This document shows, piece by piece, positions 1-64,000 of a DNA stretch of 64,000 nucleotides. The notes beneath the pieces were generated by a model that was given only the letters and a program-made list of their open reading frames with translations, made no database searches and was not told the DNA's origin. Source of the stretch: a virus. Lineage: Duplodnaviria; Caudoviricetes. How positions within the stretch are numbered: position 1 is the stretch's first letter; every line of letters starts with the position of its first letter. The stretch is taken from positions 64,001-128,000 of the IMG/VR virus record IMGVR_UViG_3300023170_004399; one strand, written 5' to 3'. A program made the position numbers and the translations under genes.

Positions 1-2
1 AC

Positions 3-1040
3 CCATGTATATCATACTTAATGTTAGAAAATCCACTTTATTTGCAAATATTAATAATGGCACATTGTGTAGGTCACTCTGATTTTTTTAAAAATAACAG
101 AATGTTCAAATATACAAGGGCTGATACAGTTGTACCTAGAATGCGTAATGCAAAAAAGAGAATACAGTCATACATTGAAGATCCGAGTATAGGAATTGAA
201 AAAGTAGAAAGAGTAATTGATGCATGTCATGCTATTTCATATCAAATCCCGAGACATCCTAGCAAAATATCAGTTATTAGTGAAGATTATAATGCTTGGC
301 AGATAGAAAATAAAAACAATAAAAATGTTGATATAGAGCAACTACCACATGAAAAAATATATGACATAATGGGTTTTATTTCTAGTTTCGGTGAAATAAA
401 AGAAGATTGGAAAAAAGATATTATAGAAATAGTAAGAGATGAAGCTTATTATTTTATGCCACAAATTAGAACAAAGATTATGAATGAAGGATGGGCATGT
501 TTTTGGCACTACAAAATACTACATGATTTAGATTTGCCACAAGAATATCACTTACCTTTTCTTAAATCTCACAACCAAGTTGTAAGGCCGCACATAGGCG
601 GAATAAATCCTTACAATTTAGGGTTTCATTTATTTAATAAAATACATGAAAGACATGGTTTAGAAGAGTGTTTTATAGCAAGAGAAGCGCATAACGATGA
701 ATCATTTGTTAGGCAATATTTAACGCAAGAAGATTGCGAAGAACTCAATCTATTTTCTATAAAGAAACAAGGCGATGACTTATATGTTGGCGATGTATCT
801 GATGAAGAAGGTTGGAAAACAATCAAAAACAGCCTGTTGCAACAAATAGCTGGCAATCAAATTCCCGTCATATACATTCAGGAAGTAGAAAAAAACAAAA
901 ATTTAATTTTACATCATGAGCATGATCATAGAGAATTGGATCTAAATCATGCTTCTGCAGTTGTTGGACATATACAAGAATTGTGGGGAAATGATGTTTC
1001 ACTAATTACAATGATAGACAATGCACCTTATGAAGTTTAG
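3..1040 (+). CDS. spoVR: SpoVR/YcgB family protein (5'-truncated by the window edge)
   Basis: The frame is open from base 3 (PCISYLM). SpoVR motifs: 'IMAHCVGHSDFFKNN', 'YFMPQIRTKIMNEGWACFWH', 'INPYNLGF', 'NDESFVRQYLT', 'LHHEHDHRELD'. Confidence 0.93.
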   Translation, partial: PCISYLMLENPLYLQILIMAHCVGHSDFFKNNRMFKYTRADTVVPRMRNAKKRIQSYIEDPSIGIEKVERVIDACHAISYQIPRHPSKISVISEDYNAWQIENKNNKNVDIEQLPHEKIYDIMGFISSFGEIKEDWKKDIIEIVRDEAYYFMPQIRTKIMNEGWACFWHYKILHDLDLPQEYHLPFLKSHNQVVRPHIGGINPYNLGFHLFNKIHERHGLEECFIAREAHNDESFVRQYLTQEDCEELNLFSIKKQGDDLYVGDVSDEEGWKTIKNSLLQQIAGNQIPVIYIQEVEKNKNLILHHEHDHRELDLNHASAVVGHIQELWGNDVSLITMIDNAPYEV

Positions 1041-1056
1041 TTAGGAGAATAACAAT

Positions 1057-2979
1057 ATGTCAAAATATTTAGAAATTATTGAGAAACAAAGAAAAGACAA
1101 AAAGTCTGATAAGTTTGAAGGTACTTTTTTAGATTATCTGAAAGAACTAGAAAGCGATCCGTCCATAGCACAACATGCGCACAAGAGATTGTATAATGCG
1201 ATATGTGAAAAAGGTATTAACACAATATCAGCTGATGACGACAGAAAGCATAAAATATTTAATGGTGATAACATTAAAATTTATGATTATTTCAAAGATC
1301 ATTTCTATGGCAATGAAAGAGTAATAGAAAAGCTTATGAGGTTTTTAAAAGGAGCTGCACTTAGAGGTGAAGAATCTAGACAAGTGTTGCTTTTAATGGG
1401 ACCAGTTGGTGCTGGTAAATCAGCATTGACGGAACATATTAAAGCAGCATTAGAAGACAAACCTTATTATCACTTAAAAGATGATCCTCAACGTGGAGAA
1501 CCATTGCAACTGTTGCCTAGATCTTTGAGAGAAGACTTTGAAAAAATGTTAGATGTTAAGATTGAAGGTGATTTATCGCCAATAGCTCGGTATAAATTGT
1601 TAGAAGAGCATGATGGTAAATATGAAAATTTCCCTGTAGTCAAAAGTACTTTTTCGCAAAGGGGACGTCGTGGAATTGCTTCTGTGCCACCTATGGATGC
1701 TAATAGTCAAGATGTTTCTGTGCTTATTGGTTCAGAAGATATAAGTAAGTTAGATAAATTTAGTGAAGATGATCCCCGTGTTTTAAATCTTACTGGCGCA
1801 TTTAATGTTGGTAACAGGGGTATCGTTGAGTTGATAGAGGTGTTTAAAAATGAAATTGAATTTCTTCACACGATTATTACAGCAACTCAAGAAAAACGAG
1901 TACCTGCTCCTGGTAAGCATGATATGGTGTTTTTCGATGGTGTTATTTTGGCACATTGTAACGAGTCTGAATGGAATAGATTTAAATCAGAACACACAAA
2001 CGAAGCAATCCTCGACAGAGTAGTTAAGATTAATGTCCCATATGTTTTAGAATTAGATCAAGAATCCAGAATTTATGAAAAGATTTTAGCAAAATCAGAT
2101 TTTGATGCTCATATTGCACCACATACAATCAAGGTTGCAAGTATGTTCTCTGTTATGAGTAGACTTAAAGAATCTGCTAAGTGTGATTTGCTTACAAAGA
2201 TGAAAATTTATAATGGGGAAGACGTAATTGAAAAAGGTCGAGTTAAAAAAATAGACATAAAAGATTTGCGAGAAGAATCACGTGATGAAGGCATGACTGG
2301 TATTAGTACAAGGTTTATCATGAAAGCTATTGACAATGCTTTGTGTGACAGTGAAAATGAATGTATTACTCCGGTGGGTGTTATTAATTCCGTGACCAAG
2401 ATGGTGAAAGAACAAATAGTTAATGCTGATTTTAGAGAAAAGTGTTTGGAGATTATACAAAAAACTGTACGCGAAGAATATCTTAAAATACTTGAGACTG
2501 AGATTGCTAAAGCATTTATTACAGCATATGAAGAACAAGCACAGTCATTATTTGATACGTATTTAGATAATGCTGAAGCTTATACTACTAAAACAAAACT
2601 TAAAGACAAAGTAACTAAAGAAGAAAGATCAGCTGATGAGCAATTTATGAAGTCTATAGAAGAAGTTATCGGTATTAGTGGTAGTTCTAGACAGGGCTTT
2701 AGATCTGATGTGACAGCTTATATGTTCTCGAGAATGAGACGTGGCGAAAAAGTAGATTATAAAAGCTATGAACCTTTGAAAGAAGCAATTGAGAGTTACC
2801 TAATTAATTCAGTAAAAGATATGGCTAGAATTGTTACAAAGTCTAAAACCAGAGATGATGAACAAAAAGCAAAATATTCTGATATGGTAAAAACACTAAT
2901 AGATGAATATGGTTACAATGAAACTTCAGCTGAAGAAATTTTAACTTATGCATCTAATAACCTTTGGAGAGATTCATGA
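1057..2979 (+). CDS. prkA: PrkA/YeaG family AAA+ ATPase / serine protein kinase
   Basis: Walker A 'GPVGAGKS', 'GAFNVGNRGIVELIEVFK', 'ILAHCNESEW', 'EGMTGISTRF'; 640 aa is typical of the family; AGGAG RBS at 1043-1047; adjacent to spoVR. Confidence 0.95.
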   Translation: MSKYLEIIEKQRKDKKSDKFEGTFLDYLKELESDPSIAQHAHKRLYNAICEKGINTISADDDRKHKIFNGDNIKIYDYFKDHFYGNERVIEKLMRFLKGAALRGEESRQVLLLMGPVGAGKSALTEHIKAALEDKPYYHLKDDPQRGEPLQLLPRSLREDFEKMLDVKIEGDLSPIARYKLLEEHDGKYENFPVVKSTFSQRGRRGIASVPPMDANSQDVSVLIGSEDISKLDKFSEDDPRVLNLTGAFNVGNRGIVELIEVFKNEIEFLHTIITATQEKRVPAPGKHDMVFFDGVILAHCNESEWNRFKSEHTNEAILDRVVKINVPYVLELDQESRIYEKILAKSDFDAHIAPHTIKVASMFSVMSRLKESAKCDLLTKMKIYNGEDVIEKGRVKKIDIKDLREESRDEGMTGISTRFIMKAIDNALCDSENECITPVGVINSVTKMVKEQIVNADFREKCLEIIQKTVREEYLKILETEIAKAFITAYEEQAQSLFDTYLDNAEAYTTKTKLKDKVTKEERSADEQFMKSIEEVIGISGSSRQGFRSDVTAYMFSRMRRGEKVDYKSYEPLKEAIESYLINSVKDMARIVTKSKTRDDEQKAKYSDMVKTLIDEYGYNETSAEEILTYASNNLWRDS

Positions 2980-3107
2980 TACTAGCTAATCTAGTATATT
3001 ATTTGTGTTTATTAATATATACATTTCCTATAGCCTTAATATTTGGTTATATATTTTATGAAATGTTTAATGAATACAAATAAATTTTTATAAAAATTAT
3101 GTGTGCA

Positions 3108-3157
3108 TTGTATAATGAATTATACTGTTAATAGCGGTATAATTCATTATCTTTTTT
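3108..3157. promoter_or_regulatory. 14-bp perfect inverted repeat carrying TATAAT boxes, followed by a T-tract (operator, promoter or terminator)
   Basis: ATAATGAATTATAC (3112-3125) and GTATAATTCATTAT (3137-3150) with an 11-nt spacer, then CTTTTTT and the AGGAG RBS of the next gene. Confidence 0.55.
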
Positions 3158-3168
3158 AGGAGTAAACT

Positions 3169-4440
3169 ATGGGTGGTGGTGCTGGTCACATGAGACATCC
3201 TTTTGATTTATTTAAAATCAAAAACGGATCTGATCTTTTAAATTTCTTTTATAACATAAAAAATGATATACAGTCTGATAGACAAAAAAGTTATAACTTA
3301 AAATCTGATGGCACGAACGTGCTTTTAAAAGTAAGCGGCAATCAGTTAGTCGTAGATAGAGGTTCAATGAAACCTGAAGATGTTAATGGTATGACGTTAA
3401 CGGATGCTGCTGAAAGATACCCTGAAGGGCATGGTTTGCGAGATGCAACTTTAATTTGCACTAGTATTTTAAATAAAGCATTTCCAAAAATACAAAATGA
3501 GCTTAAGTCATTAGGGCTGCTTGACAATAATTTTTATTGTATTAATGTTGAATATGTTCCTGCTGGTAAAATGAATGCTACTGATTATGAGAAAAATTAT
3601 TTATTTGTGCATGGCGTCAATGCTTATTATGAAAAATCTTATAGAGGCGTAGAAAGACCGGGTTTGGAAAGACCGTTGGTTTATGATCCAAAAAAGCAAA
3701 AACATGTACCTACTAAGGACAAAAGCGTTGAATTGCCATATGATAAAAATGCTTTATTCAGTTTAATTAATAAGTTAAACAACGTAGCGAAAGACTTAAG
3801 CTTTGGAGATTTAGGCAATTTCGAAGTAGTAGGACCAGTTGATGTTATGCATCTTGATGAAAGAGAGATACAATACACTTCGTTAAAAAAACCATTTTCT
3901 ATTAATTTCTCAGAAAGATTTTTAAGAAAAAATGAAGAAATTAGGCATTTACAAGGTTCATCACTTAAAACTTGGTTGCTTCACGTGAAAAATAAACCAG
4001 CTCAATATCATAGTGGAAATTATGATGTATTTTTTGAGACATCTGACAGAAAGAAAATTAACCCTTATCATAAGAAAACTTATACTGAAACTGTTATCGA
4101 CAAAACCAGGTTTTTAGATGAAATTGTTATAGATCATGATATAAGAAGTTTTATTGATGGAATGGTTTTAATTCATGCAACAAAGGAACTAGGGCAAGAT
4201 TTTTTAAATGGTTTGACTACAAAAGACTTTGGACACATTGTTTACAGTGATGATGGACAACATGAAGGCGTAGTTATTCGTGATAAATCTTACAGTGATT
4301 TTCCTTTTAAAATTACCGGCGACTTTATTGTGGATGGACAATATGGGAGATTAGCAGCTAAAATGGCAGAAAAAAAAGTGACTTTAGAAGTTGCTGCTAA
4401 CGCAAAAATATTACTACAAACTTTAAAAAATCATTTTTAA
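3169..4440 (+). CDS. ATP-dependent ligase-fold (covalent nucleotidyltransferase) phage protein, DUF6267-like
   Basis: N-terminal 'GHMRHPFD'; ligase-superfamily motifs in the correct order: I 'KSDGTN' (K45), III 'VEYV' (E128), IIIa 'LFVHG', IV 'EGVVIR' (E366), V 'FKITG' (K381). Confidence 0.6.
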   Translation: MGGGAGHMRHPFDLFKIKNGSDLLNFFYNIKNDIQSDRQKSYNLKSDGTNVLLKVSGNQLVVDRGSMKPEDVNGMTLTDAAERYPEGHGLRDATLICTSILNKAFPKIQNELKSLGLLDNNFYCINVEYVPAGKMNATDYEKNYLFVHGVNAYYEKSYRGVERPGLERPLVYDPKKQKHVPTKDKSVELPYDKNALFSLINKLNNVAKDLSFGDLGNFEVVGPVDVMHLDEREIQYTSLKKPFSINFSERFLRKNEEIRHLQGSSLKTWLLHVKNKPAQYHSGNYDVFFETSDRKKINPYHKKTYTETVIDKTRFLDEIVIDHDIRSFIDGMVLIHATKELGQDFLNGLTTKDFGHIVYSDDGQHEGVVIRDKSYSDFPFKITGDFIVDGQYGRLAAKMAEKKVTLEVAANAKILLQTLKNHF

Positions 4441-4449
4441 GAGGTCAAT

Positions 4450-4635
4450 ATGAAAATTATAAATGAATTATTTAGCGAGGACAACATCTATAGATTTTTA
4501 TTAGCATTTGCAATATTGTTGATTGTGTATAGCGGATATGTAGAAGTTAAAGAAAGAAAAGCTATTGAGAAAAGATTTAAGAGAATAGAAACTATTTTAG
4601 ATATATGTCACGAAGAGGTGTGTTATGAAAATTAA
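4450..4635 (+). CDS. small membrane protein, hypothetical
   Basis: One hydrophobic segment (FLLAFAILLIVYSGYV); GAGGT RBS upstream; tight packing with neighbours. Confidence 0.65.
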   Translation: MKIINELFSEDNIYRFLLAFAILLIVYSGYVEVKERKAIEKRFKRIETILDICHEEVCYEN

Positions 4636-4876
4636 TTTAGGCTTCCCAGAAATTTTGCTAGTATTGAGTTATCTTTTTTACAAAGTTTCTTTTACATATT
4701 CTGTCCTTTGTTTCATAATTGCTATTGCAGCAAAGATTATTGATTATGCTCTAGAGTACAGTAAGGTTGCTGAAATACAAAAATTAGTATTTAATTCTAT
4801 AGAAAAATTAACGCAGTATTTTGAAAATGAAAAACAAAGCAAAAAAGTATCAGAAGACAAAGTTCTTAAAGGTTGA
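4625..4876 (+). CDS. small membrane protein, hypothetical
   Basis: Two N-terminal hydrophobic stretches and a charged C-terminus; overlaps the upstream stop as in a coupled operon. Confidence 0.6.
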   Translation: MKINLGFPEILLVLSYLFYKVSFTYSVLCFIIAIAAKIIDYALEYSKVAEIQKLVFNSIEKLTQYFENEKQSKKVSEDKVLKG

Positions 4877-6044
4877 AAATCTGTCACAAAGTGTTATATC
4901 ACACGTGGTTTCTACTGCGGACATGTGGCATAATAAAAAAGGTTTGATTAAGTCAAATATTTACCATCTGGGTGTATCAAGTGCATCTAGATGGTTTTTA
5001 TCTTTAGAGAAGAATGAAGTTGATAATGAAATATCCAAGATAATATTAGATGCGTGTCAAGCTATTGAAAAATATGAACCTGGCAGCTCATCTTTACTTT
5101 TTTATTATTTAGCAAATAAAATAAAAAGAGAATCTGATTTTAGATTAGGAACAAAAGAAATAATAAAAAATATTAAAAGACACGTGTCTGCAGAAGCAGC
5201 TACTATAGTTGAAAATGTTTTTGACAATATAAGTCCGACAACTCATATATCTGTTATAGATAGCAATTCTAGTGAAAACGTAATTGAATTAAAAAATGGA
5301 TACAGGTCAGATTTAGTAATAGACAAGAATTTTTCGAAAATGATAGGTACAAACAACATTGTTTTAAATGATGTTAGTATACTTTTAATTGAAGGTGCCA
5401 TAGCAAGTGTAAGCGAAATAAATACATTTCTAACTAAGGCAAATGAAACTCAGCAAAATTGGTTGTTAATATGCAGAAGCTTCCCAGAAGAATTAATTGC
5501 TACGCTGGGTACTAACTGGCTTAAAAGAAAGTTAAATGTTGTACCATTGCAATACGGTACATCATACAAAAATATCAATGCGTTAGTAGACTTAATTAAA
5601 ATTACTGGAGGAATGAGTATTAACTGTCAGTTTGGCGACGTGATAGCTATTGCATGTAATGAAGAAGAACGGTATGGTTTTGTTAACAAAGTACAAATAT
5701 ATAATAAAAACATAGTCCTAAACACTGATAAAGATATATCTGCGCATAAAAAATCACTTATAAATAAAATGTTAAGCGCAGAAGAAACATTACAACAAGT
5801 ATATGCGGAGAGAGTATCGAATTTAGCTAATGAGCTTTGTGAAATAAGATTAAGGAATAGTGACACATTAATAAAAGAAGAAGTCGACTGGGCCGTAAAA
5901 TATTATGTTAGTGGAGCATGCGGAGGCTTTATTAAGTGTGAAAATATTGTAATACCTAAAAAATGGCATGACGTGTGCGCACAGGTAGCTAAAAACTTAA
6001 CTGAAACATTAAAAACTATTGGTGGTGTTGTTAATTTTGCTTGA
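4827..6044 (+). CDS. degenerate GroEL/Cpn60-like chaperonin homolog
   Basis: Apical-domain-like segment 'ILLIEGAIASVSEINTFL...WLLICRSFPEELIATLGTNWLKRKLNVVPL...LVDLIKITGG' parallels GroEL 'ILLADKKISNIREMLPVL...[23 protein letters not shown]..KVAAV...LQDIATLTGG'. The GDGTTT motif appears replaced by 'PGSSS'. Start codon uncertain (TTG 4821 or ATG 4827). Confidence 0.7.
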   Translation: MKNKAKKYQKTKFLKVENLSQSVISHVVSTADMWHNKKGLIKSNIYHLGVSSASRWFLSLEKNEVDNEISKIILDACQAIEKYEPGSSSLLFYYLANKIKRESDFRLGTKEIIKNIKRHVSAEAATIVENVFDNISPTTHISVIDSNSSENVIELKNGYRSDLVIDKNFSKMIGTNNIVLNDVSILLIEGAIASVSEINTFLTKANETQQNWLLICRSFPEELIATLGTNWLKRKLNVVPLQYGTSYKNINALVDLIKITGGMSINCQFGDVIAIACNEEERYGFVNKVQIYNKNIVLNTDKDISAHKKSLINKMLSAEETLQQVYAERVSNLANELCEIRLRNSDTLIKEEVDWAVKYYVSGACGGFIKCENIVIPKKWHDVCAQVAKNLTETLKTIGGVVNFA

Positions 6045-6114
6045 TATAGTTTTACAATTAAAAAAAATATTGTAATTATTCATTATAGCATATTTATATA
6101 CACGGGGAACAAAG

Positions 6115-6372
6115 ATGAGTGATAAATATTTGTCAACATACAAATCAGTAATGTCTATTTTGAAACAAGACGTAATACAAACTATTATCGATGGTACAAA
6201 CACTGGCACTTTTAACATCAACATTGAAGAAAGAGACAAGTTAATCAGAGTATTAGAAGCAAGCTTTGATGCTAAAAGTTATGAAATGTATAACGTAATG
6301 CAATCTGCGGTACCCAAAGAGACTAGTGTACCAAAAAAAAGTGGTGGCAGATCTGGAAAAAGTAAAAAGTAA
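6115..6372 (+). CDS. hypothetical protein
   Basis: 85-aa ORF with GGGG RBS-like element and a basic C-terminal tail; stop overlaps the next start. Confidence 0.7.
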   Translation: MSDKYLSTYKSVMSILKQDVIQTIIDGTNTGTFNINIEERDKLIRVLEASFDAKSYEMYNVMQSAVPKETSVPKKSGGRSGKSKK

Positions 6373-6860
6373 TGACTAGTCAAAAATCATGGTGTAAACA
6401 TTTAGTTGAATGTCATTGTGTTTTACCACAAATGCGTCAGCGTAAAGAAATAATATATCATAAATTTATTGTTTTCTCTACGATTGATCTAGATTCAAAT
6501 GTTGTTATACCAAAACATGCGGCATGTAACAACTGTGGTGTAATACATAACGTTATTGACATTTGCAAGAGTGAAATTTATGGTGGCAAAGAAGTAGGAG
6601 CAACAATATCAAAAGAAGATATTATGCTAATGATACCAAAAGAAATAAGTAATGTTCTGCAAAATTACAACTGTGAGTTACACGACTGGGAACACGTATT
6701 ACATATTTTTCAAAACAATTTGTGGATAGTAGAAGATTGTTTTATAGTTTTGTCGCGTGAAAGCGATGAAGATTCTGTTAGTGGAAAACTATTAAGAATA
6801 ACTGGGTCCAGTGCTTTCAGAATTGAGCCTTACATGTATAATACAATGGTGAAAAAATGA
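6372..6860 (+). CDS. hypothetical protein with putative Zn-binding Cys/His motifs
   Basis: 'WCKHLVECHC' and 'CNNCGVIH' motifs; TAATG-coupled to the upstream gene. Confidence 0.7.
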   Translation: MTSQKSWCKHLVECHCVLPQMRQRKEIIYHKFIVFSTIDLDSNVVIPKHAACNNCGVIHNVIDICKSEIYGGKEVGATISKEDIMLMIPKEISNVLQNYNCELHDWEHVLHIFQNNLWIVEDCFIVLSRESDEDSVSGKLLRITGSSAFRIEPYMYNTMVKK

Positions 6861-7084
6861 GTGATGATGTAAAAGCAATAGAAGATAATATAAAAGCTAG
6901 AGAAATAGTACAAACAGTTTTAGATTATGGTGTTAACAATAATCAAATATTACAGATAATATATCTGTTTGCTTTGGAGTTAGAAGACCAACAGCATGTA
7001 AAAACAATAACAAAAATAATAAACGATATAAAATCAAACAAAAACGTTGCTAGTCAAAAATCTAGCATTTTATTAGGAGAGTAA
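6857..7084 (+). CDS. hypothetical protein
   Basis: ATGA overlap with the upstream stop; 75 aa, helical-looking. Confidence 0.7.
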   Translation: MSDDVKAIEDNIKAREIVQTVLDYGVNNNQILQIIYLFALELEDQQHVKTITKIINDIKSNKNVASQKSSILLGE

Positions 7085-7085
7085 T

Positions 7086-7286
7086 ATGTCCATGGATATT
7101 AAAGAAAAATGGGAAGCAATTAAAGTTATCGTAGAGTCGCTTGAACTTGACGTACAAAAGAATGCTAATGGCAACGCGTCTGCTGGTGTTCGTGCACGTA
7201 AAGGTCTACGTCTTTTGAAAAAAGAAGCTGCTGAGCTAGTAAAAATTACTATTGAAGCAGAAAAAGCTTCAAAAGACAAAAAATAA
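7086..7286 (+). CDS. histone H1-like (Hc1 family) small basic protein
   Basis: 'NGNASAGVRARKGLRLLK' matches the family signature GNKAAGTRARK; AGGAG RBS at about 7076. Confidence 0.75.
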   Translation: MSMDIKEKWEAIKVIVESLELDVQKNANGNASAGVRARKGLRLLKKEAAELVKITIEAEKASKDKK

Positions 7287-7314
7287 ACATCATTTTATTT
7301 GCTTACATAATAAA

Positions 7315-7337
7315 AAAAGGCGGTTTTACCGCCTTTT
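7315..7337. terminator. bidirectional intrinsic terminator
   Basis: AAAAGGCGGT-TTT-ACCGCCTTTT hairpin with an A-run on the left and a T-run on the right, between convergent genes (7086-7286 + and 7370-7624 -). Confidence 0.85.
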
Positions 7338-7369
7338 GTTTATTTTGGATATAATTATTGTATGATAAT

Positions 7370-7624
7370 TTACCTAATAAATTTTTTAAATATTTGAGTT
7401 AGTTTTTTAATTGCACTTTTTTCAATTTGACAGATGCGCATTCTAGTAAGTCCATGTAAATCCCCTATTTCCTGTAAAGTACGAGGCCCATCTTTGGCCG
7501 CAACTATTGCGCAATTTAATTTACTACTACAATTTAACCAGTTCCTGCACTTTTTGTTTTCGCAGGCCTTGTTTAATGTTTCGCATGAAGAAAAACATGT
7601 TTTTTGTTCTCTATTGTGACTCAT
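7370..7624 (-). CDS. Cys-rich protein with a stand-alone sigma-70 region-4 HTH
   Basis: C-terminal 'GPRTLQEIGDLHGLTRMRICQIEKSAIKKL' is the sigma region 4 signature (TLxEIG..xGxTRERIRQIExxALxKL). Start reassigned to ATG 7624, which has a GGAG RBS (the track starts at 7672). Confidence 0.8.
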   Translation of the reverse strand: MSHNREQKTCFSSCETLNKACENKKCRNWLNCSSKLNCAIVAAKDGPRTLQEIGDLHGLTRMRICQIEKSAIKKLTQIFKKFIR

Positions 7625-7690
7625 TACAACTCCATAAAAATAATATATTATATTATACAATAAACCTAACATATTTCTAAAGGTAAAAAA

Positions 7691-8989
7691 ATGACAAGAA
7701 AAACTTTTATATTAGATACATCAGTAATGTTGTATGACAAGCAATCAATCCACGCTTTTATTGGGAACAATATTGTTTTGCCATTAGTTGTTTTAGAAGA
7801 GTTAGATAAGTTTAAAGACAGAAGAGGCCTAGTTGGTGATAATGCTAGATATGTAAATAGATTTTTAGATCAAATGAGACATGCACCCAAAAATGGCACA
7901 GGATGGAAGATAGATGAAGTGCATGATATTTGGTTTAAGTTTGAAACAGACCCAAAAATACATGATCAAGTACCTGAAGGTTTTGACTATGGTTATAATG
8001 ACAATGTTATAATTGGTTGTGCTTTGTTTCTAAAACTGCATAGTGCAACCAATGATGTTATAAGAGTTATCACTAAAGATATTAATCTTCGTGTAAAATG
8101 CGATGCCGTAGGTGTTGATGTTGCTGATTACGTAAAAGATAGAATTTCAACTGACGTCGATACATTTAAAGGCTTTAATAGCATAGACTTGACATGTGAG
8201 CAAATAGATCAGTTTTATAAACAAGGTCATATTGAAACAGAACACAAGCTAAACGAAAACCATTTTGTCGTTGGCACATCATCTCAAAACTCAATGTTAG
8301 GCATATATAAAAAAGGCCAAGTAAATAGATTAAAATACAAAATGGATTCTTTAATACAAGTTGAACCAAGAAATTCTGAACAAAGATTTGCTATAGAAGC
8401 CCTGCTTGATCCTCAAATACCACTAGTGACATTAACTGGGTTAGCTGGTTCTGGTAAAACATTTTTAGCATTGATGGCTGGTATGTTAGGCGTAAAAGAT
8501 GGAAAATCGGGTGATTATGAAAGATTGTTAGTTACGAGAACATTACAACCAGTAGGAAAAGATTTAGGTTATTTGCCTGGTTCTATGGATGAAAAAATGG
8601 CCCCATGGATGATGCCTATCTTAGATAACGTACGAGTTGCTTTTAAAGACACTAGTTTTTTTAAAATGCAGATGGCTTCTGGTGTTATTGAGGTTGCTCC
8701 TATTCCTTACATACGTGGTAGAACATTTAATAATAGTTTCATGATAGTAGATGAAGCACAGAACGCTACAATACATGAATTAAAGACTATCATCACACGG
8801 ATGGGTACAGGTTCTAAAATAGTATTACTGGGTGACATCGACCAAATCGACACACCATATATTGATCGACAAAGTTCTGGTTTGAGCATAGTTATAGATA
8901 AATTTCAAGATAGCACACTTGCCGCGCACGTTAATTTGTCAAAAGGGCAAAGGTCTGATTTGGCCAGTGTAGCTTCAACAATATTGTAG
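7691..8989 (+). CDS. phoH: PhoH family protein with N-terminal PIN domain
   Basis: PIN 'FILDTSVMLYD...VLEELDKFK...NDNVII...ITKDINLRVK'; PhoH Walker A 'GLAGSGKT', 'YLPG', 'RGRTF', 'DEAQN', 'GDIDQID'. Confidence 0.95.
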   Translation: MTRKTFILDTSVMLYDKQSIHAFIGNNIVLPLVVLEELDKFKDRRGLVGDNARYVNRFLDQMRHAPKNGTGWKIDEVHDIWFKFETDPKIHDQVPEGFDYGYNDNVIIGCALFLKLHSATNDVIRVITKDINLRVKCDAVGVDVADYVKDRISTDVDTFKGFNSIDLTCEQIDQFYKQGHIETEHKLNENHFVVGTSSQNSMLGIYKKGQVNRLKYKMDSLIQVEPRNSEQRFAIEALLDPQIPLVTLTGLAGSGKTFLALMAGMLGVKDGKSGDYERLLVTRTLQPVGKDLGYLPGSMDEKMAPWMMPILDNVRVAFKDTSFFKMQMASGVIEVAPIPYIRGRTFNNSFMIVDEAQNATIHELKTIITRMGTGSKIVLLGDIDQIDTPYIDRQSSGLSIVIDKFQDSTLAAHVNLSKGQRSDLASVASTIL

Positions 8990-8998
8990 AGATAGTAA

Positions 8999-9301
8999 AT
9001 GCCAATAAGATATGACAAAAACAGACACAGAAAAATATATCCAATTAATAGAAAAACACCCGTATATGTTGCAACTTCGACGGTCGCTGGTGTTCAAATA
9101 GAAACTGCAACAGTGTCTTTTTCTAGCAGCAGCAGTGAAACATATACTTTTACTGAGAGTTACAGCGCGGTACCAATAGTAACTGCAACAGCTGATAACA
9201 ACATTAATGTATATATTTCAGCTATAGATACTAGTACTGTCACAATATCAGTTTCTGAATCTTTTACTGGCAATGTTTATTTGCAAATAACCGCGAGTTA
9301 G
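8999..9301 (+). CDS. small beta-rich putative virion/fibre-associated protein
   Basis: Basic N-terminus followed by a Ser/Thr/Val-rich beta domain ending 'FTGNVYLQI'; sits just upstream of the fibre-like gene. Confidence 0.55.
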   Translation: MPIRYDKNRHRKIYPINRKTPVYVATSTVAGVQIETATVSFSSSSSETYTFTESYSAVPIVTATADNNINVYISAIDTSTVTISVSESFTGNVYLQITAS

Positions 9302-9305
9302 TAAT

Positions 9306-9503
9306 ATGGCAACAAAATCATCAATAACATCAGAAGGTAAAATTACCTTTACTAATTCAAACAGTGAAGCTTTACCGGTAAGCTTAGGCAGTAATACTTT
9401 AATTTTAACAGTGTACGGTGATAATGTAAATGTGTGGTATGAATCCGGGAATGTAAGAACATCAGAGCTATTTACTGGCGAAGTATACTACAGAGTAGTT
9501 TAG
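9306..9503 (+). CDS. small protein, likely paralog of the preceding gene
   Basis: 'DNVNVW...SELFTGEVYYRV' resembles 'NNINVY...SESFTGNVYLQI' of 8999-9301. Confidence 0.55.
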   Translation: MATKSSITSEGKITFTNSNSEALPVSLGSNTLILTVYGDNVNVWYESGNVRTSELFTGEVYYRVV

Positions 9504-9513
9504 GAGAACAAAG

Positions 9514-12090
9514 ATGAGTAATTTTAAGGCAAGTGGATTAAACGTTAGCGGAGATGCTAGTGTAACGGGGTCAATACATTTAATAGCTGCAGAAAGTAAT
9601 ACTACTTTATTAAATTTTGAAATGGACACTAACAACTATGATACAATATTGTATAGATGTGGCCAAGGTAATGGTTTTGGTTTTAATTTAGTATATTCAG
9701 GAAGCGGTAGTGGAAATAACAACACATTTGTAATTGAGGCTGATAATCAAGATTCTGATGGCCAAATAAATGCTTTAAAAATATTTCAAGATGGTGATGT
9801 ACAGTTTGCGCAAAAAATAATTGCTCAGGAGTATATACATTTCCGCGGACAGGAAGATGTTGCTTATCCTTTTATATATTCTGGCGCAAGTACCTTCTTG
9901 AATGTCGATGGTAATGACTATTTAAATTTACATGGTGACGTACGTGTTAGTACGCAGGGTAGATTTGTGCACAATCCCGGAGATATGGATTTTGATTTTT
10001 TAGTAAATACTGACGATGAAATAGGATTTTTTTTCATAGATGCGAATGATAATTCTATAATACTTGGCCATAAGGAGTTTACTGATGAATTAACAGCAAA
10101 TGCAGCTGCAGTCACCGGTTATGGTGCTGATGTAAATATAATGTTGTCTGGTTCCGCTGGCTCAAAGGATAGTGAAAATCGTGGTACCACGTTAATTTCT
10201 GGCGACCTTGTTGTTTCTGGCACTGTGTACAATGGCGATGGTGTATCGTTTACTGCAGGTGGCGATATTAGTAGCGTTGTTGCAGGTGCAGGTTTAACTG
10301 GTGGCGGACTAACTGGAGATGTGACTTTAAACGTTGGTGAGGGTGATGGAATAACAGTTGCAGCGAACGAAATTTCTGTTGATTTAACACCAGATTCAGG
10401 GCTACATGTTGATAGTTCCGGATTAACAATTGACAATTCAGTTGTTGCTACTTTGACCGGTTCACAATTTAGCGGAAATGTTGGTATCACTGGCTCTTTA
10501 AGCATTGGTAATGATGTGCTTATCGATAATAATAACAGAATATACTTTAACGGCACTGCAACAAATCAATACATATATGGTGCCGGTACTAGCATGTATA
10601 TTGATGGTGACAACGTTGTTAGTTTAAGTGCTGATGTAAATATAAACTTAAATGCCGGTGCCAGTAGTATTAATTTTGTGACTATTGGAAGTAGTAAAAC
10701 CGAATTTAATACATCTCTGCAGCCTTATAATTTTGAAGTTAATACAGATACTTCTTTTGCTACTCTTTTTGTTGATGGTACTGATGAGACGGTAATTTTA
10801 GGTCATGAAAGCTTTGATGCATCTCCTGCAGCATCAGAAGTCGATGGCTATGGAGACGATGTAAAAATTATGTTGTCAGGTTCAGCGGGTTCCAAAGATA
10901 CCTCAACAAGGGGAGTTGTCCTTGTTCCGGGTGATTTTGTTGTTTCTGGTACTATATATGATGGCACTGGTGCTAGTTATTCTACTGGTGGAGGTGGGGG
11001 ATCTGGTGACATTACTTCTGTTGTTGCAGGTACAGGTTTAACTGGTGGTGGTTTAACTGGCGATGTAACTTTAAACGTTGATGATTCTGTTGTTGCCACT
11101 TTGACCGGTTCACAATTTAGTGGAAATGTTGGAATTGCAGGGTCACTAGAAGTTGAAGGTGATCTTAGTTTAGTAGCTAATTCTAGATTAAGATTAAACA
11201 ACCCCGGGGAAAATGATCAATATATTTATGGTAACAATTCTACTTTAAATATTGATGGAGATAACATAGTTACATTAAGCGCTGATAATAATATAAACTT
11301 AAATGCCGGTGCCAGTAGTATTAATTTTGTGACTATTGGAAGTAGTAAAACCGAATTTAATACATCTCTACAACCTTACAATTTTGAAGTTAATACAGAT
11401 AATTACTTTGCTACTCTTTTTGTTGATGGTACTGATGAGACAGTAATTTTAGGTCATGAGGGTTTTGATAGTTCTCCTGCAGCATCAGAAGTCGAAGGTT
11501 ATGGAGATGATGTAAAAATTATGTTGTCAGGTACTGTTGGTTCAAAAGATAGTACTGACAGAGGCGTTGTATTAGTATCAGGCGATTTAGTCGTATCTGG
11601 TACTATATATGATAGCGCAGGCTTTGGCGCCTCTAAATTTTTAGAAAGAGGTGCTTGTCAGATATCTAGTGCCACTTCAAACAATGATAGACTTTACCTT
11701 CCAGAAGATAGTTTAACTGAAAGTACAAGTATTAGTTATTATCATTCATTTGTTGCTCCTGGGTCAGGGAGCATTGAAAAATTAATAATTAGATCATGGG
11801 GATCCGCTGCAGCAACAAACTTAGCTGCAGTTGGTGCACTTACGGGATCTGTTCACATAGGTAATGCTGGCACTGATGCTGCACTCATTGAAACTGGGTA
11901 TGATTCTATAGAAGAAGTTATTGTTGAAGATGCAGATGTTACCGGAGACACAAATGTTATTTTTAATTTTGTTGAATCTGATTTTGGCCCCGGAGATGTT
12001 TTTGCCATTGGGCTTAAACCAGACAACCTTTGGAACACCGGTGGAACAATAAGTTTATCTTTTACAATTGTTGGTTCATTAAAACAATAA
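9514..12090 (+). CDS. repeat-containing tail fibre / virion structural protein
   Basis: Gly/Ser/Thr-rich, with three copies of an 'F.VNTD...LGH..F...GYG.DV.IMLSG..GSKD...RG..L..GD.VVSGT.Y' module, and modules shared with the 46-59 kb fibre genes; AGGAG RBS. Confidence 0.75.
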   Translation: MSNFKASGLNVSGDASVTGSIHLIAAESNTTLLNFEMDTNNYDTILYRCGQGNGFGFNLVYSGSGSGNNNTFVIEADNQDSDGQINALKIFQDGDVQFAQKIIAQEYIHFRGQEDVAYPFIYSGASTFLNVDGNDYLNLHGDVRVSTQGRFVHNPGDMDFDFLVNTDDEIGFFFIDANDNSIILGHKEFTDELTANAAAVTGYGADVNIMLSGSAGSKDSENRGTTLISGDLVVSGTVYNGDGVSFTAGGDISSVVAGAGLTGGGLTGDVTLNVGEGDGITVAANEISVDLTPDSGLHVDSSGLTIDNSVVATLTGSQFSGNVGITGSLSIGNDVLIDNNNRIYFNGTATNQYIYGAGTSMYIDGDNVVSLSADVNINLNAGASSINFVTIGSSKTEFNTSLQPYNFEVNTDTSFATLFVDGTDETVILGHESFDASPAASEVDGYGDDVKIMLSGSAGSKDTSTRGVVLVPGDFVVSGTIYDGTGASYSTGGGGGSGDITSVVAGTGLTGGGLTGDVTLNVDDSVVATLTGSQFSGNVGIAGSLEVEGDLSLVANSRLRLNNPGENDQYIYGNNSTLNIDGDNIVTLSADNNINLNAGASSINFVTIGSSKTEFNTSLQPYNFEVNTDNYFATLFVDGTDETVILGHEGFDSSPAASEVEGYGDDVKIMLSGTVGSKDSTDRGVVLVSGDLVVSGTIYDSAGFGASKFLERGACQISSATSNNDRLYLPEDSLTESTSISYYHSFVAPGSGSIEKLIIRSWGSAAATNLAAVGALTGSVHIGNAGTDAALIETGYDSIEEVIVEDADVTGDTNVIFNFVESDFGPGDVFAIGLKPDNLWNTGGTISLSFTIVGSLKQ
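10430..11610 (+). repeat. intragenic tandem duplication, period 651 nt (217 aa)
   Basis: Bases 10639-10718 are identical to 11290-11369 (80 nt), and the flanking sequence is highly similar at the same 651-nt offset. Confidence 0.9.
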
Positions 12091-12157
12091 TTGACATTTT
12101 TATTTTACATCCTGAGATATGAGACATAATTCCTTTATGTAGAAATAAGGGGGTAAA

Positions 12158-14086
12158 ATGTTTACTAGTAACATGTTTCAACAAGACAAGTTAATTGAAA
12201 GGGATATTGATTTAGTTTTTGTTGCTGATTTATTTGTTGAGGATTATATAGGTGGAGCTGAGTTAACTACGCAAGCCTTAATAGATAGTGCTGAAACTCA
12301 TGGGATAAAAGTGCAAAAAATACATTCTCATGAGGTTACATTAAAAACTCTAGAATCCGGCTCGAACAAATTTTGGGTTTTTGGCAATTTTTCTAATTTC
12401 AACCAACAATTAATCCCTACAGTCGTTGGTAATATTAATTATTCTTTGTTAGAATATGATTATAAATTTTGTAAATATAGATCAGTAGAAAAGCATGCTG
12501 ACGCAGAAGGTGTAGATTGCAATTGTAGTAATGAACAACAAGGCAAATTGATATCTGCTTTTTTTCATGGTGCAAGAACTGTTTTTTATATGAGTGAAAA
12601 ACAAAAAGATTTGTATTTCCAAAAATTCCCATTTTTTGAAAAAGACGAAGGAGCTAAACATTTAGTACTATCTTCAGTGTTTGATGACAATTTTTTTGCA
12701 ACAGTTAAAAAATTAAATGAAAAACACAAAGGGAAGAAAAGAAGTGGGTGGCTTGTATTAGGTTCATCTAGTTGGATAAAAGGTACTGATGATGCTATTA
12801 AGTGGTGCAATGATAATAATAAAGATTTTAAGGTTTTACAAGGTTTGCCAGTTGACGTTGTATTAGAAGAAATGGCGACTGCGGAAGGTATTGTTTACTT
12901 ACCAAAAGGTAATGATACTTGCCCTAGAATTATTATTGAAGCACAAATGTTAGGCTGTGAGCTTGTAATGAATGATAAGGTTCAACATGCTACTGAATTT
13001 CCTTTTAAAGATGGAAGCTATGAAGATTTAGAAGTATATCTTTACACTAGAAGAGAGTTTTTCTGGGAAACAATAAAGGGTGACATGAATTGGCAACCAA
13101 AAATCTCTGGATACACTACAACATACAATTGTATCGAAGGTGGCTATCCATTTGAGGAATGTATAAAGTCTCTAGTAGGTTTTTGCACAGAAATAGTTGT
13201 AATGGATGGTGGATCAAATGATGGAACATTTGAAAAATTAGTTGAAATGCAATCTATAGAACCTAAAATTAGGATATTCCAACATAAAGTAGACTATAAT
13301 CATCCTAGATTTGCTGTGCAAGATGGTTTGCAAAAAGCGAGAGCTAGAGAAAAATGCACTCAAGCTTTTTGTTGGCAAATAGATAGTGATGAGATTGTGC
13401 ATGAAGATCATCATGTTTCTATATTCAAACTTTGTCGACAATTTCCAAAAATGATTGATTTAATAGCACTTCCAGTTATAGAATACTGGGGGTCAGATGA
13501 AAAAGTAAGAATAGATGTTAATCCTTGGAAATGGAGGCTTTCTAGAAATAAGCCAAACATTACACACGGTATACCAGCCGAGCTGCGCAGATTTGATGAT
13601 AATGGTGACCTATATTCTGCACCTGGCACTGATGGTTGTGATTATATCGATAAAGAAACTTACCAAAGAATTCCACATGCATCATTTTATACAGAGCAAG
13701 TGCATCAAGTAAGAATGGCAGCTTTAGGTGGCAATAAAGATTTACAAGAAAATTATGAAAAGTGGTTTAATCAGTTAGTTAAAAACATGCCGGGTGTATT
13801 TCATTACTCGTGGTTTGATTTAGAAAGAAAAATAAAAACATATAAAACTTATTGGTCAAAACATTGGCAAAGTATGTATAATATAACGCAAGAAGACACA
13901 GTTGAAAATAACATGTTTTTTGATAAAAAGTGGGAAGATGTTACTGATCAAGATATTAAAGAAATGGCAGCTAAATTAAAAGATGAAATGGGCGGATGGG
14001 TTTTTCATCAAAAAATAGATTTTAATCGTAAAACTCCGCACTTACATGTAGAATTAAAACAACCTAAATGGATGATAGATGGATAA
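12158..14086 (+). CDS. bifunctional glycosyltransferase (N-terminal GT-B/GT4-like plus C-terminal GT-A/GT2)
   Basis: N-half 'GGAELT' and 'DTCPRIIIEAQMLGC' (GT4-type E-x7-E position); C-half 'TTTYNCIEGGYPFEECIKSL', 'VMDGGSNDGT', DxD motif 'QIDSDE'. Confidence 0.8.
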   Translation: MFTSNMFQQDKLIERDIDLVFVADLFVEDYIGGAELTTQALIDSAETHGIKVQKIHSHEVTLKTLESGSNKFWVFGNFSNFNQQLIPTVVGNINYSLLEYDYKFCKYRSVEKHADAEGVDCNCSNEQQGKLISAFFHGARTVFYMSEKQKDLYFQKFPFFEKDEGAKHLVLSSVFDDNFFATVKKLNEKHKGKKRSGWLVLGSSSWIKGTDDAIKWCNDNNKDFKVLQGLPVDVVLEEMATAEGIVYLPKGNDTCPRIIIEAQMLGCELVMNDKVQHATEFPFKDGSYEDLEVYLYTRREFFWETIKGDMNWQPKISGYTTTYNCIEGGYPFEECIKSLVGFCTEIVVMDGGSNDGTFEKLVEMQSIEPKIRIFQHKVDYNHPRFAVQDGLQKARAREKCTQAFCWQIDSDEIVHEDHHVSIFKLCRQFPKMIDLIALPVIEYWGSDEKVRIDVNPWKWRLSRNKPNITHGIPAELRRFDDNGDLYSAPGTDGCDYIDKETYQRIPHASFYTEQVHQVRMAALGGNKDLQENYEKWFNQLVKNMPGVFHYSWFDLERKIKTYKTYWSKHWQSMYNITQEDTVENNMFFDKKWEDVTDQDIKEMAAKLKDEMGGWVFHQKIDFNRKTPHLHVELKQPKWMIDG

Positions 14087-14828
14087 CGTAAAAATATGTG
14101 TTGCTATTTGTAATTACAATCATTTGAAATATTTGGCTGATTCTATAAAATCAATACAAAATCAAACACATAAAAACTTAGATATATGTGTAATTGATGA
14201 CTGTTCTGAAAATCAAAAAGAAGTTAAGTTACTAGTAGAATCTTTTATGATGTCAGATGAACGTATTAGATTAATATTACACAGCGAGAATAAAGGTAAG
14301 TGGCACTGTTTAAATGAAGCATATAGGACGACTGATGCACAAGTGTGTACTTCTAATGATGCGGATGATGTTTCACTTAAAGAAAGATTAGAAGTACAAC
14401 TAAAATGCATGATAGCCACAAAGACTATACACAACTTATGTACGCATTTAGATTTTTTTGATGATGATGAGTTAAAAATGTATAATGAAAATTATGAATT
14501 TAAGCATGAAAAAATAGAAGTTATACAACCTGAAGTTGTAAAAAATCTAGTTTTACAAGGTTATCAGATAAAATATAAAATGGGGTTAGGTTTAAATCAC
14601 TATTTTGTTGGTAAATATCAAACGACCGGTGCTTCTGCTATGTTTGATAGAGAAATATGGTTGCAAGGCATTAGATTTAACCCACCAGAGCAGGATCTAA
14701 GAGTATTGGTAAGCGAAGATTCTGATTTTAATTTTAGATGCACAGCACTTCTGGGAAAGACTTCTGTCGTAAATTTACCCCTTTATTTATATCGCAGAAA
14801 CACTAGCACTAACGAGGAAAAAATATAA
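14079..14828 (+). CDS. glycosyltransferase family 2
   Basis: 'ICNYNHLKYLADSIKSIQNQT', 'VIDDCS', 'NKGKWHCLN', 'NDADD'. Confidence 0.9.
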   Translation: MDNVKICVAICNYNHLKYLADSIKSIQNQTHKNLDICVIDDCSENQKEVKLLVESFMMSDERIRLILHSENKGKWHCLNEAYRTTDAQVCTSNDADDVSLKERLEVQLKCMIATKTIHNLCTHLDFFDDDELKMYNENYEFKHEKIEVIQPEVVKNLVLQGYQIKYKMGLGLNHYFVGKYQTTGASAMFDREIWLQGIRFNPPEQDLRVLVSEDSDFNFRCTALLGKTSVVNLPLYLYRRNTSTNEEKI

Positions 14829-15580
14829 TGAGCGTTAAGATGAAAATAGTTGTTCCTACTTATAATACGGAACATTGGATACAAAGGTGCATTCGTAGTA
14901 TTGCTGCACAGTCTTATAAGAATTTTGAATGTGTGATAATAAACGACTGTTCAACTGATAATACAGGGCACATGATTGATCAGTGTAAAGAAATACAAGG
15001 TGATCCAAGATTTAAAATTGTTCACAATAAAGAAAATGTTAAGGCATTAAAAAATATTGTTGACGGTTTCAACATGTTAAATGCAAAGGAAGAACCTGAA
15101 TCTGTGCTAATGGCTATTGATGGTGATGATTTTTTATACAGTTCAGAGTCTCTTACAGTAGTTGCCCAGTATTATGCGCAACTAAAACCTCTTTTGACTT
15201 ATGGAAATTGGGTTGGGTGGCCGCATGGTACTCATTCTAATAATCGACCTATACCGGATCATGTGCACAATAGGAGAAATTACAGAGATTTGCCTTTTGC
15301 TTTTTCACATTTGCGCACTTTTAAAAGTAAGCTTTGGTACAACATTAAAGATGAAGATTTAAGAGGTCAAGATGGCAAGTATTTTGAATCTGGTTGGGAC
15401 GTTGCTTTTATGTTACCAATGATAGAAATGGCAGGCAAAAGAACTGTTATGATCCCAAATGTTCTATATTGTTATAACATGGTTAATCCTATAAGTGATT
15501 GTAAAATTAGGGGACAACAGCAGATTAGCATTGATAACTATATAAGGACAAAAAAACAGTACAATTTGTTAGGGGGTTAA
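14828..15580 (+). CDS. glycosyltransferase family 2
   Basis: 'VVPTYNTEHWIQRCIRSI', 'INDCSTD', 'IDGDD'. Confidence 0.9.
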   Translation: MSVKMKIVVPTYNTEHWIQRCIRSIAAQSYKNFECVIINDCSTDNTGHMIDQCKEIQGDPRFKIVHNKENVKALKNIVDGFNMLNAKEEPESVLMAIDGDDFLYSSESLTVVAQYYAQLKPLLTYGNWVGWPHGTHSNNRPIPDHVHNRRNYRDLPFAFSHLRTFKSKLWYNIKDEDLRGQDGKYFESGWDVAFMLPMIEMAGKRTVMIPNVLYCYNMVNPISDCKIRGQQQISIDNYIRTKKQYNLLGG

Positions 15581-15581
15581 G

Positions 15582-16664
15582 ATGAATAACGCATACACAG
15601 AGTGGAATAATATTACTAGTCAATTATTTGATTCTTATATTTTAAAATATGAACTTCAAGAAATTATATATACTAACAACTATGTTTTATATGATGCTGA
15701 TAATATTAAAATTGACAGTATTAATAATAAATTTGCAAACGTTGCTGATATATGTGTAATTGTACCTTTTTTTGGTCGTTTCCAACATGTTGTCAACACA
15801 TGTCAATCAATAATAGATGCTGCTGCAAAAACTAAATTAAATATTGAGCTAGTACTAATAGAAAAAGCTGATACCCAAGAAGATTTAAAAGCACATAATT
15901 TTTTTGCTTATTCAAGATTTAACATGATGCCAAAAAATTTACAATTTTTCTGTATACAAAAAGTGCATGCAAACTATAAATCAAAAGGTTTGTTAATGAA
16001 TTTGGGCGCACTACTTCGGCCGAATGCAAAATATTATTTAGTACACGATAGTGATATCATTGTTCAGTCTAGTTTTTTTAACAAAATACAAAAAAATATT
16101 GAACGTAGAGGTGAAGTAAATTTTATGCAACCTTATAGTAATAATAGAATATTGTTGACTACTCCGATGTTAGCGGAAATGTACTTTACAAATATTATAA
16201 GTAATGATGATTTAAATGAAAAAATGCCTGGTGTTTTTGTAAATAAAAACTGGTATCAAAAACAATATTCTTATGGTGGTTCCGTGCTAATTTCAAATAA
16301 AGCATATTACGGTGTTGGTGGGTTTGATGATCAAATTTTCTGGACTTGGGGTGCTGAAGATATAATGTTTTGGACAAAACTAATAGATAAATATGGCCAA
16401 CCAATATATGCTGATTATGACATAAACATGTTTCACATTTATCATCCACCATCAATTAATGAACAAACTTCACAGGGTGATTTTTTAAATAAAATGTTTA
16501 CTTTGTCAGAAAAAATGTGGAACATGTATCAAAATATTGATCTTAACTCTAGGCTAAATTATATTAATAAAAAATCAAAATTTTTATCTAAATATAAAAA
16601 CTTAGACATTGACATAAAAGATGCTATTTTTAAATTTAAAAAAATTAGCAGCAGGAGATTATAG
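15582..16664 (+). CDS. GT-A glycosyltransferase with galactosyltransferase (GT7C-like) C-terminal motif
   Basis: 'IVPFFGRFQH', 'KGLLMNLGA', 'VHDSD', 'GGFDDQIFWTWGAED', 'FHIYHP'. Confidence 0.8.
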   Translation: MNNAYTEWNNITSQLFDSYILKYELQEIIYTNNYVLYDADNIKIDSINNKFANVADICVIVPFFGRFQHVVNTCQSIIDAAAKTKLNIELVLIEKADTQEDLKAHNFFAYSRFNMMPKNLQFFCIQKVHANYKSKGLLMNLGALLRPNAKYYLVHDSDIIVQSSFFNKIQKNIERRGEVNFMQPYSNNRILLTTPMLAEMYFTNIISNDDLNEKMPGVFVNKNWYQKQYSYGGSVLISNKAYYGVGGFDDQIFWTWGAEDIMFWTKLIDKYGQPIYADYDINMFHIYHPPSINEQTSQGDFLNKMFTLSEKMWNMYQNIDLNSRLNYINKKSKFLSKYKNLDIDIKDAIFKFKKISSRRL

Positions 16665-16667
16665 ATC

Positions 16668-18245
16668 ATGAAAAATAATAAAAACATACTAGGGTTTTAT
16701 GGCTCACATGATGCATCAGTAACCTATCTAGACAAAAAAGGAAAAATAAGAATTCTAGAGTTTGAGAGATTTTCTAAAAAAAGATACGCAATGTATTCAG
16801 ATAGGTTTGACCACAGGACAATTGGTACGAATAATGAAACAAGATCAGCTTTTTTAAACTACGTGTCCCAAGATATAAAGACTACTGATGATTTAGTTAT
16901 TGCTTATAATGAGCTTTCTGAAACTGATATTGCTTTTATAAAAAAACATTTTGAAAAAGCAAAATTTATACAATGCAACCATCATCAAGCGCATGCTTAC
17001 TGTGCATATTACCAGTCCCCTTATAAAACAGCACATGTTATATCTTTGGATGGAGGAGGTCTAGATAATGGTGCAGTTTCAATGTCAAAAGTTTTTTATG
17101 CTGACAAAGATAAAGTAGAAGAAATTTTTGACCCAAAGATAGATTTAGGTAATCCATATGCAAAGTTAGGTTACGTAATATCTGAAATAAATCATGGTTA
17201 TGACGGTCAAAAAATGTCACTTGCATATGCTGGTAAAATAATGGGTTTATGTGCATATGGTAATGCAAGAATGGAATGGCTTAAACCAATGCAAAAGTAC
17301 TATAAGCACAAATCTTTGGATAAACTCGCAAAAGATATCGGCTTAATTTTGGGTCAAAATAGCTTAAGTGGACAAGTTGGTTTTGATTTAGCAGCGACCA
17401 GTCAACACGTTTTTGAAGATATAGCTTTTAATTTAGTTAAAAACGTTTTTGATAAGAAAAATGATAATATTATTTTAACCGGTGGTTGTGCACTCAATGT
17501 TTTATTTAATCAAAAATTAAAGCTTTTTTTAAAAAATACTGATTACGATCTTTTCGTGCCACCTAATCCAAACGACTGTGGGCTTTCTTTTGGTCAGTAT
17601 TGCATGTTTAACAATGTAAAGCATAATGACATATTATATAATGGTTTCCCCGTATTAGATTTACAAAAATTAGACGCTGTTGTCAAGAATTACAATGCAA
17701 AAAAAATAAAAACTAGTGACATTGTAGACTTGTTATCGCAGGGAAAAATAATTGGTTTAGTTTATGGTGATTCTGAAGTAGGACCTCGTGCGCTAGGAAA
17801 TAGAAGCATTATTTGTGATCCTAGTTTTAAAAACATGAAAGATGTTTTAAATCTTAAGGTTAAATTTAGAGAGTGGTTCCGTCCATTTGCCCCAGTTTCT
17901 CTTTTAGAAGACGCACCAGTTTTTTTTGATGATGCTTTTGAATCACCGTATATGAGTTATGCCCCAAAAGTAAAGGAAGAATATCAAAATATTTTAAAAG
18001 CTATTACACATGTAGATGGAACGTCAAGACTGCAAACAGTTACAAAAGGGCAACACAAGCTTTTTTATGACATTTTAGTTTGCATGAAAAAAAATAAAAA
18101 AACACCAGTACTGTTAAATACTTCATTTAATATTAAAGGTTATCCTATACTGACAACAATTGAAGATGCGCTGTATGTTTTAAATAACACTGAGCTTGAC
18201 CATGTTATAATTCAAGGCTACTTGTTTTCGAAAAAAGGTTTATGA
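16668..18245 (+). CDS. carbamoyltransferase (NodU/CmcH/TobZ family)
   Basis: 'HDAS', 'HHQAHA', 'DGGG', 'GGCALN', 'EVGPRALGNRS', 'KFREWFRPFAP', 'HVDGTSRLQTV', 'LLNTSFN'. Confidence 0.95.
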   Translation: MKNNKNILGFYGSHDASVTYLDKKGKIRILEFERFSKKRYAMYSDRFDHRTIGTNNETRSAFLNYVSQDIKTTDDLVIAYNELSETDIAFIKKHFEKAKFIQCNHHQAHAYCAYYQSPYKTAHVISLDGGGLDNGAVSMSKVFYADKDKVEEIFDPKIDLGNPYAKLGYVISEINHGYDGQKMSLAYAGKIMGLCAYGNARMEWLKPMQKYYKHKSLDKLAKDIGLILGQNSLSGQVGFDLAATSQHVFEDIAFNLVKNVFDKKNDNIILTGGCALNVLFNQKLKLFLKNTDYDLFVPPNPNDCGLSFGQYCMFNNVKHNDILYNGFPVLDLQKLDAVVKNYNAKKIKTSDIVDLLSQGKIIGLVYGDSEVGPRALGNRSIICDPSFKNMKDVLNLKVKFREWFRPFAPVSLLEDAPVFFDDAFESPYMSYAPKVKEEYQNILKAITHVDGTSRLQTVTKGQHKLFYDILVCMKKNKKTPVLLNTSFNIKGYPILTTIEDALYVLNNTELDHVIIQGYLFSKKGL

Positions 18246-19084
18246 TGAAATATGTTATAACAGCAAAAGGATTATTAGATGTCAATACTGGCAATGGTTC
18301 GTTTTCCGGCGGAACACCAGTTTCTCAAACAGAGTGCGCGACAGAACTTATAATTACAAGATTAGAAGCTATTAATTTATTTAAACAAGGCTTGATAAAC
18401 AGTGACACATGTGTTGTAACATTACCGGAAAGAAGATTTTTATATGAGAATATTTTTACTAAAACAGAGGTGTATAACCCAAGTAAAGTTTATAAAGATT
18501 GCATTGATTTAGTTTCAAATGAAAGTATAGAGAGATTGTGTAAAAAATTGCCTTATAAACCTTTTTACAAATATTTTGACCGTGACAAAAAAGAGATATT
18601 AGATATACCACTTAACAAATCAATACTAAATATGGAGTGTGATCAATTTCTTATTTGTATTCCTAGACTAAAAAACTCAGACACTAGAAGAAATTTAGAA
18701 CAGAATTATTGGGAAAATTTTATAAAAAAAGCTAGTAAAATATATAGTAAAGTATGTGTTTTTGGGAAAGGCAATCAAAATTTAGATAATGGTAAAAATA
18801 TTGTTTATATTGATACACTAAAAGATTATTGTAGTTATTTGCACCACCCAAATTGTGCGCATGTTGTTAGTACAATATCAGGACCATGTCATTATGCGCA
18901 ATCATTTTCAAATACGGGTGGAAAAACTTTGTTAACAATGATTGATAATTATAATTTAATAGAAAAGCATGGAGATGATCCTTCTTACTTTCACCCATGT
19001 ATCAACTTTACAAATATTAAAATTAACTTTATTAAAAAAGTGCCAACAGTTGATGAGCTATTGGAAACACTGGAGGAAAAATGA
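18242..19084 (+). CDS. hypothetical, possibly a divergent GT9-like glycosyltransferase
   Basis: 'RRNLEQNYWENFI' and 'VVSTISGPCHYA' echo the GT9 'K.WP.E.W' and 'DSGPMHLA' motifs; lies inside the glycan island. Confidence 0.4.
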   Translation: MMKYVITAKGLLDVNTGNGSFSGGTPVSQTECATELIITRLEAINLFKQGLINSDTCVVTLPERRFLYENIFTKTEVYNPSKVYKDCIDLVSNESIERLCKKLPYKPFYKYFDRDKKEILDIPLNKSILNMECDQFLICIPRLKNSDTRRNLEQNYWENFIKKASKIYSKVCVFGKGNQNLDNGKNIVYIDTLKDYCSYLHHPNCAHVVSTISGPCHYAQSFSNTGGKTLLTMIDNYNLIEKHGDDPSYFHPCINFTNIKINFIKKVPTVDELLETLEEK

Positions 19085-19431
19085 TAGGTAAAAAATTAGA
19101 CAAATATATTGAGGAAAAAGTTGCTGAAGTGCTTAATAAAACAAAATTTCCGGAATATGATAATATACATAGTGATTCTTTTTCTGAATTGATAGATAAA
19201 CTAATAATTGTGCACACCAGGCTTTGGTATCTTGAAGATGCTTTAAATGTTGAAACTGACCCACATAAAATTGCTGAGTTAAAAAGAAAAGCAGATGTTA
19301 CATTTAAAGAAAAAAGACCTATGTTGGTCAAAGCAATCGATAAAACAATCACAAATATGTGCAATGGAAAATATAATCCAACAGTTGAAAATATAAAAGC
19401 TTATAAAGGTTATAAAAAAGAAAATGAATAA
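19081..19431 (+). CDS. small helical protein, DUF4254-like
   Basis: 'SFSELIDKLIIVHTRLWYLED...IAELKRK...LVKAID' resembles the DUF4254-type pattern seen in glycan clusters. Confidence 0.5.
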   Translation: MIGKKLDKYIEEKVAEVLNKTKFPEYDNIHSDSFSELIDKLIIVHTRLWYLEDALNVETDPHKIAELKRKADVTFKEKRPMLVKAIDKTITNMCNGKYNPTVENIKAYKGYKKENE

Positions 19432-20383
19432 AGATGATAAAATTTTAGTTGCTGGTCATAGAGGATTTGTAGGAAGTAATTTAGCTAAGCACTTAAAAAA
19501 TCTAGGTTATACAAATATTAGTGGTTACACTAGAAAACAAGTAGATCTATCTAACGTACATGAAACTAACTCTCTTTTTAAATCACAAAATTTTGATTAT
19601 GTTTTTATGTGCGCAGCAAAATGTGGCGGATTACAAGCAAATTTAGATGACCCATATAGTTTTTTGTACGATAATTTAGTCGTACAAAATAATTTAATAC
19701 ATGCATCAATAGAAAACCATGTTAAAAAAGTACTGTTTTTAGGTTCAAGTTGCATTTATCCAACAAATTATAAGCAACCACTAAAAGAAGAATACATATT
19801 ACAGGGTCCAGTTGAACCAACAAATGAAGGCTACTCAATTGCTAAAATAGCAGGGCTTAAACTTTGTGAATATGCTAACAGCCTGCTAGGACAAACTCAT
19901 GGCGGCATAAAACATACGACCAAGTTTATTTCACTAATGCCTTGTAATTTATATGGGCCAGGCGACGATTTTGATCTTAGAAATTCACACGTAATGGCAG
20001 CATTAATCAGGAAATTTGTTGAAGCAAAAAAAACAAATGCAAATCACGTAAAAATATGGGGAACTGGTAAAGCCAGGCGTGAATTTTTATACATTGATGA
20101 TTTGTCAAGTTGTATGGTGTGGGCTATGACAAATATTGAAAAGACTAAAACATTTTTAAATGTAGGTACTGGCTGTGACATAAGCATAATAGAATTAGCA
20201 AAAATGATAGCAGAAATAGTAGATTTTAATGGTGACATAGTTTTGCAAAAAGAAAAACCAGAAGGCATGATGAGAAAGTGTTTGGATGTTGAAAAAATAC
20301 AAAAACTTGGTTGGCGACATCAGGTTCTACTGCAAGATGGTGTCAACAAAACAGTAAAATATTATATTGATAATTATTCGTGA
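19424..20383 (+). CDS. fcl: GDP-4-keto-6-deoxymannose epimerase/reductase (GDP-L-fucose synthase; ColC-like)
   Basis: 'VAGHRGFVG', 'AAKCGGLQAN', 'FLGSSCIYP', 'EPTNEGYSIAK', 'MPCNLYGPGDDF', 'SHVMAALIRKF', 'WGTGKARREFLY'. Confidence 0.95.
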   Translation: MNKDDKILVAGHRGFVGSNLAKHLKNLGYTNISGYTRKQVDLSNVHETNSLFKSQNFDYVFMCAAKCGGLQANLDDPYSFLYDNLVVQNNLIHASIENHVKKVLFLGSSCIYPTNYKQPLKEEYILQGPVEPTNEGYSIAKIAGLKLCEYANSLLGQTHGGIKHTTKFISLMPCNLYGPGDDFDLRNSHVMAALIRKFVEAKKTNANHVKIWGTGKARREFLYIDDLSSCMVWAMTNIEKTKTFLNVGTGCDISIIELAKMIAEIVDFNGDIVLQKEKPEGMMRKCLDVEKIQKLGWRHQVLLQDGVNKTVKYYIDNYS

Positions 20384-20390
20384 GTTTCAT

Positions 20391-21218
20391 ATGAATTCTA
20401 AAAAGCCATTAAATATAAATCTCTATGGGGGTGATTTTAGTCACCAATCTTGTAGTACATTAAATCAAGTATCAAAAACTATATCATGGAACATAACGTC
20501 TTATGATAGTAATATAAGTTTTTATGCTGATAAAAAAATAGATAAGTTATTAAGTGATAAAAAAAGTGATGTAGTTTTTGGCTGGCTTCTAGAAGCTAGT
20601 TGTTTAATAAAAAAACAAGTCAGGTATTGCATAAATAATCATAACGCGTTAAAAAAGAAAGCCAAGTTTATTTTTACACATTGTTCAGAACTTTTAAATC
20701 TAGATCCAGATTTTTACAAATTTGCACCGACAGATGGCACATGGATAAAAAAACCAAAAATACATGATAAAACTAAAGCAATATCTTTTATCACTAGTAA
20801 TAAATCATACACAGTCGGACATAAAAAAAGATTACATTACTTAAATAAGTTTCGTTCACACGTCGACCTGTATGGAAGGGGTTTTTTTGAAATAGAAGAA
20901 AAAGAGTATGGCCTTAATGATTACATGTTTTCAATATGCATTGAAAACGATTTTGACAATTTGTTTTTTACAGAGAAAATTTTAGATTGTTTTGCAACCG
21001 GTACTATACCAATATATTTAGGGGCGAAAGACATTGGTAAATATTTTGCTACTGATGGTATTATTTTTTTAGATGAAAATACTGACGTCACCTTGCTGAA
21101 TAAAAATTTGTATCTAAGTAAACTTGATGCTATTAATTATAATTATAAAAAAGTAGTAAATGAATTTATGAATTCTGAAGACTTTATATATCACAACTAT
21201 TTACAAAATATTTTGTAA
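20391..21218 (+). CDS. glycosyltransferase family 10-like (alpha-1,3/4-fucosyltransferase-like)
   Basis: 'YMFSICIEND...FFTEKILDCFATGTIPIYLG' is the GT10 signature; start reassigned to ATG 20391. Confidence 0.8.
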   Translation: MNSKKPLNINLYGGDFSHQSCSTLNQVSKTISWNITSYDSNISFYADKKIDKLLSDKKSDVVFGWLLEASCLIKKQVRYCINNHNALKKKAKFIFTHCSELLNLDPDFYKFAPTDGTWIKKPKIHDKTKAISFITSNKSYTVGHKKRLHYLNKFRSHVDLYGRGFFEIEEKEYGLNDYMFSICIENDFDNLFFTEKILDCFATGTIPIYLGAKDIGKYFATDGIIFLDENTDVTLLNKNLYLSKLDAINYNYKKVVNEFMNSEDFIYHNYLQNIL

Positions 21219-21239
21219 GAATTTTAGGATACTGTTATT

Positions 21240-22052
21240 ATGCTTTGTAGCATTGAAAAATTAATAAATAAAGAATTAAATAAAGATTGTTATGTTCTAG
21301 GTTTAGGACCATCATTAAAAAATAGTTTAGATTTTTTAAAAACTATTGACAGAGAGAAAACTGTTATTATTTCATGTAATCACATTGATGCAATGACGGA
21401 TATTGTGCCAGATTACTGGGTGATTGCTAACAATTTACCTGAATTTAATATTGAACAAAACTATAAAAAGTATAACAAATTTAGAAATACAAAATTGGTA
21501 TATTGTTATAGAGCTTGTAATGCTAGTTATAGAAAAAAATACGTATATCTGAAGCATGACAAATTTTATGATCAAAATCATTTACAGCATGATTTAAACT
21601 TAGTGTCTTGCGATTTTGTCCCCTTTTCCGATTGTCTTTTTTGTCCTCCGGAGTTAAAAAAAATAAATATTAGCGCATGTAAAAGGACACTAAATGAAGT
21701 ATACTGTGATTACATTGGACAAAGTGACTATATGTATTATCACAAAAACGGTGGAAGATGTCATACTGTCGCAACACATATGTTAAAGTTAGCTATAATA
21801 CTTGGCTGCAAGAATATAAATATATCCGGAGTAGATTTAGATTACAGCAAAGGGTATGTTAACAACAGTCCAAAAAATGGTGTTAAACCTAGGAAAAAAT
21901 TGGGTTTAACCCTTATGAAGGCCAAAGGGAGAGATGAAACTATAAAATACATCAAGTTAATTAAAGATGATAGCAAAAAAGTCGGTGTTAAGCTGTATTC
22001 TCTAATAGAAAATGGCAATATAAATTCTGTTCTAGAATATAAAAAAACTTAA
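21240..22052 (+). CDS. Maf/DUF115 (MptE-like, CstII-like) putative CMP-sugar transferase
   Basis: 'CYVLGLGPSL', 'IISCN', 'DYWV', 'TVATHMLKLAIILGCKNINISGVDLDY'. Confidence 0.65.
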   Translation: MLCSIEKLINKELNKDCYVLGLGPSLKNSLDFLKTIDREKTVIISCNHIDAMTDIVPDYWVIANNLPEFNIEQNYKKYNKFRNTKLVYCYRACNASYRKKYVYLKHDKFYDQNHLQHDLNLVSCDFVPFSDCLFCPPELKKINISACKRTLNEVYCDYIGQSDYMYYHKNGGRCHTVATHMLKLAIILGCKNINISGVDLDYSKGYVNNSPKNGVKPRKKLGLTLMKAKGRDETIKYIKLIKDDSKKVGVKLYSLIENGNINSVLEYKKT

Positions 22053-22110
22053 GAATAATTTAAACATGTTTAAGTCTAATAGTATTATATTATAAAAATT
22101 AGAGGTAAAT

Positions 22111-22689
22111 ATGCACATAGATTTTGAAAATATCGAAAATAAATTAGCGTCAAGTATCGACAGCGATGAATATAAAAATTTAGTTGATAAAATTAAAAAA
22201 GTTGATAGAATTTACTTGCTAGGAAATGGTGGTTTGCATTTTGTCGCAGGACACATGTCAACAGATTTAACCAGGTTAATTAAAAACAAAGTAGCTTATT
22301 CATTTGATTCGGTTGGCTTTGTTACTAGTAATGCTAATGATCATGGTTTTGAAAATCTATTTGTTAGATGGTTAGAAACAACGTCTTCTGTTGATTCACC
22401 CGAGAAATGTTTAGTAATAGGCATGTCATGTTCAGGAAACTCTACTAATGTTGTTAATGCACTAGACTGGGCTGAAAAAAATAATTATAAGACTTTTCTA
22501 ATAAGCGGCCAAAAATCACAAAATTTAAGTGCCGGTATCGATGAACTTACTTTTAATTGTAAATATTTTCACACTGTTGAGGTTTTGTGTATGATGTTGT
22601 TTTATGATGTTGTTCATGCTGTCGGCAGTTTGTGTCCATCGATAAATGAAGAAAAGAAAAGATTAGTTAACTCATCTTTGCGAGGTTAA
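22111..22689 (+). CDS. SIS-domain sugar-phosphate isomerase, GmhA-like (divergent)
   Basis: 'IYLLGNGG', 'TSNANDHGFENLF', 'IGMSCSGNSTNVVNALDWA'. Confidence 0.8.
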   Translation: MHIDFENIENKLASSIDSDEYKNLVDKIKKVDRIYLLGNGGLHFVAGHMSTDLTRLIKNKVAYSFDSVGFVTSNANDHGFENLFVRWLETTSSVDSPEKCLVIGMSCSGNSTNVVNALDWAEKNNYKTFLISGQKSQNLSAGIDELTFNCKYFHTVEVLCMMLFYDVVHAVGSLCPSINEEKKRLVNSSLRG

Positions 22690-22690
22690 T

Positions 22691-23077
22691 ATGATACCAA
22701 GATTGCATTCATTTGATGATGAAACTAAACAAATAGGTATAGATTTTGACGGCGTTATTCATGCAAACTCTAAAGGTTTTTTTGATGGCACCGTTTATGA
22801 TGTACCTGTTCCAGGTTCTATAGAAGCAATTAAAAAAATATCTAAAAAATATGACATTGTAGTTTTTAGCGCAAAAGCGAGAACAGATAGAATGTTAATA
22901 AATGGTAAGACTGGTGTAGAACTCATTAAGGATTGGTTGCAAAAACACGGCATATTAAAATATGTAAAAGAAGTAACAGCAGAAAAGCCTCGTGCTGTTG
23001 CTTACATTGATGACAAAGCGATAAGATTTACCACATGGGAAAATGTGTTTGACAATATGGATGATTTAGGAATATGA
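22691..23077 (+). CDS. HAD-superfamily phosphatase (capsule-biosynthesis type)
   Basis: Motif I 'IGIDFDGVI', motif II 'VFSA', motif IV 'YIDDKAIRF'. Confidence 0.8.
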   Translation: MIPRLHSFDDETKQIGIDFDGVIHANSKGFFDGTVYDVPVPGSIEAIKKISKKYDIVVFSAKARTDRMLINGKTGVELIKDWLQKHGILKYVKEVTAEKPRAVAYIDDKAIRFTTWENVFDNMDDLGI

Positions 23078-24264
23078 AAATAGTTGCAATAGTACCAGCG
23101 CTATCTGGTGGGCAAAGGTTACCAAATAAAAACCTTTTATTGGTCGATGGTGAACCAATGATAAGTTATGTACTTTCCGCTTTAACAAAAACAACTGCCA
23201 TAAACGATGTGTTTGTAAGTACTGATATTCCGGAAATTAAAAACTTCGTAAATTTAAATTTTAAAGAAGTAAAGTGCGTTGATAGATTATCAAACTATGG
23301 TGGGACTAGCTGCAAGATGAAAAATGCATCTGCAGATTGCAATGGAAAAAGATGTCAGGTACACGATCACTACCTCTATGATTTTATTAATAATGTTGAT
23401 GCTGACATATTAATACAAGTGCATACCACATCACCACTTTTAAAAGCTTCAACCATTAATTCTTTTGTACAAAAAATGTTAGATGAAGATTTAGATTCTT
23501 GCTTTGCAGTTAACAACCACCAAAAAGAGTGTTTGCTTTCTTCCGCACCTATCAATTTTTCTTTAAAAAAGAAGACTCCAACACAAGATTTAAAAGTTGT
23601 TTCAGAGATAGCTTGGGCAATTTCCGGATGGAAAATTACATCATTTAGAGACGCTTATGAAAAAAATCAAAGTCCATCGTTTGTTGGCAAAATTGGTTGG
23701 CACCCAATAAACAAGCTGGAAGCTATAGACGTTGACGACTGGGAAGATTTATACATTGCTGAAGCTTGTTTATCACATGCAAAACGTATTGAAAATGTCG
23801 GACAAAAAAAATTAACAATCGAAACAACTAGCATAGAACGAGAATTAAAAGATTTAATTGAGAAAGATGGTTGTACACAATCTGAAAAAGTAACATATAA
23901 TCAAATTCTAAACAATATATATATTGCTAAAAATGAAATGGGCACCGGGTCATGGTGTTACCCAGTCATTATCACGGACAATGATCAAGCGTGTTTTATC
24001 CAACAAGTACCGGGTGAAGGCTGTAGATGGCACAATCACCCAACTAAAGATGAGTTCTGGATTGTTATGGATGGTAAATTTGCATTTGAAATAGACGGGT
24101 TTGAACCGGTTATTGCAAAAAAAGGCGATGTTGTTTATGCAAAAAAAGGAATAAATCACAGAATTACATGTGTTGGCGATAAACCAGGTATAAGATTAGC
24201 TTGTGGAGAGAGAAATTTTGCTCACATATATGAAAACAATGAGCCACCTAAGAGATTTAAATGA
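23074..24264 (+). CDS. acylneuraminate/KDO-type cytidylyltransferase fused to a C-terminal cupin
   Basis: 'IVPALSGGQRLPNKNLLLVDGEPMI', 'VSTD', 'QVHTTSPLL', 'IDVDDWED'; cupin 'PGEGCRWHNHPTKDEFWIVMDG...KKGINHRI'. Confidence 0.85.
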   Translation: MKIVAIVPALSGGQRLPNKNLLLVDGEPMISYVLSALTKTTAINDVFVSTDIPEIKNFVNLNFKEVKCVDRLSNYGGTSCKMKNASADCNGKRCQVHDHYLYDFINNVDADILIQVHTTSPLLKASTINSFVQKMLDEDLDSCFAVNNHQKECLLSSAPINFSLKKKTPTQDLKVVSEIAWAISGWKITSFRDAYEKNQSPSFVGKIGWHPINKLEAIDVDDWEDLYIAEACLSHAKRIENVGQKKLTIETTSIERELKDLIEKDGCTQSEKVTYNQILNNIYIAKNEMGTGSWCYPVIITDNDQACFIQQVPGEGCRWHNHPTKDEFWIVMDGKFAFEIDGFEPVIAKKGDVVYAKKGINHRITCVGDKPGIRLACGERNFAHIYENNEPPKRFK

Positions 24265-24926
24265 ATTTAATAATGCTTGGACATACTGGCTCAATTGGTC
24301 ATTACATTTTTAATAAATATAAAAATCAAGGTTTCAATATCACTGGTTACTCGAGTAAAGATTTTAATGCGGAATCTGATAGTGACGTAAAAAATATTGC
24401 CGAAAAAATACGTAATACTAAAAAAATCGACGGTTTTATAAATTGTATGGGTGTTGTCGATTTACCTGAGTATAAAAATGTGGTTTCTTTTAACAAACTT
24501 TTAAACATTAATTTAAAAGCTGCATTTGCTTTAAGCGTAGCCGCAGCTGAAAATATGAAAAGCCACAAAAGTGGTTCAATCATAAACATTGGTTCAATTG
24601 CATCAAATAATGTGAGAATTGGCCGGGTAGGTTATACTGCTACAAAAGCTGGTCTTGAGGGACTAACTAGAGCTTTGGCAATAGAATATGCACAATATAA
24701 TATTAAAATAAATTGTGTTGCCCCTGGACCTACTGAAACTGATTTGTTAAGAAATACCTTAAGTAAAAAAGATTTTAAAAATTTAATAACACTAATGCCA
24801 ATGCAAAATTTAGTACAACCTAATGATATTTACACTACAGTTGATTTTATTCTAACAAAAAATAACTGTATAACTGGCCAAACAATTGTGGTTGATGGTG
24901 GATTAAGTATCAAATCTAATTTTTAA
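24261..24926 (+). CDS. short-chain dehydrogenase/reductase (SDR)
   Basis: 'GHTGSIG', 'INCMG', 'IINIGS', catalytic 'YTATKAG', 'NCVAPGPTET', 'TGQTIVVDGG'. Confidence 0.9.
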   Translation: MNLIMLGHTGSIGHYIFNKYKNQGFNITGYSSKDFNAESDSDVKNIAEKIRNTKKIDGFINCMGVVDLPEYKNVVSFNKLLNINLKAAFALSVAAAENMKSHKSGSIINIGSIASNNVRIGRVGYTATKAGLEGLTRALAIEYAQYNIKINCVAPGPTETDLLRNTLSKKDFKNLITLMPMQNLVQPNDIYTTVDFILTKNNCITGQTIVVDGGLSIKSNF

Positions 24927-24937
24927 TAAAGGAAAAT

Positions 24938-25726
24938 ATGATATCAGTTAACTTAATGGGTCGTTTTGGAAATCAGCTTTTTCAAATTGCCACTGCAGAA
25001 TCATTGGCTATTGATAATGGTGCATCGACAGTCTATTTTAACACTGTTGCTGGTACAACCCCTAAGCTGCATGAAACAATGTTATATATGAATACTTATT
25101 ACAACAAAATAAATTTTTTACCACATAACCTAATAAAATCTTTTAAATTTAATGTGTGCAGTGAGAAAGAATTCGCATTTAATCCAATTCGATACAGCCC
25201 AAATATGCTGCTAAATGGATATTTCCAATCAGAAAAATATTTTTTTCACAATGGTCATTTGATTAAAAAATTATTAAGCATGCCCGACAAGCAAATTAAA
25301 GTTATAAAACAGTTGCACCCGGATTTATTTGCGACAAACTTAAATGATTATGCTTGTGTACATGTACGCCGCGGCGATTATGTAAATTTGTCTAATGTAC
25401 ATACGAATCTAGCAGAGGATACTAATTATTACATTGATGCAATGCGTGAATTCGAGAATAAAAAATTTATTTTTTTCTCCGATGATATTTCTTGGTGTGC
25501 TAATTATTTTGGTAAAGAGCATACGTATTTTACTAGTGCATGTGACATATATGATTTTTACATAATGGGTTTGTTTAATAATGTTATAATGAGTAATTCA
25601 ACCTATTCATGGTGGTCTACTTGGTTGTATGAAAAAGATGACAAAAAAATAATAGCACCAAAAAAATGGTTCTCTAATAATATAAATTCAAATGATTTAA
25701 TACCTAACAGGTGGAGTTTAGTATGA
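24938..25726 (+). CDS. glycosyltransferase family 11 (alpha-1,2-fucosyl/colitosyltransferase-like)
   Basis: 'GRFGNQLFQ', 'GYFQSEKYF', 'VHVRRGDY', 'FSDDISWC', 'SNSTYSWW'. Confidence 0.92.
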   Translation: MISVNLMGRFGNQLFQIATAESLAIDNGASTVYFNTVAGTTPKLHETMLYMNTYYNKINFLPHNLIKSFKFNVCSEKEFAFNPIRYSPNMLLNGYFQSEKYFFHNGHLIKKLLSMPDKQIKVIKQLHPDLFATNLNDYACVHVRRGDYVNLSNVHTNLAEDTNYYIDAMREFENKKFIFFSDDISWCANYFGKEHTYFTSACDIYDFYIMGLFNNVIMSNSTYSWWSTWLYEKDDKKIIAPKKWFSNNINSNDLIPNRWSLV

Positions 25727-26874
25727 TAAAATTAGTACAAGATACTATTGACTACAGTGACATAGAATACTTAATTAGTTGGTTGAAAACAAACCCAAGA
25801 TTAACTAAAGGGCCAATAACTCAACAGTTTGAGAAAGAATGGGCATCTTTTCAGGGTGTTGGTTACACTACTTATGTTAACTCCGGTTCTTCTGCAATAC
25901 TTTTAATGTTATATGCACTAATAGTTGCAAAAAAAATAAAGCCCGGTGACAAAATAATTGTGCCGGCAATTTCTTGGGCAACAGATTTAGCACCAGTTAT
26001 ACAGTTAGGCCTTGTACCAATATTATGTGATTGCAATCTAGATGACTTATCAGTTGACCTAGATGCTTTGGAAAAACTATGTGCTGATGAAAAACCAAGT
26101 GCTTTGATATTAGTTTCAGTTTTAGGCCTAGTTCCTAAAATGGATAGTATTGTAGATATATGTCAAAAGTATAACGTTGTATTACTTGAAGATGTTTGTG
26201 AATCTTTGTATTCTCAGCACAAGGGGAAACAGCTTGGTAATTTTGGTTTAATGTCTTGTTTTTCATTATATTTTGGTCATCACATTTCTACGATTGAAGG
26301 TGGTATAATTTCTACAAACTGTGATGAAATGAATTGCATTTTAAAATCAATAAGAAATCATGGTTGGGACAGAGATCTAAACACAAACAAACAAAAAGCA
26401 TTACGAAAAGAACATAACGTATCTGACTTTGATGCTTTATATACTTTCTACTACCCGGGTTTCAATGTGCGTGCCACAGATTTGCAAGCATATTTAGGAC
26501 TAAAACAGCTAGGAAAAATAAAACCTTATTCAGAAAAGCGTGAGGAAAATTACAAGCATTACCAAAAATCCTTACCGGATTCTTTTTGGAAACCAGTCTA
26601 TAGAAAAAATACGTTTATATCTAGTTTTTGTTATCCTATCATACATGAAAAAAGGGACAAAATAGTTGCTAACTTATTAAAAAACAATGTCGAGTGTAGA
26701 CCGCTTATTTGTGGCACAATGGGTAGACAGCCAATGTATGTTTCAAGGTATGGTGTAAAAAAATTAAAAAATGCTGATTATGTTTCTAAATATGGTTTTT
26801 ATATACCTAATCATCAAAATTTAACTTTTAAAAATATTGATAATATAGTTAATATTATAACAGAAACAATTTAA
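25723..26874 (+). CDS. colD: PLP-dependent DegT-family enzyme with active-site His (ColD-like GDP-4-keto-6-deoxymannose 3-dehydratase)
   Basis: 'NSGSSA', 'EDVCES', and 'SLYFGHHISTIEGG' with His at the position of the usual Schiff-base Lys. Start reassigned to ATG 25723, which has a GGAG RBS. Directly upstream of gmd. Confidence 0.7.
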   Translation: MIKLVQDTIDYSDIEYLISWLKTNPRLTKGPITQQFEKEWASFQGVGYTTYVNSGSSAILLMLYALIVAKKIKPGDKIIVPAISWATDLAPVIQLGLVPILCDCNLDDLSVDLDALEKLCADEKPSALILVSVLGLVPKMDSIVDICQKYNVVLLEDVCESLYSQHKGKQLGNFGLMSCFSLYFGHHISTIEGGIISTNCDEMNCILKSIRNHGWDRDLNTNKQKALRKEHNVSDFDALYTFYYPGFNVRATDLQAYLGLKQLGKIKPYSEKREENYKHYQKSLPDSFWKPVYRKNTFISSFCYPIIHEKRDKIVANLLKNNVECRPLICGTMGRQPMYVSRYGVKKLKNADYVSKYGFYIPNHQNLTFKNIDNIVNIITETI

Positions 26875-26887
26875 ATAGGTAAACACA

Positions 26888-27865
26888 ATGAAGAAAACAG
26901 CGTTAGTAACCGGTGTCACTGGTCAAGATGGCTCTTATTTAGTAGAATTTTTACTCGAAAAGGGTTATAGAGTTATTGGTATTAAAAGAAGGACTAGTCT
27001 TATAGCAACGGGGAGAATAGACCACTTATTATCAAATGACAATTTTATTTTAAAATATGGTTCAATGCATGACTCCGGATGGATGTACGAAGTTATTTCA
27101 AAATATAAACCGCAAGAAATATATAATTTAGCAGCACAAAGTCATGTACGCGTAAGTTTTGATTGTTCTATTGAAACTGTTGATATTGTTGCGACAGGGA
27201 CTTTGCGTTTATTAGAAGCTTGTCGATTATTATGCCCGGAAGTAAAATTTTATCAAGCTTCATCTTCTGAAATGTTTGGTGACAACCCTGTCAACCCACA
27301 GAGTGAAACTACAAAGCTGCAGCCAGCATCACCATATGCATGCGCTAAAGTTTTTTCACACAATCTTATGCATAATTATCGGCAAAGTTATAATATGTTT
27401 TGCTGCTCAGGCATACTTTTTAATCATGAATCTCCCAGAAGAGGGGAAACTTTTGTTACTAGAAAAATTACAAGAGCTGCAGCTAGAATTAAACTAGGTT
27501 TGCAAGATAAATTATATTTAGGCAATCTAGAAGCCAAACGTGACTGGGGGCATTCAAAAGATTATGTTGAAGCAATGTGGTTGATGTTACAACAGAAAGT
27601 GCCTGATGATTTTGTCATAGCGACGGGAAAGACTTACTCTGTAGCAGAGTTTTTAAAGACAGTTTTTGATTATGCTGGATTAAGTATTGAAAAACATGTT
27701 GAGTTTGATAAAAGGCTGCTAAGACCTCATGAGGTGCCTTTGTTGTTAGGGGATCCAAGTAAAGCTAAAAAAGTTTTAGGGTGGAAACCTAAATATGACA
27801 TGCATAGTTTAGCAAAAGAAATGTATGATTCTGATTACATATATTTTAAAAACTTTTTAACATAA
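26888..27865 (+). CDS. gmd: GDP-mannose 4,6-dehydratase
   Basis: 'TGVTGQDGSYL', 'YNLAAQSHVRVSF', 'YQASSSEMFG', 'PASPYACAK', 'FNHESPRRGETFVTRKIT', 'RDWGH'. Confidence 0.97.
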   Translation: MKKTALVTGVTGQDGSYLVEFLLEKGYRVIGIKRRTSLIATGRIDHLLSNDNFILKYGSMHDSGWMYEVISKYKPQEIYNLAAQSHVRVSFDCSIETVDIVATGTLRLLEACRLLCPEVKFYQASSSEMFGDNPVNPQSETTKLQPASPYACAKVFSHNLMHNYRQSYNMFCCSGILFNHESPRRGETFVTRKITRAAARIKLGLQDKLYLGNLEAKRDWGHSKDYVEAMWLMLQQKVPDDFVIATGKTYSVAEFLKTVFDYAGLSIEKHVEFDKRLLRPHEVPLLLGDPSKAKKVLGWKPKYDMHSLAKEMYDSDYIYFKNFLT

Positions 27866-27919
27866 AAACACAAAACTGTTGGTATATTATCTTATATATT
27901 TAAAATAGGATTAATTATT

Positions 27920-28771
27920 ATGATGTTACCAACTGGAAAAGCACACATATCGTTTAGTGAAATTAAGCTATGGGCAGAATGTTCTTATAGGCATAAGTTG
28001 ACATATGTTGATAAGTTAGATGCGTATCAAGATAACCAATATGCTGATTTTGGAACAATATGCCACAACCATATTGAGATATTTTTAAAATCAAAAAAAC
28101 CAATATCAGAAGATCAAGTAATTATTGATTTTAAAAACATGTGGAAAGAAAGAAGGTACGATAGTGATGAGTTTATTTTAGAAAAAAAGGAAAGCGATAA
28201 GAAATACAAACATGTTTATTTAGAAACCTGGGTTAAATATGCATTGCAAATATTAAGTGAATTCCCGGAGTGGATGAATAGCACGTTTCCCGATTATCAA
28301 GTTTTATCAGTCGAAGAATTGCTGATGGAAGACATAGAAGGTCATGATCAAAAATTTAAAGGCTTTATTGATTGTATAATAAAAGTGCCAAAGAAAAATG
28401 ATAAATATTTATATTACATTATTGATTGGAAAACGACAGGCCCTGGAGGCTGGTTTTATCTCAAAAAAAGGGATTTTAACAGTTTAGCACAAATTGGTAT
28501 GTATAAGCTGTTTTGGTCAAAAAAATATGAAGACATCAATGTCAAAGATATAAGAACCGCTTTTGTATTTCTAAAAAGAGGTGCAAAACCTGGGAAGTGT
28601 ATAGATATATTTACAGTGTCAACTGGGCCGAAGTTTTTAGAAAAATCTAGTAAACTAATTAACACAATGCTTTATAATGTTAAGAAAGGTGTTGCATTGC
28701 GAAATTATAGCAATTGCAAATTTTGTCCATTTAAAAATACGGAGCATTGCAGTGGTGGAGAATACACGTAA
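27920..28771 (+). CDS. PD-(D/E)XK nuclease, Cas4/RecB-like with putative Fe-S staple
   Basis: 'SFSEIKLWAEC', 'KGFIDCII', 'IIDWKT', 'QIGMY', C-terminal 'CKFCPFKNTEHC'. Confidence 0.85.
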   Translation: MMLPTGKAHISFSEIKLWAECSYRHKLTYVDKLDAYQDNQYADFGTICHNHIEIFLKSKKPISEDQVIIDFKNMWKERRYDSDEFILEKKESDKKYKHVYLETWVKYALQILSEFPEWMNSTFPDYQVLSVEELLMEDIEGHDQKFKGFIDCIIKVPKKNDKYLYYIIDWKTTGPGGWFYLKKRDFNSLAQIGMYKLFWSKKYEDINVKDIRTAFVFLKRGAKPGKCIDIFTVSTGPKFLEKSSKLINTMLYNVKKGVALRNYSNCKFCPFKNTEHCSGGEYT

Positions 28772-30008
28772 AAAAAAGATAGTAGTTTTATCAGATCACG
28801 CGCTATCTACTAGTGGCGTAGGTACGCAGACTAGACACTTAATACATGGTTTGTTAGAAAAAGGCACGTGGTCTTTTAGGCAGTTAGGTGCAGCTATGAA
28901 ACATGCATCATATGACGTTATTACAGTAAATGATGATTTTATTATTAAACCAGTTGATGGATTTGGCACTAAAGAACAAATACGATTAATATTAGCTACA
29001 GAGAAACCTGACGGTATTTTAATATTTACTGACCCAAGATTTTTCGTTTGGTTTTTCGAAATAGAAGATGAAGTAAGACAAGTTTGTCCAATATTTTATT
29101 GGCACGTATGGGATAATGCACCATATCCGGCTTTTAATAATCCTTATTATGATTCATGTGATCTGATTAATTGTCATAGTTACCACACCTTCGAACAAGT
29201 TTCCGAAAAATACCCAGAAAAGACTAATTTTGTGCCGCACGCTTTGCCAAACGATATTTTTTATGAAATACCAGAAGAAGAAAAAAATGCAATGAAAAAG
29301 CAGTTTTTTGGCGACTCCGGGGAAGATTTGTTTATTGGTTTCTGGATGAATAGAAATGCAAAAAGAAAGAGGCCAGGCGACTTATTGCTAGCATGGTCTA
29401 TGTTTATAAAAACGTTAGAGAAAAATCACGGACACAAAAAAGCTAAACTAATAATGCACACTGATCCTAGAGATAATGAAGGGCCTAATTTAATTGCAAT
29501 AGTAGATATGTTAGGAATAAGAGATAATGTTTTATTTTCTAATCAGAGAGTTGGATTTAAAGAAATAAATATATTGCATAATATTGCTGATTTTACTATC
29601 AACATATCTTTTGCAGAAGGGTTTGGTCTTTCAACACTAGAAGCTATGCAAACGGGGACACCTATTATTGCTCCTAAGACTGGCGGTCAAACACGACAAG
29701 TAGTTGATCACCGTGATGGCAGCGAAAATGGTTTTGCTTTGCCTATTGAATTTAAAACTTTAGTTGGCTCACAAAATGTGCCTTACATTTATGAAGATTA
29801 CACTAGCATAGAAACTATTGCAGAAAAAATTACTGCTATGTATGAGTTAGGAAAAGAAGGTCGAAAAGCTTTAGGTGAAAAAGCAAAAAAATATGTCGAA
29901 AGTGAGTTTAACTATCAAAAAACAATAGACTTGTGGCATGATACAATGAATGAAACAATAGAGAAGTTTCAAAAAAACACTAGAAGATTTACTTGGAGTA
30001 GTTTATAA
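28755..30008 (+). CDS. glycosyltransferase family 4
   Basis: 'SGVGTQTR', 'NRNAKRKRPGDLL', 'EGFGLSTLEAMQTGTPII'; likely GTG start at 28755 with GGAG upstream. Confidence 0.9.
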   Translation: MENTRKKKIVVLSDHALSTSGVGTQTRHLIHGLLEKGTWSFRQLGAAMKHASYDVITVNDDFIIKPVDGFGTKEQIRLILATEKPDGILIFTDPRFFVWFFEIEDEVRQVCPIFYWHVWDNAPYPAFNNPYYDSCDLINCHSYHTFEQVSEKYPEKTNFVPHALPNDIFYEIPEEEKNAMKKQFFGDSGEDLFIGFWMNRNAKRKRPGDLLLAWSMFIKTLEKNHGHKKAKLIMHTDPRDNEGPNLIAIVDMLGIRDNVLFSNQRVGFKEINILHNIADFTINISFAEGFGLSTLEAMQTGTPIIAPKTGGQTRQVVDHRDGSENGFALPIEFKTLVGSQNVPYIYEDYTSIETIAEKITAMYELGKEGRKALGEKAKKYVESEFNYQKTIDLWHDTMNETIEKFQKNTRRFTWSSL

Positions 30009-31183
30009 TGAAAACAATGCTTATAAGAGGTCCACTTTTAAGTCAAAGTGGTTATGGCGTACACTCAAGACAAATATTTAAATGGGCACTAGAAAACACT
30101 GATTATCAAATATTTGTGCAGGTGTTACCTTGGGGGATTACACCATGGTATACAAATAGTGATGCATGTGATGGGCTAATTGGTGAAATATTTAAACGGA
30201 CGGCACCAATTAATACTAAGTGTGATGTTTCAATGCAAATACAACTTCCTAATGAGTGGGATACTAGTTTAGCAAAAACAAATATTGGTGTCACTGCAGT
30301 TGTAGAAACTGACATATGTAGCAAAGAATGGGTAAACGCTTGCAACAATATGAGTGCTGTAGTTGTGCCTTCTAAATTTTGTAAACAGACTTTGCTAAAT
30401 TCAGGTCACAGTGGCAAAAATCTTTTTGTAATTAGCGAGTCTTTTATTGATGAATGCAATTTGCCTATTAGAGAAAGTTACCCTTTTAGGACCAGCGTAA
30501 ATTTTCTTCTGTTCGGCCAAATAACAGATATGAACGTTGAAACAGATAGAAAAAATACCTTCAATGCTATTAAATGGTTTTGTGAGACATTTGAAGAAAC
30601 TGTTGGTGATGATGTACATCCGGATGATGTTGGATTAGTTATCAAAACTAATTGTGGTACAAATAGTAAAATCGATTACAATTTAACAAAAAGGCAATTA
30701 GAAGCATATATAAAAAATGTGCGCAAAGGTAATTATCCAAAAATATATTTATTACATGGTCATATGACGAATGAAGAAGTTGTTGGTTTATACAAACACC
30801 CAAAACTTTTAGCTTTGTTAGCGCCAACTCGTGGTGAAGGATTTGGTTTGCCAATTTTAGAAGCAGCAGCATGTGATTTACCGGTAATAGCAACAAATTG
30901 GTCCGGACATTTAGACTTTTTAGGTGATGATCATTGGCTCAAAGTAGAAAAAAGAACGGTGATGGTGCCACCCGGGAAAATAGATGGTCGTATCTTTGTA
31001 GAAAATAGCAAATGGGCTGAGCCATTAGAGTTCAGTTACAAGCAAAAACTAAGATATGCAGCTATGAATATGGTAGAAGTTAAATCTGAAGCAAAAAAAC
31101 TAGGTAAAAAAGTAAGATCAAAGTTTAGTCACAAAGTCATTGTTAAAGATTACAATAAGTTATTTAGGCGTTTGAAATGTTAG
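30008..31183 (+). CDS. glycosyltransferase family 4
   Basis: 'SQSGYGVHSR', 'DRKN', 'RGEGFGLPILEAAACDLPVIATNWSGHLDF'. Confidence 0.9.
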   Translation: MKTMLIRGPLLSQSGYGVHSRQIFKWALENTDYQIFVQVLPWGITPWYTNSDACDGLIGEIFKRTAPINTKCDVSMQIQLPNEWDTSLAKTNIGVTAVVETDICSKEWVNACNNMSAVVVPSKFCKQTLLNSGHSGKNLFVISESFIDECNLPIRESYPFRTSVNFLLFGQITDMNVETDRKNTFNAIKWFCETFEETVGDDVHPDDVGLVIKTNCGTNSKIDYNLTKRQLEAYIKNVRKGNYPKIYLLHGHMTNEEVVGLYKHPKLLALLAPTRGEGFGLPILEAAACDLPVIATNWSGHLDFLGDDHWLKVEKRTVMVPPGKIDGRIFVENSKWAEPLEFSYKQKLRYAAMNMVEVKSEAKKLGKKVRSKFSHKVIVKDYNKLFRRLKC

Positions 31184-31476
31184 AAATATTAATTTGTTTA
31201 GGTTTAGTTTTATTTATAGTATGTTGCGTTTCACTATACTATAATTACAAATTTGCTATGGCATTATTAAAAATTGAAGATTCTTTGACGGAATGTCTGG
31301 ATATATTAGATGAACGTTACGCTAGCGTTGCAAAAATATTAGAGACACCACTGTTTTATGATTCACCGCAAATAAGACAAGTTGTTATAGATATGCAAAA
31401 GTGTCAAGAGAGTATTTTAATGGTAGCAAACGTTATATCAAAGGTAGAAAATGTAAATGAAGAAGAGAGTAATTAA
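31177..31476 (+). CDS. membrane-anchored hypothetical protein
   Basis: N-terminal hydrophobic helix; 'LFYDSPQIRQV'. Confidence 0.7.
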   Translation: MLEILICLGLVLFIVCCVSLYYNYKFAMALLKIEDSLTECLDILDERYASVAKILETPLFYDSPQIRQVVIDMQKCQESILMVANVISKVENVNEEESN

Positions 31477-32179
31477 AAGAAAGCCTTCCGGAAAAAAACC
31501 ATATTTTACGAAGGAAACACAAGCTAATATTAAACTTTTTATTGAATCAGAAGATTTTGATGAAAGAGAAAAGATATATAGAGAAAAAATAAAACCAGCA
31601 TTAGAAACTTTAGTTGAAAATTTAATATTTGTATATGGGTTTCATAAGCAACACGCAGACATACAAGCTTTAAAACATAATTGTGTTATAAATTTATTTG
31701 AATCTTTGCATAAATTTGATCACGATAGAAATAAAAATGCATTTTCTTATTTTAATGTTGTTGCAAAAAACTGGTTAATTATATACAGTCGAAAAGTTAA
31801 TAAAATAAAAAGAAAGACAGTTTATTTAGCAGATCAAGCTAGCTTCTCGGCTGGTGATATGTTGACTCTTTCGGAGTATCACAAAGCTGGTCCAGCAATG
31901 CTCCCAATTGAAAAAGAAGAAAAACAACAAGCTTTAATGGATATGTTAGGTTATCTTAAAACACAGTGTAAGTCTGATAATGAAAATCGATGCATGGATG
32001 CTATTATAAAAATATTCAGAGATAATTCTAATTTAGATTATTTAAATAAAAGAGCAATATTTGTTTATGTTAGAGAATTAAGTGGTCTTAATTCAAAACA
32101 ACTATCTGTCTGCATGTCTAATATTAGAAAGTATTATAGAAAAGTAGTTGGTCCGGATAAGGAGTTTGATATATTATGA
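31457..32179 (+). CDS. phage sigma-factor-like transcription protein (gp55-like)
   Basis: 'YFTKETQANI', and region-2-like 'LKHNCVINLFESLHKFD..RNKNAFSYFNVVAKNWL' (compare gp55/sigma 'A..KFD.....NAFAYFT'); C-terminal helix pair 'RELSGLNSKQLS'. Confidence 0.65.
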   Translation: MKKRVIKRKPSGKKPYFTKETQANIKLFIESEDFDEREKIYREKIKPALETLVENLIFVYGFHKQHADIQALKHNCVINLFESLHKFDHDRNKNAFSYFNVVAKNWLIIYSRKVNKIKRKTVYLADQASFSAGDMLTLSEYHKAGPAMLPIEKEEKQQALMDMLGYLKTQCKSDNENRCMDAIIKIFRDNSNLDYLNKRAIFVYVRELSGLNSKQLSVCMSNIRKYYRKVVGPDKEFDIL

Positions 32180-32526
32180 GCAAACAAATGACATTTGAAG
32201 AAATAGAAGATAAAGTAAAAGATTTTAAAAAACTATTAGAATCTATAGACGCTAGCAGTGACAAAAAGAAAACACTGTGGAAAGAAATATATGAAAATGC
32301 TTATTTAGATAGAATGAATGCATATATGTTATTTACTGATGTATACATGGGTTTAAGTGGTGACAAATCAGATCACATTGCTTTAGGGCAAACAATGGCT
32401 AAATATTTAGAGCGTATGAATAAAGCTAATGACCAGTTAATCAAATTAGCAGAGATTATTTCAAAAGAAGAAGAAAAAAGCTCAAAGATAAACCCAGATG
32501 ATTTGTTCTCGGAGATATCAAAATAA
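32176..32526 (+). CDS. hypothetical helical protein
   Basis: 116-aa ORF, translationally coupled on both sides. Confidence 0.75.
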   Translation: MSKQMTFEEIEDKVKDFKKLLESIDASSDKKKTLWKEIYENAYLDRMNAYMLFTDVYMGLSGDKSDHIALGQTMAKYLERMNKANDQLIKLAEIISKEEEKSSKINPDDLFSEISK

Positions 32527-33944
32527 TGGACGCGTCTAGATCAGGTTACATAGATAGGCTAAGAGTTAAAAATAATAGCGCCGGTGTGCTTAAGAAAGGC
32601 GTTGTGCAATATATTGTTAACGATACCGACAACTTTTCTATTGACGAAAATGACGTTGTTATAAATGAAAGATATGTTGACTCTGCGCCAGCAAATTCAT
32701 TGTTAGTGTATGATGTAACTAAAGGAAAATCAGATGAAACGTTAATGGTTTTGTACCCTATGTTTCAATCGCATATTCAACTGCCAGTAAAAGTTGGTGA
32801 ACATGTTTTTTTCTTAGAAGATTCTAGTGGGCTTGGTTATTACATATCACGAGTTCACGATACTAGAGCAGTAGAAGATTTAAATTATACGCATTCTCCT
32901 AGAAAATTTTTAGAAGACAGTGAAAGAACTACAGATCAAAAAGCTGAACAAAATAGTGGCAACAGTAATTCTAATTATGTGCCTGAATTTAATGATGGTG
33001 GAGAAACAGATGAAACTAAATCATTTGTAAACTTAGATTATGAACAAATTATTGAGAAGTCAAAAGAGAGCATTGTTTATGACGCTGTTCCTCCCTTGAA
33101 AAAAAGGTTAGGCGATTTAGTACTGCATTCAAGCTATAATTCATCTATTGTATTAGGTGCTGATCGCGGCCATATTGAAACTAACGAACGGCTGGAAGAA
33201 TCAAATGTTGGTACAATACCTAAAAATAAATCTGGTACAATTGATATAGTAGCAGGTCGTGGTCAAACCCGAGGTGTTAATGTTGCAACTGCACAGTTAG
33301 AAATAACGAATGCAAGAAATGAAAATGAGCTAGATAAAGCTCCATATTTAAATGGACTTGAAGTCAACGTTGCTACTGGTGATCCACATTTTAAGTATGA
33401 TGATTCTAGAATTTATGTAAGTATGAACACATCCCCAGATGACAATTTCCAAATATCCAAAAGTTTCGCGCAAAGATTTTCTACTGATTATAATTTATTT
33501 GAAAACGTGCCAGCAATAGTTTTAAAAAGTGATCACTTAAGATTTGTTGCTAGAAAAGATGACGATATGTCTGCTAATGGCTCTATAAGGTTAGTAAAAG
33601 AGGGCGCTGTTGACACTGATGCCTGTTCAATAGGGCTAGAACCAGATGGTGAAATACACATAGCTGGTAGTAAAATATATTTAGGTCGGCCCAGTGCTAG
33701 TTTAAAAGGGCCTGGCGAAGGTGGTTCAGAACCTTATATAATGTACTCTGCATTAGAAAAATTATTAAATGATACATTTGATATTATTACTAATTTTTGC
33801 ACAACCTTAGAAACACATGTGACGCCTGGTTTTGGTGCACCCAGTCCACAAATAACGGCTGCAGCAACAAAGTTGAAAACTGAAATAGGTTTTACAAGAA
33901 GAGCGATTGTTGATATAAAGTCAAAGAGGATATTTGGAGAATAA
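32526..33944 (+). CDS. baseplate central spike-like protein (gp5/VgrG/Gp138-like)
   Basis: OB-fold-like 'LPVKVGEHVFF', beta-rich C-half, terminal 'LETHVTPGFGAPS'; upstream of the gp25/gp6-like genes. Confidence 0.55.
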   Translation: MDASRSGYIDRLRVKNNSAGVLKKGVVQYIVNDTDNFSIDENDVVINERYVDSAPANSLLVYDVTKGKSDETLMVLYPMFQSHIQLPVKVGEHVFFLEDSSGLGYYISRVHDTRAVEDLNYTHSPRKFLEDSERTTDQKAEQNSGNSNSNYVPEFNDGGETDETKSFVNLDYEQIIEKSKESIVYDAVPPLKKRLGDLVLHSSYNSSIVLGADRGHIETNERLEESNVGTIPKNKSGTIDIVAGRGQTRGVNVATAQLEITNARNENELDKAPYLNGLEVNVATGDPHFKYDDSRIYVSMNTSPDDNFQISKSFAQRFSTDYNLFENVPAIVLKSDHLRFVARKDDDMSANGSIRLVKEGAVDTDACSIGLEPDGEIHIAGSKIYLGRPSASLKGPGEGGSEPYIMYSALEKLLNDTFDIITNFCTTLETHVTPGFGAPSPQITAAATKLKTEIGFTRRAIVDIKSKRIFGE

Positions 33945-33945
33945 A

Positions 33946-34197
33946 ATGGCATTAAACAAAGCTACATTAAAAAACAAAATTGAGACTGCATTTAAAAATC
34001 AATTACAAGCATCAAAAGAAAAAAATGCAAACCCGGAAGCATTAATTGCTGAATTAAGCCAGTCAATTGCTGATGCAGTTGATCAATATATAAGAAGTGC
34101 TACTATTATTGTGCCTCCAGGGCAGCCAGTGCAAGTTGTTGTCCCGGCTGGTACTGGTGCCACAGCAGGACCTTCATCACCCGCCACTATTTCATGA
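33946..34197 (+). CDS. small baseplate-associated hypothetical protein
   Basis: ATG 33946 with GGAG RBS; Pro/Gly-rich C-terminus; lies between the spike and gp25-like genes. Confidence 0.6.
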   Translation: MALNKATLKNKIETAFKNQLQASKEKNANPEALIAELSQSIADAVDQYIRSATIIVPPGQPVQVVVPAGTGATAGPSSPATIS

Positions 34198-34248
34198 AAT
34201 TAAGTTGTATATTTTTTACTATAGTATAATTATGCTTGGAGTGTTATA

Positions 34249-34755
34249 ATGACGTCAAGCAGAAATAGAAAAGTATATGATTTTAAATCAGTAGGAAATA
34301 AGTTAGATGTAATCGTTGACAGTAACAAAGCTTTTGTTAATGAAACGACGCCTACTTTGCCTCCTATAGGTATACAGACACCAATACAATTAAGTAATGA
34401 AGATAGTTTGTTTGCTATGCATAAAGATATAGCAAAAAATGTTTCGGACAATTTGCGTAATTTAATATTGACAAATAAAGGTGAAAGACTTGGTAGACAT
34501 GATTTTGGTGCAAATTTAAGAATCTTACTGATGGAATATACTAATTTAGAAGATTTTGAAAATGCTGCAGTTAGGTCTATAAAGCAAAACGTTAATAAGT
34601 ATCTTCCATTTGTTTCTTTGGGGTCATTTCAAACTTTTACGGACCAGGTTGACAATAAAAATGTAGCTAAAATAGGGATAAGATTAACTTATTACTTGTA
34701 TGACATTGATGACAAAGAAAGAATGTTAGAAATCATGTTGTATGTAGGAGGATAA
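34249..34755 (+). CDS. baseplate wedge protein, GPW/gp25 family
   Basis: 'NLRNLILTNKGERLGRHDFGANLRILL...IKQNVNKYLPFV'. Confidence 0.9.
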   Translation: MTSSRNRKVYDFKSVGNKLDVIVDSNKAFVNETTPTLPPIGIQTPIQLSNEDSLFAMHKDIAKNVSDNLRNLILTNKGERLGRHDFGANLRILLMEYTNLEDFENAAVRSIKQNVNKYLPFVSLGSFQTFTDQVDNKNVAKIGIRLTYYLYDIDDKERMLEIMLYVGG

Positions 34756-34756
34756 A

Positions 34757-36544
34757 ATGGCGAAACTAAAAAACTATCTAGCTCGAGATTTTGCATCTTT
34801 TAGGTCAGAGTTGTTAACTTACGCGAGAGCTTATTTTCCGACAAAGATTAATGATTTTAATGAAGCCGGCTTAGGCGGCATGTTTATTGATATGGCAGCA
34901 TATATTGGTGATAACTTGTCGTTTTATTTAGATCATCAGTTTAATGAGTTAGATCCATCAACAGCAGTCGAGTTTGACAATATAGCAATGCATGCTAGAA
35001 ATGCTGGGGTCGTCATAGAAGGAAAAGCACCAGCTGTTGCTGAGTTAACTTTCTATATAGATTTTGTACCTACCAAGAGTGAAAATGGAGAGTTAATGCC
35101 AGATCTAAAATTTGCGCCCACAATTAAAGCTTATTCTAGCTTTACTACTGATTCTGGCATTGTTTTTACGTTGTTAGAAGATTGTGACTTTGCCGAAAAA
35201 GATTTTAATGGTAATTTGTTGGCAGATGTTATTGCAGATCCTAATGATTCTTCGAACGTAATATTGATCAAAAAAGCAACTGTTGTTTCTGGTCAAGTGG
35301 TAACCGAGGATTTTGTATTTGGTTCAACACCGATACCATTTAGAAATATAACATTGGCTAATTCTAACATTAGTAGAATTATTTCTGTTTTAGACAGTCA
35401 AAAAAATAACTACTATGAAGTAGAAAGTCTTAGCCAAGATACGGTATTTCAAAAAATAGATAATCCAACACAAGAATATTCGACGCTAAAATTAGCAGCT
35501 GCTCCTTACAGATATGTAACTGAAGTTAACTTGTTATCTAGAAAAACAAAGCTTACCTTCGGTGGCGGAGATGCTAGTGAAAAAGAAGATGACTTAGTAC
35601 CTGATCCATCACAGTTGGCATTGCCTCTTTATGGCCGAACCACTTTGTCTAAATTTAGTATTGATCCTAAAAATTTATTAAAGACAAAGACCTTAGGAAT
35701 AACGCCAACAAATACTACTGTGTCTGTTACTTATCAGTATGGTGGCGGTCTAGACCATAATGTTGCTCCAGAAACAATAACAAATATTAATACCCTAGAA
35801 ATGGTGTTTCAACCCGGCTTAAGTTTTGCCAGCATTGAATTAATTAGAAATAGTTTGTCAATAAAAAATGAGCTTGAAGCTAGGGGTGGTGCAAATGCAT
35901 TGTCAATTGATGAAATTAAAGAACAAATATTAAGCGCTAAAAATTTACAAAATCGTGTAGTTTCGAAAGCTGATTTGTTAGCAAGAATATATAGCCTACC
36001 TAGTGAATTTGGCCGTGTCTACAGGGCGACAATAGTGCCAAATGAAAACAACCCATTGGCAACCAATCTTTACATTTTATCAAAAGACGCTTCTAATAAA
36101 TTGACTTTTGCGCCTAGTTTACTTAAGAAAAATATAAAAACATATTTGAATGAATTTAGATTAATTTCCGATGCTATTGATATATTAGATGCACAAATTT
36201 TAAATTATCAAGTTAATATTAGCATAATTACACTGCCATCAGCAAACAAACTAAATGTTAGACAAGTCGTTGATGAAAAAATAAGAGAATTATTTAAAAC
36301 CGAAAAAATCCAAATAGGTCAGCCTATCGTTGAAATGGATATATTTAATGCAGTTGCTAGTGTTACTGGTGTTTTTTCAATTTCAAATATTGAGGTTAAA
36401 AATATTAATGGCACAGTTGATGGACGTTCTTATTCGAATACAAGTTACAATTTAATTAAGGAAAAAGGAGTTTATTTTATACCGAGCAACTCTATTTTAG
36501 AGTTAAAATTTCCTGATAATGACATCAGTATTTCAATACAATAG
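34757..36544 (+). CDS. baseplate wedge subunit, T4 gp6 / baseplate J-like
   Basis: 'RDFASFRSELLTYARAYFP...DFNEAGLGGMFIDMAAYIGDNLSFYLDHQFNE', 'GGANALSIDEIK', 'QNRVVSKADL'. Confidence 0.9.
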   Translation: MAKLKNYLARDFASFRSELLTYARAYFPTKINDFNEAGLGGMFIDMAAYIGDNLSFYLDHQFNELDPSTAVEFDNIAMHARNAGVVIEGKAPAVAELTFYIDFVPTKSENGELMPDLKFAPTIKAYSSFTTDSGIVFTLLEDCDFAEKDFNGNLLADVIADPNDSSNVILIKKATVVSGQVVTEDFVFGSTPIPFRNITLANSNISRIISVLDSQKNNYYEVESLSQDTVFQKIDNPTQEYSTLKLAAAPYRYVTEVNLLSRKTKLTFGGGDASEKEDDLVPDPSQLALPLYGRTTLSKFSIDPKNLLKTKTLGITPTNTTVSVTYQYGGGLDHNVAPETITNINTLEMVFQPGLSFASIELIRNSLSIKNELEARGGANALSIDEIKEQILSAKNLQNRVVSKADLLARIYSLPSEFGRVYRATIVPNENNPLATNLYILSKDASNKLTFAPSLLKKNIKTYLNEFRLISDAIDILDAQILNYQVNISIITLPSANKLNVRQVVDEKIRELFKTEKIQIGQPIVEMDIFNAVASVTGVFSISNIEVKNINGTVDGRSYSNTSYNLIKEKGVYFIPSNSILELKFPDNDISISIQ

Positions 36545-36552
36545 AGAATGAC

Positions 36553-38040
36553 ATGCACAAAAAATATACTGCAAAAAATGATACATACATAACTAACAAG
36601 ATATTATCAAATAATAAAAAGGCTATTCAATCTAACGTTGGTAAAGCTTCAACATTAGATTTATATAAGTTGTATAATGAAAATGATTATGCCGGCGAAG
36701 AAAACCCAATTGAATTAACCAGATTGTTACTTAAATTTGACACACCCGCAATCTCAGCTTCATTAAACGAGATTAATTTTAATGATCCATCTTTTAAAGT
36801 TGAATTAGAATTAAAAGACTTGCAAGGTTCTCAAATAGCACCAACAGATTACACTGTTAGTATATACCCATTAAGCAAATCTTTTGATGAAGGCGTCGGC
36901 CGAGATATTACTATGTTGTCTCATTTAGATAGTGCCAATTGGCTTACAGCTTCATATTCAAATGGCACATATTCTCTATGGAATACGGCTGGTGCTTCCA
37001 AAGAAGGCCTACTAGGTTCAGATGATATTGATATTATATCAAGCGGGAATTTAGGAAGTGGAATTGAGAAAATATTTGTCGATAAAAGTATATCAGCCAG
37101 GAACTCAGATTTACTAGTAGATGTTACAAAAATTTTTAGCGCTAGTGCCACCGGCATTTTACCGGATTACGGTTTTCTTATAAAATTTAGTGGATCATTT
37201 GAAACTGATCAAAAATCTTATTTTGTAAAAAGGTTTGCTAGTGCACAATCTGCTAATTCTTTTAAAAAGCCAACGTTGCACGTAAAATATAATGATCACA
37301 TAGTTGATGACAGAATGTTTGCCACTTATAACACAGATGGTAAACTATATTTAAAAAACAAAGTTAACGGTAATAGTAAAAATTTGTTAAGCGGCAGTTC
37401 AACTATTGATGGCGCAAACTGTTTGTTAATAAAACTGGATCATCAAACAAATAACATAACATATTTAACTGCTAGTCAAGCTATTAATGCTAGCAAAAAA
37501 ATAGTCGGTCTATATTCTGCTAGTTTTAATATTGATGGCTTAAATCAATATTTGTCAGAATCTTATGCTGCGAATAAAAATGTGACTATTCACGAAAAGT
37601 GGACTAGTTTGGATGAAAATGTATTATTTTACACCGGTTCTTTCGACCTAAAGAAAAGCTCATCAGGTTTTACCAGCCCAGGGCAGAACAAACAAGTTAT
37701 ACTCTATAATCTTAAGGAAAAATACAAGCTTAATGAGCATGCAAAAATAAATATTTTTATTAAACAATTTTTAAAAGATTTACCTGCTGTTCGAACACCA
37801 GTTGTTGCTAAAACTGATTTTGAAAAATATGTGTATTATCAAATTAAAAGTGTAAAAGAAAATAGTGTTATAATACCTTTTAGTGACTACACTAGGTGCG
37901 ATGTGGATAGCTCAACAGTTTCATTTGATTTACCAACACATTCATTACCAAAAGGTCACTCATATTCAATTGACATCAAGATAGTAACTGATGGTAATGA
38001 AAACATATATGAGACAACTAATACTTTTAAAATAGATTAA
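36553..38040 (+). CDS. baseplate-associated structural protein
   Basis: 'TAKNDTYI...TRLLLKFD...SIYPLSKSFDEG' pattern; position in the wedge operon. Confidence 0.55.
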   Translation: MHKKYTAKNDTYITNKILSNNKKAIQSNVGKASTLDLYKLYNENDYAGEENPIELTRLLLKFDTPAISASLNEINFNDPSFKVELELKDLQGSQIAPTDYTVSIYPLSKSFDEGVGRDITMLSHLDSANWLTASYSNGTYSLWNTAGASKEGLLGSDDIDIISSGNLGSGIEKIFVDKSISARNSDLLVDVTKIFSASATGILPDYGFLIKFSGSFETDQKSYFVKRFASAQSANSFKKPTLHVKYNDHIVDDRMFATYNTDGKLYLKNKVNGNSKNLLSGSSTIDGANCLLIKLDHQTNNITYLTASQAINASKKIVGLYSASFNIDGLNQYLSESYAANKNVTIHEKWTSLDENVLFYTGSFDLKKSSSGFTSPGQNKQVILYNLKEKYKLNEHAKINIFIKQFLKDLPAVRTPVVAKTDFEKYVYYQIKSVKENSVIIPFSDYTRCDVDSSTVSFDLPTHSLPKGHSYSIDIKIVTDGNENIYETTNTFKID

Positions 38041-38051
38041 CGGGAAATGCA

Positions 38052-41000
38052 ATGTCCATATTTGATGATAAAAATTTTATAAATTCTGTCAAGACTGGCG
38101 GCGCAACAAAAATAGCCTTTAACGCAGAAAGTTTGCAAACTATATATGGTGAAAACGCCAAAGGTATTTGGAAATTTGATTCACCTGAAACAGGCTTAAA
38201 GTCAAGTCAGCAAATCAATATTGACTATTCTGCTTTTGTAAATCATTGCTTTTTTAATTCCGCGGAAGCAAAAGTTAATTTAGCATTTAATAAAATAATT
38301 AATGAGTATCCATTTGATGGTACTGAAAGCGAATTTCTAGAATATATTGATTCGCTAGATGGTTACCAAAAATATATTTTAGATAACTTCCCAAAAAGCA
38401 GCGGTTATTTAACTTTCACTAGTGACAGCACTCAGTATGTTGAAACTCCAGACAAGGCTGGTGCGCTATTTACTAGCATTTCTAGAAAAAAAGATAATCG
38501 TGCAGTAATAGGACCTTCAATATCAAATAATGGATTTACAATAGAATCTTACATTTCTGTGCCAACAGTTACGGCTCAAAATAATATAGTGTTTCAAAAA
38601 CTATCTGAAAATGGTGGAGTAAGCCTAGTAATCTCAGGTAGTGACGCAAGTGACAATACAACAAAAATTTCTTTATATGTGTCTTCTGCCTCTAATGGTA
38701 ACATTATATCAAATACAGTTGATGCAAATATTAGCAAAGGTGACTTTAAATTTGTTGTTGCAAAATATGACAAATCAAGTAACAAACTTTCTTTACAAGT
38801 AGATGATGCAAAATCTGTTAGTACTGGTTCTTTAGAGATAGGTTATATTGATTTTAACAGCTCAAACATATTAATAGGTAGTGGGTCTGATCATTCTTTA
38901 AATGGACAGACTTTCACTGCGCAGCAAACATTTACTGGCAGTATTGACGAATTTAGACTATACGGTAAAATTAAATCTGATACTGAAATTGAAAATTCAC
39001 GTTATGGCATTGTTTACCAAGATGAAGATTTACAATTATATTATAGATTTAATGAAGCCAGTGGTTCATACACTTCGAATAATATATTGTTAGACCACAG
39101 TGGAAACGGCTTGCATGCTACTGTGGCAAATTACGCAACAACTATGAGGTCAGCGAGACCCTTTAACATACCACTTATATATGAACCTGGTATTAACTGT
39201 CCGATATTGTTCCCTAACAATACTGACTTACAAACATATAATACTAATTTGCTTACTGAGGCAAACAAATATGACATTAACAACCCTAATTTAATACTCA
39301 AATTAGTGCCAAAACATTATTTTGAAGAAGCACAATTTTTTGAAGGATTTGTTAATGAACAAGGTGATCTAGGTGAAAACTATAGTTACACTTCTGCCTT
39401 TCCTGGTGGAGGACAATTGCCGAGTAGTCAAATCTTAACTAGTTTTTTGCTAATTTGGGCTAACTATTTTGATGAGTTGAAAATATATTTAGATGCTTTT
39501 TCTTCATTAAAGCATGTAACATATGAAGACTTTAATAATGTGCCAACGCAGTTTATGCCTTTTTTAGCGAGACAATTTGGTTTCGAATTATCAGATCCAT
39601 TTGCTAATACCGGGCCTCTGCAGTATCACTATGGGAGAAATTTGGTTAATAACAGGGTGCAATCTGAAAAATCTTTAAGAGAAATAATGGAAGAGTTATG
39701 GAAAAGATTTTTGGTCCAAACGCCTTTCTTGATAAGGTCTAAAGGTACAATTGAATCTGTGCGCGCAGTAATGAATAGTTTAGGTATAAACCCTGACAAC
39801 AATTTTAGATTGAGAGAATATGGAAGAAATGAAAGAATTACAATAGATGATCATAGAAAATTAGTTAAAAGAAGTAAAAACGAGCTTCTAATTACAGAAA
39901 ACTCATTCGTCACCAGCTCAAATATTAGTGGTTACAGGCATGAATTTGGTCTACCCCTTGGGGGAGAACCAACTGCTACTACAACAGTTGTTGACACTGG
40001 CGGAATTAAATACACAGTTACAGGAGCACCAGTTAATACGTTATTTACATCTGCTAGTTGGAGTTTTGAATCAAATTACAGAATGTTAGAAAGTACAAGC
40101 ATACAACCAGTGACGCAAAGCTTATTTAGAATTGAAGCCAAAGATGCATCAAATAACCCGCACGTGTTATTAAATCTTTTGGCCATGAAAAATGATAAAA
40201 ATAAAAATGATTATAGTGTCAAACTAATACACAACGCCAATGACACACAGTTAGTAGACTTAAGTTTGCCTGTTAATGTCTTTGATAACAGAAACTGGTA
40301 TGTCAACATAGACCATACAAATGGTAGTGAAAATGGTTTGTATACTTTAAGGTTTTATAATGCTAGCAATGATGACATTGCGACTAGCTTCACTACTAGT
40401 TCATATTACACTATTGATCACAACTCTGAATTAATAGATATATCTAATTCTAACACAGATAATGGTATTTTCTTTGCTATTGGAAATTCGTTTTCATCTT
40501 ATTCTTCAAAAAATGTTAGTACAAGTATTAGCGGATCTATTAATCATTTATCAGCTAGTATATCTAGTTTGCGTTTTTGGTCTAAAAATTTAGATGAAAA
40601 AGAAAGCCAGGAACATGCTATTAATATTGACAGTGTCGGTACTAAACAGCCTTTGGTTAATTACAATTTTGTTACAGATTTAAATTTAGCTAAAACTAGT
40701 TTTGAAACAGAAAAAAGCATACCAGAAAACAGCTGGGGCCGACTACGTATGCATTTTGATATGATTGCTGAGCCTGAAGTGCAAAGCAATGGAGACATAG
40801 TTGTTTTAGATAATTCTCAACAAGAGTATAATTTAACTGGTTCCGGGTTTACGTCTAATGCAATTAACGTCAAAAACAGCTTAAAAACATTCAGTGTTAT
40901 AGATCCATATTGGGACCAACCTTCATCTGCAAATAAAATAAGGCTGCATGGTTTAGAAGAGCCGGTATTTTTTCTAGAAAATAGTGGAAAAACAGAGGAC

Positions 41001-41420
41001 AGGAGATTTTCTATTGAAGCAAGTGTTGTACACGCGTTAAATGAAGATATTGTTAACATGTTTAGTACTTTAGATTTTTTAAATGACGCAATTGGCCACC
41101 AGGAAGCTTTTTATGGTGTCAACTATCCTACTTTAGATCGTTTAGCAGATAAGTATTTTAACAGATTAACTGACAAAGTCAATTTTGTTAATTTTTATAG
41201 GTTTTTTAAGTGGTTTGATTTAAATTTTGGAAGCTTAATAGATGTATTAATACCACGTACAACAGAATTTTTAGGCGTAAATTTTGTAATTGAGTCACAT
41301 ATGTTAGAAAGACACAAGCTAGAATATAAACAAGGTGATGTACATGTCGATATAAATGACAGACTGGTTAGATCAATAGAACCGATATTAATAGCTTATT
41401 GTAAAAAGGAAATAGGGTAA
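38052..41420 (+). CDS. large baseplate wedge protein (gp7/tail-I-like) with LamG-like domain
   Basis: 'LARQFGFEL', 'IRSKGTIESVRAVMNSLGI..LREYG', LamG-like 'FTGSIDEFRLY...LYYRFNE', C-terminal 'VIESHMLER'. Confidence 0.6.
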   Translation: MSIFDDKNFINSVKTGGATKIAFNAESLQTIYGENAKGIWKFDSPETGLKSSQQINIDYSAFVNHCFFNSAEAKVNLAFNKIINEYPFDGTESEFLEYIDSLDGYQKYILDNFPKSSGYLTFTSDSTQYVETPDKAGALFTSISRKKDNRAVIGPSISNNGFTIESYISVPTVTAQNNIVFQKLSENGGVSLVISGSDASDNTTKISLYVSSASNGNIISNTVDANISKGDFKFVVAKYDKSSNKLSLQVDDAKSVSTGSLEIGYIDFNSSNILIGSGSDHSLNGQTFTAQQTFTGSIDEFRLYGKIKSDTEIENSRYGIVYQDEDLQLYYRFNEASGSYTSNNILLDHSGNGLHATVANYATTMRSARPFNIPLIYEPGINCPILFPNNTDLQTYNTNLLTEANKYDINNPNLILKLVPKHYFEEAQFFEGFVNEQGDLGENYSYTSAFPGGGQLPSSQILTSFLLIWANYFDELKIYLDAFSSLKHVTYEDFNNVPTQFMPFLARQFGFELSDPFANTGPLQYHYGRNLVNNRVQSEKSLREIMEELWKRFLVQTPFLIRSKGTIESVRAVMNSLGINPDNNFRLREYGRNERITIDDHRKLVKRSKNELLITENSFVTSSNISGYRHEFGLPLGGEPTATTTVVDTGGIKYTVTGAPVNTLFTSASWSFESNYRMLESTSIQPVTQSLFRIEAKDASNNPHVLLNLLAMKNDKNKNDYSVKLIHNANDTQLVDLSLPVNVFDNRNWYVNIDHTNGSENGLYTLRFYNASNDDIATSFTTSSYYTIDHNSELIDISNSNTDNGIFFAIGNSFSSYSSKNVSTSISGSINHLSASISSLRFWSKNLDEKESQEHAINIDSVGTKQPLVNYNFVTDLNLAKTSFETEKSIPENSWGRLRMHFDMIAEPEVQSNGDIVVLDNSQQEYNLTGSGFTSNAINVKNSLKTFSVIDPYWDQPSSANKIRLHGLEEPVFFLENSGKTEDRRFSIEASVVHALNEDIVNMFSTLDFLNDAIGHQEAFYGVNYPTLDRLADKYFNRLTDKVNFVNFYRFFKWFDLNFGSLIDVLIPRTTEFLGVNFVIESHMLERHKLEYKQGDVHVDINDRLVRSIEPILIAYCKKEIG

Positions 41421-42370
41421 TGAGCCATTCTGGTGTTAAAAGTTTACGTACAAAAAACGAAGTTAATAAATTAACTGGTGAATACGGAGGTGAAAGTTAT
41501 TATCAAGGCGTTGAGATAAGAGATGCTGATGTACACTCATCAATGTTGCCATTAATTAACAGGGAACTAGAAGGAAAGTACAAAGTATACAACCCAGTAA
41601 GACACGATAATGTGCGCTATGCTGAAATAAGAGATTCTAGGTTTGACGACGATCAGCCATATAAAGAAAGCGACAATTCTGATTGCCTTTATATATCAGG
41701 ATCTGAAGTAGTTTTTCCAAATGGTCATTGGAAAAGGAATAATGTCACAGTAGAACTGCAGTCTTTAGATAAAGTCCAACTGCATGACAAATTTAGATTT
41801 AATACTGACACACCATTTGTAGATTTTGATTCTACTAGTTTAATATCACCTATTGAATATGCTGGTATAGAAATAGTTAACGGCTTAAGCTTCGTACACA
41901 GAGATGATCACACAGCTGCGCAGCATTTAAAAAACATTATAGATCCTATGACGCTGAAAACTAGCACGTGGGAAGACAAGTTAATAGCTTACGGTGATGA
42001 TTACTCAGGTGGAATATTTGGCACTAAGCAGAACATTATTGCATTTACTTATGACATTAATGAAAAAACCGAAAATGATCAATGGTTTTATGATTCATAT
42101 GATTTTATACATTCTATACATAGTGGTAATGAAAACCATATAGATCCACATTGGTTGCCTCTTAAAAATCTAAACACTTTAGAAGAAAAATATTTTTACG
42201 ATGACGTAATTGCAGATAGATTTTATGTTGAACCAGAGATAGAACAACACGTTGTTGATGGATATGCGGAAGGTGATATTAACCCAAAACATGTGCAAAT
42301 GTCAACCGGTTTTACGGAATATTCTAGTGAAAAACAAGATGCAATGTCATACAGAGGTTTGTTAAGGTAG
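41420..42370 (+). CDS. hypothetical (probably structural) protein
   Basis: 316-aa acidic ORF coupled to the baseplate genes. Confidence 0.65.
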   Translation: MSHSGVKSLRTKNEVNKLTGEYGGESYYQGVEIRDADVHSSMLPLINRELEGKYKVYNPVRHDNVRYAEIRDSRFDDDQPYKESDNSDCLYISGSEVVFPNGHWKRNNVTVELQSLDKVQLHDKFRFNTDTPFVDFDSTSLISPIEYAGIEIVNGLSFVHRDDHTAAQHLKNIIDPMTLKTSTWEDKLIAYGDDYSGGIFGTKQNIIAFTYDINEKTENDQWFYDSYDFIHSIHSGNENHIDPHWLPLKNLNTLEEKYFYDDVIADRFYVEPEIEQHVVDGYAEGDINPKHVQMSTGFTEYSSEKQDAMSYRGLLR

Positions 42371-42377
42371 ATTTATT

Positions 42378-45300
42378 ATGCCAAGATATGGAAGAAAATT
42401 AGAACCATTTAACCCAAATAAACAATTTAGACCACAAAACTCCGCTGATACTGGTTTTTATACTGGTGATGTCGGAGATGATCTGTTGTTTTGGTTAAAA
42501 TATAATCAACATGCGCTTACAGTTTCTAATGGCGCTAACAGTAATTTAGTTACTTTGTCAACTCCCGATCATGATTTTACGAATGGCCCTAACATTAGGT
42601 TCCCAGTTGGCGCTGCATTACATAAGCAAAATGTCGACGAAAATCTTCAAATAACTGGACTGACAGATCAAAATATGTTTCCAACAGACGAAAAAGGTTT
42701 TTTAATATCCGGATGGGTTTATTTAAAATCATATAATGCTGATGGTTCTGGTTCGAACAATGGCAGTTGTATCATATCAAAAAATCGATCAGAAGATGGT
42801 GGTTTTGATGTGTTTATTAACAATACTGGGAACATAGGAATTAGATTTTATGGTAATGGCGCATCACATTATCAAAAATTTATTGTTGCATATACGTCAT
42901 CTCCGGTACCATTAAATGCTTGGTTTCATTTTATCATATATGTAAATGGTGCTACTGCAGTAACAGAGAATATTGGCGATTATGAATTTTCTAGTGGTAC
43001 TTTTTTAGATGGTGTCAAGATAATGTTGAATGGCCAAGATAAAAGTTTAGCATTATCTTATACAAATACTACAATTCCGTTCTTAGATAGTAGTTCGACT
43101 GCAATGACAATTAATGTTGCGTACGGTGACGGTGAAGACGATGGCACTTTCCCTCCAGACGGTAAAGTTTTCTTGAATGGCTACTTAGCAGAAATAATAA
43201 TGATAAATGGTGCGTCTATACTAAATGCAGAAGACAAGCTTTCATTTATATATAAAGTTGCTAAAGATGGCATGTTAGGTTATCAATCTGGATATATAGA
43301 CAACCCATATCGTGTTGAGTTAAACGACAGACAAATTAACGTAAGATCTCCGTCTTTAACCATTCCGGGGGATCATAGAGCAAAAGGCAATCACAGAATA
43401 TTTTTTGATGACAGTAATGGGCAGCCAGATGGTGCTGTAGGAAGTATAAACTATGCTTCAAGATTATTTGTAGAAGATACATATAATGCTGCTGTTTTTG
43501 ATAACAAAACGTTTTTTGATGGCAATTTAATTTTTCAATCAACAAGCAGTACAGATTATTATGAGACTAGCAGAGTTTTTAGGAGCCCTTCTTTCAAGCA
43601 AAGTATCGAACCATTTATAGAAAGTAGAATTTACATTGAAGATGACAATAGTAATTATTTAGTCGCTACAGCTCCCGAAATATTACCAAATTTTAGTCAA
43701 TCGTTAAGAAATAAAGATGTTATAACAATAGAATTGCCATTAGCTAATGACAACATTATTGGCAACGTCAGTAATTCTTCAACAAGGACAGATCAAATTC
43801 CTGTAATGTGTTATTACAATTCTGAAAATAATCTTTTCGAAAATAAACCCGGCTTTACTTTATATACGTTTAACCGATCACCATCAGATGCACCTATATT
43901 TACCGGTAATTTAACTGGCAGTTGCATTGCATTTAATCATTTAACAGCTCCATTATCTGCTAGTATGGAAGCCGGCTCATTTTATTACAATAATAATTTG
44001 CATTTTTGGGCTGACGAGTATTACAAAGCGTTTTCAAACCCTATCTCAACTTATGGTTTTCCTGACAGCCAAAGGTATTTGCAAAACAGAGACAGCACGA
44101 TAAAATTAAAAGATTATATTACTGAACCTTTTGTATGCGAATACATAAGAATAAGCGGAATAGAAGCACAATTTTATAATGATGATAATATTTCACAGTA
44201 CCCTAGACCAAACCAGGTAGGAGTACAGGCTCAATTTCCGGGATCACCTACGTTAGTTGTTGCAAGTACATCTATATTATATAATGTGCTACATACATTT
44301 TTGTTGCGACAATATAAATCAAATAAAGTTTTTAGCAGTACGTTACCGGTAGTAGACAAAAATAATAATGTATACACCGCGTCAATTGGTGATGTTACAA
44401 CAAATGAATTTAACAGAGATTTGTTTTGGTCTGACCATTGTAGTTTGTTTTCAGGTAATTCAACTGAGCTGGGTGGAGCAGCACTATCGGATTGGGGTAG
44501 TGCCATGGCATCTTCCCCGCAGCATAACATAACAGATTTGATTGATGACGTATATAGGTTAAAAACAGATCACAAAATTATAAAAATAAGTGATACTAGA
44601 CTATCTGGGTATAGTGACACTCAGCAAATTAATTTTTCTAAAAAACCATCGATGTCTTTCAAAACTGAAACTTCTGGTTTTCTATCGCGATTGCCTTTGA
44701 GTGAATACTATTATGCAACTTTAAATCATAAGTATATTGGCAATTCTGCAAATCATAGCGAACTTTCATCTGCTAGGTTTTTTGGACCAGCTTTGGTTGG
44801 ATTGGGTGAAGAAACATCTTCACCTGGGAACGTATACGTAGATAATGTTTCATTTGCAACTAATCCGCCAATCAATTTTACGACAAAAGAACTTACAGAT
44901 AGTAAAACAAATTATTTATTGATGCCAGAAGACGAATTAATATTCGGCATGCAAACTAATAATATTATTGAGAATTCAAAATATCATGAGTTAGGTGTGA
45001 AAATATTAAGTACTTCAAATATAAAAATAGAAATGTTTGGGTCTTATCTTAAAGATTTAAAACCAAAAAAGTCGGTTAGAAATCAAACAATTGGTTTTGG
45101 AAAAAATATGTCTTCTGTGGCTAATGATGTGCCAAACGATCATGATCAGTTTGATTTAGGCACGATAGGCGAATATACTGGTTCAATGGTTGATGAAGTA
45201 TATGGCAATGTTTCAGCGCTTACGGAAATTAATTCAGGATTAAGTACTTTTCATGTTGATAGCATGAACCGCGGAAGAATAGGGAGCGTAAGTGCTGGCA

Positions 45301-46217
45301 CCGCAGGTGTTTTTGGATCTTTAACTAGAAATATTAGAATAGATAATGATCAAGAGTATGAAGAACACAGTCTTTGTTTTGATATTCCAAAACTGTTTGA
45401 GAAAATTGGTAAAAGTAATACAATAAGTGAAACAGAATCTGGTGGTCAAAGTAGAAGGTTGTTTCTTATAGGTGACCACAGCGAACCTTATAATGAAAAA
45501 TGGTCTTTTAGTTATATATATGAAGAATATGATATTGATAGCACTGATTTATTAATCACACCATTTTCAAATGATAATAGAGCACACGGCCTGCAATATA
45601 GAAATGCAGCGGTGTCACCCTACATGACAAATCACTTTAGTGAACCATTTGATTATTCAGTATATTCAGATGCGTTTGTTATTTTAGATCCAACCATTAC
45701 AAATAAATACACAGTTGATGATGTTGATACATTGGTTAAACAAATCTCACTAGGGGATGTTGACACTGCATACCGAGTACTAGTTTCTACGGGCCCTAGA
45801 TCTAGAGGTCGTCATCACTTTAGGCCTAACCCAAATCAAGCTTTGCAAAAATTTGCATTGCATCTGCGAGGGTTGAAATATGGTCTTAGTAATCACAAAC
45901 CTAGTTCTGACGCAGCTGTATTTAGGCGTACAAGTTACGGACAGTTTAGGGACATGCTCGAACAAAGAAAGCAAACGACTTTATACACTGCGCAAGGGCA
46001 GTCAGGGTTAGAAATTATTAATTCTTCAATCCCAGTGCAAATAGAATGTAGAGATATATCTGATGGCATAGTGTTAGATTTAACAGATGACGTTAGTAAA
46101 ATTAAAAGAAACAACAAAGATTTTTATCAGAAAAGCACAAAAGGGTTTTTTGACAACGAGCCTATATATAATGATCCAAACGCAATAACTGACGAGGATT
46201 TAATTACTATTGAATAA
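42378..46217 (+). CDS. large structural protein with N-terminal LamG/concanavalin-like domain
   Basis: 'ISGWVYLK...IISK...NAWFHFII...LNGYLAEI' pattern; 1279 aa. Confidence 0.6.
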   Translation: MPRYGRKLEPFNPNKQFRPQNSADTGFYTGDVGDDLLFWLKYNQHALTVSNGANSNLVTLSTPDHDFTNGPNIRFPVGAALHKQNVDENLQITGLTDQNMFPTDEKGFLISGWVYLKSYNADGSGSNNGSCIISKNRSEDGGFDVFINNTGNIGIRFYGNGASHYQKFIVAYTSSPVPLNAWFHFIIYVNGATAVTENIGDYEFSSGTFLDGVKIMLNGQDKSLALSYTNTTIPFLDSSSTAMTINVAYGDGEDDGTFPPDGKVFLNGYLAEIIMINGASILNAEDKLSFIYKVAKDGMLGYQSGYIDNPYRVELNDRQINVRSPSLTIPGDHRAKGNHRIFFDDSNGQPDGAVGSINYASRLFVEDTYNAAVFDNKTFFDGNLIFQSTSSTDYYETSRVFRSPSFKQSIEPFIESRIYIEDDNSNYLVATAPEILPNFSQSLRNKDVITIELPLANDNIIGNVSNSSTRTDQIPVMCYYNSENNLFENKPGFTLYTFNRSPSDAPIFTGNLTGSCIAFNHLTAPLSASMEAGSFYYNNNLHFWADEYYKAFSNPISTYGFPDSQRYLQNRDSTIKLKDYITEPFVCEYIRISGIEAQFYNDDNISQYPRPNQVGVQAQFPGSPTLVVASTSILYNVLHTFLLRQYKSNKVFSSTLPVVDKNNNVYTASIGDVTTNEFNRDLFWSDHCSLFSGNSTELGGAALSDWGSAMASSPQHNITDLIDDVYRLKTDHKIIKISDTRLSGYSDTQQINFSKKPSMSFKTETSGFLSRLPLSEYYYATLNHKYIGNSANHSELSSARFFGPALVGLGEETSSPGNVYVDNVSFATNPPINFTTKELTDSKTNYLLMPEDELIFGMQTNNIIENSKYHELGVKILSTSNIKIEMFGSYLKDLKPKKSVRNQTIGFGKNMSSVANDVPNDHDQFDLGTIGEYTGSMVDEVYGNVSALTEINSGLSTFHVDSMNRGRIGSVSAGTAGVFGSLTRNIRIDNDQEYEEHSLCFDIPKLFEKIGKSNTISETESGGQSRRLFLIGDHSEPYNEKWSFSYIYEEYDIDSTDLLITPFSNDNRAHGLQYRNAAVSPYMTNHFSEPFDYSVYSDAFVILDPTITNKYTVDDVDTLVKQISLGDVDTAYRVLVSTGPRSRGRHHFRPNPNQALQKFALHLRGLKYGLSNHKPSSDAAVFRRTSYGQFRDMLEQRKQTTLYTAQGQSGLEIINSSIPVQIECRDISDGIVLDLTDDVSKIKRNNKDFYQKSTKGFFDNEPIYNDPNAITDEDLITIE

Positions 46218-46246
46218 TTATTAGTTAAAGTTAGGAAAGTTAAGTT

Positions 46247-49200
46247 ATGCCAAAGCCAAAAAGTACAACGCTGGACAAGCTGGGTTTAAGTAAAGTCAAG
46301 CTAGGACAATCTGCCGCAACTAATAACACAAAGTGGACAGATAATGAAATAAAAAAATCAGACCTGCTTGTTTTAAGAAATGCAAAGACAGAATTTGTTG
46401 CAAATGTTATAGCGCCTAACGGTTTTCAAGTAGGTTTGACACAGAATGGTTATTCAAAAAATTTATTAGTAACCGGTGATGTTACAGCCACTGGGTTAAC
46501 TGGTTCATTGACACAATTAAAAAGCGGAGCTCCTTACCTTAAATCAGGTACAAATATTGCGATTACTACCGGATCAGATGGCTCTGTTACTATTTCTAGT
46601 GACAATATTGGCACGGCGATAGATATTGCTGGTTTAAGTAATAGTTTAACGTATAGCACACTAGCTTCCGGTGATCTAGCAGCTATAGCTGATGTTAATG
46701 ATTCTAATAATGTAAAAAAAATAACAGTCGCTAACATTGGAAGATATTTAGGGTCAGCAACAAATGCTGGTTTGATTGGCGGCACAAGCAGTGGTAAATT
46801 ATATTTAGATTTTGATAATTTGGCATCAGCCACAGTCAATGTAGGGTCAGATTTAATTGCATTTTATGACAGTAGTTCAACTGACACTATTAAAACTAAA
46901 AAAGATACTATAGCTGATCTGGTTGAAGCAATAAGAGGTACAACGTCTGATACAGGTTTGACTTCTACTAGCGGTGTTTTAAGTATCGATATTACAAATA
47001 TGTCTACTGTCGCCAGTTTAGCTGGTAGCGATGAAATATTAATATATGACATTACAGAATCCGGATTAAAAAAGACAACTGTCAGTGATATACAAAACCT
47101 AGGTTTAGATTTAGACACAGTTAGTGCAGGTATTATCGATGTTGGCAATGACAGTATAGTTTTTATTGATTCAAGCGACTCAAATGGCTCGAAAAAAGAA
47201 AGTGTTGTCGATTTTATAGCAGCTATAGCTGGTACCGGATTGTCAGCTGCAGCTGGTGTTTTAAGCTTAACTTCTAATGCAATAACAGTAACAGCTGGTG
47301 ATGGTTTAACTGGAGGCGGCTCAGTTGCTTTAGGTTCTTCTACGACTTTAACAGTTGATGCATCCGGGTTTGCTGGCACTGGGTTAGAAGATGATGGATC
47401 AGGAAATTTAAGAATTTCTTCTGCTGCAGCTGGAGCTGGTCTGACCGGTGGTTCTGGCACTGCATTGTCACTTAGTTTTGGCAATGGCTCCGGTAACGTT
47501 GCACAAGGTTCAAATACAATTACAATTGTTCCAGGAGATGGGCTATCGACTGGTGGCACTGCTATTATTGGTAACGCTACTTCAAACATTGTTTTAGATA
47601 TAGAGCCAGAAGATTTTGCTGGTACCGGAATATCAGTTAGCAATAATAATATGCATACATATTTAAGCGCTAGTACTAATATTACGATTACAACTGGGTC
47701 TGATGGGCATTTAATAATAGCAGCTGATGGTGCCGGTTTAGGTTCTATGTCATCTTTTAATATTCAAAGCGATGATAGTAACACTAGCACAATCGAGAAT
47801 AGTGAAACTATAATTCTTTCTGGTGGTATTGGTGTTAACACTTATAAACCATCAGATAATCAGATTGTTTTTGACATCGACGACTCAGTTGTTGCAACGC
47901 TTTCTGGTTCTCAGTTTTCTGGCAATGTCGGAGTAACTGGTTCTATAGAAGCTACTAGTTTCTTTAGTGGATCCATGTTTAAGGCACCAGTCTTATCTGG
48001 ATCTTTGACCCAGCTGGAGGACGGTAGTTCTTATTTGATTGCTGGTAATAATATTACTATCACAACTGGGTCAAATGGATCTATAACGATAGCAGCTGCA
48101 ACTGGCAGTGCTGGCAGTAATCCGGGCAGTCCCGTTAATAGTGTGCAGTTTAACAATTCCGGCACTCTAGGCGGCGATACGGATTTTTTATATAATAGTA
48201 CCGATAATATTTTAACCTTGTCTGGTACCGTACAGCAGTTAACTGCCAGTATATTTTCTACGGAATATTCAGGATCTGTTAGTTTAATTACACAAGCCGA
48301 TTTTGATAGTAACATTACATTTGTTTTACCTGAAGATGTAGGTGAAAAGTTTCAGTTTTTACAAACAGATGGTACTGGTAATTTAACTTTTGACTTTGCA
48401 GATCGTGTAAGAATACAAGTAAGAAATAATTCTGGCTATGATTTAGATGCAGGGACGCCTGTTTATATTACTGGCTATAATGCCGGGGGAGATAGAGCTT
48501 ACATTGCTGTTTCTTCTGCTTCTTTAGATTCTACAATGCCAGCAGCTGCTATTTTGGCAGAAGATTTAAATAATAACTCTAACGGACACGCAGCGCTTAT
48601 TGGTTTTTTAGAAGGCGTAGACACCTCAGCTTTTAGTGTTGGCAACACGTTATATGTTGCAGCGGATGGAGGTTTAACAGATACAAAGCCACTAGATGCG
48701 GATGTGTTGATACAAAACGTTGGATTTGTTTTAAAAGCTGCAAATAACGGAATTATGTATGTAACATCTCCGGGAAGGACAAATGACGTTCCAAACGACT
48801 TGGTAGGAAGAGCTGGTTTATCGGGATCTTTACAAACTTTAGTTAATGGTGACCCATATTTAATTGCTGGTACAAATATTACAATTTCTACTGGGTCCGA
48901 TGGTTCTATAACTATATCATCTACTGGCAGTGGTGGAGGTGGATCAATTACTGCTAGTAGTGGATCGACTACAATAACTAACATGTCGACAATAAGGTTT
49001 GGACCTGGTTTAATTATGAATGAAGATTCAACAGGAATAGCATCTGTCACAGCATCAATTGGCTTACCAGAGGATGGTACTTATACTGATGGGCTATTTA
49101 CGGATTTTACGCCGTCAACTCCCATAGGTACAGCTATCGATAGGTTTAATGAAATACTTTCTTCACTCTCACCTAGTCCAGCTCCTGCTTTGGACAACAT

Positions 49201-52200
49201 ATCAGAAAATGTGTCTAATGGTATCAGTGCAGTTTTATCTTTTGGTGCTAGTAATGATCAAACTTCTGAAACACCATCATATCCGTCTGTGTTGTCAACT
49301 GCAGGACTTGGCGACGAAAAAGATGTAAATGAAACATATTCAGCAACAACTGATGGTGACAACAATATCAGATTAGGAATATATGCTAAAACACAAGATG
49401 TTAGTGGGATATTAAATGATGATGTCGTTAGTAATAATCAAGGTGGCGGCAGTTATGTAAATTATCCTGCAAATAGCTTTGGTGATGGTGATACTGGTGT
49501 TTTAAAACTAGAAGTCAACGGATCTGTGTTAAAAGAGATAGATTTAACAGTCGAAGCTGGCGCAGGTGACTCTGGGTCAGGTACTGCTGACTATTTGAAT
49601 GCAAATTTATCTGGTTTTTTAAATATATCTACAGCTACGGCCGGTACCTTTTCAAATGGTAGCACTTTTGAAACATTTAAACACAGAACCGGTGAATATA
49701 TTGTTAAAACTGCAGATCAAAGAAACGGTTGGAACTACTTAAGAGTTACTCATGTTAAAACCGGATCAACTGTAACAACTAATTATGTTGAATGGGTTAA
49801 TGATGATAATGCGGATGCATTAAATAGCGCTGGAAATTCAATTAATTTTGAAGGGTCCGGCTCAATACATTTATCCGGTGTAGAATACTTTCAAAGTGGC
49901 AGCTTAACATATAACAATCGTGTCTCTAATGCTTATAAATACGTATATGACACAAATAATGTGACATTTTCAACTTCTAATTCAGCAGATAGTAGCAACA
50001 GTCTATCATTTAGTTTTTCTGCGCTATCAAAAGAGTCGATTGACACTGCTGGCGGTGAAGATCATACAAAACAGCTACATATTACTAGGTCAACTGATAT
50101 TGACGCAAATTATTTTTTAAATGGCACAGTAACTGTTGGCACAAATGTAACTCATCCTTTAAAAGCAAACCTTTCTAACTCTGGTCAGGCAACAGCTAAT
50201 CAAATATTGATGTATAATCTAACAAATACGTCAAGTCCGCAGCTGGAAACGTTTAGAAGGGAAGATTACCGCATAATATCTAGCAGTTATGACACACAGG
50301 CTAGTACTACTGCGTCAGAAAACATATGGAACTCAGAAACATACATTACAGGATCCGGAGCACACAGTGATGGGCTGCAATTTTATGATAGAAAGCTATT
50401 TGCGCCAACAAATACTTTAAATTCAGGCGACTTTTCATCTTTTGCAAATGGTCCATCAGGAAACCCGGATTATTCCGCGGAAACTAGTGGAAAAAGAACA
50501 TTTTTTAGAACCTTTCAAAACAATTCTGGTGATTTTGCTCGAGATTTTGATATTACAATATCAGGTACTGGCACAGATATTGATAGTTTAGGTACGTCTT
50601 TGAGCACAGACAACATACATGTATTGATTAGATGTCCACAAACCAGTAGTTGGATGGATTTAGGTAGTGAATTTAACTATCAATCTAGCAGTTACGGCGA
50701 TGGTGGTTACATTGGTACGTTTACTCGTGCTTTAGGAACACAAAATCATTTTAGTTTTGGCACCGGGTCTATAGCTGCAAATGACAGAATTGTTGTAGCC
50801 ATCGAAGCCGATGCCAGCTGGGCAGGTAATATATCAGAAATATCAGTAAATTTTCCAGCGACAGCTAATAATGCTGTAAATGACTCTGACCCTGTACAAG
50901 ATTTAGATTCTGCGGACAGCGGCAACGTTGGATACTTAAGTTTCGGTGCTAGCAATGATTTGTCTTCTGTCGCTGATGGCAGTTATGTTAGTGTTACAAA
51001 TGCAGCTGGGTTAGGAAGTGAAGACGTTAATGATCTGTATACTACTGAAACATCATCTGGAAATGAAAGAATTAGATTATTTCAGAAAACAACAGAAATT
51101 AATGGTACAGTTAACCAGAGTACGAATGCTAACGGTAACAGTTACCCGGCGAATAGTTTTAGAGATGGCCACACTGGTTCTCTAGTGTTAGAAATTAATG
51201 GCGTTGAAAGCCACAGTGTAGACTTGTATAATTTTACTTTAGGCACAGTTGGTAATACTACCTCATATAACTCGAATGGATCCGGGTTTTTTAATATTAC
51301 AGAGGCGCTTAATGGAAAAGATGGCGACAATTTACCTGATTTTCGGAAATTTTATAGAACAGCAGATTACAAAGTCTCAACTGCGGATCAAGTTAACGGC
51401 ATGAACTATGTTAGAGTAATACACAGAATAGATGGTGAAACAGATCGTGAAACTGATTACATAGAGTGGGTCAATGATGATGACTCTAACAACATATCAA
51501 TATCGAATACAGGGTATACTCAGTTTGGAGCGGCTGCATTTTATAATTTGTCTGGTGTCAAGTACTTCACAACTACCAATAGGCCAACTGGAAGTTTTGA
51601 TTTTACAGTTTCAAATGCATACAGAAACGTTTACAGTGACAGCAGCAGTGCTATATCAACATCTACTTCATTATTTACAGTAACCAGCATTGAAGTGTCA
51701 GGTTCGAAGTTAACATCAGGCGGTAACACCGTTTCTGGCACATCTCGTTCACTACAAACATTAGATGCGACAAAAAGTGACGTGCATGAAGCTGTGTTCG
51801 ATGTTACAGCAAGTATTAGATACTCCGGAGCAAATTCACTACCCCCTTCTTCAGTTGGTGTTTCAACAACACAAAGAAGAGGATCTTTTAACTCTACTAT
51901 TTCACACGTTTTTTCTGCAAAGAATGCTAGCGTTGGCAGCACTAACAGTGATTACTTCCTAGTTTTCAGCGATAGTAATACTTCGAATGCAAACACCCGC
52001 GAATATTTCGATAGTGAAACTTATAGATTGGTTTCAGGCAGTTATGCAGCACAGTCGGATGTTACTGATTCTTCGAATGAGTGGTCATCAACGACTAGCT
52101 TAAATGACAATGCTTCTTACCCTGAACATGCTACAGGGTTGTTAATATATAATACGCAACTAATGTCACCTACAAAGGGTCCAGACAGTGGTGATTTTAG

Positions 52201-52654
52201 AGACGTAAATGAGGGCGGAAGTTTTATAGCGCCACCTGGGAACCCAGATTACAGTAGCTTAACAAATAGTGAAAGAGATTATTATCGATACTTTTATAAT
52301 AACACAGTTAATAGTGTTGCGCAAGTAACAATAACTGTTTATGGTGATGCTACTTTGGTAACTAGAGCGACAGCCTTAAGTGGTAAAAATGTATACATCG
52401 ATGCTAAAATTCCTGGCAAAACTGGTTTTTTAGACACAGCTTTAGGCGCGCTTGGTGGAAACAATGATGGAGATGGAGGCCTTTCAGGCGATTTAGATCC
52501 AACCATCGATGGAAGCGGAGCAACAAATATATGTACCTTTAATGGCCAAAGATTACTTGGTTCAATTGAAGGTTCAGAATATTTAATATTAAGAATAGTC
52601 ACAAATGACAGCTGGACAGGATATATATCTAGAATAGACGTGAGTTACAGTTAA
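46247..52654 (+). CDS. giant modular tail fibre / virion protein (2135 aa)
   Basis: Gly/Ser/Thr-rich fibre repeats ('GSLTQL..G..YL.AG.NITI.TGS.GS.TI') in the N-half, and two diverged copies of a ~567-aa module in the C-half. Confidence 0.75.
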   Translation: MPKPKSTTLDKLGLSKVKLGQSAATNNTKWTDNEIKKSDLLVLRNAKTEFVANVIAPNGFQVGLTQNGYSKNLLVTGDVTATGLTGSLTQLKSGAPYLKSGTNIAITTGSDGSVTISSDNIGTAIDIAGLSNSLTYSTLASGDLAAIADVNDSNNVKKITVANIGRYLGSATNAGLIGGTSSGKLYLDFDNLASATVNVGSDLIAFYDSSSTDTIKTKKDTIADLVEAIRGTTSDTGLTSTSGVLSIDITNMSTVASLAGSDEILIYDITESGLKKTTVSDIQNLGLDLDTVSAGIIDVGNDSIVFIDSSDSNGSKKESVVDFIAAIAGTGLSAAAGVLSLTSNAITVTAGDGLTGGGSVALGSSTTLTVDASGFAGTGLEDDGSGNLRISSAAAGAGLTGGSGTALSLSFGNGSGNVAQGSNTITIVPGDGLSTGGTAIIGNATSNIVLDIEPEDFAGTGISVSNNNMHTYLSASTNITITTGSDGHLIIAADGAGLGSMSSFNIQSDDSNTSTIENSETIILSGGIGVNTYKPSDNQIVFDIDDSVVATLSGSQFSGNVGVTGSIEATSFFSGSMFKAPVLSGSLTQLEDGSSYLIAGNNITITTGSNGSITIAAATGSAGSNPGSPVNSVQFNNSGTLGGDTDFLYNSTDNILTLSGTVQQLTASIFSTEYSGSVSLITQADFDSNITFVLPEDVGEKFQFLQTDGTGNLTFDFADRVRIQVRNNSGYDLDAGTPVYITGYNAGGDRAYIAVSSASLDSTMPAAAILAEDLNNNSNGHAALIGFLEGVDTSAFSVGNTLYVAADGGLTDTKPLDADVLIQNVGFVLKAANNGIMYVTSPGRTNDVPNDLVGRAGLSGSLQTLVNGDPYLIAGTNITISTGSDGSITISSTGSGGGGSITASSGSTTITNMSTIRFGPGLIMNEDSTGIASVTASIGLPEDGTYTDGLFTDFTPSTPIGTAIDRFNEILSSLSPSPAPALDNISENVSNGISAVLSFGASNDQTSETPSYPSVLSTAGLGDEKDVNETYSATTDGDNNIRLGIYAKTQDVSGILNDDVVSNNQGGGSYVNYPANSFGDGDTGVLKLEVNGSVLKEIDLTVEAGAGDSGSGTADYLNANLSGFLNISTATAGTFSNGSTFETFKHRTGEYIVKTADQRNGWNYLRVTHVKTGSTVTTNYVEWVNDDNADALNSAGNSINFEGSGSIHLSGVEYFQSGSLTYNNRVSNAYKYVYDTNNVTFSTSNSADSSNSLSFSFSALSKESIDTAGGEDHTKQLHITRSTDIDANYFLNGTVTVGTNVTHPLKANLSNSGQATANQILMYNLTNTSSPQLETFRREDYRIISSSYDTQASTTASENIWNSETYITGSGAHSDGLQFYDRKLFAPTNTLNSGDFSSFANGPSGNPDYSAETSGKRTFFRTFQNNSGDFARDFDITISGTGTDIDSLGTSLSTDNIHVLIRCPQTSSWMDLGSEFNYQSSSYGDGGYIGTFTRALGTQNHFSFGTGSIAANDRIVVAIEADASWAGNISEISVNFPATANNAVNDSDPVQDLDSADSGNVGYLSFGASNDLSSVADGSYVSVTNAAGLGSEDVNDLYTTETSSGNERIRLFQKTTEINGTVNQSTNANGNSYPANSFRDGHTGSLVLEINGVESHSVDLYNFTLGTVGNTTSYNSNGSGFFNITEALNGKDGDNLPDFRKFYRTADYKVSTADQVNGMNYVRVIHRIDGETDRETDYIEWVNDDDSNNISISNTGYTQFGAAAFYNLSGVKYFTTTNRPTGSFDFTVSNAYRNVYSDSSSAISTSTSLFTVTSIEVSGSKLTSGGNTVSGTSRSLQTLDATKSDVHEAVFDVTASIRYSGANSLPPSSVGVSTTQRRGSFNSTISHVFSAKNASVGSTNSDYFLVFSDSNTSNANTREYFDSETYRLVSGSYAAQSDVTDSSNEWSSTTSLNDNASYPEHATGLLIYNTQLMSPTKGPDSGDFRDVNEGGSFIAPPGNPDYSSLTNSERDYYRYFYNNTVNSVAQVTITVYGDATLVTRATALSGKNVYIDAKIPGKTGFLDTALGALGGNNDGDGGLSGDLDPTIDGSGATNICTFNGQRLLGSIEGSEYLILRIVTNDSWTGYISRIDVSYS
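49170..52650 (+). repeat. diverged intragenic duplication, period 1701 nt (567 aa)
   Basis: 'LSFGASND' at nt 49238 and 50939. Also duplicated: 'YPANSF.DG.TG.L.LE.NG', 'TADQ.NG.NY.RV.H', 'EWVNDD', 'SGV.YF', 'GNPDYS'. Confidence 0.85.
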
Positions 52655-55600
52655 TGGCCGGGAAAACAAATTTAACAGCAACATTATTTGCGCAGAAAAA
52701 GCTTCTGAACAAATCTCATACTGGGGTTAATGCTTCTGATGCACAAGAAACTATCCCATCAGCGGTTCAGGTTTCTGCGCAGACTATTTTTGCAGAAGAC
52801 ATACCAACAAATCCTGCAAAAACTCTGTATCTTTTGCAAAGTGCTTCAGCTGGTTTAAATGCAACCGTTGAATATGTACAATTTGATTTAGAAGCAATAT
52901 CAGGTACTGCTTATGACGCAAATGATTATGATTCTGATGCATCAGCGCAATCTCCTGGTACTCATGCCTATCAATTATATTTGACCGGAGACTATACTAG
53001 CTTAACTTCAAACACCAAGGCTGGGAATGGTACTTTTGACAATTCAAGATTACTTTGGGAAACCCTGGGTGCATTACAAATTGTACCACAAAGTTTTTCT
53101 GAGCTAGCGCCTAATCCATACAGATTAGACTTATTTGACCAAAATGGCAATACTATTGACCCGCTAGCTGAATTAGATTGGTCTATTGATACATATAGTG
53201 GAATTTTATTTGTACAAGATTATGATGCTAGCAAAATACCAACAACTGCTCGAGCTTTTATATATGTTGGTCAAATGCTTTCAGAAAGTCTTGGTTCCGG
53301 TGGGGGCGGTGGAGGCTCAGGTGATATCACAGCTGTCACTGCAGGAAACGGCTTAACTGGTGGAGGTACATCAGGTGCAGTTACATTAAATGTTGGTGCC
53401 GGTACTGGTATAACTGTAAATGCTAATGATATACAAATCGACGACTCCGCTGTTGCGACTTTAACTGGTTCAATATTTTCTGGCACTGTACAGGCGCCAG
53501 CATTGTCTGGCTCTCTGACGCACTTGGAAGATGGTACATCATATTTGATAGCAGGGAACAATATAACAATTGTTACTGGATCAAACGGATCTGTTACTAT
53601 TTCTTCAACTGCTAGTGGTGGCGGAGGCGGTGGAAGCGGTGAAAATGATGCAGAATACGTATTAACAACTGCAACTGGATCATTGACAAATGCTAAAGTT
53701 ATAGAAGCTGGAGCAGGTATATCATTAACTACAGGGTCAAACTCTTTAACAATATCCGCAGATATATCTGCTATTAATGGCAGAAGTAAGGTCACATATT
53801 ACTTAACTGGCACTCATAGCGCTTACAATCCTTTAGATATATCAGGGGTTAATTTTTCTGATGCTGGTTATGATTCTAATAAGATAGACGTGTCATTTAA
53901 TGGTCAGTTGTTACACACAGGTTCCAGTGCATTGGTCAATTCTAGTGATAGAGACTATTATCTTTCTGGTACTGGCAGTATTGTGTTTGGATTTGATTTA
54001 GTGCAAGATGATATCATTGATACTGTTATAAGTGTAGTTGGAGGGGGAACAAATAATCAAGGCGGAGAAACTGCAGCTAGTTATCTAGTTTTGTCAAACA
54101 CAGGTTCATTATCTAATGAGAGAGCTTTTGTTGCTAGTACTGGTTTGTCATTTACTGATGGCGGTTCTAATGGTAATTATACACTATCGATAGATGACAG
54201 CGTTGTTGTTACACTTACTAGCTCTGCAGTTTTTTCTAACGGGATATCCGGATCCCTAACACAATTAGAAGATGGTTCGAGTTACTTGGTTGCTGGTGAA
54301 GGAATTTCAATAGTTAGTGGGAGTAATGGTCAAGTTACTATTTCTTCTAGCGGAAACGCTGTAGTAACTAAATGCGTATATAACATTACTGCATCTATAT
54401 CTTCTGGTTCAGCTTTAAGTACTGCACAATCAGATTTTCAATCAGCAGGATACAAACCTAGTCTAATAGACGTTTTTTTCAATGGCGTACTAGCGATGTC
54501 AGGTACAGATACACAGGTAGGAGACGCAGCTGCAGATTATTTTTTATTTACCGACAATGAAATTAAATTTGGGACTAATCTAGAAGAAGGCGATACAGTA
54601 ACCGTTATTACAACAACTACTGGGTCTAACAATTTATCTGCTGGCAGTTGTGGTGAAGGTGGCGAAGTATACACTGCGGGTGTCGGGTTAAATTTGACTG
54701 CTAATCAGTTTAGTATCGATAACACTGTAGTCGCAACTCTAACCGGTTCACAGTTTAGTGGAAACGTAGGGGTAACTGGGTCTCTCGAGACGACCAGTTA
54801 TATGAGCAGTTCAATGTTTAAAGCTGCTATATTGTCGGGATCCTTAACAACCTTAGAAGACGGTAGTGCTTACTTAGTTGCTAGTGATAACATAACTATA
54901 ACAACAGCTTCTTTAGGGCAAATATATATATCATCGACTGATACTGATACTACGTATACAGCTGGCACAGGGTTAAATTTATCTTCGACTGAATTTGAAA
55001 TTGATGATTCTGTCGTAGTTACTCTCACGTCATCCGCAAATTTTTCAAATGGGTTAAGCGGTTCTTTAACACAGTTGACTGACGGTTCTTCTTATCTTAT
55101 TGCAGGTTCTAATGTAACAATTACATCCGCTTCAAACGGAGCAATAACAATTGCATCTACAGGTGGCGGCACCACTTATACAGCTGGGGATGGCTTATCT
55201 TTAGTAGGCACGGAATTTTCTATTACTAGCAGCATTGCCGGATCAGGCCTTACAGAATCTAGCGGTGTTCTCTCAGTTGTTAATGGGACAAACGGTGGTC
55301 TTTTTGTCGATACAAACAGCGTTAGCTTAAATCTAGCCAATCTTGCTGAGGCTGTAGTTGATGTTGCTAGTGACTCAATAGCTATTATTGATGCGGATGG
55401 TTTCACAACAAGGAGGGAAACAATAGCTGATTTGATCGATGCAGCTGCCGGTACCGGAATAAACGCAGCATCCGGTGTGTTTAGCATTGATGATTCTGTT
55501 GTAGCTACTATATCCGGATCTCAATTTTTTGGTAATGTTGGAATTACCGGATCTTTAGGCGTTGAAAGTACAACAATTTTTAACGGTGGTATTCACGAAA

Positions 55601-55938
55601 ACTTTGAAACAAAATCAGCAGCAACAGGTGTTGTAACGCACGATTGTAGTACCGGTCATATCTTTTTCCATTCTGGTTCAACTTCAAACTTTACAGCTAA
55701 CTTTACAAATCTTAATTTAGCTACTGCTTTTGCAACCAACTTGACGCTTTTAGTTACTCAAAGTGCAACAGCATATATTCCATCTGCAGTTCAGATTGAA
55801 GGTTCGGCACAAACACTAATGTGGCAGGGCGGATCTGCGCCGTCTGGAACATCCAATGGTCAAGATGTGATATCATTTAGTATACTTAACAATTCTGGAT
55901 CTTACGTTGTATTGGGTCAATTGGTAGGATTTGGATAA
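52654..55938 (+). CDS. modular tail fibre protein (1094 aa)
   Basis: Repeats 'IDDSVV.TL..S..F', 'GSLTQL.DGSSYL', 'T.YTAG.GL.L', two 'IDV.FNG.L...DY' modules, and a C-terminal 'WQGGSAPSG...DVISFSI...VLGQL' domain. Confidence 0.8.
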   Translation: MAGKTNLTATLFAQKKLLNKSHTGVNASDAQETIPSAVQVSAQTIFAEDIPTNPAKTLYLLQSASAGLNATVEYVQFDLEAISGTAYDANDYDSDASAQSPGTHAYQLYLTGDYTSLTSNTKAGNGTFDNSRLLWETLGALQIVPQSFSELAPNPYRLDLFDQNGNTIDPLAELDWSIDTYSGILFVQDYDASKIPTTARAFIYVGQMLSESLGSGGGGGGSGDITAVTAGNGLTGGGTSGAVTLNVGAGTGITVNANDIQIDDSAVATLTGSIFSGTVQAPALSGSLTHLEDGTSYLIAGNNITIVTGSNGSVTISSTASGGGGGGSGENDAEYVLTTATGSLTNAKVIEAGAGISLTTGSNSLTISADISAINGRSKVTYYLTGTHSAYNPLDISGVNFSDAGYDSNKIDVSFNGQLLHTGSSALVNSSDRDYYLSGTGSIVFGFDLVQDDIIDTVISVVGGGTNNQGGETAASYLVLSNTGSLSNERAFVASTGLSFTDGGSNGNYTLSIDDSVVVTLTSSAVFSNGISGSLTQLEDGSSYLVAGEGISIVSGSNGQVTISSSGNAVVTKCVYNITASISSGSALSTAQSDFQSAGYKPSLIDVFFNGVLAMSGTDTQVGDAAADYFLFTDNEIKFGTNLEEGDTVTVITTTTGSNNLSAGSCGEGGEVYTAGVGLNLTANQFSIDNTVVATLTGSQFSGNVGVTGSLETTSYMSSSMFKAAILSGSLTTLEDGSAYLVASDNITITTASLGQIYISSTDTDTTYTAGTGLNLSSTEFEIDDSVVVTLTSSANFSNGLSGSLTQLTDGSSYLIAGSNVTITSASNGAITIASTGGGTTYTAGDGLSLVGTEFSITSSIAGSGLTESSGVLSVVNGTNGGLFVDTNSVSLNLANLAEAVVDVASDSIAIIDADGFTTRRETIADLIDAAAGTGINAASGVFSIDDSVVATISGSQFFGNVGITGSLGVESTTIFNGGIHENFETKSAATGVVTHDCSTGHIFFHSGSTSNFTANFTNLNLATAFATNLTLLVTQSATAYIPSAVQIEGSAQTLMWQGGSAPSGTSNGQDVISFSILNNSGSYVVLGQLVGFG

Positions 55939-56786
55939 TGTTTAGTTCGTTTACAAGATCGTTTCGTGCTGGTAGAAGACCTCTTGTATCTTCTGGCACA
56001 GCTTGGTCTCCAAGTACGGATATCACACCAGTAGCATGGTTTGATGCATCTGACACTGAAAATTATACTACGAGTGGCACAACATTAACTAGTGTTACTG
56101 ACAAGGCTGGTACATATACTATGAATATTATCAACAATCCGACCGTTGTTGATAATGCGCTTAATGGATATTCTGTATTTGATTTTAATGGTTCTGCGTC
56201 ACTTATAAGCGACTCATTTGAAGCTCAGGTTGATGGTAACGGAAATCATTGGGCAATAGGTTTATTTCTGGCAGATACGGTTGATCACACTAGAGATAGT
56301 TTTTGGTCTTATCAAACAAATCAATCGCCTAAAAGAGATTACGCAATTTCATCGGCGGCTGATGATAATACATGGCCCGGAGAATTAGACTTAGATGCAT
56401 TGTCTTCAAATAGAATATCTTCTACTATAGGTAATAAGGAGAGTTTTGATTCATCATTAAGCGTGGATAATTGGCATATAGTAGTAGCAATTTTTAACAA
56501 AACTGGTAATCAAATTTCTGTAAGGGTAGATGGTGCTAATGCTTTCACTCCAGTTAACGATTATGATAATTCACTGTCAACAAATCAGGATTTAAGGATT
56601 ATGAGAAACAGAGCAAATAGAAGACTAGATGGTCAATTTGCAGAATTTTTTGCAGTCGCTGATCTTCCAGGTACCGGTGGCACAGATATCACAGACGTTG
56701 AAAAAGCAGAAGGTTATCTAGCTCATAAGTGGGGCGTCACTTCCGTTTTGCCTAGTGATCACCCATATAAAAATGACCAGCCATAA
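55938..56786 (+). CDS. LamG/concanavalin-A-like lectin-fold virion protein
   Basis: 'VAWFDASD', 'LDGQFAEFF', 'VEKAEGYLAHKWG'; coupled to the fibre gene. Confidence 0.7.
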   Translation: MFSSFTRSFRAGRRPLVSSGTAWSPSTDITPVAWFDASDTENYTTSGTTLTSVTDKAGTYTMNIINNPTVVDNALNGYSVFDFNGSASLISDSFEAQVDGNGNHWAIGLFLADTVDHTRDSFWSYQTNQSPKRDYAISSAADDNTWPGELDLDALSSNRISSTIGNKESFDSSLSVDNWHIVVAIFNKTGNQISVRVDGANAFTPVNDYDNSLSTNQDLRIMRNRANRRLDGQFAEFFAVADLPGTGGTDITDVEKAEGYLAHKWGVTSVLPSDHPYKNDQP

Positions 56787-56826
56787 ATAAAATTAAAAAT
56801 GCAAATCAACAGATATTATAATATTA

Positions 56827-56838
56827 TTGTATAATTAG
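56827..56838 (+). promoter_or_regulatory. putative promoter -10 box TTGTATAATTA
   Basis: TTGTATAAT recurs at 3108, 7652-7660 (minus strand) and 59432, and GTATAATTA at 34224, each in an intergenic gap upstream of a start codon. Confidence 0.5.
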
Positions 56839-56861
56839 TTATATTACAAATGAGAGATTAA

Positions 56862-57083
56862 ATGAAAACATATAAAACATCAGATCTATCAATCGCTGCA
56901 TATATAATGATGAAAGGCATGAAGCTAATTAACGCGAATAGATCCAGCTCAGGCCAGTTTCAATTTGAGTTTGAAGACCCTAATGATTTAGGTACCAAAT
57001 ATGCAATTGAGTTTACTAGTAGCGACTGTGCTGTTTATGATAATCATGTAAGAAATTTAAAAAAAATATTATATAGAAATTAA
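56862..57083 (+). CDS. DUF5659-like small protein
   Basis: 'YKTSDLSIAAYIMMKG.....F.FEFED' pattern; own upstream TTGTATAAT box. Confidence 0.65.
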   Translation: MKTYKTSDLSIAAYIMMKGMKLINANRSSSGQFQFEFEDPNDLGTKYAIEFTSSDCAVYDNHVRNLKKILYRN

Positions 57084-57225
57084 TTGACATTGTTTTTTTC
57101 AACATACTTAGTATAAACAGTTAAGAAGGGAAAGCAAAGGTCTCTAGTTAGGTTAGTAAGTAGTTAGGTATTATTCGAATAAAACAAAACTTAAACATAT
57201 TATATAACTTAAATGGAGATTTTTT

Positions 57226-58878
57226 ATGGCTATAAAAACTCAAATGAGATTGCCTCAAATCACTGGTTCTTTTGGAACAAACGCTGGGCGAATTAACGAA
57301 AATATTACCGCCGCAGAAAAAAACGATATTAATGCGACTGACTTGTCAGTTATACTTTCACATATGGCTGCAGGTATTAAGAGAATTCACGGTAAAGCTG
57401 ATTTTTCTAATGCTGCTGCTGGTACTTTTCATCAAAATTTAGTACCTGATGCAGATGGTACACGTGATTTTGGTTCATCAACTTTAGATTGGAACAATAT
57501 ATATGCTGCTACTGGTAGTTTCTCAAGTAACGTTACAATTGAAGGAAACTTGACAGTTAACGGTACAACAACAACTATCGATACCGTAAATACAACAATC
57601 CAAGATACACTTATTGCATTAAACTCTGGGTCTGATGGATTTGGTACATCAAATAATGACGTTGGTATCTTGTTTTCATCACCGACAGTAGGGGGACAGT
57701 CTTCTGCATTGTTTATTGATGAAAGTGATCCAAATGATGTGTTTGTATTTTCAAAAACTTGGACATCTGCAAGTGCGACACAAATTTCTTATGCTACATC
57801 TGATTTAGCAACAGTTAGATTGGGTAAATTAGAAGTTGAAGATGCGGGCGACTCTATATCTATTGACTCAAGCAATTTGTTAATTGCTGCAGCTGCAAAA
57901 GGTATTTTATCTGGTTCTACTGGTGTTGATATTGGCGTTGATAATGGAAGTGATGTAGCTATCCAAATTGGTGGATCAGATCATATCGTGATATCGGCTG
58001 AAAATAGTGATGGTCAAATCAGAGTTGAAGGAACCGCTGCCTTAATTCTTTCTGGTACAAACGGAACAGTACTTGGTGGTGATAACGGTGCTCAGGTCGA
58101 CATCCAATTGGCTGGATCAAGTATCGGTACGATTAATCAAACAAGCGGCAATTTTACACTTTCCGGATCAGATGGCACAGCTATACTTTTGGATTCACCT
58201 TTGGGATCTTTTACATTTGCTCGAGATTTAGCTAATAACAATGCTAGAGGTATTCAAGCACTAGTTGGGGCTGGCGAATTTAATTTTGTTAACGTCGATG
58301 CAATTGATGCTAACAATGCTGGCTTTAAGTTTGCCTTAAGTAACAATTTTCAAGAGCAAAGATTAGAAATGTCTGGTGCTGTCAGATTCTTAGAAGACAG
58401 CAACGGTGGAAACTTTGTCAACTTACGTGCACAAGACAGTATAGACAACAATTTTCAACTTTTACTTCCTAATGTACAAGGTTCTGCAGGAGAGGTATTG
58501 AAAATTGATAGTGTTGCTACTGTTGATGGTCTAAGTACTGCAACTCTAGCATTTGCTGCTGCTGGTGGTGCTGCTAACTCTTCAAAGAATGCTTTCACAG
58601 TTACAGCTAGTATGAATGCTGGGAATGTTTTGAGTAATGATGCAAATGGTGGTACTAAGTTTGATGTAAGTGCTGTATCTTCTGCAAACGCCGCAAATGC
58701 TATTGACGTATACTTGAATGGTCAGCTTTTGGTTTCTAGTTCTGACGCATATGTTGGTTACAACGCTTCATCAACTGGTGACTATGTAATGGATCATACC
58801 TCTATGTCTACAGCTGATTTTAAATTTAGTTTTGGACTGGAAAATGATGATATTGTACAGATCATTGTAAGAGCATAA
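57226..58878 (+). CDS. virion structural / fibre-like protein
   Basis: 'GSFSSNVTIEGNLTVNGTTTTIDTVNTTIQD', and a C-terminal 'IDVYLNGQLL...GDY...FSFGLENDDIV' module shared with 52654-55938; GGAG RBS and a downstream terminator. Confidence 0.75.
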   Translation: MAIKTQMRLPQITGSFGTNAGRINENITAAEKNDINATDLSVILSHMAAGIKRIHGKADFSNAAAGTFHQNLVPDADGTRDFGSSTLDWNNIYAATGSFSSNVTIEGNLTVNGTTTTIDTVNTTIQDTLIALNSGSDGFGTSNNDVGILFSSPTVGGQSSALFIDESDPNDVFVFSKTWTSASATQISYATSDLATVRLGKLEVEDAGDSISIDSSNLLIAAAAKGILSGSTGVDIGVDNGSDVAIQIGGSDHIVISAENSDGQIRVEGTAALILSGTNGTVLGGDNGAQVDIQLAGSSIGTINQTSGNFTLSGSDGTAILLDSPLGSFTFARDLANNNARGIQALVGAGEFNFVNVDAIDANNAGFKFALSNNFQEQRLEMSGAVRFLEDSNGGNFVNLRAQDSIDNNFQLLLPNVQGSAGEVLKIDSVATVDGLSTATLAFAAAGGAANSSKNAFTVTASMNAGNVLSNDANGGTKFDVSAVSSANAANAIDVYLNGQLLVSSSDAYVGYNASSTGDYVMDHTSMSTADFKFSFGLENDDIVQIIVRA

Positions 58879-58907
58879 TTTTTTATAAAAATTATTAAAA
58901 AGTATGG

Positions 58908-58938
58908 AATGAGGTGTTTACGCACCTCATTTTTTTTG
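58908..58938 (+). terminator. intrinsic terminator
   Basis: AATGAGGTG-TTTACG-CACCTCATT stem-loop followed by a long T-run. Confidence 0.85.
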
Positions 58939-58971
58939 TATGATTTTTTATTTTAATAGAGAGGGTGACGT

Positions 58972-59301
58972 ATGGATAACGTTAAATTGTTACATGATTC
59001 AATTCAAAAAATAGAAATTTCTCAATCAGAAGAGAATAATGCTGAAAATATTTTAAAAGAAGTATCGAAAAAAGTTTTGCAAATTGCTCAAAGCGGAATT
59101 GGTGCTGCTAACACTAGTGATTCTATCGATAAAAAAATAGAAATCTTGGCTAATTCACTTGGTGATGTTGTTGCAGCTGTTGATGATCGTTTAGCTACGA
59201 TTGTGGAAGTCAATAAAAAATATAAAAATCAGATAGCAATATTGGAAGAGGTGCTCGGTAAACTCGAACAAAGTCAAAAAAAAAATGATGAGAGTGAATA
59301 G
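58972..59301 (+). CDS. coiled-coil hypothetical protein
   Basis: 109-aa heptad-rich ORF with a GAGGG RBS-like sequence. Confidence 0.65.
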   Translation: MDNVKLLHDSIQKIEISQSEENNAENILKEVSKKVLQIAQSGIGAANTSDSIDKKIEILANSLGDVVAAVDDRLATIVEVNKKYKNQIAILEEVLGKLEQSQKKNDESE

Positions 59302-59413
59302 AGCTATTGAGTTGAATAGAGACAGACCTAGAAAGCTATATAAATCGCGAGCTGGTGTTGGTGAAAGGCCGGTTAAAATTAGTGATATAAGAAAGATGAA
59401 AGTTGTTAGTTAA
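59285..59413 (+). CDS. possible 42-aa basic protein (not in the ORF track)
   Basis: MMRVNRAIELNRDRPRKLYKSRAGVGERPVKISDIRKMKVVS; overlaps the upstream gene end by 17 nt and fills the gap before the next promoter-like box. Confidence 0.35.
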   Translation: MMRVNRAIELNRDRPRKLYKSRAGVGERPVKISDIRKMKVVS

Positions 59414-59431
59414 ACACGCAATTTTCATCTT

Positions 59432-59443
59432 TTGTATAATTAA
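59432..59443 (+). promoter_or_regulatory. putative promoter -10 box TTGTATAATTA
   Basis: Identical 11-mer to the one at 56827; about 25 nt upstream of ATG 59465. Confidence 0.5.
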
Positions 59444-59464
59444 GATCTAGTAGGATTTGTTGTT

Positions 59465-60391
59465 ATGGCTGGTATATTAAATAAAAAACAAAGAATAATG
59501 GATGTTATTATTACGCAAAATGGTAGAAGACAGCTGCGTAATGGTACTTTTAATGTAAAATATATAAGTTATTCTGATAGAGACATAGAGTATATAAGTG
59601 ATGATGGCAAAACTGCTGCTGATGTATCAAACCATATTTCATTTGAAGCCTTTAGTAATGTTTATGATACTATTATACCTGAGATAGATAACATCGATGG
59701 TACGATTAGCTATGAACAAACATCAAATTTTATAATAAAAAATGGATTCTTGTTAAAACAAACAGAAGATGGAAATTTCCCGGTTACTGGTTCAGGTGAT
59801 TTATATGATGCTTCTGAAGAGATATTCAGTAAAAGTCTTGATGCGTTTTATAAACTAGATGCATTAGGCGTTGATGATGAGTTAAGTGGCATTGGTGAGT
59901 TTGCTATAGAAACCAACGGTAATAGATATACGCCAGCAGTTGTCAGCCCTTTAGAGGAAGTTGATGTTTTTAATGCACCGGGTTTGTTGAATGACAATAA
60001 ATTTAGAAACAGTTTAACTCATGCATATATGCCACCGGTATTCAAAGCTTCAAATGGCAGTATGCAAAGCTTCGGCAAATTTAAAAATCTTTTATCTCAA
60101 AACAAGGATCTAGATTTTAACGATTTTTATGAAAAAGAAAAATTGGCAGAGAAAAATTTTACTGCAGTAAAAATAACTAACAATACTAATTATAATGATT
60201 TGTTAGGTCAGGTATTTGAAATTGATACGCAGAATAATGAGCTAAATAAATTAGTGTTGCTAGAAGTTGGATCATTTGGAGATCCATATGGTAACCCTAC
60301 ACATAAGATATATTATGCTGGAAAGCTTTTGTATGATAACAGAGGGTATCAGAAATTTATAAGAATATTTACAATAATTTTTGAGAAATAA
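59465..60391 (+). CDS. large-phage structural protein (hypothetical)
   Basis: N-terminus 'MAGILNKKQRIMDVIITQNGRRQL..G.F.VKY...SD.DIEY' is a pattern I associate with large-phage virion genes; upstream TTGTATAAT box. Confidence 0.55.
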   Translation: MAGILNKKQRIMDVIITQNGRRQLRNGTFNVKYISYSDRDIEYISDDGKTAADVSNHISFEAFSNVYDTIIPEIDNIDGTISYEQTSNFIIKNGFLLKQTEDGNFPVTGSGDLYDASEEIFSKSLDAFYKLDALGVDDELSGIGEFAIETNGNRYTPAVVSPLEEVDVFNAPGLLNDNKFRNSLTHAYMPPVFKASNGSMQSFGKFKNLLSQNKDLDFNDFYEKEKLAEKNFTAVKITNNTNYNDLLGQVFEIDTQNNELNKLVLLEVGSFGDPYGNPTHKIYYAGKLLYDNRGYQKFIRIFTIIFEK

Positions 60392-60392
60392 T

Positions 60393-62447
60393 ATGGGCGC
60401 ACCACAATATGGATTAGTCACTGTAGAAGAGTTAATTGAAGAAGCTCGAGAAGAAGGGAACTTAGGCGATCTGCTGTCTGAATTAGAAAGTTTTTTGGGC
60501 ACTATTGACGTAATGGATAAAAAAACCATAGTCGGACAACAAGTGTTAATTGATTTATATAATAAGGTAGTTGAATTTATTTTGGAAAAATATTCTTTAG
60601 ATTTTGATGTCAACTTATCAGAAGGTGTAGGATTACCACCTACATTTACCAATGATAATACTATAGACACATTAGGATTGGCTTACAAAGAATATCAATC
60701 TGAAGGTTATAGCACAGCTGTAAAAAATATATCGACAATCACTAATAGGGAAAGTTTAAAAAAAAGGATTACTGTTAACAAAAATATAGACTTTAATATT
60801 TACTCGTCAATTAATTCTGGGCCTTTTAATTTTACGGAAACTGAGGTTTTAAATTTTTACAATAATAAAGGAACAGCCGTACTAGATTTTAATAAAACAG
60901 ATAGAACTCAAGATATCCGTGTCAGTCCAGTGATTAGTAGAAATTTTAAAACTTTTACAAATTTATCTTCTAACTTTAATCATGAATTACCTTACACGTT
61001 AGGCACACAAACGGAAAGTTTAGACTTCAATATTGGTCCTGGTTTTTTACCAGCAATTAGATTCTCCGGTACCATAAATCAGCTTAGATCAAGCGGCTTA
61101 GAGTTAATTTTTGCCTTTATCGATACTGGCAACAACAATGCTGTAGCGGAACAGTTTGCTGGTGTAGAGTATGAAATATATTTTGTAAAAAACAATAAAA
61201 AATACAAAATTAATCTTCAAAATAAACCATCTCTCCCCTTTGACAAATATGCCGGCGTAAAAATACTAATCGATGATATTCAGAAAGTTTACAACTACAA
61301 TGTAAATCGAACACAAAATATAACATTTGAAATAAACTTTAAAAGATTGCCTAAAACCTATAAGAGACAAGTCTTAAAATGTTTATGGCAAACTGACAGC
61401 AACACTAGTGCGACATTGGCTAAAACAAAATCTGCAGATGGAATTTTAGTAAATTTAGCAAACCCTTGGCTTCCAAATAACATTGATGAATCAAAACTTG
61501 TTGTTGTAAATGAATCTATACTTACATCAATAAAAGACAAAAAAGAACTTTATTTTTTAGACATAAAACAACACGACAAACAAGAAAATATAATTAGGGA
61601 GTTAGGAAGATTTTATATTAATCCTGTTTCGGCAGATGCTAGTACATTGCAGAGTGTAATACAACCTGGAATATTATCTAGTTTTTATGAAAGCTTAAAC
61701 GAAGTTGAAATTGGATACGAACAGTTTTCTTCTTTGCCGGGTGTTACAAACTTTGCTAATTCTACATTTTATTTTAAGCTAGGATCATTTCCTTTATCAC
61801 AGTACTATTATCATAAGCTCAATGATATACCATATTATACGTTAGGTACTAAACTTTATAATCCTTTAAGTTTTGAACACCCATTTACTATTGAGACAAA
61901 AACGCACACGTCAATCCAGGATTTTCAGTTTCTTTTTGATTACGCAACTTACAATGAAACATATATGTTTAATGGGTCTGATATTGAAAATGTAGAAACA
62001 ATTGAAGGTGTAGCTGTAGGTGTCGAAACGGAGTTTGGTATCAATGCTGAGGCAAGTTATTTTGTTGATATGGATAATATCGATGCAGCTGCTGGGGGCA
62101 TACCATTATTAAGATATACTAAATTTGATTTTGTTGCACCTTATAATATATTAAGTATTGATGCGGACTGCGTAATCACCAGTGAAGATTCTACAGTACC
62201 TACCGGTGTAAATAACATATTTAAGTTGCGAATACCAGTTGGGCAAAACAGTGTTACTTTTTACGATTGGAAAGCTGGCGTTATTAGTACTGATAATACT
62301 AATAATAAAGACATTGTTTACGTAGGTGAAATATTGCAAAGCATGAAAGGTACTAAAACTGTAACTTACGAAATAACCATCGTATATGAAACCCCTGAGG
62401 GACAAAAGACATTTTCAGAAACAGTTGAAGTTAATTGGCCTTATTAA
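60393..62447 (+). CDS. hypothetical protein
   Basis: Long ORF; ATG 60393 preferred over TTG 60381. Confidence 0.7.
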   Translation: MGAPQYGLVTVEELIEEAREEGNLGDLLSELESFLGTIDVMDKKTIVGQQVLIDLYNKVVEFILEKYSLDFDVNLSEGVGLPPTFTNDNTIDTLGLAYKEYQSEGYSTAVKNISTITNRESLKKRITVNKNIDFNIYSSINSGPFNFTETEVLNFYNNKGTAVLDFNKTDRTQDIRVSPVISRNFKTFTNLSSNFNHELPYTLGTQTESLDFNIGPGFLPAIRFSGTINQLRSSGLELIFAFIDTGNNNAVAEQFAGVEYEIYFVKNNKKYKINLQNKPSLPFDKYAGVKILIDDIQKVYNYNVNRTQNITFEINFKRLPKTYKRQVLKCLWQTDSNTSATLAKTKSADGILVNLANPWLPNNIDESKLVVVNESILTSIKDKKELYFLDIKQHDKQENIIRELGRFYINPVSADASTLQSVIQPGILSSFYESLNEVEIGYEQFSSLPGVTNFANSTFYFKLGSFPLSQYYYHKLNDIPYYTLGTKLYNPLSFEHPFTIETKTHTSIQDFQFLFDYATYNETYMFNGSDIENVETIEGVAVGVETEFGINAEASYFVDMDNIDAAAGGIPLLRYTKFDFVAPYNILSIDADCVITSEDSTVPTGVNNIFKLRIPVGQNSVTFYDWKAGVISTDNTNNKDIVYVGEILQSMKGTKTVTYEITIVYETPEGQKTFSETVEVNWPY

Positions 62448-62457
62448 GGAATGTTAA

Positions 62458-64000
62458 ATGGGATATAAAAAAATATATGAAGCTAATACTAGCAGTAATG
62501 AAAAAAACAGTAATATATTAACATCACTTTCTCAAACAGTTGAAAATGTTAGTACCAATATTGTAGCTACATTTAGTGATAGTCAATTAATAGATTTTGG
62601 GCTATATGCAGATAGACCAGTTATATTATCTACATGTTTTGTCAGTAGTGAAATAGCTAATAAGCAAATATTTGATAATGAAATATATGAAAAGCGACAG
62701 ATTAATTTTTTAGAAAAATATAACATGCTAGCTGATCATTTAGCTGTTTTAGGTGAAGAAGAGGTAAGCACTTTAACGGAAAATTTCGAAAACTATGAAT
62801 TAGAAGTTGATAAGATTATAAGATTAAAAAAACAAATATATTTTGCAATTAGCAAATTTTATAAAACAGTAGATAGTTTAATTAACACAAGTCAGAGAAA
62901 CAATGACAATTTTTTAGATAATACTAAAAAGATAGCTACCATGGTAAATACCATATACGCACAAAGCACTGCTTTAAATTCGGCTATATATGATAATACT
63001 AGTTTTGAAGAAATAGATCTTGAAGAGGGTTTCGATGTATCACTTAAAAACTCGAGTTTATCTAATTTTTTAGAACCGGTTTTTGATTCAACAAAAGTAA
63101 GAATATTTGATAAAAAGGGTAGTAACGTTGGTTTTAAAACAATCGGGAGCACTTTTTTTGTTAAGCGTACAGTCAAGAATTACTTAGAAGGTAATAAGTC
63201 AGATATAGCTGTTTTAAATGAGTATATATCATTTGCAGAAAATGATGTAAATAATTTTAAAAATGATATAAAACAAAGGCTTGAATATAACGAAGTGCTA
63301 TTATTTTCACAATTTATAAATTATTTTAGGACTGCTAGTAAGTCTGAGCCAGCATTTGGAGATTATGTTGCTTACTTAGAAAAAATGGGTAACACTGAAA
63401 TAGGGGGAAACATAACGGATTTAGTTGCTGATGCATTCAACGAATGCAATATGTTTTGCCCAAATAGCGTAGGTGCTTTATTTAACAAAGCAGTTATTTA
63501 TTATGGCGGCGGTGACATTGTTACACTTGTAGACCCGCTCGAAAATGATGTAGTCACTCTCAATACGTATATAGGACGTCTGAGTACTAAATTAAACAAA
63601 TATGACATTCTTGCTTTGCAGTCACTAGTAAAAACATTTAAAGAAAATATTAAGCGTATGCTTAACTTGCCTAATGATGCGTTTGTAACACTACATTTGC
63701 CAGGTGAAAACGGCATTGATGATGCAGGGATATGTGTCTTAAACAAAAAGGCAATACTTGTTGCTGCACAAAAGTCTTCATCCTTCGACAAGACTGCATC
63801 CTATCCTATCGCTGAGTTAATTATTAGCAATGAAATTGCCCCTAGTGTGGTAAAATATCCTTTGTCTGATTTTTCTGCAGAAGATAAACTTTATATTCTT
63901 TCTATGAGTTTTTTGCTAACATATAATTATATGGGGATGATCTCGGAAAGTTTGCCTAGCTCACCGTTTGATACAAAAGCGATGTATTTAAACACGACAA
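62458..64000 (+). CDS. hypothetical protein, 3'-truncated by the window edge (not in the ORF track)
   Basis: ATG 62458 with AGGA upstream; I read the frame through with no stop to base 64000 (MGYKKIYEANTSS...). Confidence 0.75.
   Translation, partial: MGYKKIYEANTSSNEKNSNILTSLSQTVENVSTNIVATFSDSQLIDFGLYADRPVILSTCFVSSEIANKQIFDNEIYEKRQINFLEKYNMLADHLAVLGEEEVSTLTENFENYELEVDKIIRLKKQIYFAISKFYKTVDSLINTSQRNNDNFLDNTKKIATMVNTIYAQSTALNSAIYDNTSFEEIDLEEGFDVSLKNSSLSNFLEPVFDSTKVRIFDKKGSNVGFKTIGSTFFVKRTVKNYLEGNKSDIAVLNEYISFAENDVNNFKNDIKQRLEYNEVLLFSQFINYFRTASKSEPAFGDYVAYLEKMGNTEIGGNITDLVADAFNECNMFCPNSVGALFNKAVIYYGGGDIVTLVDPLENDVVTLNTYIGRLSTKLNKYDILALQSLVKTFKENIKRMLNLPNDAFVTLHLPGENGIDDAGICVLNKKAILVAAQKSSSFDKTASYPIAELIISNEIAPSVVKYPLSDFSAEDKLYILSMSFLLTYNYMGMISESLPSSPFDTKAMYLNTT

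Follow-up and report, generated by a model that had tools for sequence, protein, structure and literature searches.

We found that the 64,000-nucleotide stretch analyzed here (the window; positions 64,001 to 128,000 of IMG/VR record IMGVR_UViG_3300023170_004399), which originates from an uncultured marine jumbo phage, encodes an 84-residue protein (P0001) in which only region 4.2, the promoter -35-reading domain of a bacterial sigma factor, was detected, together with four invariant cysteines. Phages carrying this version of the protein (clade A) use an unusual -35 box (TGTAnA) and thus, the protein may redirect the RNA polymerase of the host to phage promoters.

To explore whether the open reading frame is a real gene, we inspected its sequence, its expression signals and the coding capacity of both strands. 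The reading frame translates without a stop and is preceded by its own promoter and ribosome-binding site and followed by a bidirectional terminator (Table 1). Every other minus-strand ORF of 90 aa or more lies inside a longer plus-strand ORF, and a 68-aa minus-strand ORF at 7073-7279 overlaps the Pfam-supported Hc1-like plus-strand gene. The gene is therefore the only credible minus-strand gene in 64 kb. Pfam placed residues 41-75 on positions 14-48 of the 50-position profile PF04545 (Sigma70_r4; E=1.6e-9, 37.6 bits against a cut-off of 24.1), and no region 2 or 3 was found, so that the protein is not a complete sigma factor. These data confirm the observation made in the original prediction, which had described a stand-alone sigma region 4 protein with a six-Cys N-terminal domain. 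Cysteines are present at positions 10, 14, 21, 26, 32 and 38 as predicted, but also at position 65, which had not been mentioned. The TTGTATAAT box of the gene occurs in nine exact copies in the window, four of which lie in the small intergenic fraction and face the downstream gene. When one mismatch was allowed, 73 matches were counted against 68.7 expected, and thus only the exact intergenic copies are informative.

Table 1. Location of the sequence features in the window
Feature	Position	Strand	Observation
CDS of the stand-alone Cys4 + sigma region 4.2 protein	7370..7624	-	84 aa; stop codon at 7370-7372, ATG at 7622-7624
Codons for residues 10-38 (Cys module)	7511..7597	-	C-x10-C-x4-C-[RK]-x-W-x8-N-C
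Codons for residues 41-75 (sigma-70 region 4.2 helix-turn-helix)	7400..7504	-	Recognition helix T60-K74 (7403-7447) reads TRMRICQIEK and is invariant at the positions given in the text
Ribosome-binding site	7630..7633	-	GGAG, 5 nt before the ATG
TTGTATAAT box	7652..7660	-	TATAAT -10 at 7652-7657; the same nonamer precedes three other genes (3108, 56827, 59432, all +)
-35-like hexamer	7676..7681	-	TTTAGA, 18 nt upstream of TATAAT
Bidirectional intrinsic terminator	7315..7337	.	10-bp stem with 5 GC, T-runs on both strands; shared with the convergent Hc1-like gene; only sub-threshold, hairpin-driven Rfam hits, none reaching a gathering score
PIN + PhoH fusion (PhoH2 type), divergent neighbor	7691..8989	+	Pfam PIN_4 and PhoH; start codon 66 nt from the sigma-r4 start codon
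Hc1-like histone H1-type protein, convergent neighbor	7086..7286	+	Pfam PF07432, E=2.2e-8
gp55-like phage sigma	31457..32179	+	240 aa; partner proposed in the original prediction
TTGTATGAT, possible promoter	7358..7366	+	Just after the terminator; would read antisense through the sigma-r4 gene into PIN-PhoH; weak lead only, no equivalent extended -10 site in the related genome G005

To find out whether related proteins are fragments of full sigma genes, an outcome that had been named in advance as one that would speak against the prediction, we searched several sequence collections. A search of 5.8 billion proteins returned 217 metagenome homologues of 73-111 aa, all carrying PF04545, but no homologue among proteins of 148-2000 aa. 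An exhaustive HMMER search with the family profile yielded 171 representative clusters (50% identity) at E<=1e-10. The 150 best representatives have 37-172 aa, mostly match the whole profile including the Cys part, and none is fused. Thus, the homologues are never fragments of full sigma genes. IMG/VR holds at least 275 clade-A loci, many of them on contigs of 200-340 kb. In contrast, tblastn searches of 50,697 phage records with P0001 and with a member of a sister clade (see below) found nothing, so that there is no annotated relative among cultured phages. When one genome for each of 185,579 prokaryotic species was searched, the only full-length matches were phage-like MAG contigs binned into unrelated taxa, which gives no host, and hits in Syntrophus and Scytonema are ordinary sigma genes. 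In this collection, the motif RMRICQIE was not found outside phage-like MAG contigs, so the helix is not a copy of an odd host sigma. NCBIfam and PHROGs recognized only the C-terminal end of ordinary sigma models, far below their cut-offs, and literature searches did not retrieve a description of this family.

Conservation of the cysteines had also been put forward beforehand as a criterion, and we therefore counted the residues in each column over 121 homologues. Here, we found that C10, C21, C26, N37, C38, L50, Q51, I53, G54, R61, M62, R63, C65, Q66, E68, K69 and K74 are invariant. Position 14 is His in 80 sequences, Cys in 11 and other residues in 30, and position 32 is Cys in only 77. R27 is Arg or Lys in 120 sequences and W29 is aromatic in 120. 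Thus, the six-Cys domain is a four-Cys core with the spacing C-x10-C-x4-C-x11-C, and in this form the conservation criterion was fulfilled. The AF2 model (mean pLDDT 84; 85-89 over residues 11-40) involves a helix at residues 10-17, a loop region and three HTH helices. Distances between the cysteines were not measured in this model, so that convergence of the four cysteines in space was not verified, and although four potential ligands are present in all 121 sequences, this leaves undecided whether the protein binds zinc or an Fe-S cluster. Redox gating, including any redox role of Cys65, was not examined. Structural searches did not identify a counterpart of the Cys module: Foldseek recognized only the HTH, with E>=0.77, VIA-align in its wide mode gave a best Z of 2.6, and a search of the ESM Atlas with residues 1-44 scored at most 0.83, all of which is uninformative. 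The analogy to WhiB-like (Wbl) Fe-S proteins, on which the original prediction had drawn, fails on motif, since neither the C-Xn-C-X2-C-X5-C spacing nor the G[VI]WGG turn is present, and there was no Pfam WhiB hit at E<=0.1.

Next, we mapped the protein onto sigma-70. The family profile hits region 4 of SigA/RpoD chains in the PDB (best E=1.7e-7), and its positions 47-78 align without a gap to E. coli RpoD 570-601, so that residue n corresponds to sigma-70 residue n+523. All top Foldseek hits are region 4 chains of primary sigma factors with 33-59% identity over 30-45 residues. R61, R63, Q66 and K74 are the equivalents of R584, R586, Q589 and K597, whereas M62 replaces E585 and C65 replaces R588 in 121 of 121 sequences. 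E585 and R588 determine recognition of the G:C pair at -33, and R584 that of -31 (PMC2613000). R586 and Q589 are also DNA contacts. Thus, the base-contact residues of a TTGACA reader are not all conserved, and the fixed changes affect exactly the two residues that read the third base of this box. Since the DNA-facing residues are the most conserved feature of the family, a DNA-reading function is favored over a pure protein decoy. A decoy or competitor would occupy the beta-flap tip or soak up a host or phage factor that targets sigma region 4 (an Rsd- or AsiA-type binder, or a defence sensor), and would shut off -35-dependent host promoters while extended -10 phage promoters carry on. In line with this possibility, the phage lineage has promoters that look -35-independent (TTGTATAAT in the window and TGGTATAAT in the related genome G005), and many family members end in a hydrophobic-acidic tail that recalls the C-terminus of sigma-70. 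However, the invariant positions do not form a flap-facing surface, region 4.1, the main flap-binding part of sigma, is replaced by the Cys module, the tail is variable, and a free domain would presumably have to outcompete a tethered one. Binding to the beta-flap was not assayed and no complex was modeled, but we consider this scenario improbable.

To explore the genomic context, we compared related loci. In 79 of 79 loci, a PIN-PhoH homologue is divergent and upstream with a median gap of 100 nt, and in 68 of 68 loci an Hc1-like gene is convergent. The genomes of this lineage are almost unidirectional (353 of 383 called ORFs on one strand in the clade-A genome G005, 334 of 366 in the clade-A genome G001), and the gene is among the few that face the other way. 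The protein may be an ordinary local regulator, a small HTH repressor that binds the 30-170-nt divergent region to control its own gene and/or the PIN-PhoH2 gene, possibly as antitoxin-like partner of this RNase-helicase. Mycobacterial PIN-PhoH2 is reported to have a small partner gene (10.1101/2020.01.15.907535), and the conserved TGTA[CA]A box lies in the gap next to the PhoH ribosome-binding site. However, the whole surrounding block (PrkA/SpoVR, chaperonin-like, Hc1-like, PhoH) is syntenic, so that the adjacency may simply be inherited gene order. The gene is divergent and not co-transcribed, sister-clade genes have no PhoH within 6 kb, and these data do not agree with a type II antitoxin of PIN-PhoH2. 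Moreover, the box keeps a fixed distance to the sigma-r4 -10 element and start codon but a variable distance to the PhoH start, no inverted-repeat operator is evident, and the same box occurs at 8-32 other promoters per genome. Taken together, a purely local role appears unlikely, although somewhat less so than the decoy scenario.

When we analyzed the short divergent region, TGTACA was present in 18 of 62 non-redundant loci and TGTAAA in 18 of 62, against 1.1 and 1.8 expected. In 33 of 67 related loci, TGTA[CA]A holds the place of the -35 element, and in 23 of these 33 it is located exactly 16 nt upstream of a TAnnnT hexamer. The box lies 37-61 nt (one outlier at 78) from the sigma-r4 start codon but at a variable distance (0-59 nt) from the PhoH start, and it is the -35-type element of the promoter of this gene. 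The promoter of the window itself does not carry this box (Table 1).

To explore whether the box defines a promoter class of the lineage, we counted TGTA[ACG]A-N15-18-TAnnnT sites lying 35-130 nt before a gene start in four clade-A genomes (GC 36-46%), for which the background of such positions is 10-12%. Such positions were found for 22 of 54 sites in G005 (p=4e-8), 32 of 57 in G001 (p=2e-16), 8 of 24 in G003 (p=2e-3) and 18 of 43 in G009 (p=2e-7), whereas the corresponding values for TTGACn were 1 of 17, 0 of 7, 3 of 19 and 2 of 24. In an unbiased ranking, TGTAAA (G005, G001, G009) or GTGTAA (G003) was the top hexamer at this position apart from A-runs, and control hexamers of similar composition stayed at background. 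The spacer peaks sharply at 16 nt in three genomes and at 18 nt in G005. G005 (293 kb, terminal repeats) has 16 near-identical promoters of the form TTCTGTAAAAAA-N13-TGGTATAAT, in which the extended -10 element could work without any -35 reader, and G001 has at least eight of the form TGTGTAGAA-N14-TTAAATTA. The genes driven by the G001 class include a MoxR-type ATPase, a RecA/DnaB-like ATPase and unknown genes. In the window, there was no TGTAnA enrichment (10 sites against 14 expected, none placed well), and this is explained by the window being the structural/glycan region, outside of which the sites concentrate.

The exhaustive search also found proteins with the same Cys module but other recognition helices. 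One large sister clade reads VSFVRVKQIE, has at least 553 IMG/VR loci, and its genes are translationally coupled to a conserved upstream gene rather than divergent. A rare clade keeps the RpoD helix and, almost unchanged, the RpoD tail (TRERIRQIEAKAL...), but since its single IMG/VR locus sits in a bacterial-looking context, it could not be used for a covariation test. In the VSFVRVKQIE clade, the promoter boxes are reversed: 22 of 49 TTGACn (p=8e-9) and 0 of 26 TGTAnA sites in the sister-clade genome G011, and 5 of 17 and 2 of 21, respectively, in the sister-clade genome G012. Across 76 clade-A loci, 41 of 240 TGTAnA sites (p=6e-12) and 12 of 279 TTGACn sites lie near gene starts, whereas across 69 sister-clade loci the values are 1 of 91 and 79 of 205 (p=3e-38). 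This is a clean association between protein clade and -35 box, but it amounts to two lineages and could reflect different hosts whose own sigma reads these boxes. The sister helix also differs from sigma-70, yet its phages use canonical TTGAC boxes, so that the relation between helix and box is not simple.

The original prediction had proposed that the protein supplies a metal- or redox-controlled region 4 in trans to the 240-aa gp55-like protein, which would contribute region 2, or that it competes with host sigma for the beta-flap. The 240-aa protein has no Pfam hit itself, and its sequence profile alone finds no PDB sigma. Its model (pLDDT 81) is best matched by T4 gp55 (7d7c_F, Z 11.6, rmsd 3.8, 116 of 137 residues), phrog_234, the PHROG late-sigma family, is hit in 5 of 6 relatives (best E=3.6e-6), and Sigma70_r2 is hit weakly in 25 of 42 relatives but Sigma70_r4 in none. 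Thus, the protein is gp55-like. Full-length sigma factors align up to about residue 238 of the model at high rmsd, which indicates a further C-terminal helical domain of uncertain nature that global alignments lay on sigma domain 4, and hhalign found no relation of the C-terminus to the sigma-r4 family (probability 1.6%). Co-occurrence of both genes had been suggested as a check, and we found them, one copy each, in 10 of 10 large clade-A contigs; the gp55-like gene was also present in 2 of 5 sister-clade contigs, including the one estimated complete. These data leave the idea of a stand-alone region 4 that acts with RNA polymerase intact, but the interpretation as a whole was only partly supported. 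A split sigma, in which the protein docks on the beta-flap as T4 gp33 does but also reads DNA, is not refuted. However, co-occurrence is what any two core genes of a lineage would show, the genes lie 24 kb apart, and the sigma-r4 gene has an early-type -35/-10 promoter. Moreover, the TGTAnA promoters precede ATPase, helicase-like and small unknown genes and are depleted in the structural region where the late sigma would act, and T4-type late promoters need no -35 element. We therefore regard the split-sigma scenario as improbable.

Our preferred explanation, to which we adhere only tentatively, is that the gene encodes an early phage transcription factor that is a free-standing copy of region 4.2 of a sigma-70-family factor. 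In this view, the four invariant cysteines plus a conserved Trp and Arg replace region 4.1 and most likely hold a structural metal, a priori Zn, so that the small domain folds without the rest of sigma. The recognition helix would bind -35-type DNA with changed specificity, and its targets would be the TGTAnA boxes located 16 nt upstream of the -10 elements in the early/middle promoters of this lineage, including its own promoter in half of the relatives. A single HTH monomer on a 6-bp box is unlikely to act alone, and the most likely mode is therefore action on the host RNA polymerase holoenzyme, taking the place of or competing with host sigma region 4, a domain-substitution form of sigma appropriation. 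As a substitute for region 4 the protein would be an activator, but when competing with host region 4 it would be a repressor. The gene, the family, its invariant residues, their mapping to sigma-70, the synteny and the promoter-box statistics rest on our analyses, whereas binding of metal and DNA, the target box, the contact with RNA polymerase and the sign of the effect are deduced and were not assayed. If the factor is needed for TGTAnA promoters, its own TGTAnA promoter poses a start-up problem. A more far-reaching and rather unlikely scenario, which our data do not exclude, is that the protein docks on the beta-flap in place of the host sigma's own region 4 and reads TGTAnA as a phage-private -35 box, with Met62/Cys65 in place of the Glu/Arg that read the G of TTGACA. 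An unmodified host sigma-70 holoenzyme would thereby be re-aimed at 8-32 phage promoters per genome, and related phage clades would carry versions with other recognition helices, forming a family of swappable -35 readers.

Several known systems share single features with this protein. Region 4.2 of primary (group 1) sigma factors (RpoD/SigA) is the closest relative, but here it stands alone, without regions 1-3 and 4.1, and carries an N-terminal Cys4 module with no known fold as well as the fixed E585M and R588C changes. T4 sigma appropriation by AsiA and MotA at middle promoters is a possible functional parallel, entirely inferred, in which an early phage factor makes host holoenzyme use promoters with a sigma-70 -10 element and a phage-specific box in place of TTGACA. 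There is no sequence or fold relation, and AsiA remodels host region 4 while MotA reads the box, whereas here one protein would itself be a region 4. T4 gp33, the beta-flap-binding co-activator of gp55, is also a small phage protein proposed to occupy the place of sigma region 4, but it is not a region 4 homologue, does not read DNA and showed no similarity here. Bacillus subtilis SigO-RsoA is a precedent for regions 2 and 4 on separate polypeptides; it is cellular, has no Cys module and was not compared by sequence. Wbl proteins are small four-Cys proteins that act at sigma region 4, but they bind region 4 and are not region 4 themselves, and their complexes top the Foldseek list only because their sigma-A chain matches. 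Phage late activators of the RinA/ArpU/LtrC type are small proteins with sigma-region-4-like HTHs that switch on gene classes, but they are longer and have no Cys module, and there was no PHROG or Pfam match to them, the only PHROG hit being the region 4 end of a full sigma family.

Phages redirect host RNA polymerase by binding or remodeling sigma region 4 (AsiA, G1 ORF67, P23-45 gp39), by bringing whole sigma factors or by replacing region 4 with an unrelated flap binder (gp33). A phage that brings only a re-specified region 4 would be a fourth way, and it would also give a natural example of changing -35 specificity through the two residues that geneticists identified in E. coli. If the protein only represses its own promoter, it is an ordinary regulator with an unusual ancestry. 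The family is large, always stand-alone, confined to uncultured marine and freshwater phages of about 120-340 kb and has no name in Pfam, NCBIfam or PHROGs beyond region 4. Its role therefore bears on how an abundant, uncultured phage lineage times its genes.

When we inspected the complete 293-kb phage genome G005, we found sixteen near-identical promoters of the form TTCTGTAAAAAA-N13-TGGTATAAT-AnTACTATAAGG (loci L146-L160). These promoters concentrate at 7-47 kb and at 245-280 kb of the genome, and they constitute a very regular early-type promoter class with a non-canonical upstream box. In the window, exact copies of TTGTATAAT are located about 25-55 nt before four gene starts, but these four sites do not share a -35 box. 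This sequence is probably the promoter -10 signature of this part of the genome, although which sigma factor reads it is unknown. A subgroup of the clade-A loci (L017, L020, L023, L034, L049, L065, L076) lacks TGTA[CA]A in the divergent region and shares the arrangement ...TTAAACAA...GATTTTGTAGTGTTTG instead. This arrangement resembles the Bacteroidota -7 motif TAnnTTTG, and it may be a hint that part of the lineage infects Bacteroidota.

The PhoH protein encoded in the window is a PIN + PhoH fusion (PhoH2 type, an RNA helicase-RNase in mycobacteria) and not the usual stand-alone phage PhoH ATPase. It is conserved in 79 of 80 related loci. The gene of a 66-aa Hc1-like histone H1-type protein (Pfam E=2.2e-8) is convergent with the sigma-r4 gene in 68/68 loci. 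H1/Hc1-like proteins, PhoH, and a sigma factor have been reported as common genes of a large aquatic phage lineage, the "moraphages" (PMC12619734), but it was not established whether this is the lineage studied here. The coordinates of these features are summarized in the following table.

Coordinates of promoter sites, neighboring genes, and related open reading frames
Feature	Sequence	Position	Strand
Promoters of the regular early-type class (examples)	G005	13448, 15922, 29590, 41051, 245689, 280408	
Exact TTGTATAAT	window	3108-3116	+
Exact TTGTATAAT	window	56827-56835	+
Exact TTGTATAAT	window	59432-59440	+
Exact TTGTATAAT	window	7652-7660	-
PIN + PhoH fusion	window	7691-8989	+
Hc1-like histone H1-type protein	window	7086-7286	+
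ORF upstream of the sister-clade Cys4-sigma-r4 gene	L259	5660-6004	+
Protein with the Cys module and an unchanged RpoD recognition helix	L176	10004-10279	+
C-terminus of the gp55-like sigma (31457-32179)	window	32152-32176	

In the sister clade, the Cys4-sigma-r4 gene overlaps (ATG within ...TTATG) the end of a conserved gene of about 114 aa, the C-terminus of which reads ...IFD[LI]IE[QK]E[HF]PDL. This arrangement is seen at locus L259, and the equivalent upstream ORF is present in about 60 sister-clade loci (L256-L335). The product of this gene, which was not compared with any family library, could be a dedicated partner protein. At another locus (L176), we observed a 91-aa protein that carries the same Cys module but an unchanged RpoD recognition helix and C-terminal tail. 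Its gene lies next to an HU-like gene and a PAS/HD-GYP gene in DNA that looks bacterial. A cellular version of the family may exist. For another member of this clade (protein P0333), the closest NCBIfam model is the sigma of the MZA anti-phage system.

The gp55-like sigma of the window terminates with ...GPDKEFDIL and this ending is conserved in close relatives. It recalls the short hydrophobic C-terminal tails by which T4 gp55 and gp33 bind the clamp, and this would fit sliding-clamp-activated late transcription.

What the first reader, a model, noticed from the sequence alone, without database searches (positions are those of the whole stretch)
19424..27865. Complete GDP-colitose/GDP-fucose route with GT11 and GT10 transferases in a phage
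Seen: gmd (26888), a DegT-fold enzyme whose Schiff-base Lys is replaced by His ('FGHHISTIEGG', His186 counting from ATG 25723), and an Fcl/ColC epimerase-reductase (19424), plus GT11 and GT10 genes. Established: Gmd, then ColD (PLP-dependent 3-dehydratase with an active-site His instead of Lys), then ColC gives GDP-L-colitose, as in E. coli O55/O111 and Vibrio cholerae O139; without ColD, Gmd plus Fcl gives GDP-L-fucose; GT11 makes alpha-1,2 and GT10 alpha-1,3/4 linkages. Inference: the phage makes the rare 3,6-dideoxyhexose colitose (perhaps also fucose) and could build a doubly substituted H/Lewis-like epitope. GDP-mannose supply genes (manB/manC) are not in the window, so host GDP-Man is presumably used.
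Basis: partly seen in the sequence, partly recalled or inferred. Interest (0 to 1): 0.75.

Follow-up and report, generated by a model that had tools for sequence, protein, structure and literature searches.

The report
Phage GDP-colitose-type sugar cassette
A large salt-marsh/marine phage carries the enzymes that bacteria use to turn GDP-mannose into L-fucose and, very probably, its rare 3-deoxy relative colitose, plus two transferases to attach them. The set is real, but it proves common in uncultured phages and this scan has already found it many times.

Summary
These genes are intact:
- Gmd, 26888-27865
- a DegT-fold enzyme, 25723-26874, whose His186 aligns with ColD His188
- an Fcl-family epimerase/reductase, 19424-20383
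- GT10, about 20391-21218
- GT11, 24938-25726

The window is a phage, with baseplate genes just downstream.

The DegT enzyme lacks the E1 iron-sulfur cysteines. It groups with characterised ColD and away from E1 (support 100/99). However, it is only 34% identical to ColD and belongs to a large uncharacterised sister clade.

The reductase sits in the Fcl clade, not with E. coli O55 ColC (AU p 0.006). Its three closest clade-mates directly abut ColD-like genes.

In 67 related phage loci the ColD-like gene travels with Gmd (52), an Fcl-family reductase (54), GT11 (40) and GT10 (34).

Best reading: Gmd, then a ColD-type 3-dehydratase, then an Fcl-like reductase give GDP-L-colitose, probably alongside GDP-L-fucose. 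Soluble transferases then attach the sugars.

The cassette is not rare. At least 591 IMG/VR contigs carry the dehydratase, and cultured cyanophage S-CAM7 has the same cassette under other names. This scan had already noted the trio on other DNA (70 notes, at least 47 genomes). I found no paper reporting colitose synthesis by a phage. The product sugar and its acceptor remain untested.

The parts
26888..27865 (+). Gmd, GDP-mannose 4,6-dehydratase (325 aa, short type)
   Evidence: TIGR01472 scores 443.2 bits against a cut-off of 415. The best PDB hits are all GDP-mannose 4,6-dehydratases, E 1e-93 to 1e-109. It is 54% identical to E. coli Gmd, with S126/E128/Y150/K154 at the catalytic positions.
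25723..26874 (+). ColD-like PLP/PMP-dependent sugar 3-dehydratase (383 aa), with His186 in place of the Schiff-base Lys
   Evidence: PDB phmmer scores: ColD 2gms 207 bits, E1 167, perosamine synthase 123. His186 equals ColD H188. The E1 CxC...C cysteines are absent. The tree puts it on the ColD side and excludes E1, support 100/99. GHH is invariant in 36 homologues.
24938..25726 (+). GT11 glycosyltransferase (262 aa), candidate alpha-1,2 colitosyl/fucosyltransferase
   Evidence: PF01531 E 8e-28. HVRRGD at residue 142; 26% identical over the full length to E. coli O55 WbgN. Its stop overlaps the ColD-like start as ATGA.
19424..20383 (+). Fcl-family GDP-4-keto-6-deoxyhexose epimerase/4-reductase (319 aa), the only candidate for the ColC step
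   Evidence: NF047922 scores 374 bits (cut-off 500; E. coli Fcl 551, E. coli ColC 304). S108, C110, Y137, K141 and H189 are conserved. It lies in the Fcl clade, in a 4-member subclade whose other members all abut ColD-like genes.
20391..21218 (+). GT10-like fucosyltransferase-fold enzyme (about 275 aa)
   Evidence: PF00852 scores 38.5 bits against a cut-off of 23.9. PDB hits are alpha-1,3-fucosyltransferases, and FSICIEN..FTEK aligns to FSLAFEN..VTEK.
21240..24926 (+). Five-gene block between the two halves of the cassette: MptE/Maf-like, GmhA-like SIS, HAD-like 128 aa, CTP_transf_3-cupin fusion, FabG-like SDR. This is a separate CMP-sugar sub-pathway, not part of the GDP route.
   Evidence: Pfam and NCBIfam hits. 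DFDGV motif in the 128-aa protein. Homologues occur in only 1-4 of the 88 ColD-like phage loci. The relative L186 has a NeuB-containing block at the same place.
12158..31183 (+). Surrounding glycan island: GT2 x3, GT7-like, carbamoyltransferase, PD-(D/E)XK, GT4 x2. All are soluble proteins, and the island lies just upstream of the baseplate genes (34249, 34757).
   Evidence: Pfam. No multi-pass membrane protein. The island is syntenic with L025, L186 and L188.

Best explanation
During infection the phage diverts GDP-mannose into GDP-linked 6-deoxy and 3,6-dideoxy L-sugars.

The proposed steps:
1. Gmd makes GDP-4-keto-6-deoxy-D-mannose.
2. The His-type, Fe-S-free DegT enzyme removes the 3-OH by ColD-type chemistry: a PMP Schiff base, proton abstraction by His186, loss of the 3-OH, hydrolysis, and PMP regenerated from glutamate. 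No E3 reductase is needed.
3. The Fcl-clade reductase epimerises C5 and reduces C4. This gives GDP-L-colitose, which is 3-deoxy-L-fucose.
4. Acting directly on the Gmd product, the same reductase probably also gives GDP-L-fucose.
5. GT11 and GT10 attach whichever GDP-L-sugar is available to a soluble or cytoplasmic-face acceptor. That acceptor is built by the other transferases of the island.

Shown: gene identities, catalytic residues, phylogenetic placement and gene linkage. Inferred: the GDP substrate, the stereochemistry of the product, the fucose/colitose split, the linkages and the acceptor.
For: - Gmd passes its equivalog cut-off.
- The best solved relative of the DegT enzyme is ColD. 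His186 aligns with H188, and D157, E160, S181, R217, N248, R250 and R326 align with identical ColD residues.
- The E1/SpnQ cysteines C251, C253 and C261 are absent. They are present only in the Salmonella RfbH and Streptomyces rows.
- The tree reads: E1 clade | [canonical ColD + (S-CAM7 + window family)], support 100/99.
- In 67 phage loci with at least 3 kb of flank on both sides, 52 hold Gmd, 54 hold an Fcl-family SDR (37 of them adjacent), and 44 hold both. The two alternative SDR clades co-occur in only one locus.
- The window SDR's subclade-mates L100, L091 and bac_L109 all abut a ColD-like gene.
- Of the three closest SDR homologues whose contigs I read (P0122 73%, P0127 64%, P0126 62%), chosen without regard to ColD, two lie in islands with a GHH DegT and a Gmd.
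- In E. coli O55 the characterised ColD and ColC genes are adjacent, with a GT11 (WbgN) in the same cluster.
- GT11 enzymes accept both GDP-Col and GDP-Fuc (PMC11987014).
- Colitose has the C4/C5 stereochemistry of fucose, so an Fcl-type enzyme would give it from the 3-deoxy substrate (established chemistry plus inference).
Against: - No member of the window's dehydratase clade has been characterised. It is only 34% identical to ColD, and it has Gly where ColD has Ser187.
- GDP specificity rests on gene context alone.
- The reductase is nearer to Fcl (45%) than to ColC (36%). The AU test rejects placing it with canonical ColC (p 0.006, though I named the group after seeing the tree).
- In this window the reductase lies 5.3 kb from the dehydratase, next to GT10. 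A plain fucose module is therefore possible.
- One of the three closest reductase homologues examined has no ColD-like gene within 8 kb.
- The loci used for the linkage counts were chosen for having a ColD-like gene. Linkage of the SDR to ColD is therefore partly built in.
Confidence: 0.6

Rival explanations
1. Two separate products. Gmd plus the Fcl-like enzyme make only GDP-L-fucose, used by the neighbouring GT10. The ColD-like product, GDP-4-keto-3,6-dideoxy-D-mannose, is taken by a different enzyme such as the FabG-like SDR at 24261 or a host reductase. That would give a D-series 3,6-dideoxyhexose or another derivative, not colitose.
For: The reductase is in the Fcl clade and overlaps GT10, 5.3 kb from the dehydratase. 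Related loci pair the dehydratase with other partners. These include Rmd-like SDRs in 19 of 67 loci, and a sugar C-methyltransferase in 3 loci (L002). In C. jejuni different C4-reductases give different 3,6-dideoxy stereoisomers (PMC10440746).
Against: The window has no second Fcl/Rmd-family reductase. The FabG-like SDR belongs to the inserted CMP-sugar block, and SDR-cupin pairs recur with that block in L186 and L188. In L100, L091, L188 and a Cyclobacteriaceae genome, close relatives of this very reductase are the only partner abutting the dehydratase.
Confidence: 0.17
2. A 3,6-dideoxyheptose route of the C. jejuni HS:5 type. The GmhA-like SIS protein feeds a GDP-heptose, which Gmd, the dehydratase and the reductase then process.
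For: ColD homologues do act on GDP-6-deoxy-4-keto-heptose in C. jejuni (PMC10440746). A GmhA-like SIS gene (E 7e-16, below cut-off) and a HAD-like gene lie between the two halves of the cassette.
Against: No heptose kinase and no HddC-type guanylyltransferase were found in the scanned ORFs. The only nucleotidyltransferase is of the CMP-ulosonate type, CTP_transf_3. Gmd passes the GDP-mannose dehydratase equivalog cut-off, and all its strong PDB hits are mannose enzymes. SIS homologues occur in only 4 of the 88 loci that carry the cassette.
Confidence: 0.05
3. The DegT enzyme works as an aminotransferase and yields a GDP-4-amino-4,6-dideoxy sugar of the perosamine type.
For: The fold is that of sugar aminotransferases, with perosamine synthase at 123 bits. 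SpnQ transaminates when no reductase is present (PMC8987622).
Against: The Schiff-base Lys is replaced by His throughout the clade. The true aminotransferases ArnB and WecE keep Lys. ColD and E1 showed no transferase activity under the same conditions as SpnQ (PMC8987622). The constant pairing with an Fcl-family 4-reductase makes sense only if the 4-keto group survives.
Confidence: 0.05
4. An E1/RfbH-type CDP-hexose 3-dehydrase, as GenBank and JGI annotate relatives.
For: Automatic names on homologues, such as 'CDP-6-deoxy-D-xylo-4-hexulose-3-dehydrase'. RfbH is the best NCBIfam hit, at 221 bits.
Against: That score is far below the cut-off of 423, and true ColD scores 263 on the same model. 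Three of the four Fe-S cysteines are missing. The tree excludes it from the E1 clade. No rfbF/rfbG or E3 gene was found among the scanned ORFs, whereas Salmonella rfbH sits beside rfbF and rfbG.
Confidence: 0.02

Closest known systems
E. coli O55:H7 GDP-L-colitose pathway (Gmd, ColD/WbdK, ColC/WbdJ) with the GT11 colitosyltransferase WbgN
   Same: The enzyme families and reaction logic are the same. Both have the catalytic His, no Fe-S cluster, a dehydratase linked to an Fcl-family reductase, and a GT11 with the HxRRGD motif in the same cluster.
   Different: The dehydratase is 34% identical, sits in a sister clade, and has GHH instead of SHH. The reductase is Fcl-clade, not ColC-clade (AU p 0.006). 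The window has no Wzx, Wzy or other membrane proteins. The setting is a phage structural region, not an O-antigen locus.
Cultured cyanophages: the S-CAM7 / ACG-2014f cassette, and the S-SCSM1 Gmd-Fcl-fucosyltransferase genes
   Same: S-CAM7 has Gmd, 'GDP-L-fucose synthetase', a GHH DegT and a GT11 in a row, 4 kb from a tail fibre gene. S-SCSM1 has Gmd, Fcl and an alpha-1,2-fucosyltransferase, read as cell-surface modification genes (PMC9602691).
   Different: The S-CAM7 dehydratase is a third deep lineage, 33% identical to both the window protein and ColD. It is annotated as a CDP-sugar dehydrase or as hypothetical. In the searches I ran, no paper called the set a colitose route.
C. jejuni HS:5/HS:11 GDP-3,6-dideoxyheptose pathway
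   Same: A 4,6-dehydratase, then a ColD-type PLP 3-dehydratase, then C5 epimerisation and C4 reduction of a GDP-sugar (PMC10440746).
   Different: In C. jejuni the substrate is a heptose, and the epimerase (a cupin) and the reductase are separate proteins. Its dehydratases are 62-67% identical to E. coli ColD, far closer than the window's.
E1 (RfbH/DdhC) and SpnQ 3-dehydrases
   Same: DegT fold with His in place of Lys, and C3 deoxygenation of a 4-keto-6-deoxy NDP-hexose (PMC8987622).
   Different: E1 and SpnQ bind [2Fe-2S] through CxC...C and need a reductase partner. The window protein lacks those cysteines and branches outside that clade.
Virus-encoded GDP-fucose synthesis and virion glycosylation (chlorovirus GMD/GMER; mycobacteriophage capsid and tail glycans)
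   Same: Viral Gmd plus a fucose-synthase-type enzyme, and viral soluble glycosyltransferases acting without host ER or Wzx-type machinery (PMC5408694 listed; Freeman et al. 2023 as cited).
   Different: To my knowledge neither system includes a 3-dehydratase. The target of glycosylation in this phage is unknown.

Membership tests
ColD (GDP-4-keto-6-deoxy-D-mannose 3-dehydratase) | His replaces the PLP Schiff-base Lys (ColD H188) | tested here: met
   His186 aligns with residue 188 of wild-type, H188K and H188N ColD chains. His is invariant in the clade, while ArnB and WecE have Lys.
ColD (GDP-4-keto-6-deoxy-D-mannose 3-dehydratase) | No [2Fe-2S] site, so no E3 or ferredoxin partner is needed | tested here: met
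   The columns of E1 C251, C253 and C261 hold L, T and L (T at C253, L at the other two), with a short deletion, as in ColD.
ColD (GDP-4-keto-6-deoxy-D-mannose 3-dehydratase) | Groups with characterised ColD rather than with E1/SpnQ or aminotransferases | tested here: met
   The ColD-side clade has 100/99 support, rooted on ArnB and WecE.
ColD (GDP-4-keto-6-deoxy-D-mannose 3-dehydratase) | Lies inside the clade of biochemically characterised ColDs (which are mutually 59-67% identical) | tested here: not met
   It is 34% identical to E. coli ColD and sits in a sister clade with no characterised member (PMC10440746).
ColD (GDP-4-keto-6-deoxy-D-mannose 3-dehydratase) | Uses the Gmd product (a GDP-sugar) as substrate | not testable with these tools
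   Context only. Gmd starts 13 nt downstream, and it is present in 52 of 67 related loci. The Arg residues that contact the nucleotide are shared with E1, so they do not discriminate.
ColC (GDP-L-colitose synthase) | Belongs to the clade of E. coli O55 ColC | tested here: not met
   E. coli ColC and the Sulfitobacter partner form their own clade (100/99). Forcing the window SDR into it costs 38.8 lnL, p-AU 0.0055.
ColC (GDP-L-colitose synthase) | SDR Ser/Tyr/Lys triad plus the Cys/His acid-base pair for epimerisation | tested here: met
   S108, Y137, K141, C110 and H189 are invariant across Fcl, ColC and the phage SDRs. They therefore do not separate Fcl from ColC.
Fcl (GDP-L-fucose synthase, NF047922 equivalog) | Score above the curated cut-off (500 bits) | tested here: not met
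   The window SDR scores 373.7 bits. E. coli Fcl scores 551 and E. coli ColC 304. In the tree it still lies in the Fcl clade.
Gmd (TIGR01472) | Score above the curated cut-off, with the catalytic residues present | tested here: met
   443.2 bits against 415. S126, E128, Y150 and K154 are present.
GT11 (alpha-1,2-fucosyl/colitosyltransferases) | Pfam PF01531 above the gathering score, and the HxRRxD motif | tested here: met
   97.9 bits against 23.9. HVRRGD at residue 142 aligns with HIRRGD of WbgN. Donor and linkage were not tested.
GT10 (alpha-1,3/4-fucosyltransferases) | Pfam PF00852 above the gathering score, and the FEN...TEK donor-binding motif | tested here: met
   38.5 bits against 23.9, C-terminal domain only. 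The motif aligns with the plant FucTA and H. pylori FucT. My knowledge of what the motif does is from memory.
E1 / RfbH (NF011936) | Curated cut-off, the Fe-S cysteine motif, and CDP-glucose genes nearby | tested here: not met
   221 bits against 423. The cysteines are absent. No rfbF/rfbG was found among the scanned ORFs, unlike in Salmonella.
Wzx/Wzy-type O-antigen or capsule cluster | Polytopic flippase, polymerase, ligase or priming transferase | tested here: not met
   No ORF in the window has more than two hydrophobic segments by a Kyte-Doolittle scan. The island proteins have none or one, and the two weak segments in the ColD-like enzyme are core strands.

The most novel reading that the evidence does not exclude
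The cassette caps a phage-made glycan on virion proteins with colitose and/or fucose. The likely targets are the fibres or baseplate encoded beside the island. Swapping sugar cassettes between related phages would then give these phages exchangeable 'serotypes', a viral counterpart of O-antigen diversity. The swaps seen are colitose-type, NeuB-type, C-methyl and carbamoyl cassettes, all at one conserved site before the PD-(D/E)XK, GT4, GT4 and baseplate genes. The window's dehydratase clade, which is also widespread in SAR406, Pelagibacterales, Nitrospira and Patescibacteria, would then be a major unrecognised source of 3,6-dideoxyhexoses in the sea.
Probability: 0.25. Interest if true: 0.7.

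Novelty: new member of a known kind. Interest (0 to 1): 0.38.

Why it matters
Colitose is known as a terminal O-antigen sugar of a few Gram-negative bacteria, and it is recognised by immune lectins and antibodies.

If phages make it, several things follow:
- 3,6-dideoxyhexose synthesis would be a common viral trait in aquatic systems.
- Many database entries now named 'CDP-sugar 3-dehydrase', 'aminotransferase' or 'hypothetical' would need renaming.
- The large sister clade of ColD would gain a testable function.
- The island would be a tractable case for asking what phage-built glycans decorate: the virion, the host surface, or something else.

The enzymology itself would not surprise a specialist.

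Tried and rejected
- Megablast of the 8.4-kb stretch against GenBank phages found no match.
- No whole genome is held for this window, so the reported PMM region upstream could not be read.
- The primary ColD and E1 structure papers are not held. My assignment of contact residues in ColD is therefore from memory, and I use it only as conservation.
- The T4 late-promoter motif TATAAATA is not enriched: 7 found against 14 expected. Sigma-70-like promoters and terminators are at chance level. I make no statement on timing of expression.
- No RNA holder is listed among the sequencing runs, so expression is untested.
- Laying contigs of four runs on the island showed identical fragments in other salt-marsh and marine samples. 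Depth spiked over the conserved Gmd core. The only joints had 20-35-nt sides at 90% likeness, which I regard as spurious. I found no usable evidence of cassette variation within this population.
- No PDB sequence match for GT11.
- I did not run structure prediction, fold search or complex prediction. Sequence matches to solved ColD, Fcl and Gmd were already unambiguous, and no binding claim is made.
- The catalytic residues of the reductase do not separate Fcl from ColC.

Full report
**What is there**

Window 12158-31183 is one co-directional block of tightly spaced or overlapping genes on the + strand. The finding's five genes are all intact.

- **Gmd (26888-27865).**
  - It passes the curated equivalog cut-off of TIGR01472 (443 against 415 bits).
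  - All its strong solved relatives are GDP-mannose 4,6-dehydratases.
  - It is 54% identical to E. coli Gmd.
  - Ser126, Glu128, Tyr150 and Lys154 sit at the catalytic positions.
- **DegT-fold gene.**
  - It most likely starts at ATG 25723. AGGTGGAG lies six bases upstream, and the ATG overlaps the GT11 stop as ATGA.
  - The motif FGHHISTIEGG is at residues 184-194.
- **SDR at 19424-20383.** It is an Fcl-family enzyme.
- **GT11 (24938-25726).** It matches PF01531 at 8e-28 and has HVRRGD at residue 142.
- **GT10-like gene.**
  - It matches PF00852 above the gathering score.
  - Its FSICIEN...FTEK aligns with the donor-site motif of solved alpha-1,3-fucosyltransferases.
  - Its real start is probably ATG 20391.

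The window is phage DNA:

- A baseplate wedge gene and a gp25-like gene follow the island.
- The proteins lie on a 269,730-bp contig.
- Near-identical DNA is held by salt-marsh and some marine metagenomes.

**Is the DegT enzyme a ColD?**

- Its best solved relative is E. coli ColD (207 bits). E1 follows at 167 bits, an NDP-hexose 3-dehydratase at 132, and perosamine synthase at 123.
- The PDB holds H188K and H188N ColD mutants. Their alignments fix His186 of the window protein as the equivalent of ColD His188.
- I fetched reference sequences for a tree:
  - ColD, ColC, WbgN, Fcl and Gmd from E. coli O55:H7 CB9615;
  - a Salmonella rfbH (E1) beside rfbF and rfbG;
  - a Streptomyces rfbH-like gene;
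  - a Sulfitobacter gmd-fcl-DegT cluster.
- In a tree rooted on the Lys-type aminotransferases ArnB and WecE, the E1 and Streptomyces pair splits off first. The remaining clade has 100/99 support and holds canonical ColD (E. coli + Sulfitobacter), the cyanophage S-CAM7 protein, and a large clade of phage and bacterial proteins that includes the window's.
- Every member of that ColD-side clade has His at the catalytic column. Only the E1-type rows have the CxC...C iron-sulfur ligands. Those ligands define the E1/SpnQ mechanism (PMC8987622).
- So the enzyme is a His-type, Fe-S-free 3-dehydratase on the ColD side.
- It is not a canonical ColD, however. Identity is 34%, Gly replaces ColD Ser187, and no member of its clade has been characterised.

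**The reductase**

- The window SDR is 45% identical to E. coli Fcl and 36-37% identical to E. coli O55 ColC.
- On the Fcl equivalog model it scores 374 bits. That lies between true Fcl (551) and true ColC (304), and below the cut-off of 500.
- The Ser/Tyr/Lys triad and the Cys/His epimerisation pair are conserved in all of them, so they do not discriminate.
- Phylogenetically, E. coli ColC and the Sulfitobacter partner form their own clade. The window SDR lies in the Fcl clade.
- Forcing the window SDR into the ColC clade is rejected (delta lnL 38.8, p-AU 0.0055). The caveat is that I named the group after seeing a first tree.
- Its well-supported four-member subclade holds two phage proteins and one Cyclobacteriaceae protein. 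All three directly abut a ColD-like gene.
- As a check not conditioned on ColD, I searched for the closest homologues of the SDR itself and read three contexts:
  - The 73%-identical one lies in a 302-kb phage with the same split layout: Fcl-like, GT11, an inserted nonulosonate block, then a GHH DegT and Gmd.
  - The 64%-identical one is contiguous with a GHH DegT and Gmd.
  - The 62%-identical one has no ColD-like gene within 8 kb.
- Colitose is 3-deoxy-L-fucose. An Fcl-type enzyme acting on the 3-deoxy 4-keto sugar would therefore give exactly colitose. That step is inference.

**Comparative linkage**

- The dehydratase family is abundant.
  - At least 560 species-representative bacterial genomes carry it. 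They include SAR406, Pelagibacterales, Rhodobacterales, Nitrospira, Elusimicrobia and Patescibacteria.
- Among 67 phage loci with at least 3 kb on both sides:

| Feature in the locus | Loci out of 67 |
|---|---|
| Gmd | 52 |
| Fcl-family SDR | 54 (adjacent in 37) |
| Gmd and SDR together | 44 |
| GT11 | 40 |
| GT10 | 34 |

- Most phages use a separate, phage-rich SDR clade as the partner. Fcl-clade and phage-clade SDRs occur together in only one locus, as expected if they fill the same role.
- In 65 bacterial loci, 29 hold an Fcl-clade SDR and 20 a phage-type SDR. Only 18 hold Gmd within 6 kb.
- These loci were selected for the dehydratase, so the SDR linkage is partly built in.
- Cultured cyanophage S-CAM7 has Gmd, 'GDP-L-fucose synthetase', a GHH DegT annotated as a CDP-sugar 3-dehydrase, and a GT11 in a row, near a tail fibre gene. 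The ACG-2014f isolates carry the same DegT.

**Layout in this window**

- The nearest syntenic phage, L025, has GT10 ... SDR-GT11-ColD-Gmd-PD-(D/E)XK-GT4-GT4 ... baseplate.
- Here the cassette is split. Fcl-like and GT10 lie upstream. Then comes a five-gene block (21240-24926): MptE/Maf-like, GmhA-like SIS, HAD-like, CTP_transf_3-cupin fusion and FabG-like SDR. GT11, ColD-like and Gmd follow.
- Homologues of that block occur in only 1-4 of 88 loci. L186 has a NeuB-containing block at the same place. The block is therefore an independent CMP-sugar module.
- This argues against the C. jejuni-type 3,6-dideoxyheptose reading. That reading would also need a heptose kinase and a guanylyltransferase, and neither was found in the ORFs I scanned.

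**What is glycosylated**

- No protein in the window looks like a flippase, polymerase, ligase or priming transferase. The island proteins have no more than one hydrophobic segment.
- The system is therefore built of soluble enzymes and sits in the structural region, just upstream of the baseplate genes. This fits glycosylation of virion proteins. It also fits action on cytoplasmic-face lipid-linked host intermediates. I have no direct evidence for either.
[quoted passage not shown] The sugar supply, not the transferase family, therefore sets the product (PMC11987014).

**Precursor supply**

- No manB/manC-type gene was found in the ORFs scanned.
- The window begins with SpoVR and PrkA.
- In a relative with the same backbone, these genes are preceded by PMM, a nucleotidyltransferase, an MPI-type cupin, NUDIX and DUF444.
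- A first-stage note places such genes 2.5 kb before this window. I could not read that DNA.

**Novelty**

- The chemistry is textbook.
- Phage Gmd, Fcl and fucosyltransferase genes are already published (PMC9602691).
- The full cassette is already in GenBank phages under other names.
- This scan has already flagged the trio 70 times in at least 47 genomes. One follow-up report reached the same reading.
- In the full-text searches I ran, I found no paper that reports phage-encoded colitose synthesis.
- This report adds four points:
  - placement of the phage dehydratases as an uncharacterised sister clade of ColD;
  - the finding that this phage's reductase is Fcl-clade rather than ColC-clade;
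  - the linkage statistics;
  - the modular, membrane-free island context.
- Verdict: a real and ordinary-for-its-kind cassette, a new member of a known kind. The product, colitose with or without fucose, awaits a simple in vitro test.

Noticed in passing
window 21240-24926: A five-gene CMP-sugar block: MptE/Maf-like transferase, GmhA-like SIS, a 128-aa HAD-like protein with a DFDGV motif, a CTP_transf_3-cupin fusion and a FabG-like SDR. No ulosonate synthase is present. The related phage L186 has a NeuB + CTP_transf_3 + aminotransferase + SDR + cupin + methyltransferase block at the same site.
   Followed up: partly
L002 3359-12395 (related phage contig): In some relatives the ColD-like gene is flanked by a truncated DegT paralogue (218 aa), a sugar C-methyltransferase (Methyltransf_13/14), a B12-radical SAM enzyme, UDP-glucose dehydrogenase and extra SDRs. 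This suggests branched or otherwise modified deoxysugars rather than plain colitose.
   Followed up: no
window 3-2979 and L187: The window starts with SpoVR and PrkA homologues, which are sporulation/stress-kinase-type genes. In the relative L187 they follow DUF444, NUDIX, an MPI-type cupin, a nucleotidyltransferase and a eukaryote-type PMM. The PrkA-DUF444-SpoVR triad in a phage is unusual.
   Followed up: partly
window 16668-19431; L001, L186, L188: The carbamoyltransferase and the following 280-aa protein of no known family are a conserved pair. In relatives a 421-aa amine-oxidase-like flavoprotein comes next, before the Fcl-like gene. Here a 116-aa DUF4254 protein takes that place.
   Followed up: no
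L103-L182 (bacterial genomes): The window's dehydratase clade is widespread in uncultured marine and groundwater bacteria: SAR406 at 55-56% identity, Pelagibacterales, Nitrospira, Elusimicrobia and Patescibacteria. It is usually next to an Fcl-family SDR. This points to a large unrecognised reservoir of 3,6-dideoxyhexose synthesis.
   Followed up: partly
L061, L083, L052 (viral contigs): Some phage loci carry two ColD-like copies about 5 kb apart.
   Followed up: no
window 38052-41420: A 1122-aa structural-region protein has a concanavalin-A-like (Laminin_G_3) lectin/glucanase domain at residues 155-313. It is a possible glycan-binding fibre or baseplate component.
   Followed up: no
window 7691-8989: A PIN-PhoH fusion protein (432 aa) lies upstream of the island.
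   Followed up: no
window 26763-28032: Metagenome contig depth rises 5- to 40-fold over the conserved core of Gmd in all four runs laid. This shows that many other organisms in these samples share near-identical stretches of this gene.
   Followed up: no

Follow-up and report, generated by a model that had tools for sequence, protein, structure and literature searches.

How could a phage gene block that sets a SIS protein, a phosphatase, a cytidylyltransferase and a CMP-type transferase side by side yield an activated sugar when no synthase for the carbon skeleton accompanies them? The block was analysed within a window of 64,000 nucleotides (64 kb, the whole stretch of DNA under study), taken from a ~270-kb phage contig; the carrier is a large salt-marsh phage. 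With confidence a little short of even, we read the block as the phosphatase version of a modular CMP-ketosugar pathway, in which a host seven-carbon 7-phosphate would be converted to a CMP-hept-2-ulosonate that caps a virion glycan. The features on which the argument draws are as follows.

12158-31183, + strand, glycosylation island of ~19 kb, unbroken and co-oriented; the five genes sit inside it
21240-22052, + strand, ORF 1, CstII/Maf-like transferase (270 aa)
22111-22689, + strand, ORF 2, SIS protein (192 aa)
22691-23077, + strand, ORF 3, short HAD phosphatase (128 aa)
23074-24264, + strand, ORF 4, cytidylyltransferase-cupin fusion (396 aa)
23074-23793, + strand, NeuA-fold cytidylyltransferase domain of ORF 4, residues 1-240 (CTP_transf_3 match, predicted structure)
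23299-23370, + strand, Cys/His insertion of ORF 4 (C80, C89, R93, C94, H97, H99), conserved in 94-96 of 96 homologues
23821-24243, + strand, C-terminal cupin of ORF 4 (Cupin_2) with a His3Glu metal site (H320, H322, E327, H362)
24261-24926, + strand, ORF 5, SDR (221 aa)

All five reading frames are intact, and both the linkage and the domain types given in the preliminary description were borne out, including the fusion and the SDR (CTP_transf_3, Cupin_2 and PF13561 domains). ORFs 2-5 are spaced by a 1-base gap or overlap by 4 bases, and the transferase ORF lies 58 bases upstream of the SIS ORF. The surrounding island encodes GT2, GT7-like, GT10, GT11 and GT4 enzymes, a carbamoyltransferase, Gmd-type and Fcl-type epimerases and a DegT aminotransferase, and is the probable source of the acceptor glycan; baseplate genes lie downstream of it (gp25-like at 34249, baseplate J-like at 34757). 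Promoter-like sites occur at chance level (55 vs 47.9 +/- 7.1), as do hits of the terminator scan. The island being continuous and co-oriented throughout, any boundary drawn around five genes is arbitrary, and the earlier notion of a fixed five-gene unit finds no support, since a 76%-identical relative retains four genes with the transferase swapped. The conserved unit is those four: SIS, HAD, cytidylyltransferase-cupin and SDR. Contigs from other samples match the block nearly letter for letter, so that it is not an assembly error.

No ulosonate synthase lies near the block, as had been claimed: PF03102 and PF00793 found no match among the ORFs of the 64-kb window scanned with Pfam; tblastn of the 64 kb (E<0.01) returned no NeuB, DAHP synthase, aldolase (two types) or DHQS, and no Gfo/Idh/MocA, SerA-like, inositol monophosphatase or KdsC protein; and KdsA, like NeuB, DAHP synthase and aldolase, is missing from the window. 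Relatives as a rule show the same gap, which is thus not accidental. As anticipated, the genes recur together in other genomes (dozens of aquatic phages, and also bacteria and archaea). The idea of an undescribed route to a CMP-sugar that lacks a PEP synthase of its own is supported. A first viral scan with a single-protein query gave no match; no full-length relative was present in plasmids for the window's fusion, or in GenBank phages for the clade II fusion, which lacks the Cys3His insertion.

The SIS protein has the SIS fold with sugar-phosphate loops, and its best PDB matches are all GmhA (E 1e-15), a binder of sedoheptulose 7-phosphate; against the GmhA model it scores 57 vs a cut-off of 209 bits. 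Its phosphate loop (S106-S108-G109-S111) and N76-D77 are retained, and the GmhA ligand set H61, E65, Q172, H180 reads H, D, E, Y here, the changes at E65, Q172 and H180 being the informative ones. With three of four GmhA metal ligands lost, the substrate may have changed. The protein and its relatives form a clade of their own in the tree (support 100/99), with H48, D52, H154, E157 and Y165 invariant; by these sequence features it is a distinct GmhA-derived, phage-enriched subfamily ("SIS-b") and not KdsD, predicted to act as a sugar-phosphate isomerase or epimerase. Of what was first said of this protein, the likeness to GmhA stands; SAADAQH as the defining motif does not, E. coli GmhA itself having SHCDAMH.

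The HAD protein matches phrog_1238 (E 1e-15) and retains all of motifs I-IV (DFDG, S, K, DD); the 17 rows of an alignment share them, with S or T in the second. It has no match at E 0.01 to TIGR01670 or PRK09484 (KdsC/YrbI), which the phosphatase of a related locus (L070) does match, and is predicted to take off the terminal phosphate ahead of CMP activation. The step-for-step correspondence to KdsD and KdsC proposed at first is not supported, the SIS protein being GmhA-derived and the HAD protein lacking a KdsC model match.

The model of the cytidylyltransferase domain (pLDDT 95.6) superimposes on V. cholerae NeuA with Z 25.1 and rmsd 2.6 over 203 aligned residues. K19, D219 and D221 (nucleotide-binding Lys, Mg-binding DxD) are kept in 95 of 96 homologues; replaced are R12 to L10, Q104 to H117 and R165 to T170 (N. 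meningitidis numbering first), the R165 position being T in 93 of the 96 and K167 invariant. Arg165 of NeuA is carboxylate-binding, and R165A abolishes activity (PMC2901514). K167 or R93 could substitute for it. The Cys3His insertion, probably a zinc site to judge from its conserved residues, marks clade I of the fusion and is absent from NeuA/KdsB and clade II. In the cupin, the metal site and R318, R374 and H384 are invariant (96/96 homologues); fold searches gave a generic fold whose top matches tie at Z 10-13 (best 13.4), are mostly uncharacterised and single out no function. Elsewhere the cupin stands alone or is fused to SIS. It is predicted to carry out a tailoring step that leaves a carbonyl, and the SDR, a classical one (PF13561, E 1e-36, YxxxK intact) grouping beside the SDR family of sister modules, is predicted to reduce that carbonyl intermediate.

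The transferase, of GT42 type, matches PF01973 (MptE-like/Maf; E 2e-16, 60.8 bits vs a cut-off of 34.6); its family profile finds CstII nearly full length at E 2e-4 and the Maf entry 5mu5 at E 0.21, and the PseD model scores 24 vs 670 bits. Its best solved relatives are the glycan-capping sialyltransferases CstII/CstI, although equivalents of CstII R129 and H188 are not clearly conserved in the family (full-length alignment, E 2e-4). Relatives fill this slot with GT29-like genes or DUF7796, and a Maf-CT-cupin triple fusion exists; the transferase is the exchangeable part of the module and is predicted to use a CMP-ketosugar donor. Direct glycosylation of protein in the manner of flagellin Maf, as first suggested, is not supported, the protein being a single domain of 270 aa, unattached to any other, that comes closest to CstII/CstI among solved structures.

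Related modules follow strict swap rules. Among 44 non-redundant loci, 25 have a DHQS-like gene only, 13 a phosphatase only, 2 both and 4 neither (p = 4e-6 for mutual exclusion, with kinship among loci ignored); among 45 SIS-anchored phage loci, a set that partly overlaps the first, the counts are 30 DHQS-like, 10 phosphatase and 0 both. The HAD gene is exchangeable with inositol monophosphatase or KdsC-like genes. The DHQS-like partner occurs in addition to the housekeeping aroB, resembles true DHQS (E 1e-41) more than it does the other cyclases of sugar phosphates (E from 1e-17 to 1e-24), and retains positions D146, K152, E194, K250, R264, N268, H271 and K356. Of 31 clade I fusions, 29 have an SDR no more than 6 kb away; in this set several clade I loci that are truncated or have a degenerate insertion were counted with clade II (L026 is the only one of them in the 4-kb set), and L162 is clade II. 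A class-III aminotransferase accompanies 29 of 33 cupin modules, 0 of 12 cupin-less ones and 0 of the 31 clade I modules (SDR carriers). Sister modules also carry Gfo/Idh/MocA, SerA-like, 6-phosphogluconolactonase and NanQ-like genes, which together would readily allow heptose 7-phosphate to be oxidised to a hept-2-ulosonate. The split between SIS-b and dehydrogenases is perfect, but dehydrogenase loss maps to one branch of the tree, and the split was rejected as independent evidence. The window's HAD family and similar S/T-Q cytidylyltransferases are found in phages with a DAHP synthase (L219, over the cut-off) and in phages with HpcH/HMGL aldolases.

The substrate of DHQS is heptulosonate 7-phosphate. 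Since phosphatase and DHQS-like gene exclude each other and both remove a terminal phosphate, one shared substrate is suggested, and we infer the following order of steps. The carbon skeleton would come from the host, as sedoheptulose 7-phosphate or as DAHP, host DAHP synthase then supplying the "missing" PEP step; the SIS protein would rearrange the seven-carbon 7-phosphate and the HAD protein strip the 7-phosphate; the cupin would make a carbonyl and the SDR reduce it, for a net epimerisation or deoxygenation; the NeuA-fold domain would join a hept-2-ulosonic acid to CMP as a glycoside; and the sugar would be passed by the CstII-like enzyme to an island-built glycan, most likely on virion proteins. 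Gene content, folds, residues and co-occurrence are observed here; substrates, step order, carboxylate source and acceptor are all deduced from them. Against the seven-carbon reading, the window has neither a synthase nor the two dehydrogenases, so that nothing encoded there accounts for the carboxylate; DAHP entry would leave the role of SIS-b on DAHP unexplained; and the replacement of carboxylate-binding R165 appears to speak against a hept-2-ulosonate. A carbocyclic, quinate-like product was rejected, there being no DHQS-like gene here and a carbocycle being unable to form the oxocarbenium for GT42/GT29 transfer.

The R165 replacement bears on a first alternative, which we hold to be unlikely: a neutral CMP-ketose. 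Here SIS-b would turn sedoheptulose 7-phosphate into an isomeric heptulose phosphate that is then dephosphorylated, and as no carboxylate would ever arise, neither a synthase nor an oxidation would be needed. The T at the R165 position and the poorly conserved CstII R129 would suit such a sugar, and two minimal phage modules (L149, L168) hold only SIS-b, HAD, cytidylyltransferase and a GT29-like gene. Yet losing R165 does not prove the sugar neutral, since S occupies that position in cytidylyltransferases that pair with pyruvate aldolases, and the DHQS-like partner keeps the basic residues that bind the carboxylate in DHQS. Every donor characterised for GT29/GT42 enzymes is, to our knowledge, an acid, and a CMP-ketoside without a charge on the sugar would be expected to break down very easily.

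The cellular carriers bring in a second, which has a similarly small chance: SIS would feed an unusual aldose phosphate to host KdsA, NeuB or DAHP synthase, or the block would tailor a host ulosonate (e.g. Kdo 8-phosphate), the product being a modified C8-C10 ulosonate. All 20 of 20 cellular carriers have a PF00793 gene, NeuB adjoins the module in many bacterial ones, SIS, HAD and cytidylyltransferase recall the KdsD, KdsC, KdsB layout, and L070 uses its KdsC-like phosphatase; but the adjoining NeuB genes have their own 250-aa NeuA-type enzyme with the RRQD motif kept, two small archaeal genomes (incomplete MAGs) with the module and a DAHP-synthase-type gene show no KdsA or NeuB, and the DHQS-like swap suits seven carbons better than eight or nine.

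A conventional CMP-Kdo, CMP-Kdn or CMP-Neu5Ac, whose synthase would be encoded by the host or by another part of the contig, is very improbable, as the first reading had held. The NeuA fold and the CstII-like transferase would agree with it, and 64 kb of the ~270-kb contig were searched; against it stand the replaced R12, Q104 and R165, NCBIfam CMP-transferase scores far below cut-off (PseF 54.8 vs 205.7; KdsB 52.5 vs 255), the scarcity of NeuB or PF00793 genes among 18 viral records of relatives (3 have one; the records are fragments, 3-71% complete), and the lack of any purpose for cupin, SDR and DHQS swap. Less credible still is a cupin that forms the carbon-carbon bond in place of a PEP synthase: its metal site is complete, its arginines are invariant and related plain cytidylyltransferases pair with aldolases, but twelve SIS-b modules have neither a cupin nor a synthase of their own, so that the cupin is optional, its presence tracks aminotransferase or SDR, and no lyase is singled out by fold. 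The CDP-polyol or CDP-sugar option of the preliminary description can be set aside almost entirely, for despite a faint IspD match (E 0.03, 14.6 vs 27 bits) and an SDR beside the cytidylyltransferase that recalls TarI/TarJ, NeuA structures are closer in fold (Z 24-25 vs 19-20 for IspD/TarI), the TTSP and DxD motifs are NeuA-type, the partners are CMP-type (GT42/GT29-like) transferases, and the phosphatase would destroy the phosphate needed.

Recurrence under strict swap rules without an own synthase makes it probable that the module encodes so far undescribed monosaccharides; both its phosphatase version and the rules of exchange were derived in the present analysis. The CMP-sugar donors known to us are Kdo-type and nonulosonate acids, all made by a PEP synthase. 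It is possible, if doubtful, that the whole family makes CMP-activated seven-carbon ketosugars without PEP-dependent condensation, by rearranging or oxidising sedoheptulose 7-phosphate, perhaps even a neutral CMP-heptulose, and that phages put them on virion glycans as caps resembling sialic acid; CMP-sugar chemistry would then gain a new point of entry, and enzymes of the GT42/GT29 fold a new class of donor. Direct identification of the product is feasible, the window version being small (four soluble enzymes and a transferase) and the base module being available in cultured carriers, and the block would offer a lead on short-chain ulosonate synthesis and on what large phages place on their particles.

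Several known systems compare with the block. The cupin-less base module occurs in surface-glycan loci of the cultured bacteria Leisingera aquaemixtae, Sinorhizobium fredii SMH12 and Paenibacillus cellulosilyticus; its SIS shows the H, D, E pattern seen here, and it too has a phosphatase and an S/T-Q cytidylyltransferase, but the phosphatase is an inositol monophosphatase, Gfo/Idh/MocA and SerA-like dehydrogenases are added, and there is no cupin. Base-module gene names appear in the gene list of the Leptospira Hardjo sru locus as well. Searches of the literature found no paper characterising the base module, and on the gene combination or on hept-2-ulosonic acid in polysaccharides nothing, or gene lists only. 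Against TIGR04425 (AroB-related putative sugar phosphate phospholyase, hypothetical), whose cut-off is 400, the DHQS-like gene found in sister modules reaches 380; in the window version this gene is absent and the HAD phosphatase is in its place. PMI-GMP enzymes (ManC/AlgA type) are nucleotidyltransferases with a C-terminal cupin, but are alike in architecture only (weak PF01050 match, E 0.06), with another transferase family and another nucleotide, and nothing points to the cupin here as a mannose-phosphate isomerase. Two Shewanella Mafs are of 441 and 822 aa (bioRxiv 10.1101/2023.12.03.569772); flagellin Maf is multi-domain, whereas here a 270-aa single domain lies in a phage structural context without flagellin genes. 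The transferase aligns with CstII over the full catalytic domain, through segments of the types G-x-GPSL, cysteine-asparagine and SG-x-D-x-x-Y. GmhA shares with SIS-b the GNGG, ND-x-G and S-x-SG-x-S motifs and H61, SIS-b differing in its separate clade and its lack of HldE/GmhB partners. From the CMP-ulosonate pathways (KdsD, KdsA, KdsC, KdsB; Kdn 9-phosphate; NeuA/PseF/LegF) the block differs in having no synthase, a GmhA-derived SIS, a HAD other than KdsC, replaced R12, Q104 and R165, the Cys3His insertion, fused cupin and SDR, and, in relatives, the DHQS-like swap; it shares with them an isomerase, a phosphatase, a NeuA-fold CMP transferase with K19 and the DxD metal pair, and a CMP-dependent transferase.

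All five open reading frames of the block were recovered intact, the last four translationally coupled, and family searches returned the identities proposed in the preliminary description: PF01973, a GmhA-like SIS (below cut-off), a short HAD, a CTP_transf_3 plus Cupin_2 fusion, and an SDR. The block occupies the central part of a 19-kb island that also encodes about nine glycosyltransferases; a GDP-deoxyhexose route is interleaved with it, as epimerases, a DegT-family enzyme, GT10 and GT11 lie on both flanks. The ulosonate synthase is missing from the 64-kb window, as earlier claimed: the search there returned neither a synthase nor an aldolase, nor any gene of dehydroquinate-synthase-like, Gfo/Idh/MocA or SerA-like type.

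12158-31183, + strand, glycosyltransferase island
18242-19431, within the island, 280-aa ORF (no family match) and 116-aa DUF4254-like ORF, after a carbamoyltransferase
19424-20383, 20367-21218 and 24938-27865, Fcl-type and Gmd-type epimerases, DegT-family enzyme, GT10, GT11
21240-24926, + strand, the block: CstII/Maf-like transferase, SIS, short HAD phosphatase, cytidylyltransferase-cupin fusion (the fusion), SDR
21-2979 and 7691-8989, phage-borne SpoVR-like and PrkA (YeaG-type) genes, and PIN-PhoH gene

Identical fusion proteins are carried by 20 contigs from salt-marsh metagenomes (longest, 269,730 bases); the source is a large tailed phage, to judge from its one-strand gene layout and from downstream genes of baseplate J-like and gp25-like type. 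Synteny with other genomes, as earlier proposed, holds for four genes, which recur; the exact five-gene order turned up only in the same phage population. At 76%, the closest relative retains all four (SIS, HAD, fusion, SDR) and differs in the gene at the transferase position; other phages (collected loci L035-L037, L067, L070, L109) keep the four with a Maf-like or GT29-like transferase; the smallest modules (L149, L168) comprise SIS-b (the GmhA-derived, phage-enriched clade into which the window SIS falls), HAD, a plain cytidylyltransferase and a GT29-like gene. A third variant (L143, L151, L158, L163, L171, L177) has a plain cytidylyltransferase, DegT aminotransferase, dehydroquinate synthase (DHQS)-like gene and SIS-b, without cupin or SDR.

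The nearest relative of the window SIS is GmhA; its phosphate loop is kept and three of four ligand positions are changed (E65 to D, Q172 to E, H180 to Y). Absence of SAADAQH, earlier taken as a difference from GmhA, fails as an argument, E. coli GmhA likewise lacking it. The HAD has all four motifs; its assignment to KdsC was rejected on family-model search.

The fusion family comprises 97 full-length homologues. Of three residues that matter in N. meningitidis NeuA, R165, essential and sugar-carboxylate binding (PMC2901514), is T170 in the fusion family (93/96), Q104 is H117 (96/96), and R12 is L10 in the fusion; K19 and the D219/D221 pair are kept. Relative to NeuA, the fusion has an extra loop (C80, C89, C94, H97, H99), probably a zinc site to judge from its residues. 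In the cupin the His3Glu site is complete and R318, R374 and H384 are invariant; among solved cupins the fold search found none standing out as a relative. Profile searches returned another clade, which lacks the cysteine loop (clade II; the window's is clade I), stand-alone cupins and a SIS-cupin fusion; at L117:752-5101 the latter (P0272) adjoins a second SIS-like gene, a 465-aa NeuB and a class-III aminotransferase. At L035:9280-9612 a 110-aa hybrid joins a cytidylyltransferase start to a SIS gene end, apparently by internal deletion; in near-identical L034 this position holds an intact clade II fusion, so that clade I and clade II fusions stand in tandem in some phages.

Phosphatase and DHQS-like gene are mutually exclusive: 44 non-redundant fusion loci gave 25 with DHQS only, 13 with phosphatase only, 2 with both and 4 with neither, and 45 SIS-b loci gave 30, 10 and 0 (DHQS, phosphatase, both), the two sets overlapping in part and kinship being ignored. 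Three unrelated phosphatase types occupy the phosphatase slot. Every DHQS-like gene of the SIS-b set is accompanied by SDR (24/30) or an adjacent DegT aminotransferase (6/30), which is what a carbonyl-producing DHQS step would predict. Class-III aminotransferase occurs in 29/33 cupin modules versus 0/12 cupin-less ones, and clade I modules have it in 0/31 and SDR in 29/31; the cupin thus probably leaves a carbonyl, whose fate would be amination in clade II and reduction in clade I.

In addition to housekeeping aroB, the DHQS-like partner represents a second copy. Its nearest family is true DHQS, most positions of the DHQS active site are retained, and its score falls just short of TIGR04425, which is listed as a hypothetical family. 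The substrate of DHQS is a heptulosonate 7-phosphate and that of GmhA is sedoheptulose 7-phosphate, and both partner and SIS therefore point to seven carbons. In other phages the same HAD family lies beside true DAHP synthase or pyruvate aldolases. A phage DAHP synthase stands in a glycosylation island beside HAD and cytidylyltransferase at L219:5974-8888 and L125:4963-5823, which suggests CMP-DAH synthesis; HpcH-type or HMGL-type aldolases paired with cytidylyltransferase and HAD, and often with a Maf-like gene as well (L217, L218, L220, L059, L095) are another phage route without NeuB or KdsA. Two incomplete archaeal genomes hold the module and a DAHP-synthase-type gene, with no KdsA or NeuB in them. 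Cultured bacteria carry a cupin-less base module, in which SIS is joined by Gfo/Idh/MocA, SerA-like and inositol-monophosphatase genes; these carriers are practical strains in which to identify the sugar.

L137:2505-7606, base module, Leisingera
L138:537-6660, base module, Sinorhizobium fredii (adjoins kpsC-like gene)
L139:5520-10895, base module, Paenibacillus

One carrier adds 6-phosphogluconolactonase, a listing for which also exists in Leptospira Hardjo (bioRxiv 10.1101/771931); judged from gene content, this set reads as a putative PEP-free route from ketose 7-phosphate through aldose and aldonate to 2-ulosonate. Both dehydrogenases are missing from the window's version, and in the SIS-b viral records searched (fragments) they are represented by one SerA-like gene only. 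A Desulfocapsaceae glycan cluster (L026:1244-16009) combines shikimate-dehydrogenase-like and DAHP-synthase-like genes, three cytidylyltransferases and a full base module.

We tentatively favour, over all rivals, a CMP-hept-2-ulosonate that cupin and SDR would tailor; the window's version may take a carboxylate from host DAHP or host dehydrogenases, or have none. A neutral CMP-heptulose, also of seven carbons, is unlikely. No more probable is a C8-C10 ulosonate built with a host synthase: NeuB near modules nearly always has its own canonical NeuA (exception, L119). Ordinary Kdo, Kdn or Neu5Ac is quite improbable, set against the NeuA replacements, even with CMP-Neu5Ac, CMP-Kdn and CMP-Pse synthetases as best structural matches of fusion residues 1-240 (Z 25.1; model pLDDT 95.6). 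The cupin is still less probably an aldolase, and a CDP-polyol is hardly credible, IspD and TarI ranking below those synthetases.

The transferase is tied to the product of the cytidylyltransferase-cupin fusion by a Maf-CT-cupin triple fusion. The window's enzyme can be aligned over the catalytic domain of CstII (E 2e-4), its match to solved Maf barely there; flagellin-type transfer to protein, as first proposed, is not upheld, and the 270-aa protein looks like a glycan-capping enzyme. The most likely acceptor is a glycan on virion proteins, since the island lies near structural genes and mycobacteriophages offer a precedent (cited in a passage of PMC12619734). DNA is the lesser option, based on its modification by phage glycosyltransferases (a passage of PMC12619734) and on one relative's module among replication genes. 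At L113:7141-11647 (also L029, L060) fusion, SIS, SDR, Maf-like gene and epimerase are flanked by ribonucleotide reductase on one side and recA/dnaB/primase genes on the other. The L113 module is away from any glycosyltransferase island, and a DNA-directed role there is possible.

A literature search, with most subscription journals outside its coverage, found no paper describing the module. The block is a real, conserved, uncharacterised variant: on the features tested it falls outside the Kdo and nonulosonate pathways, GmhA, KdsC and flagellin Maf, but it works like the CMP-ulosonate pathways.
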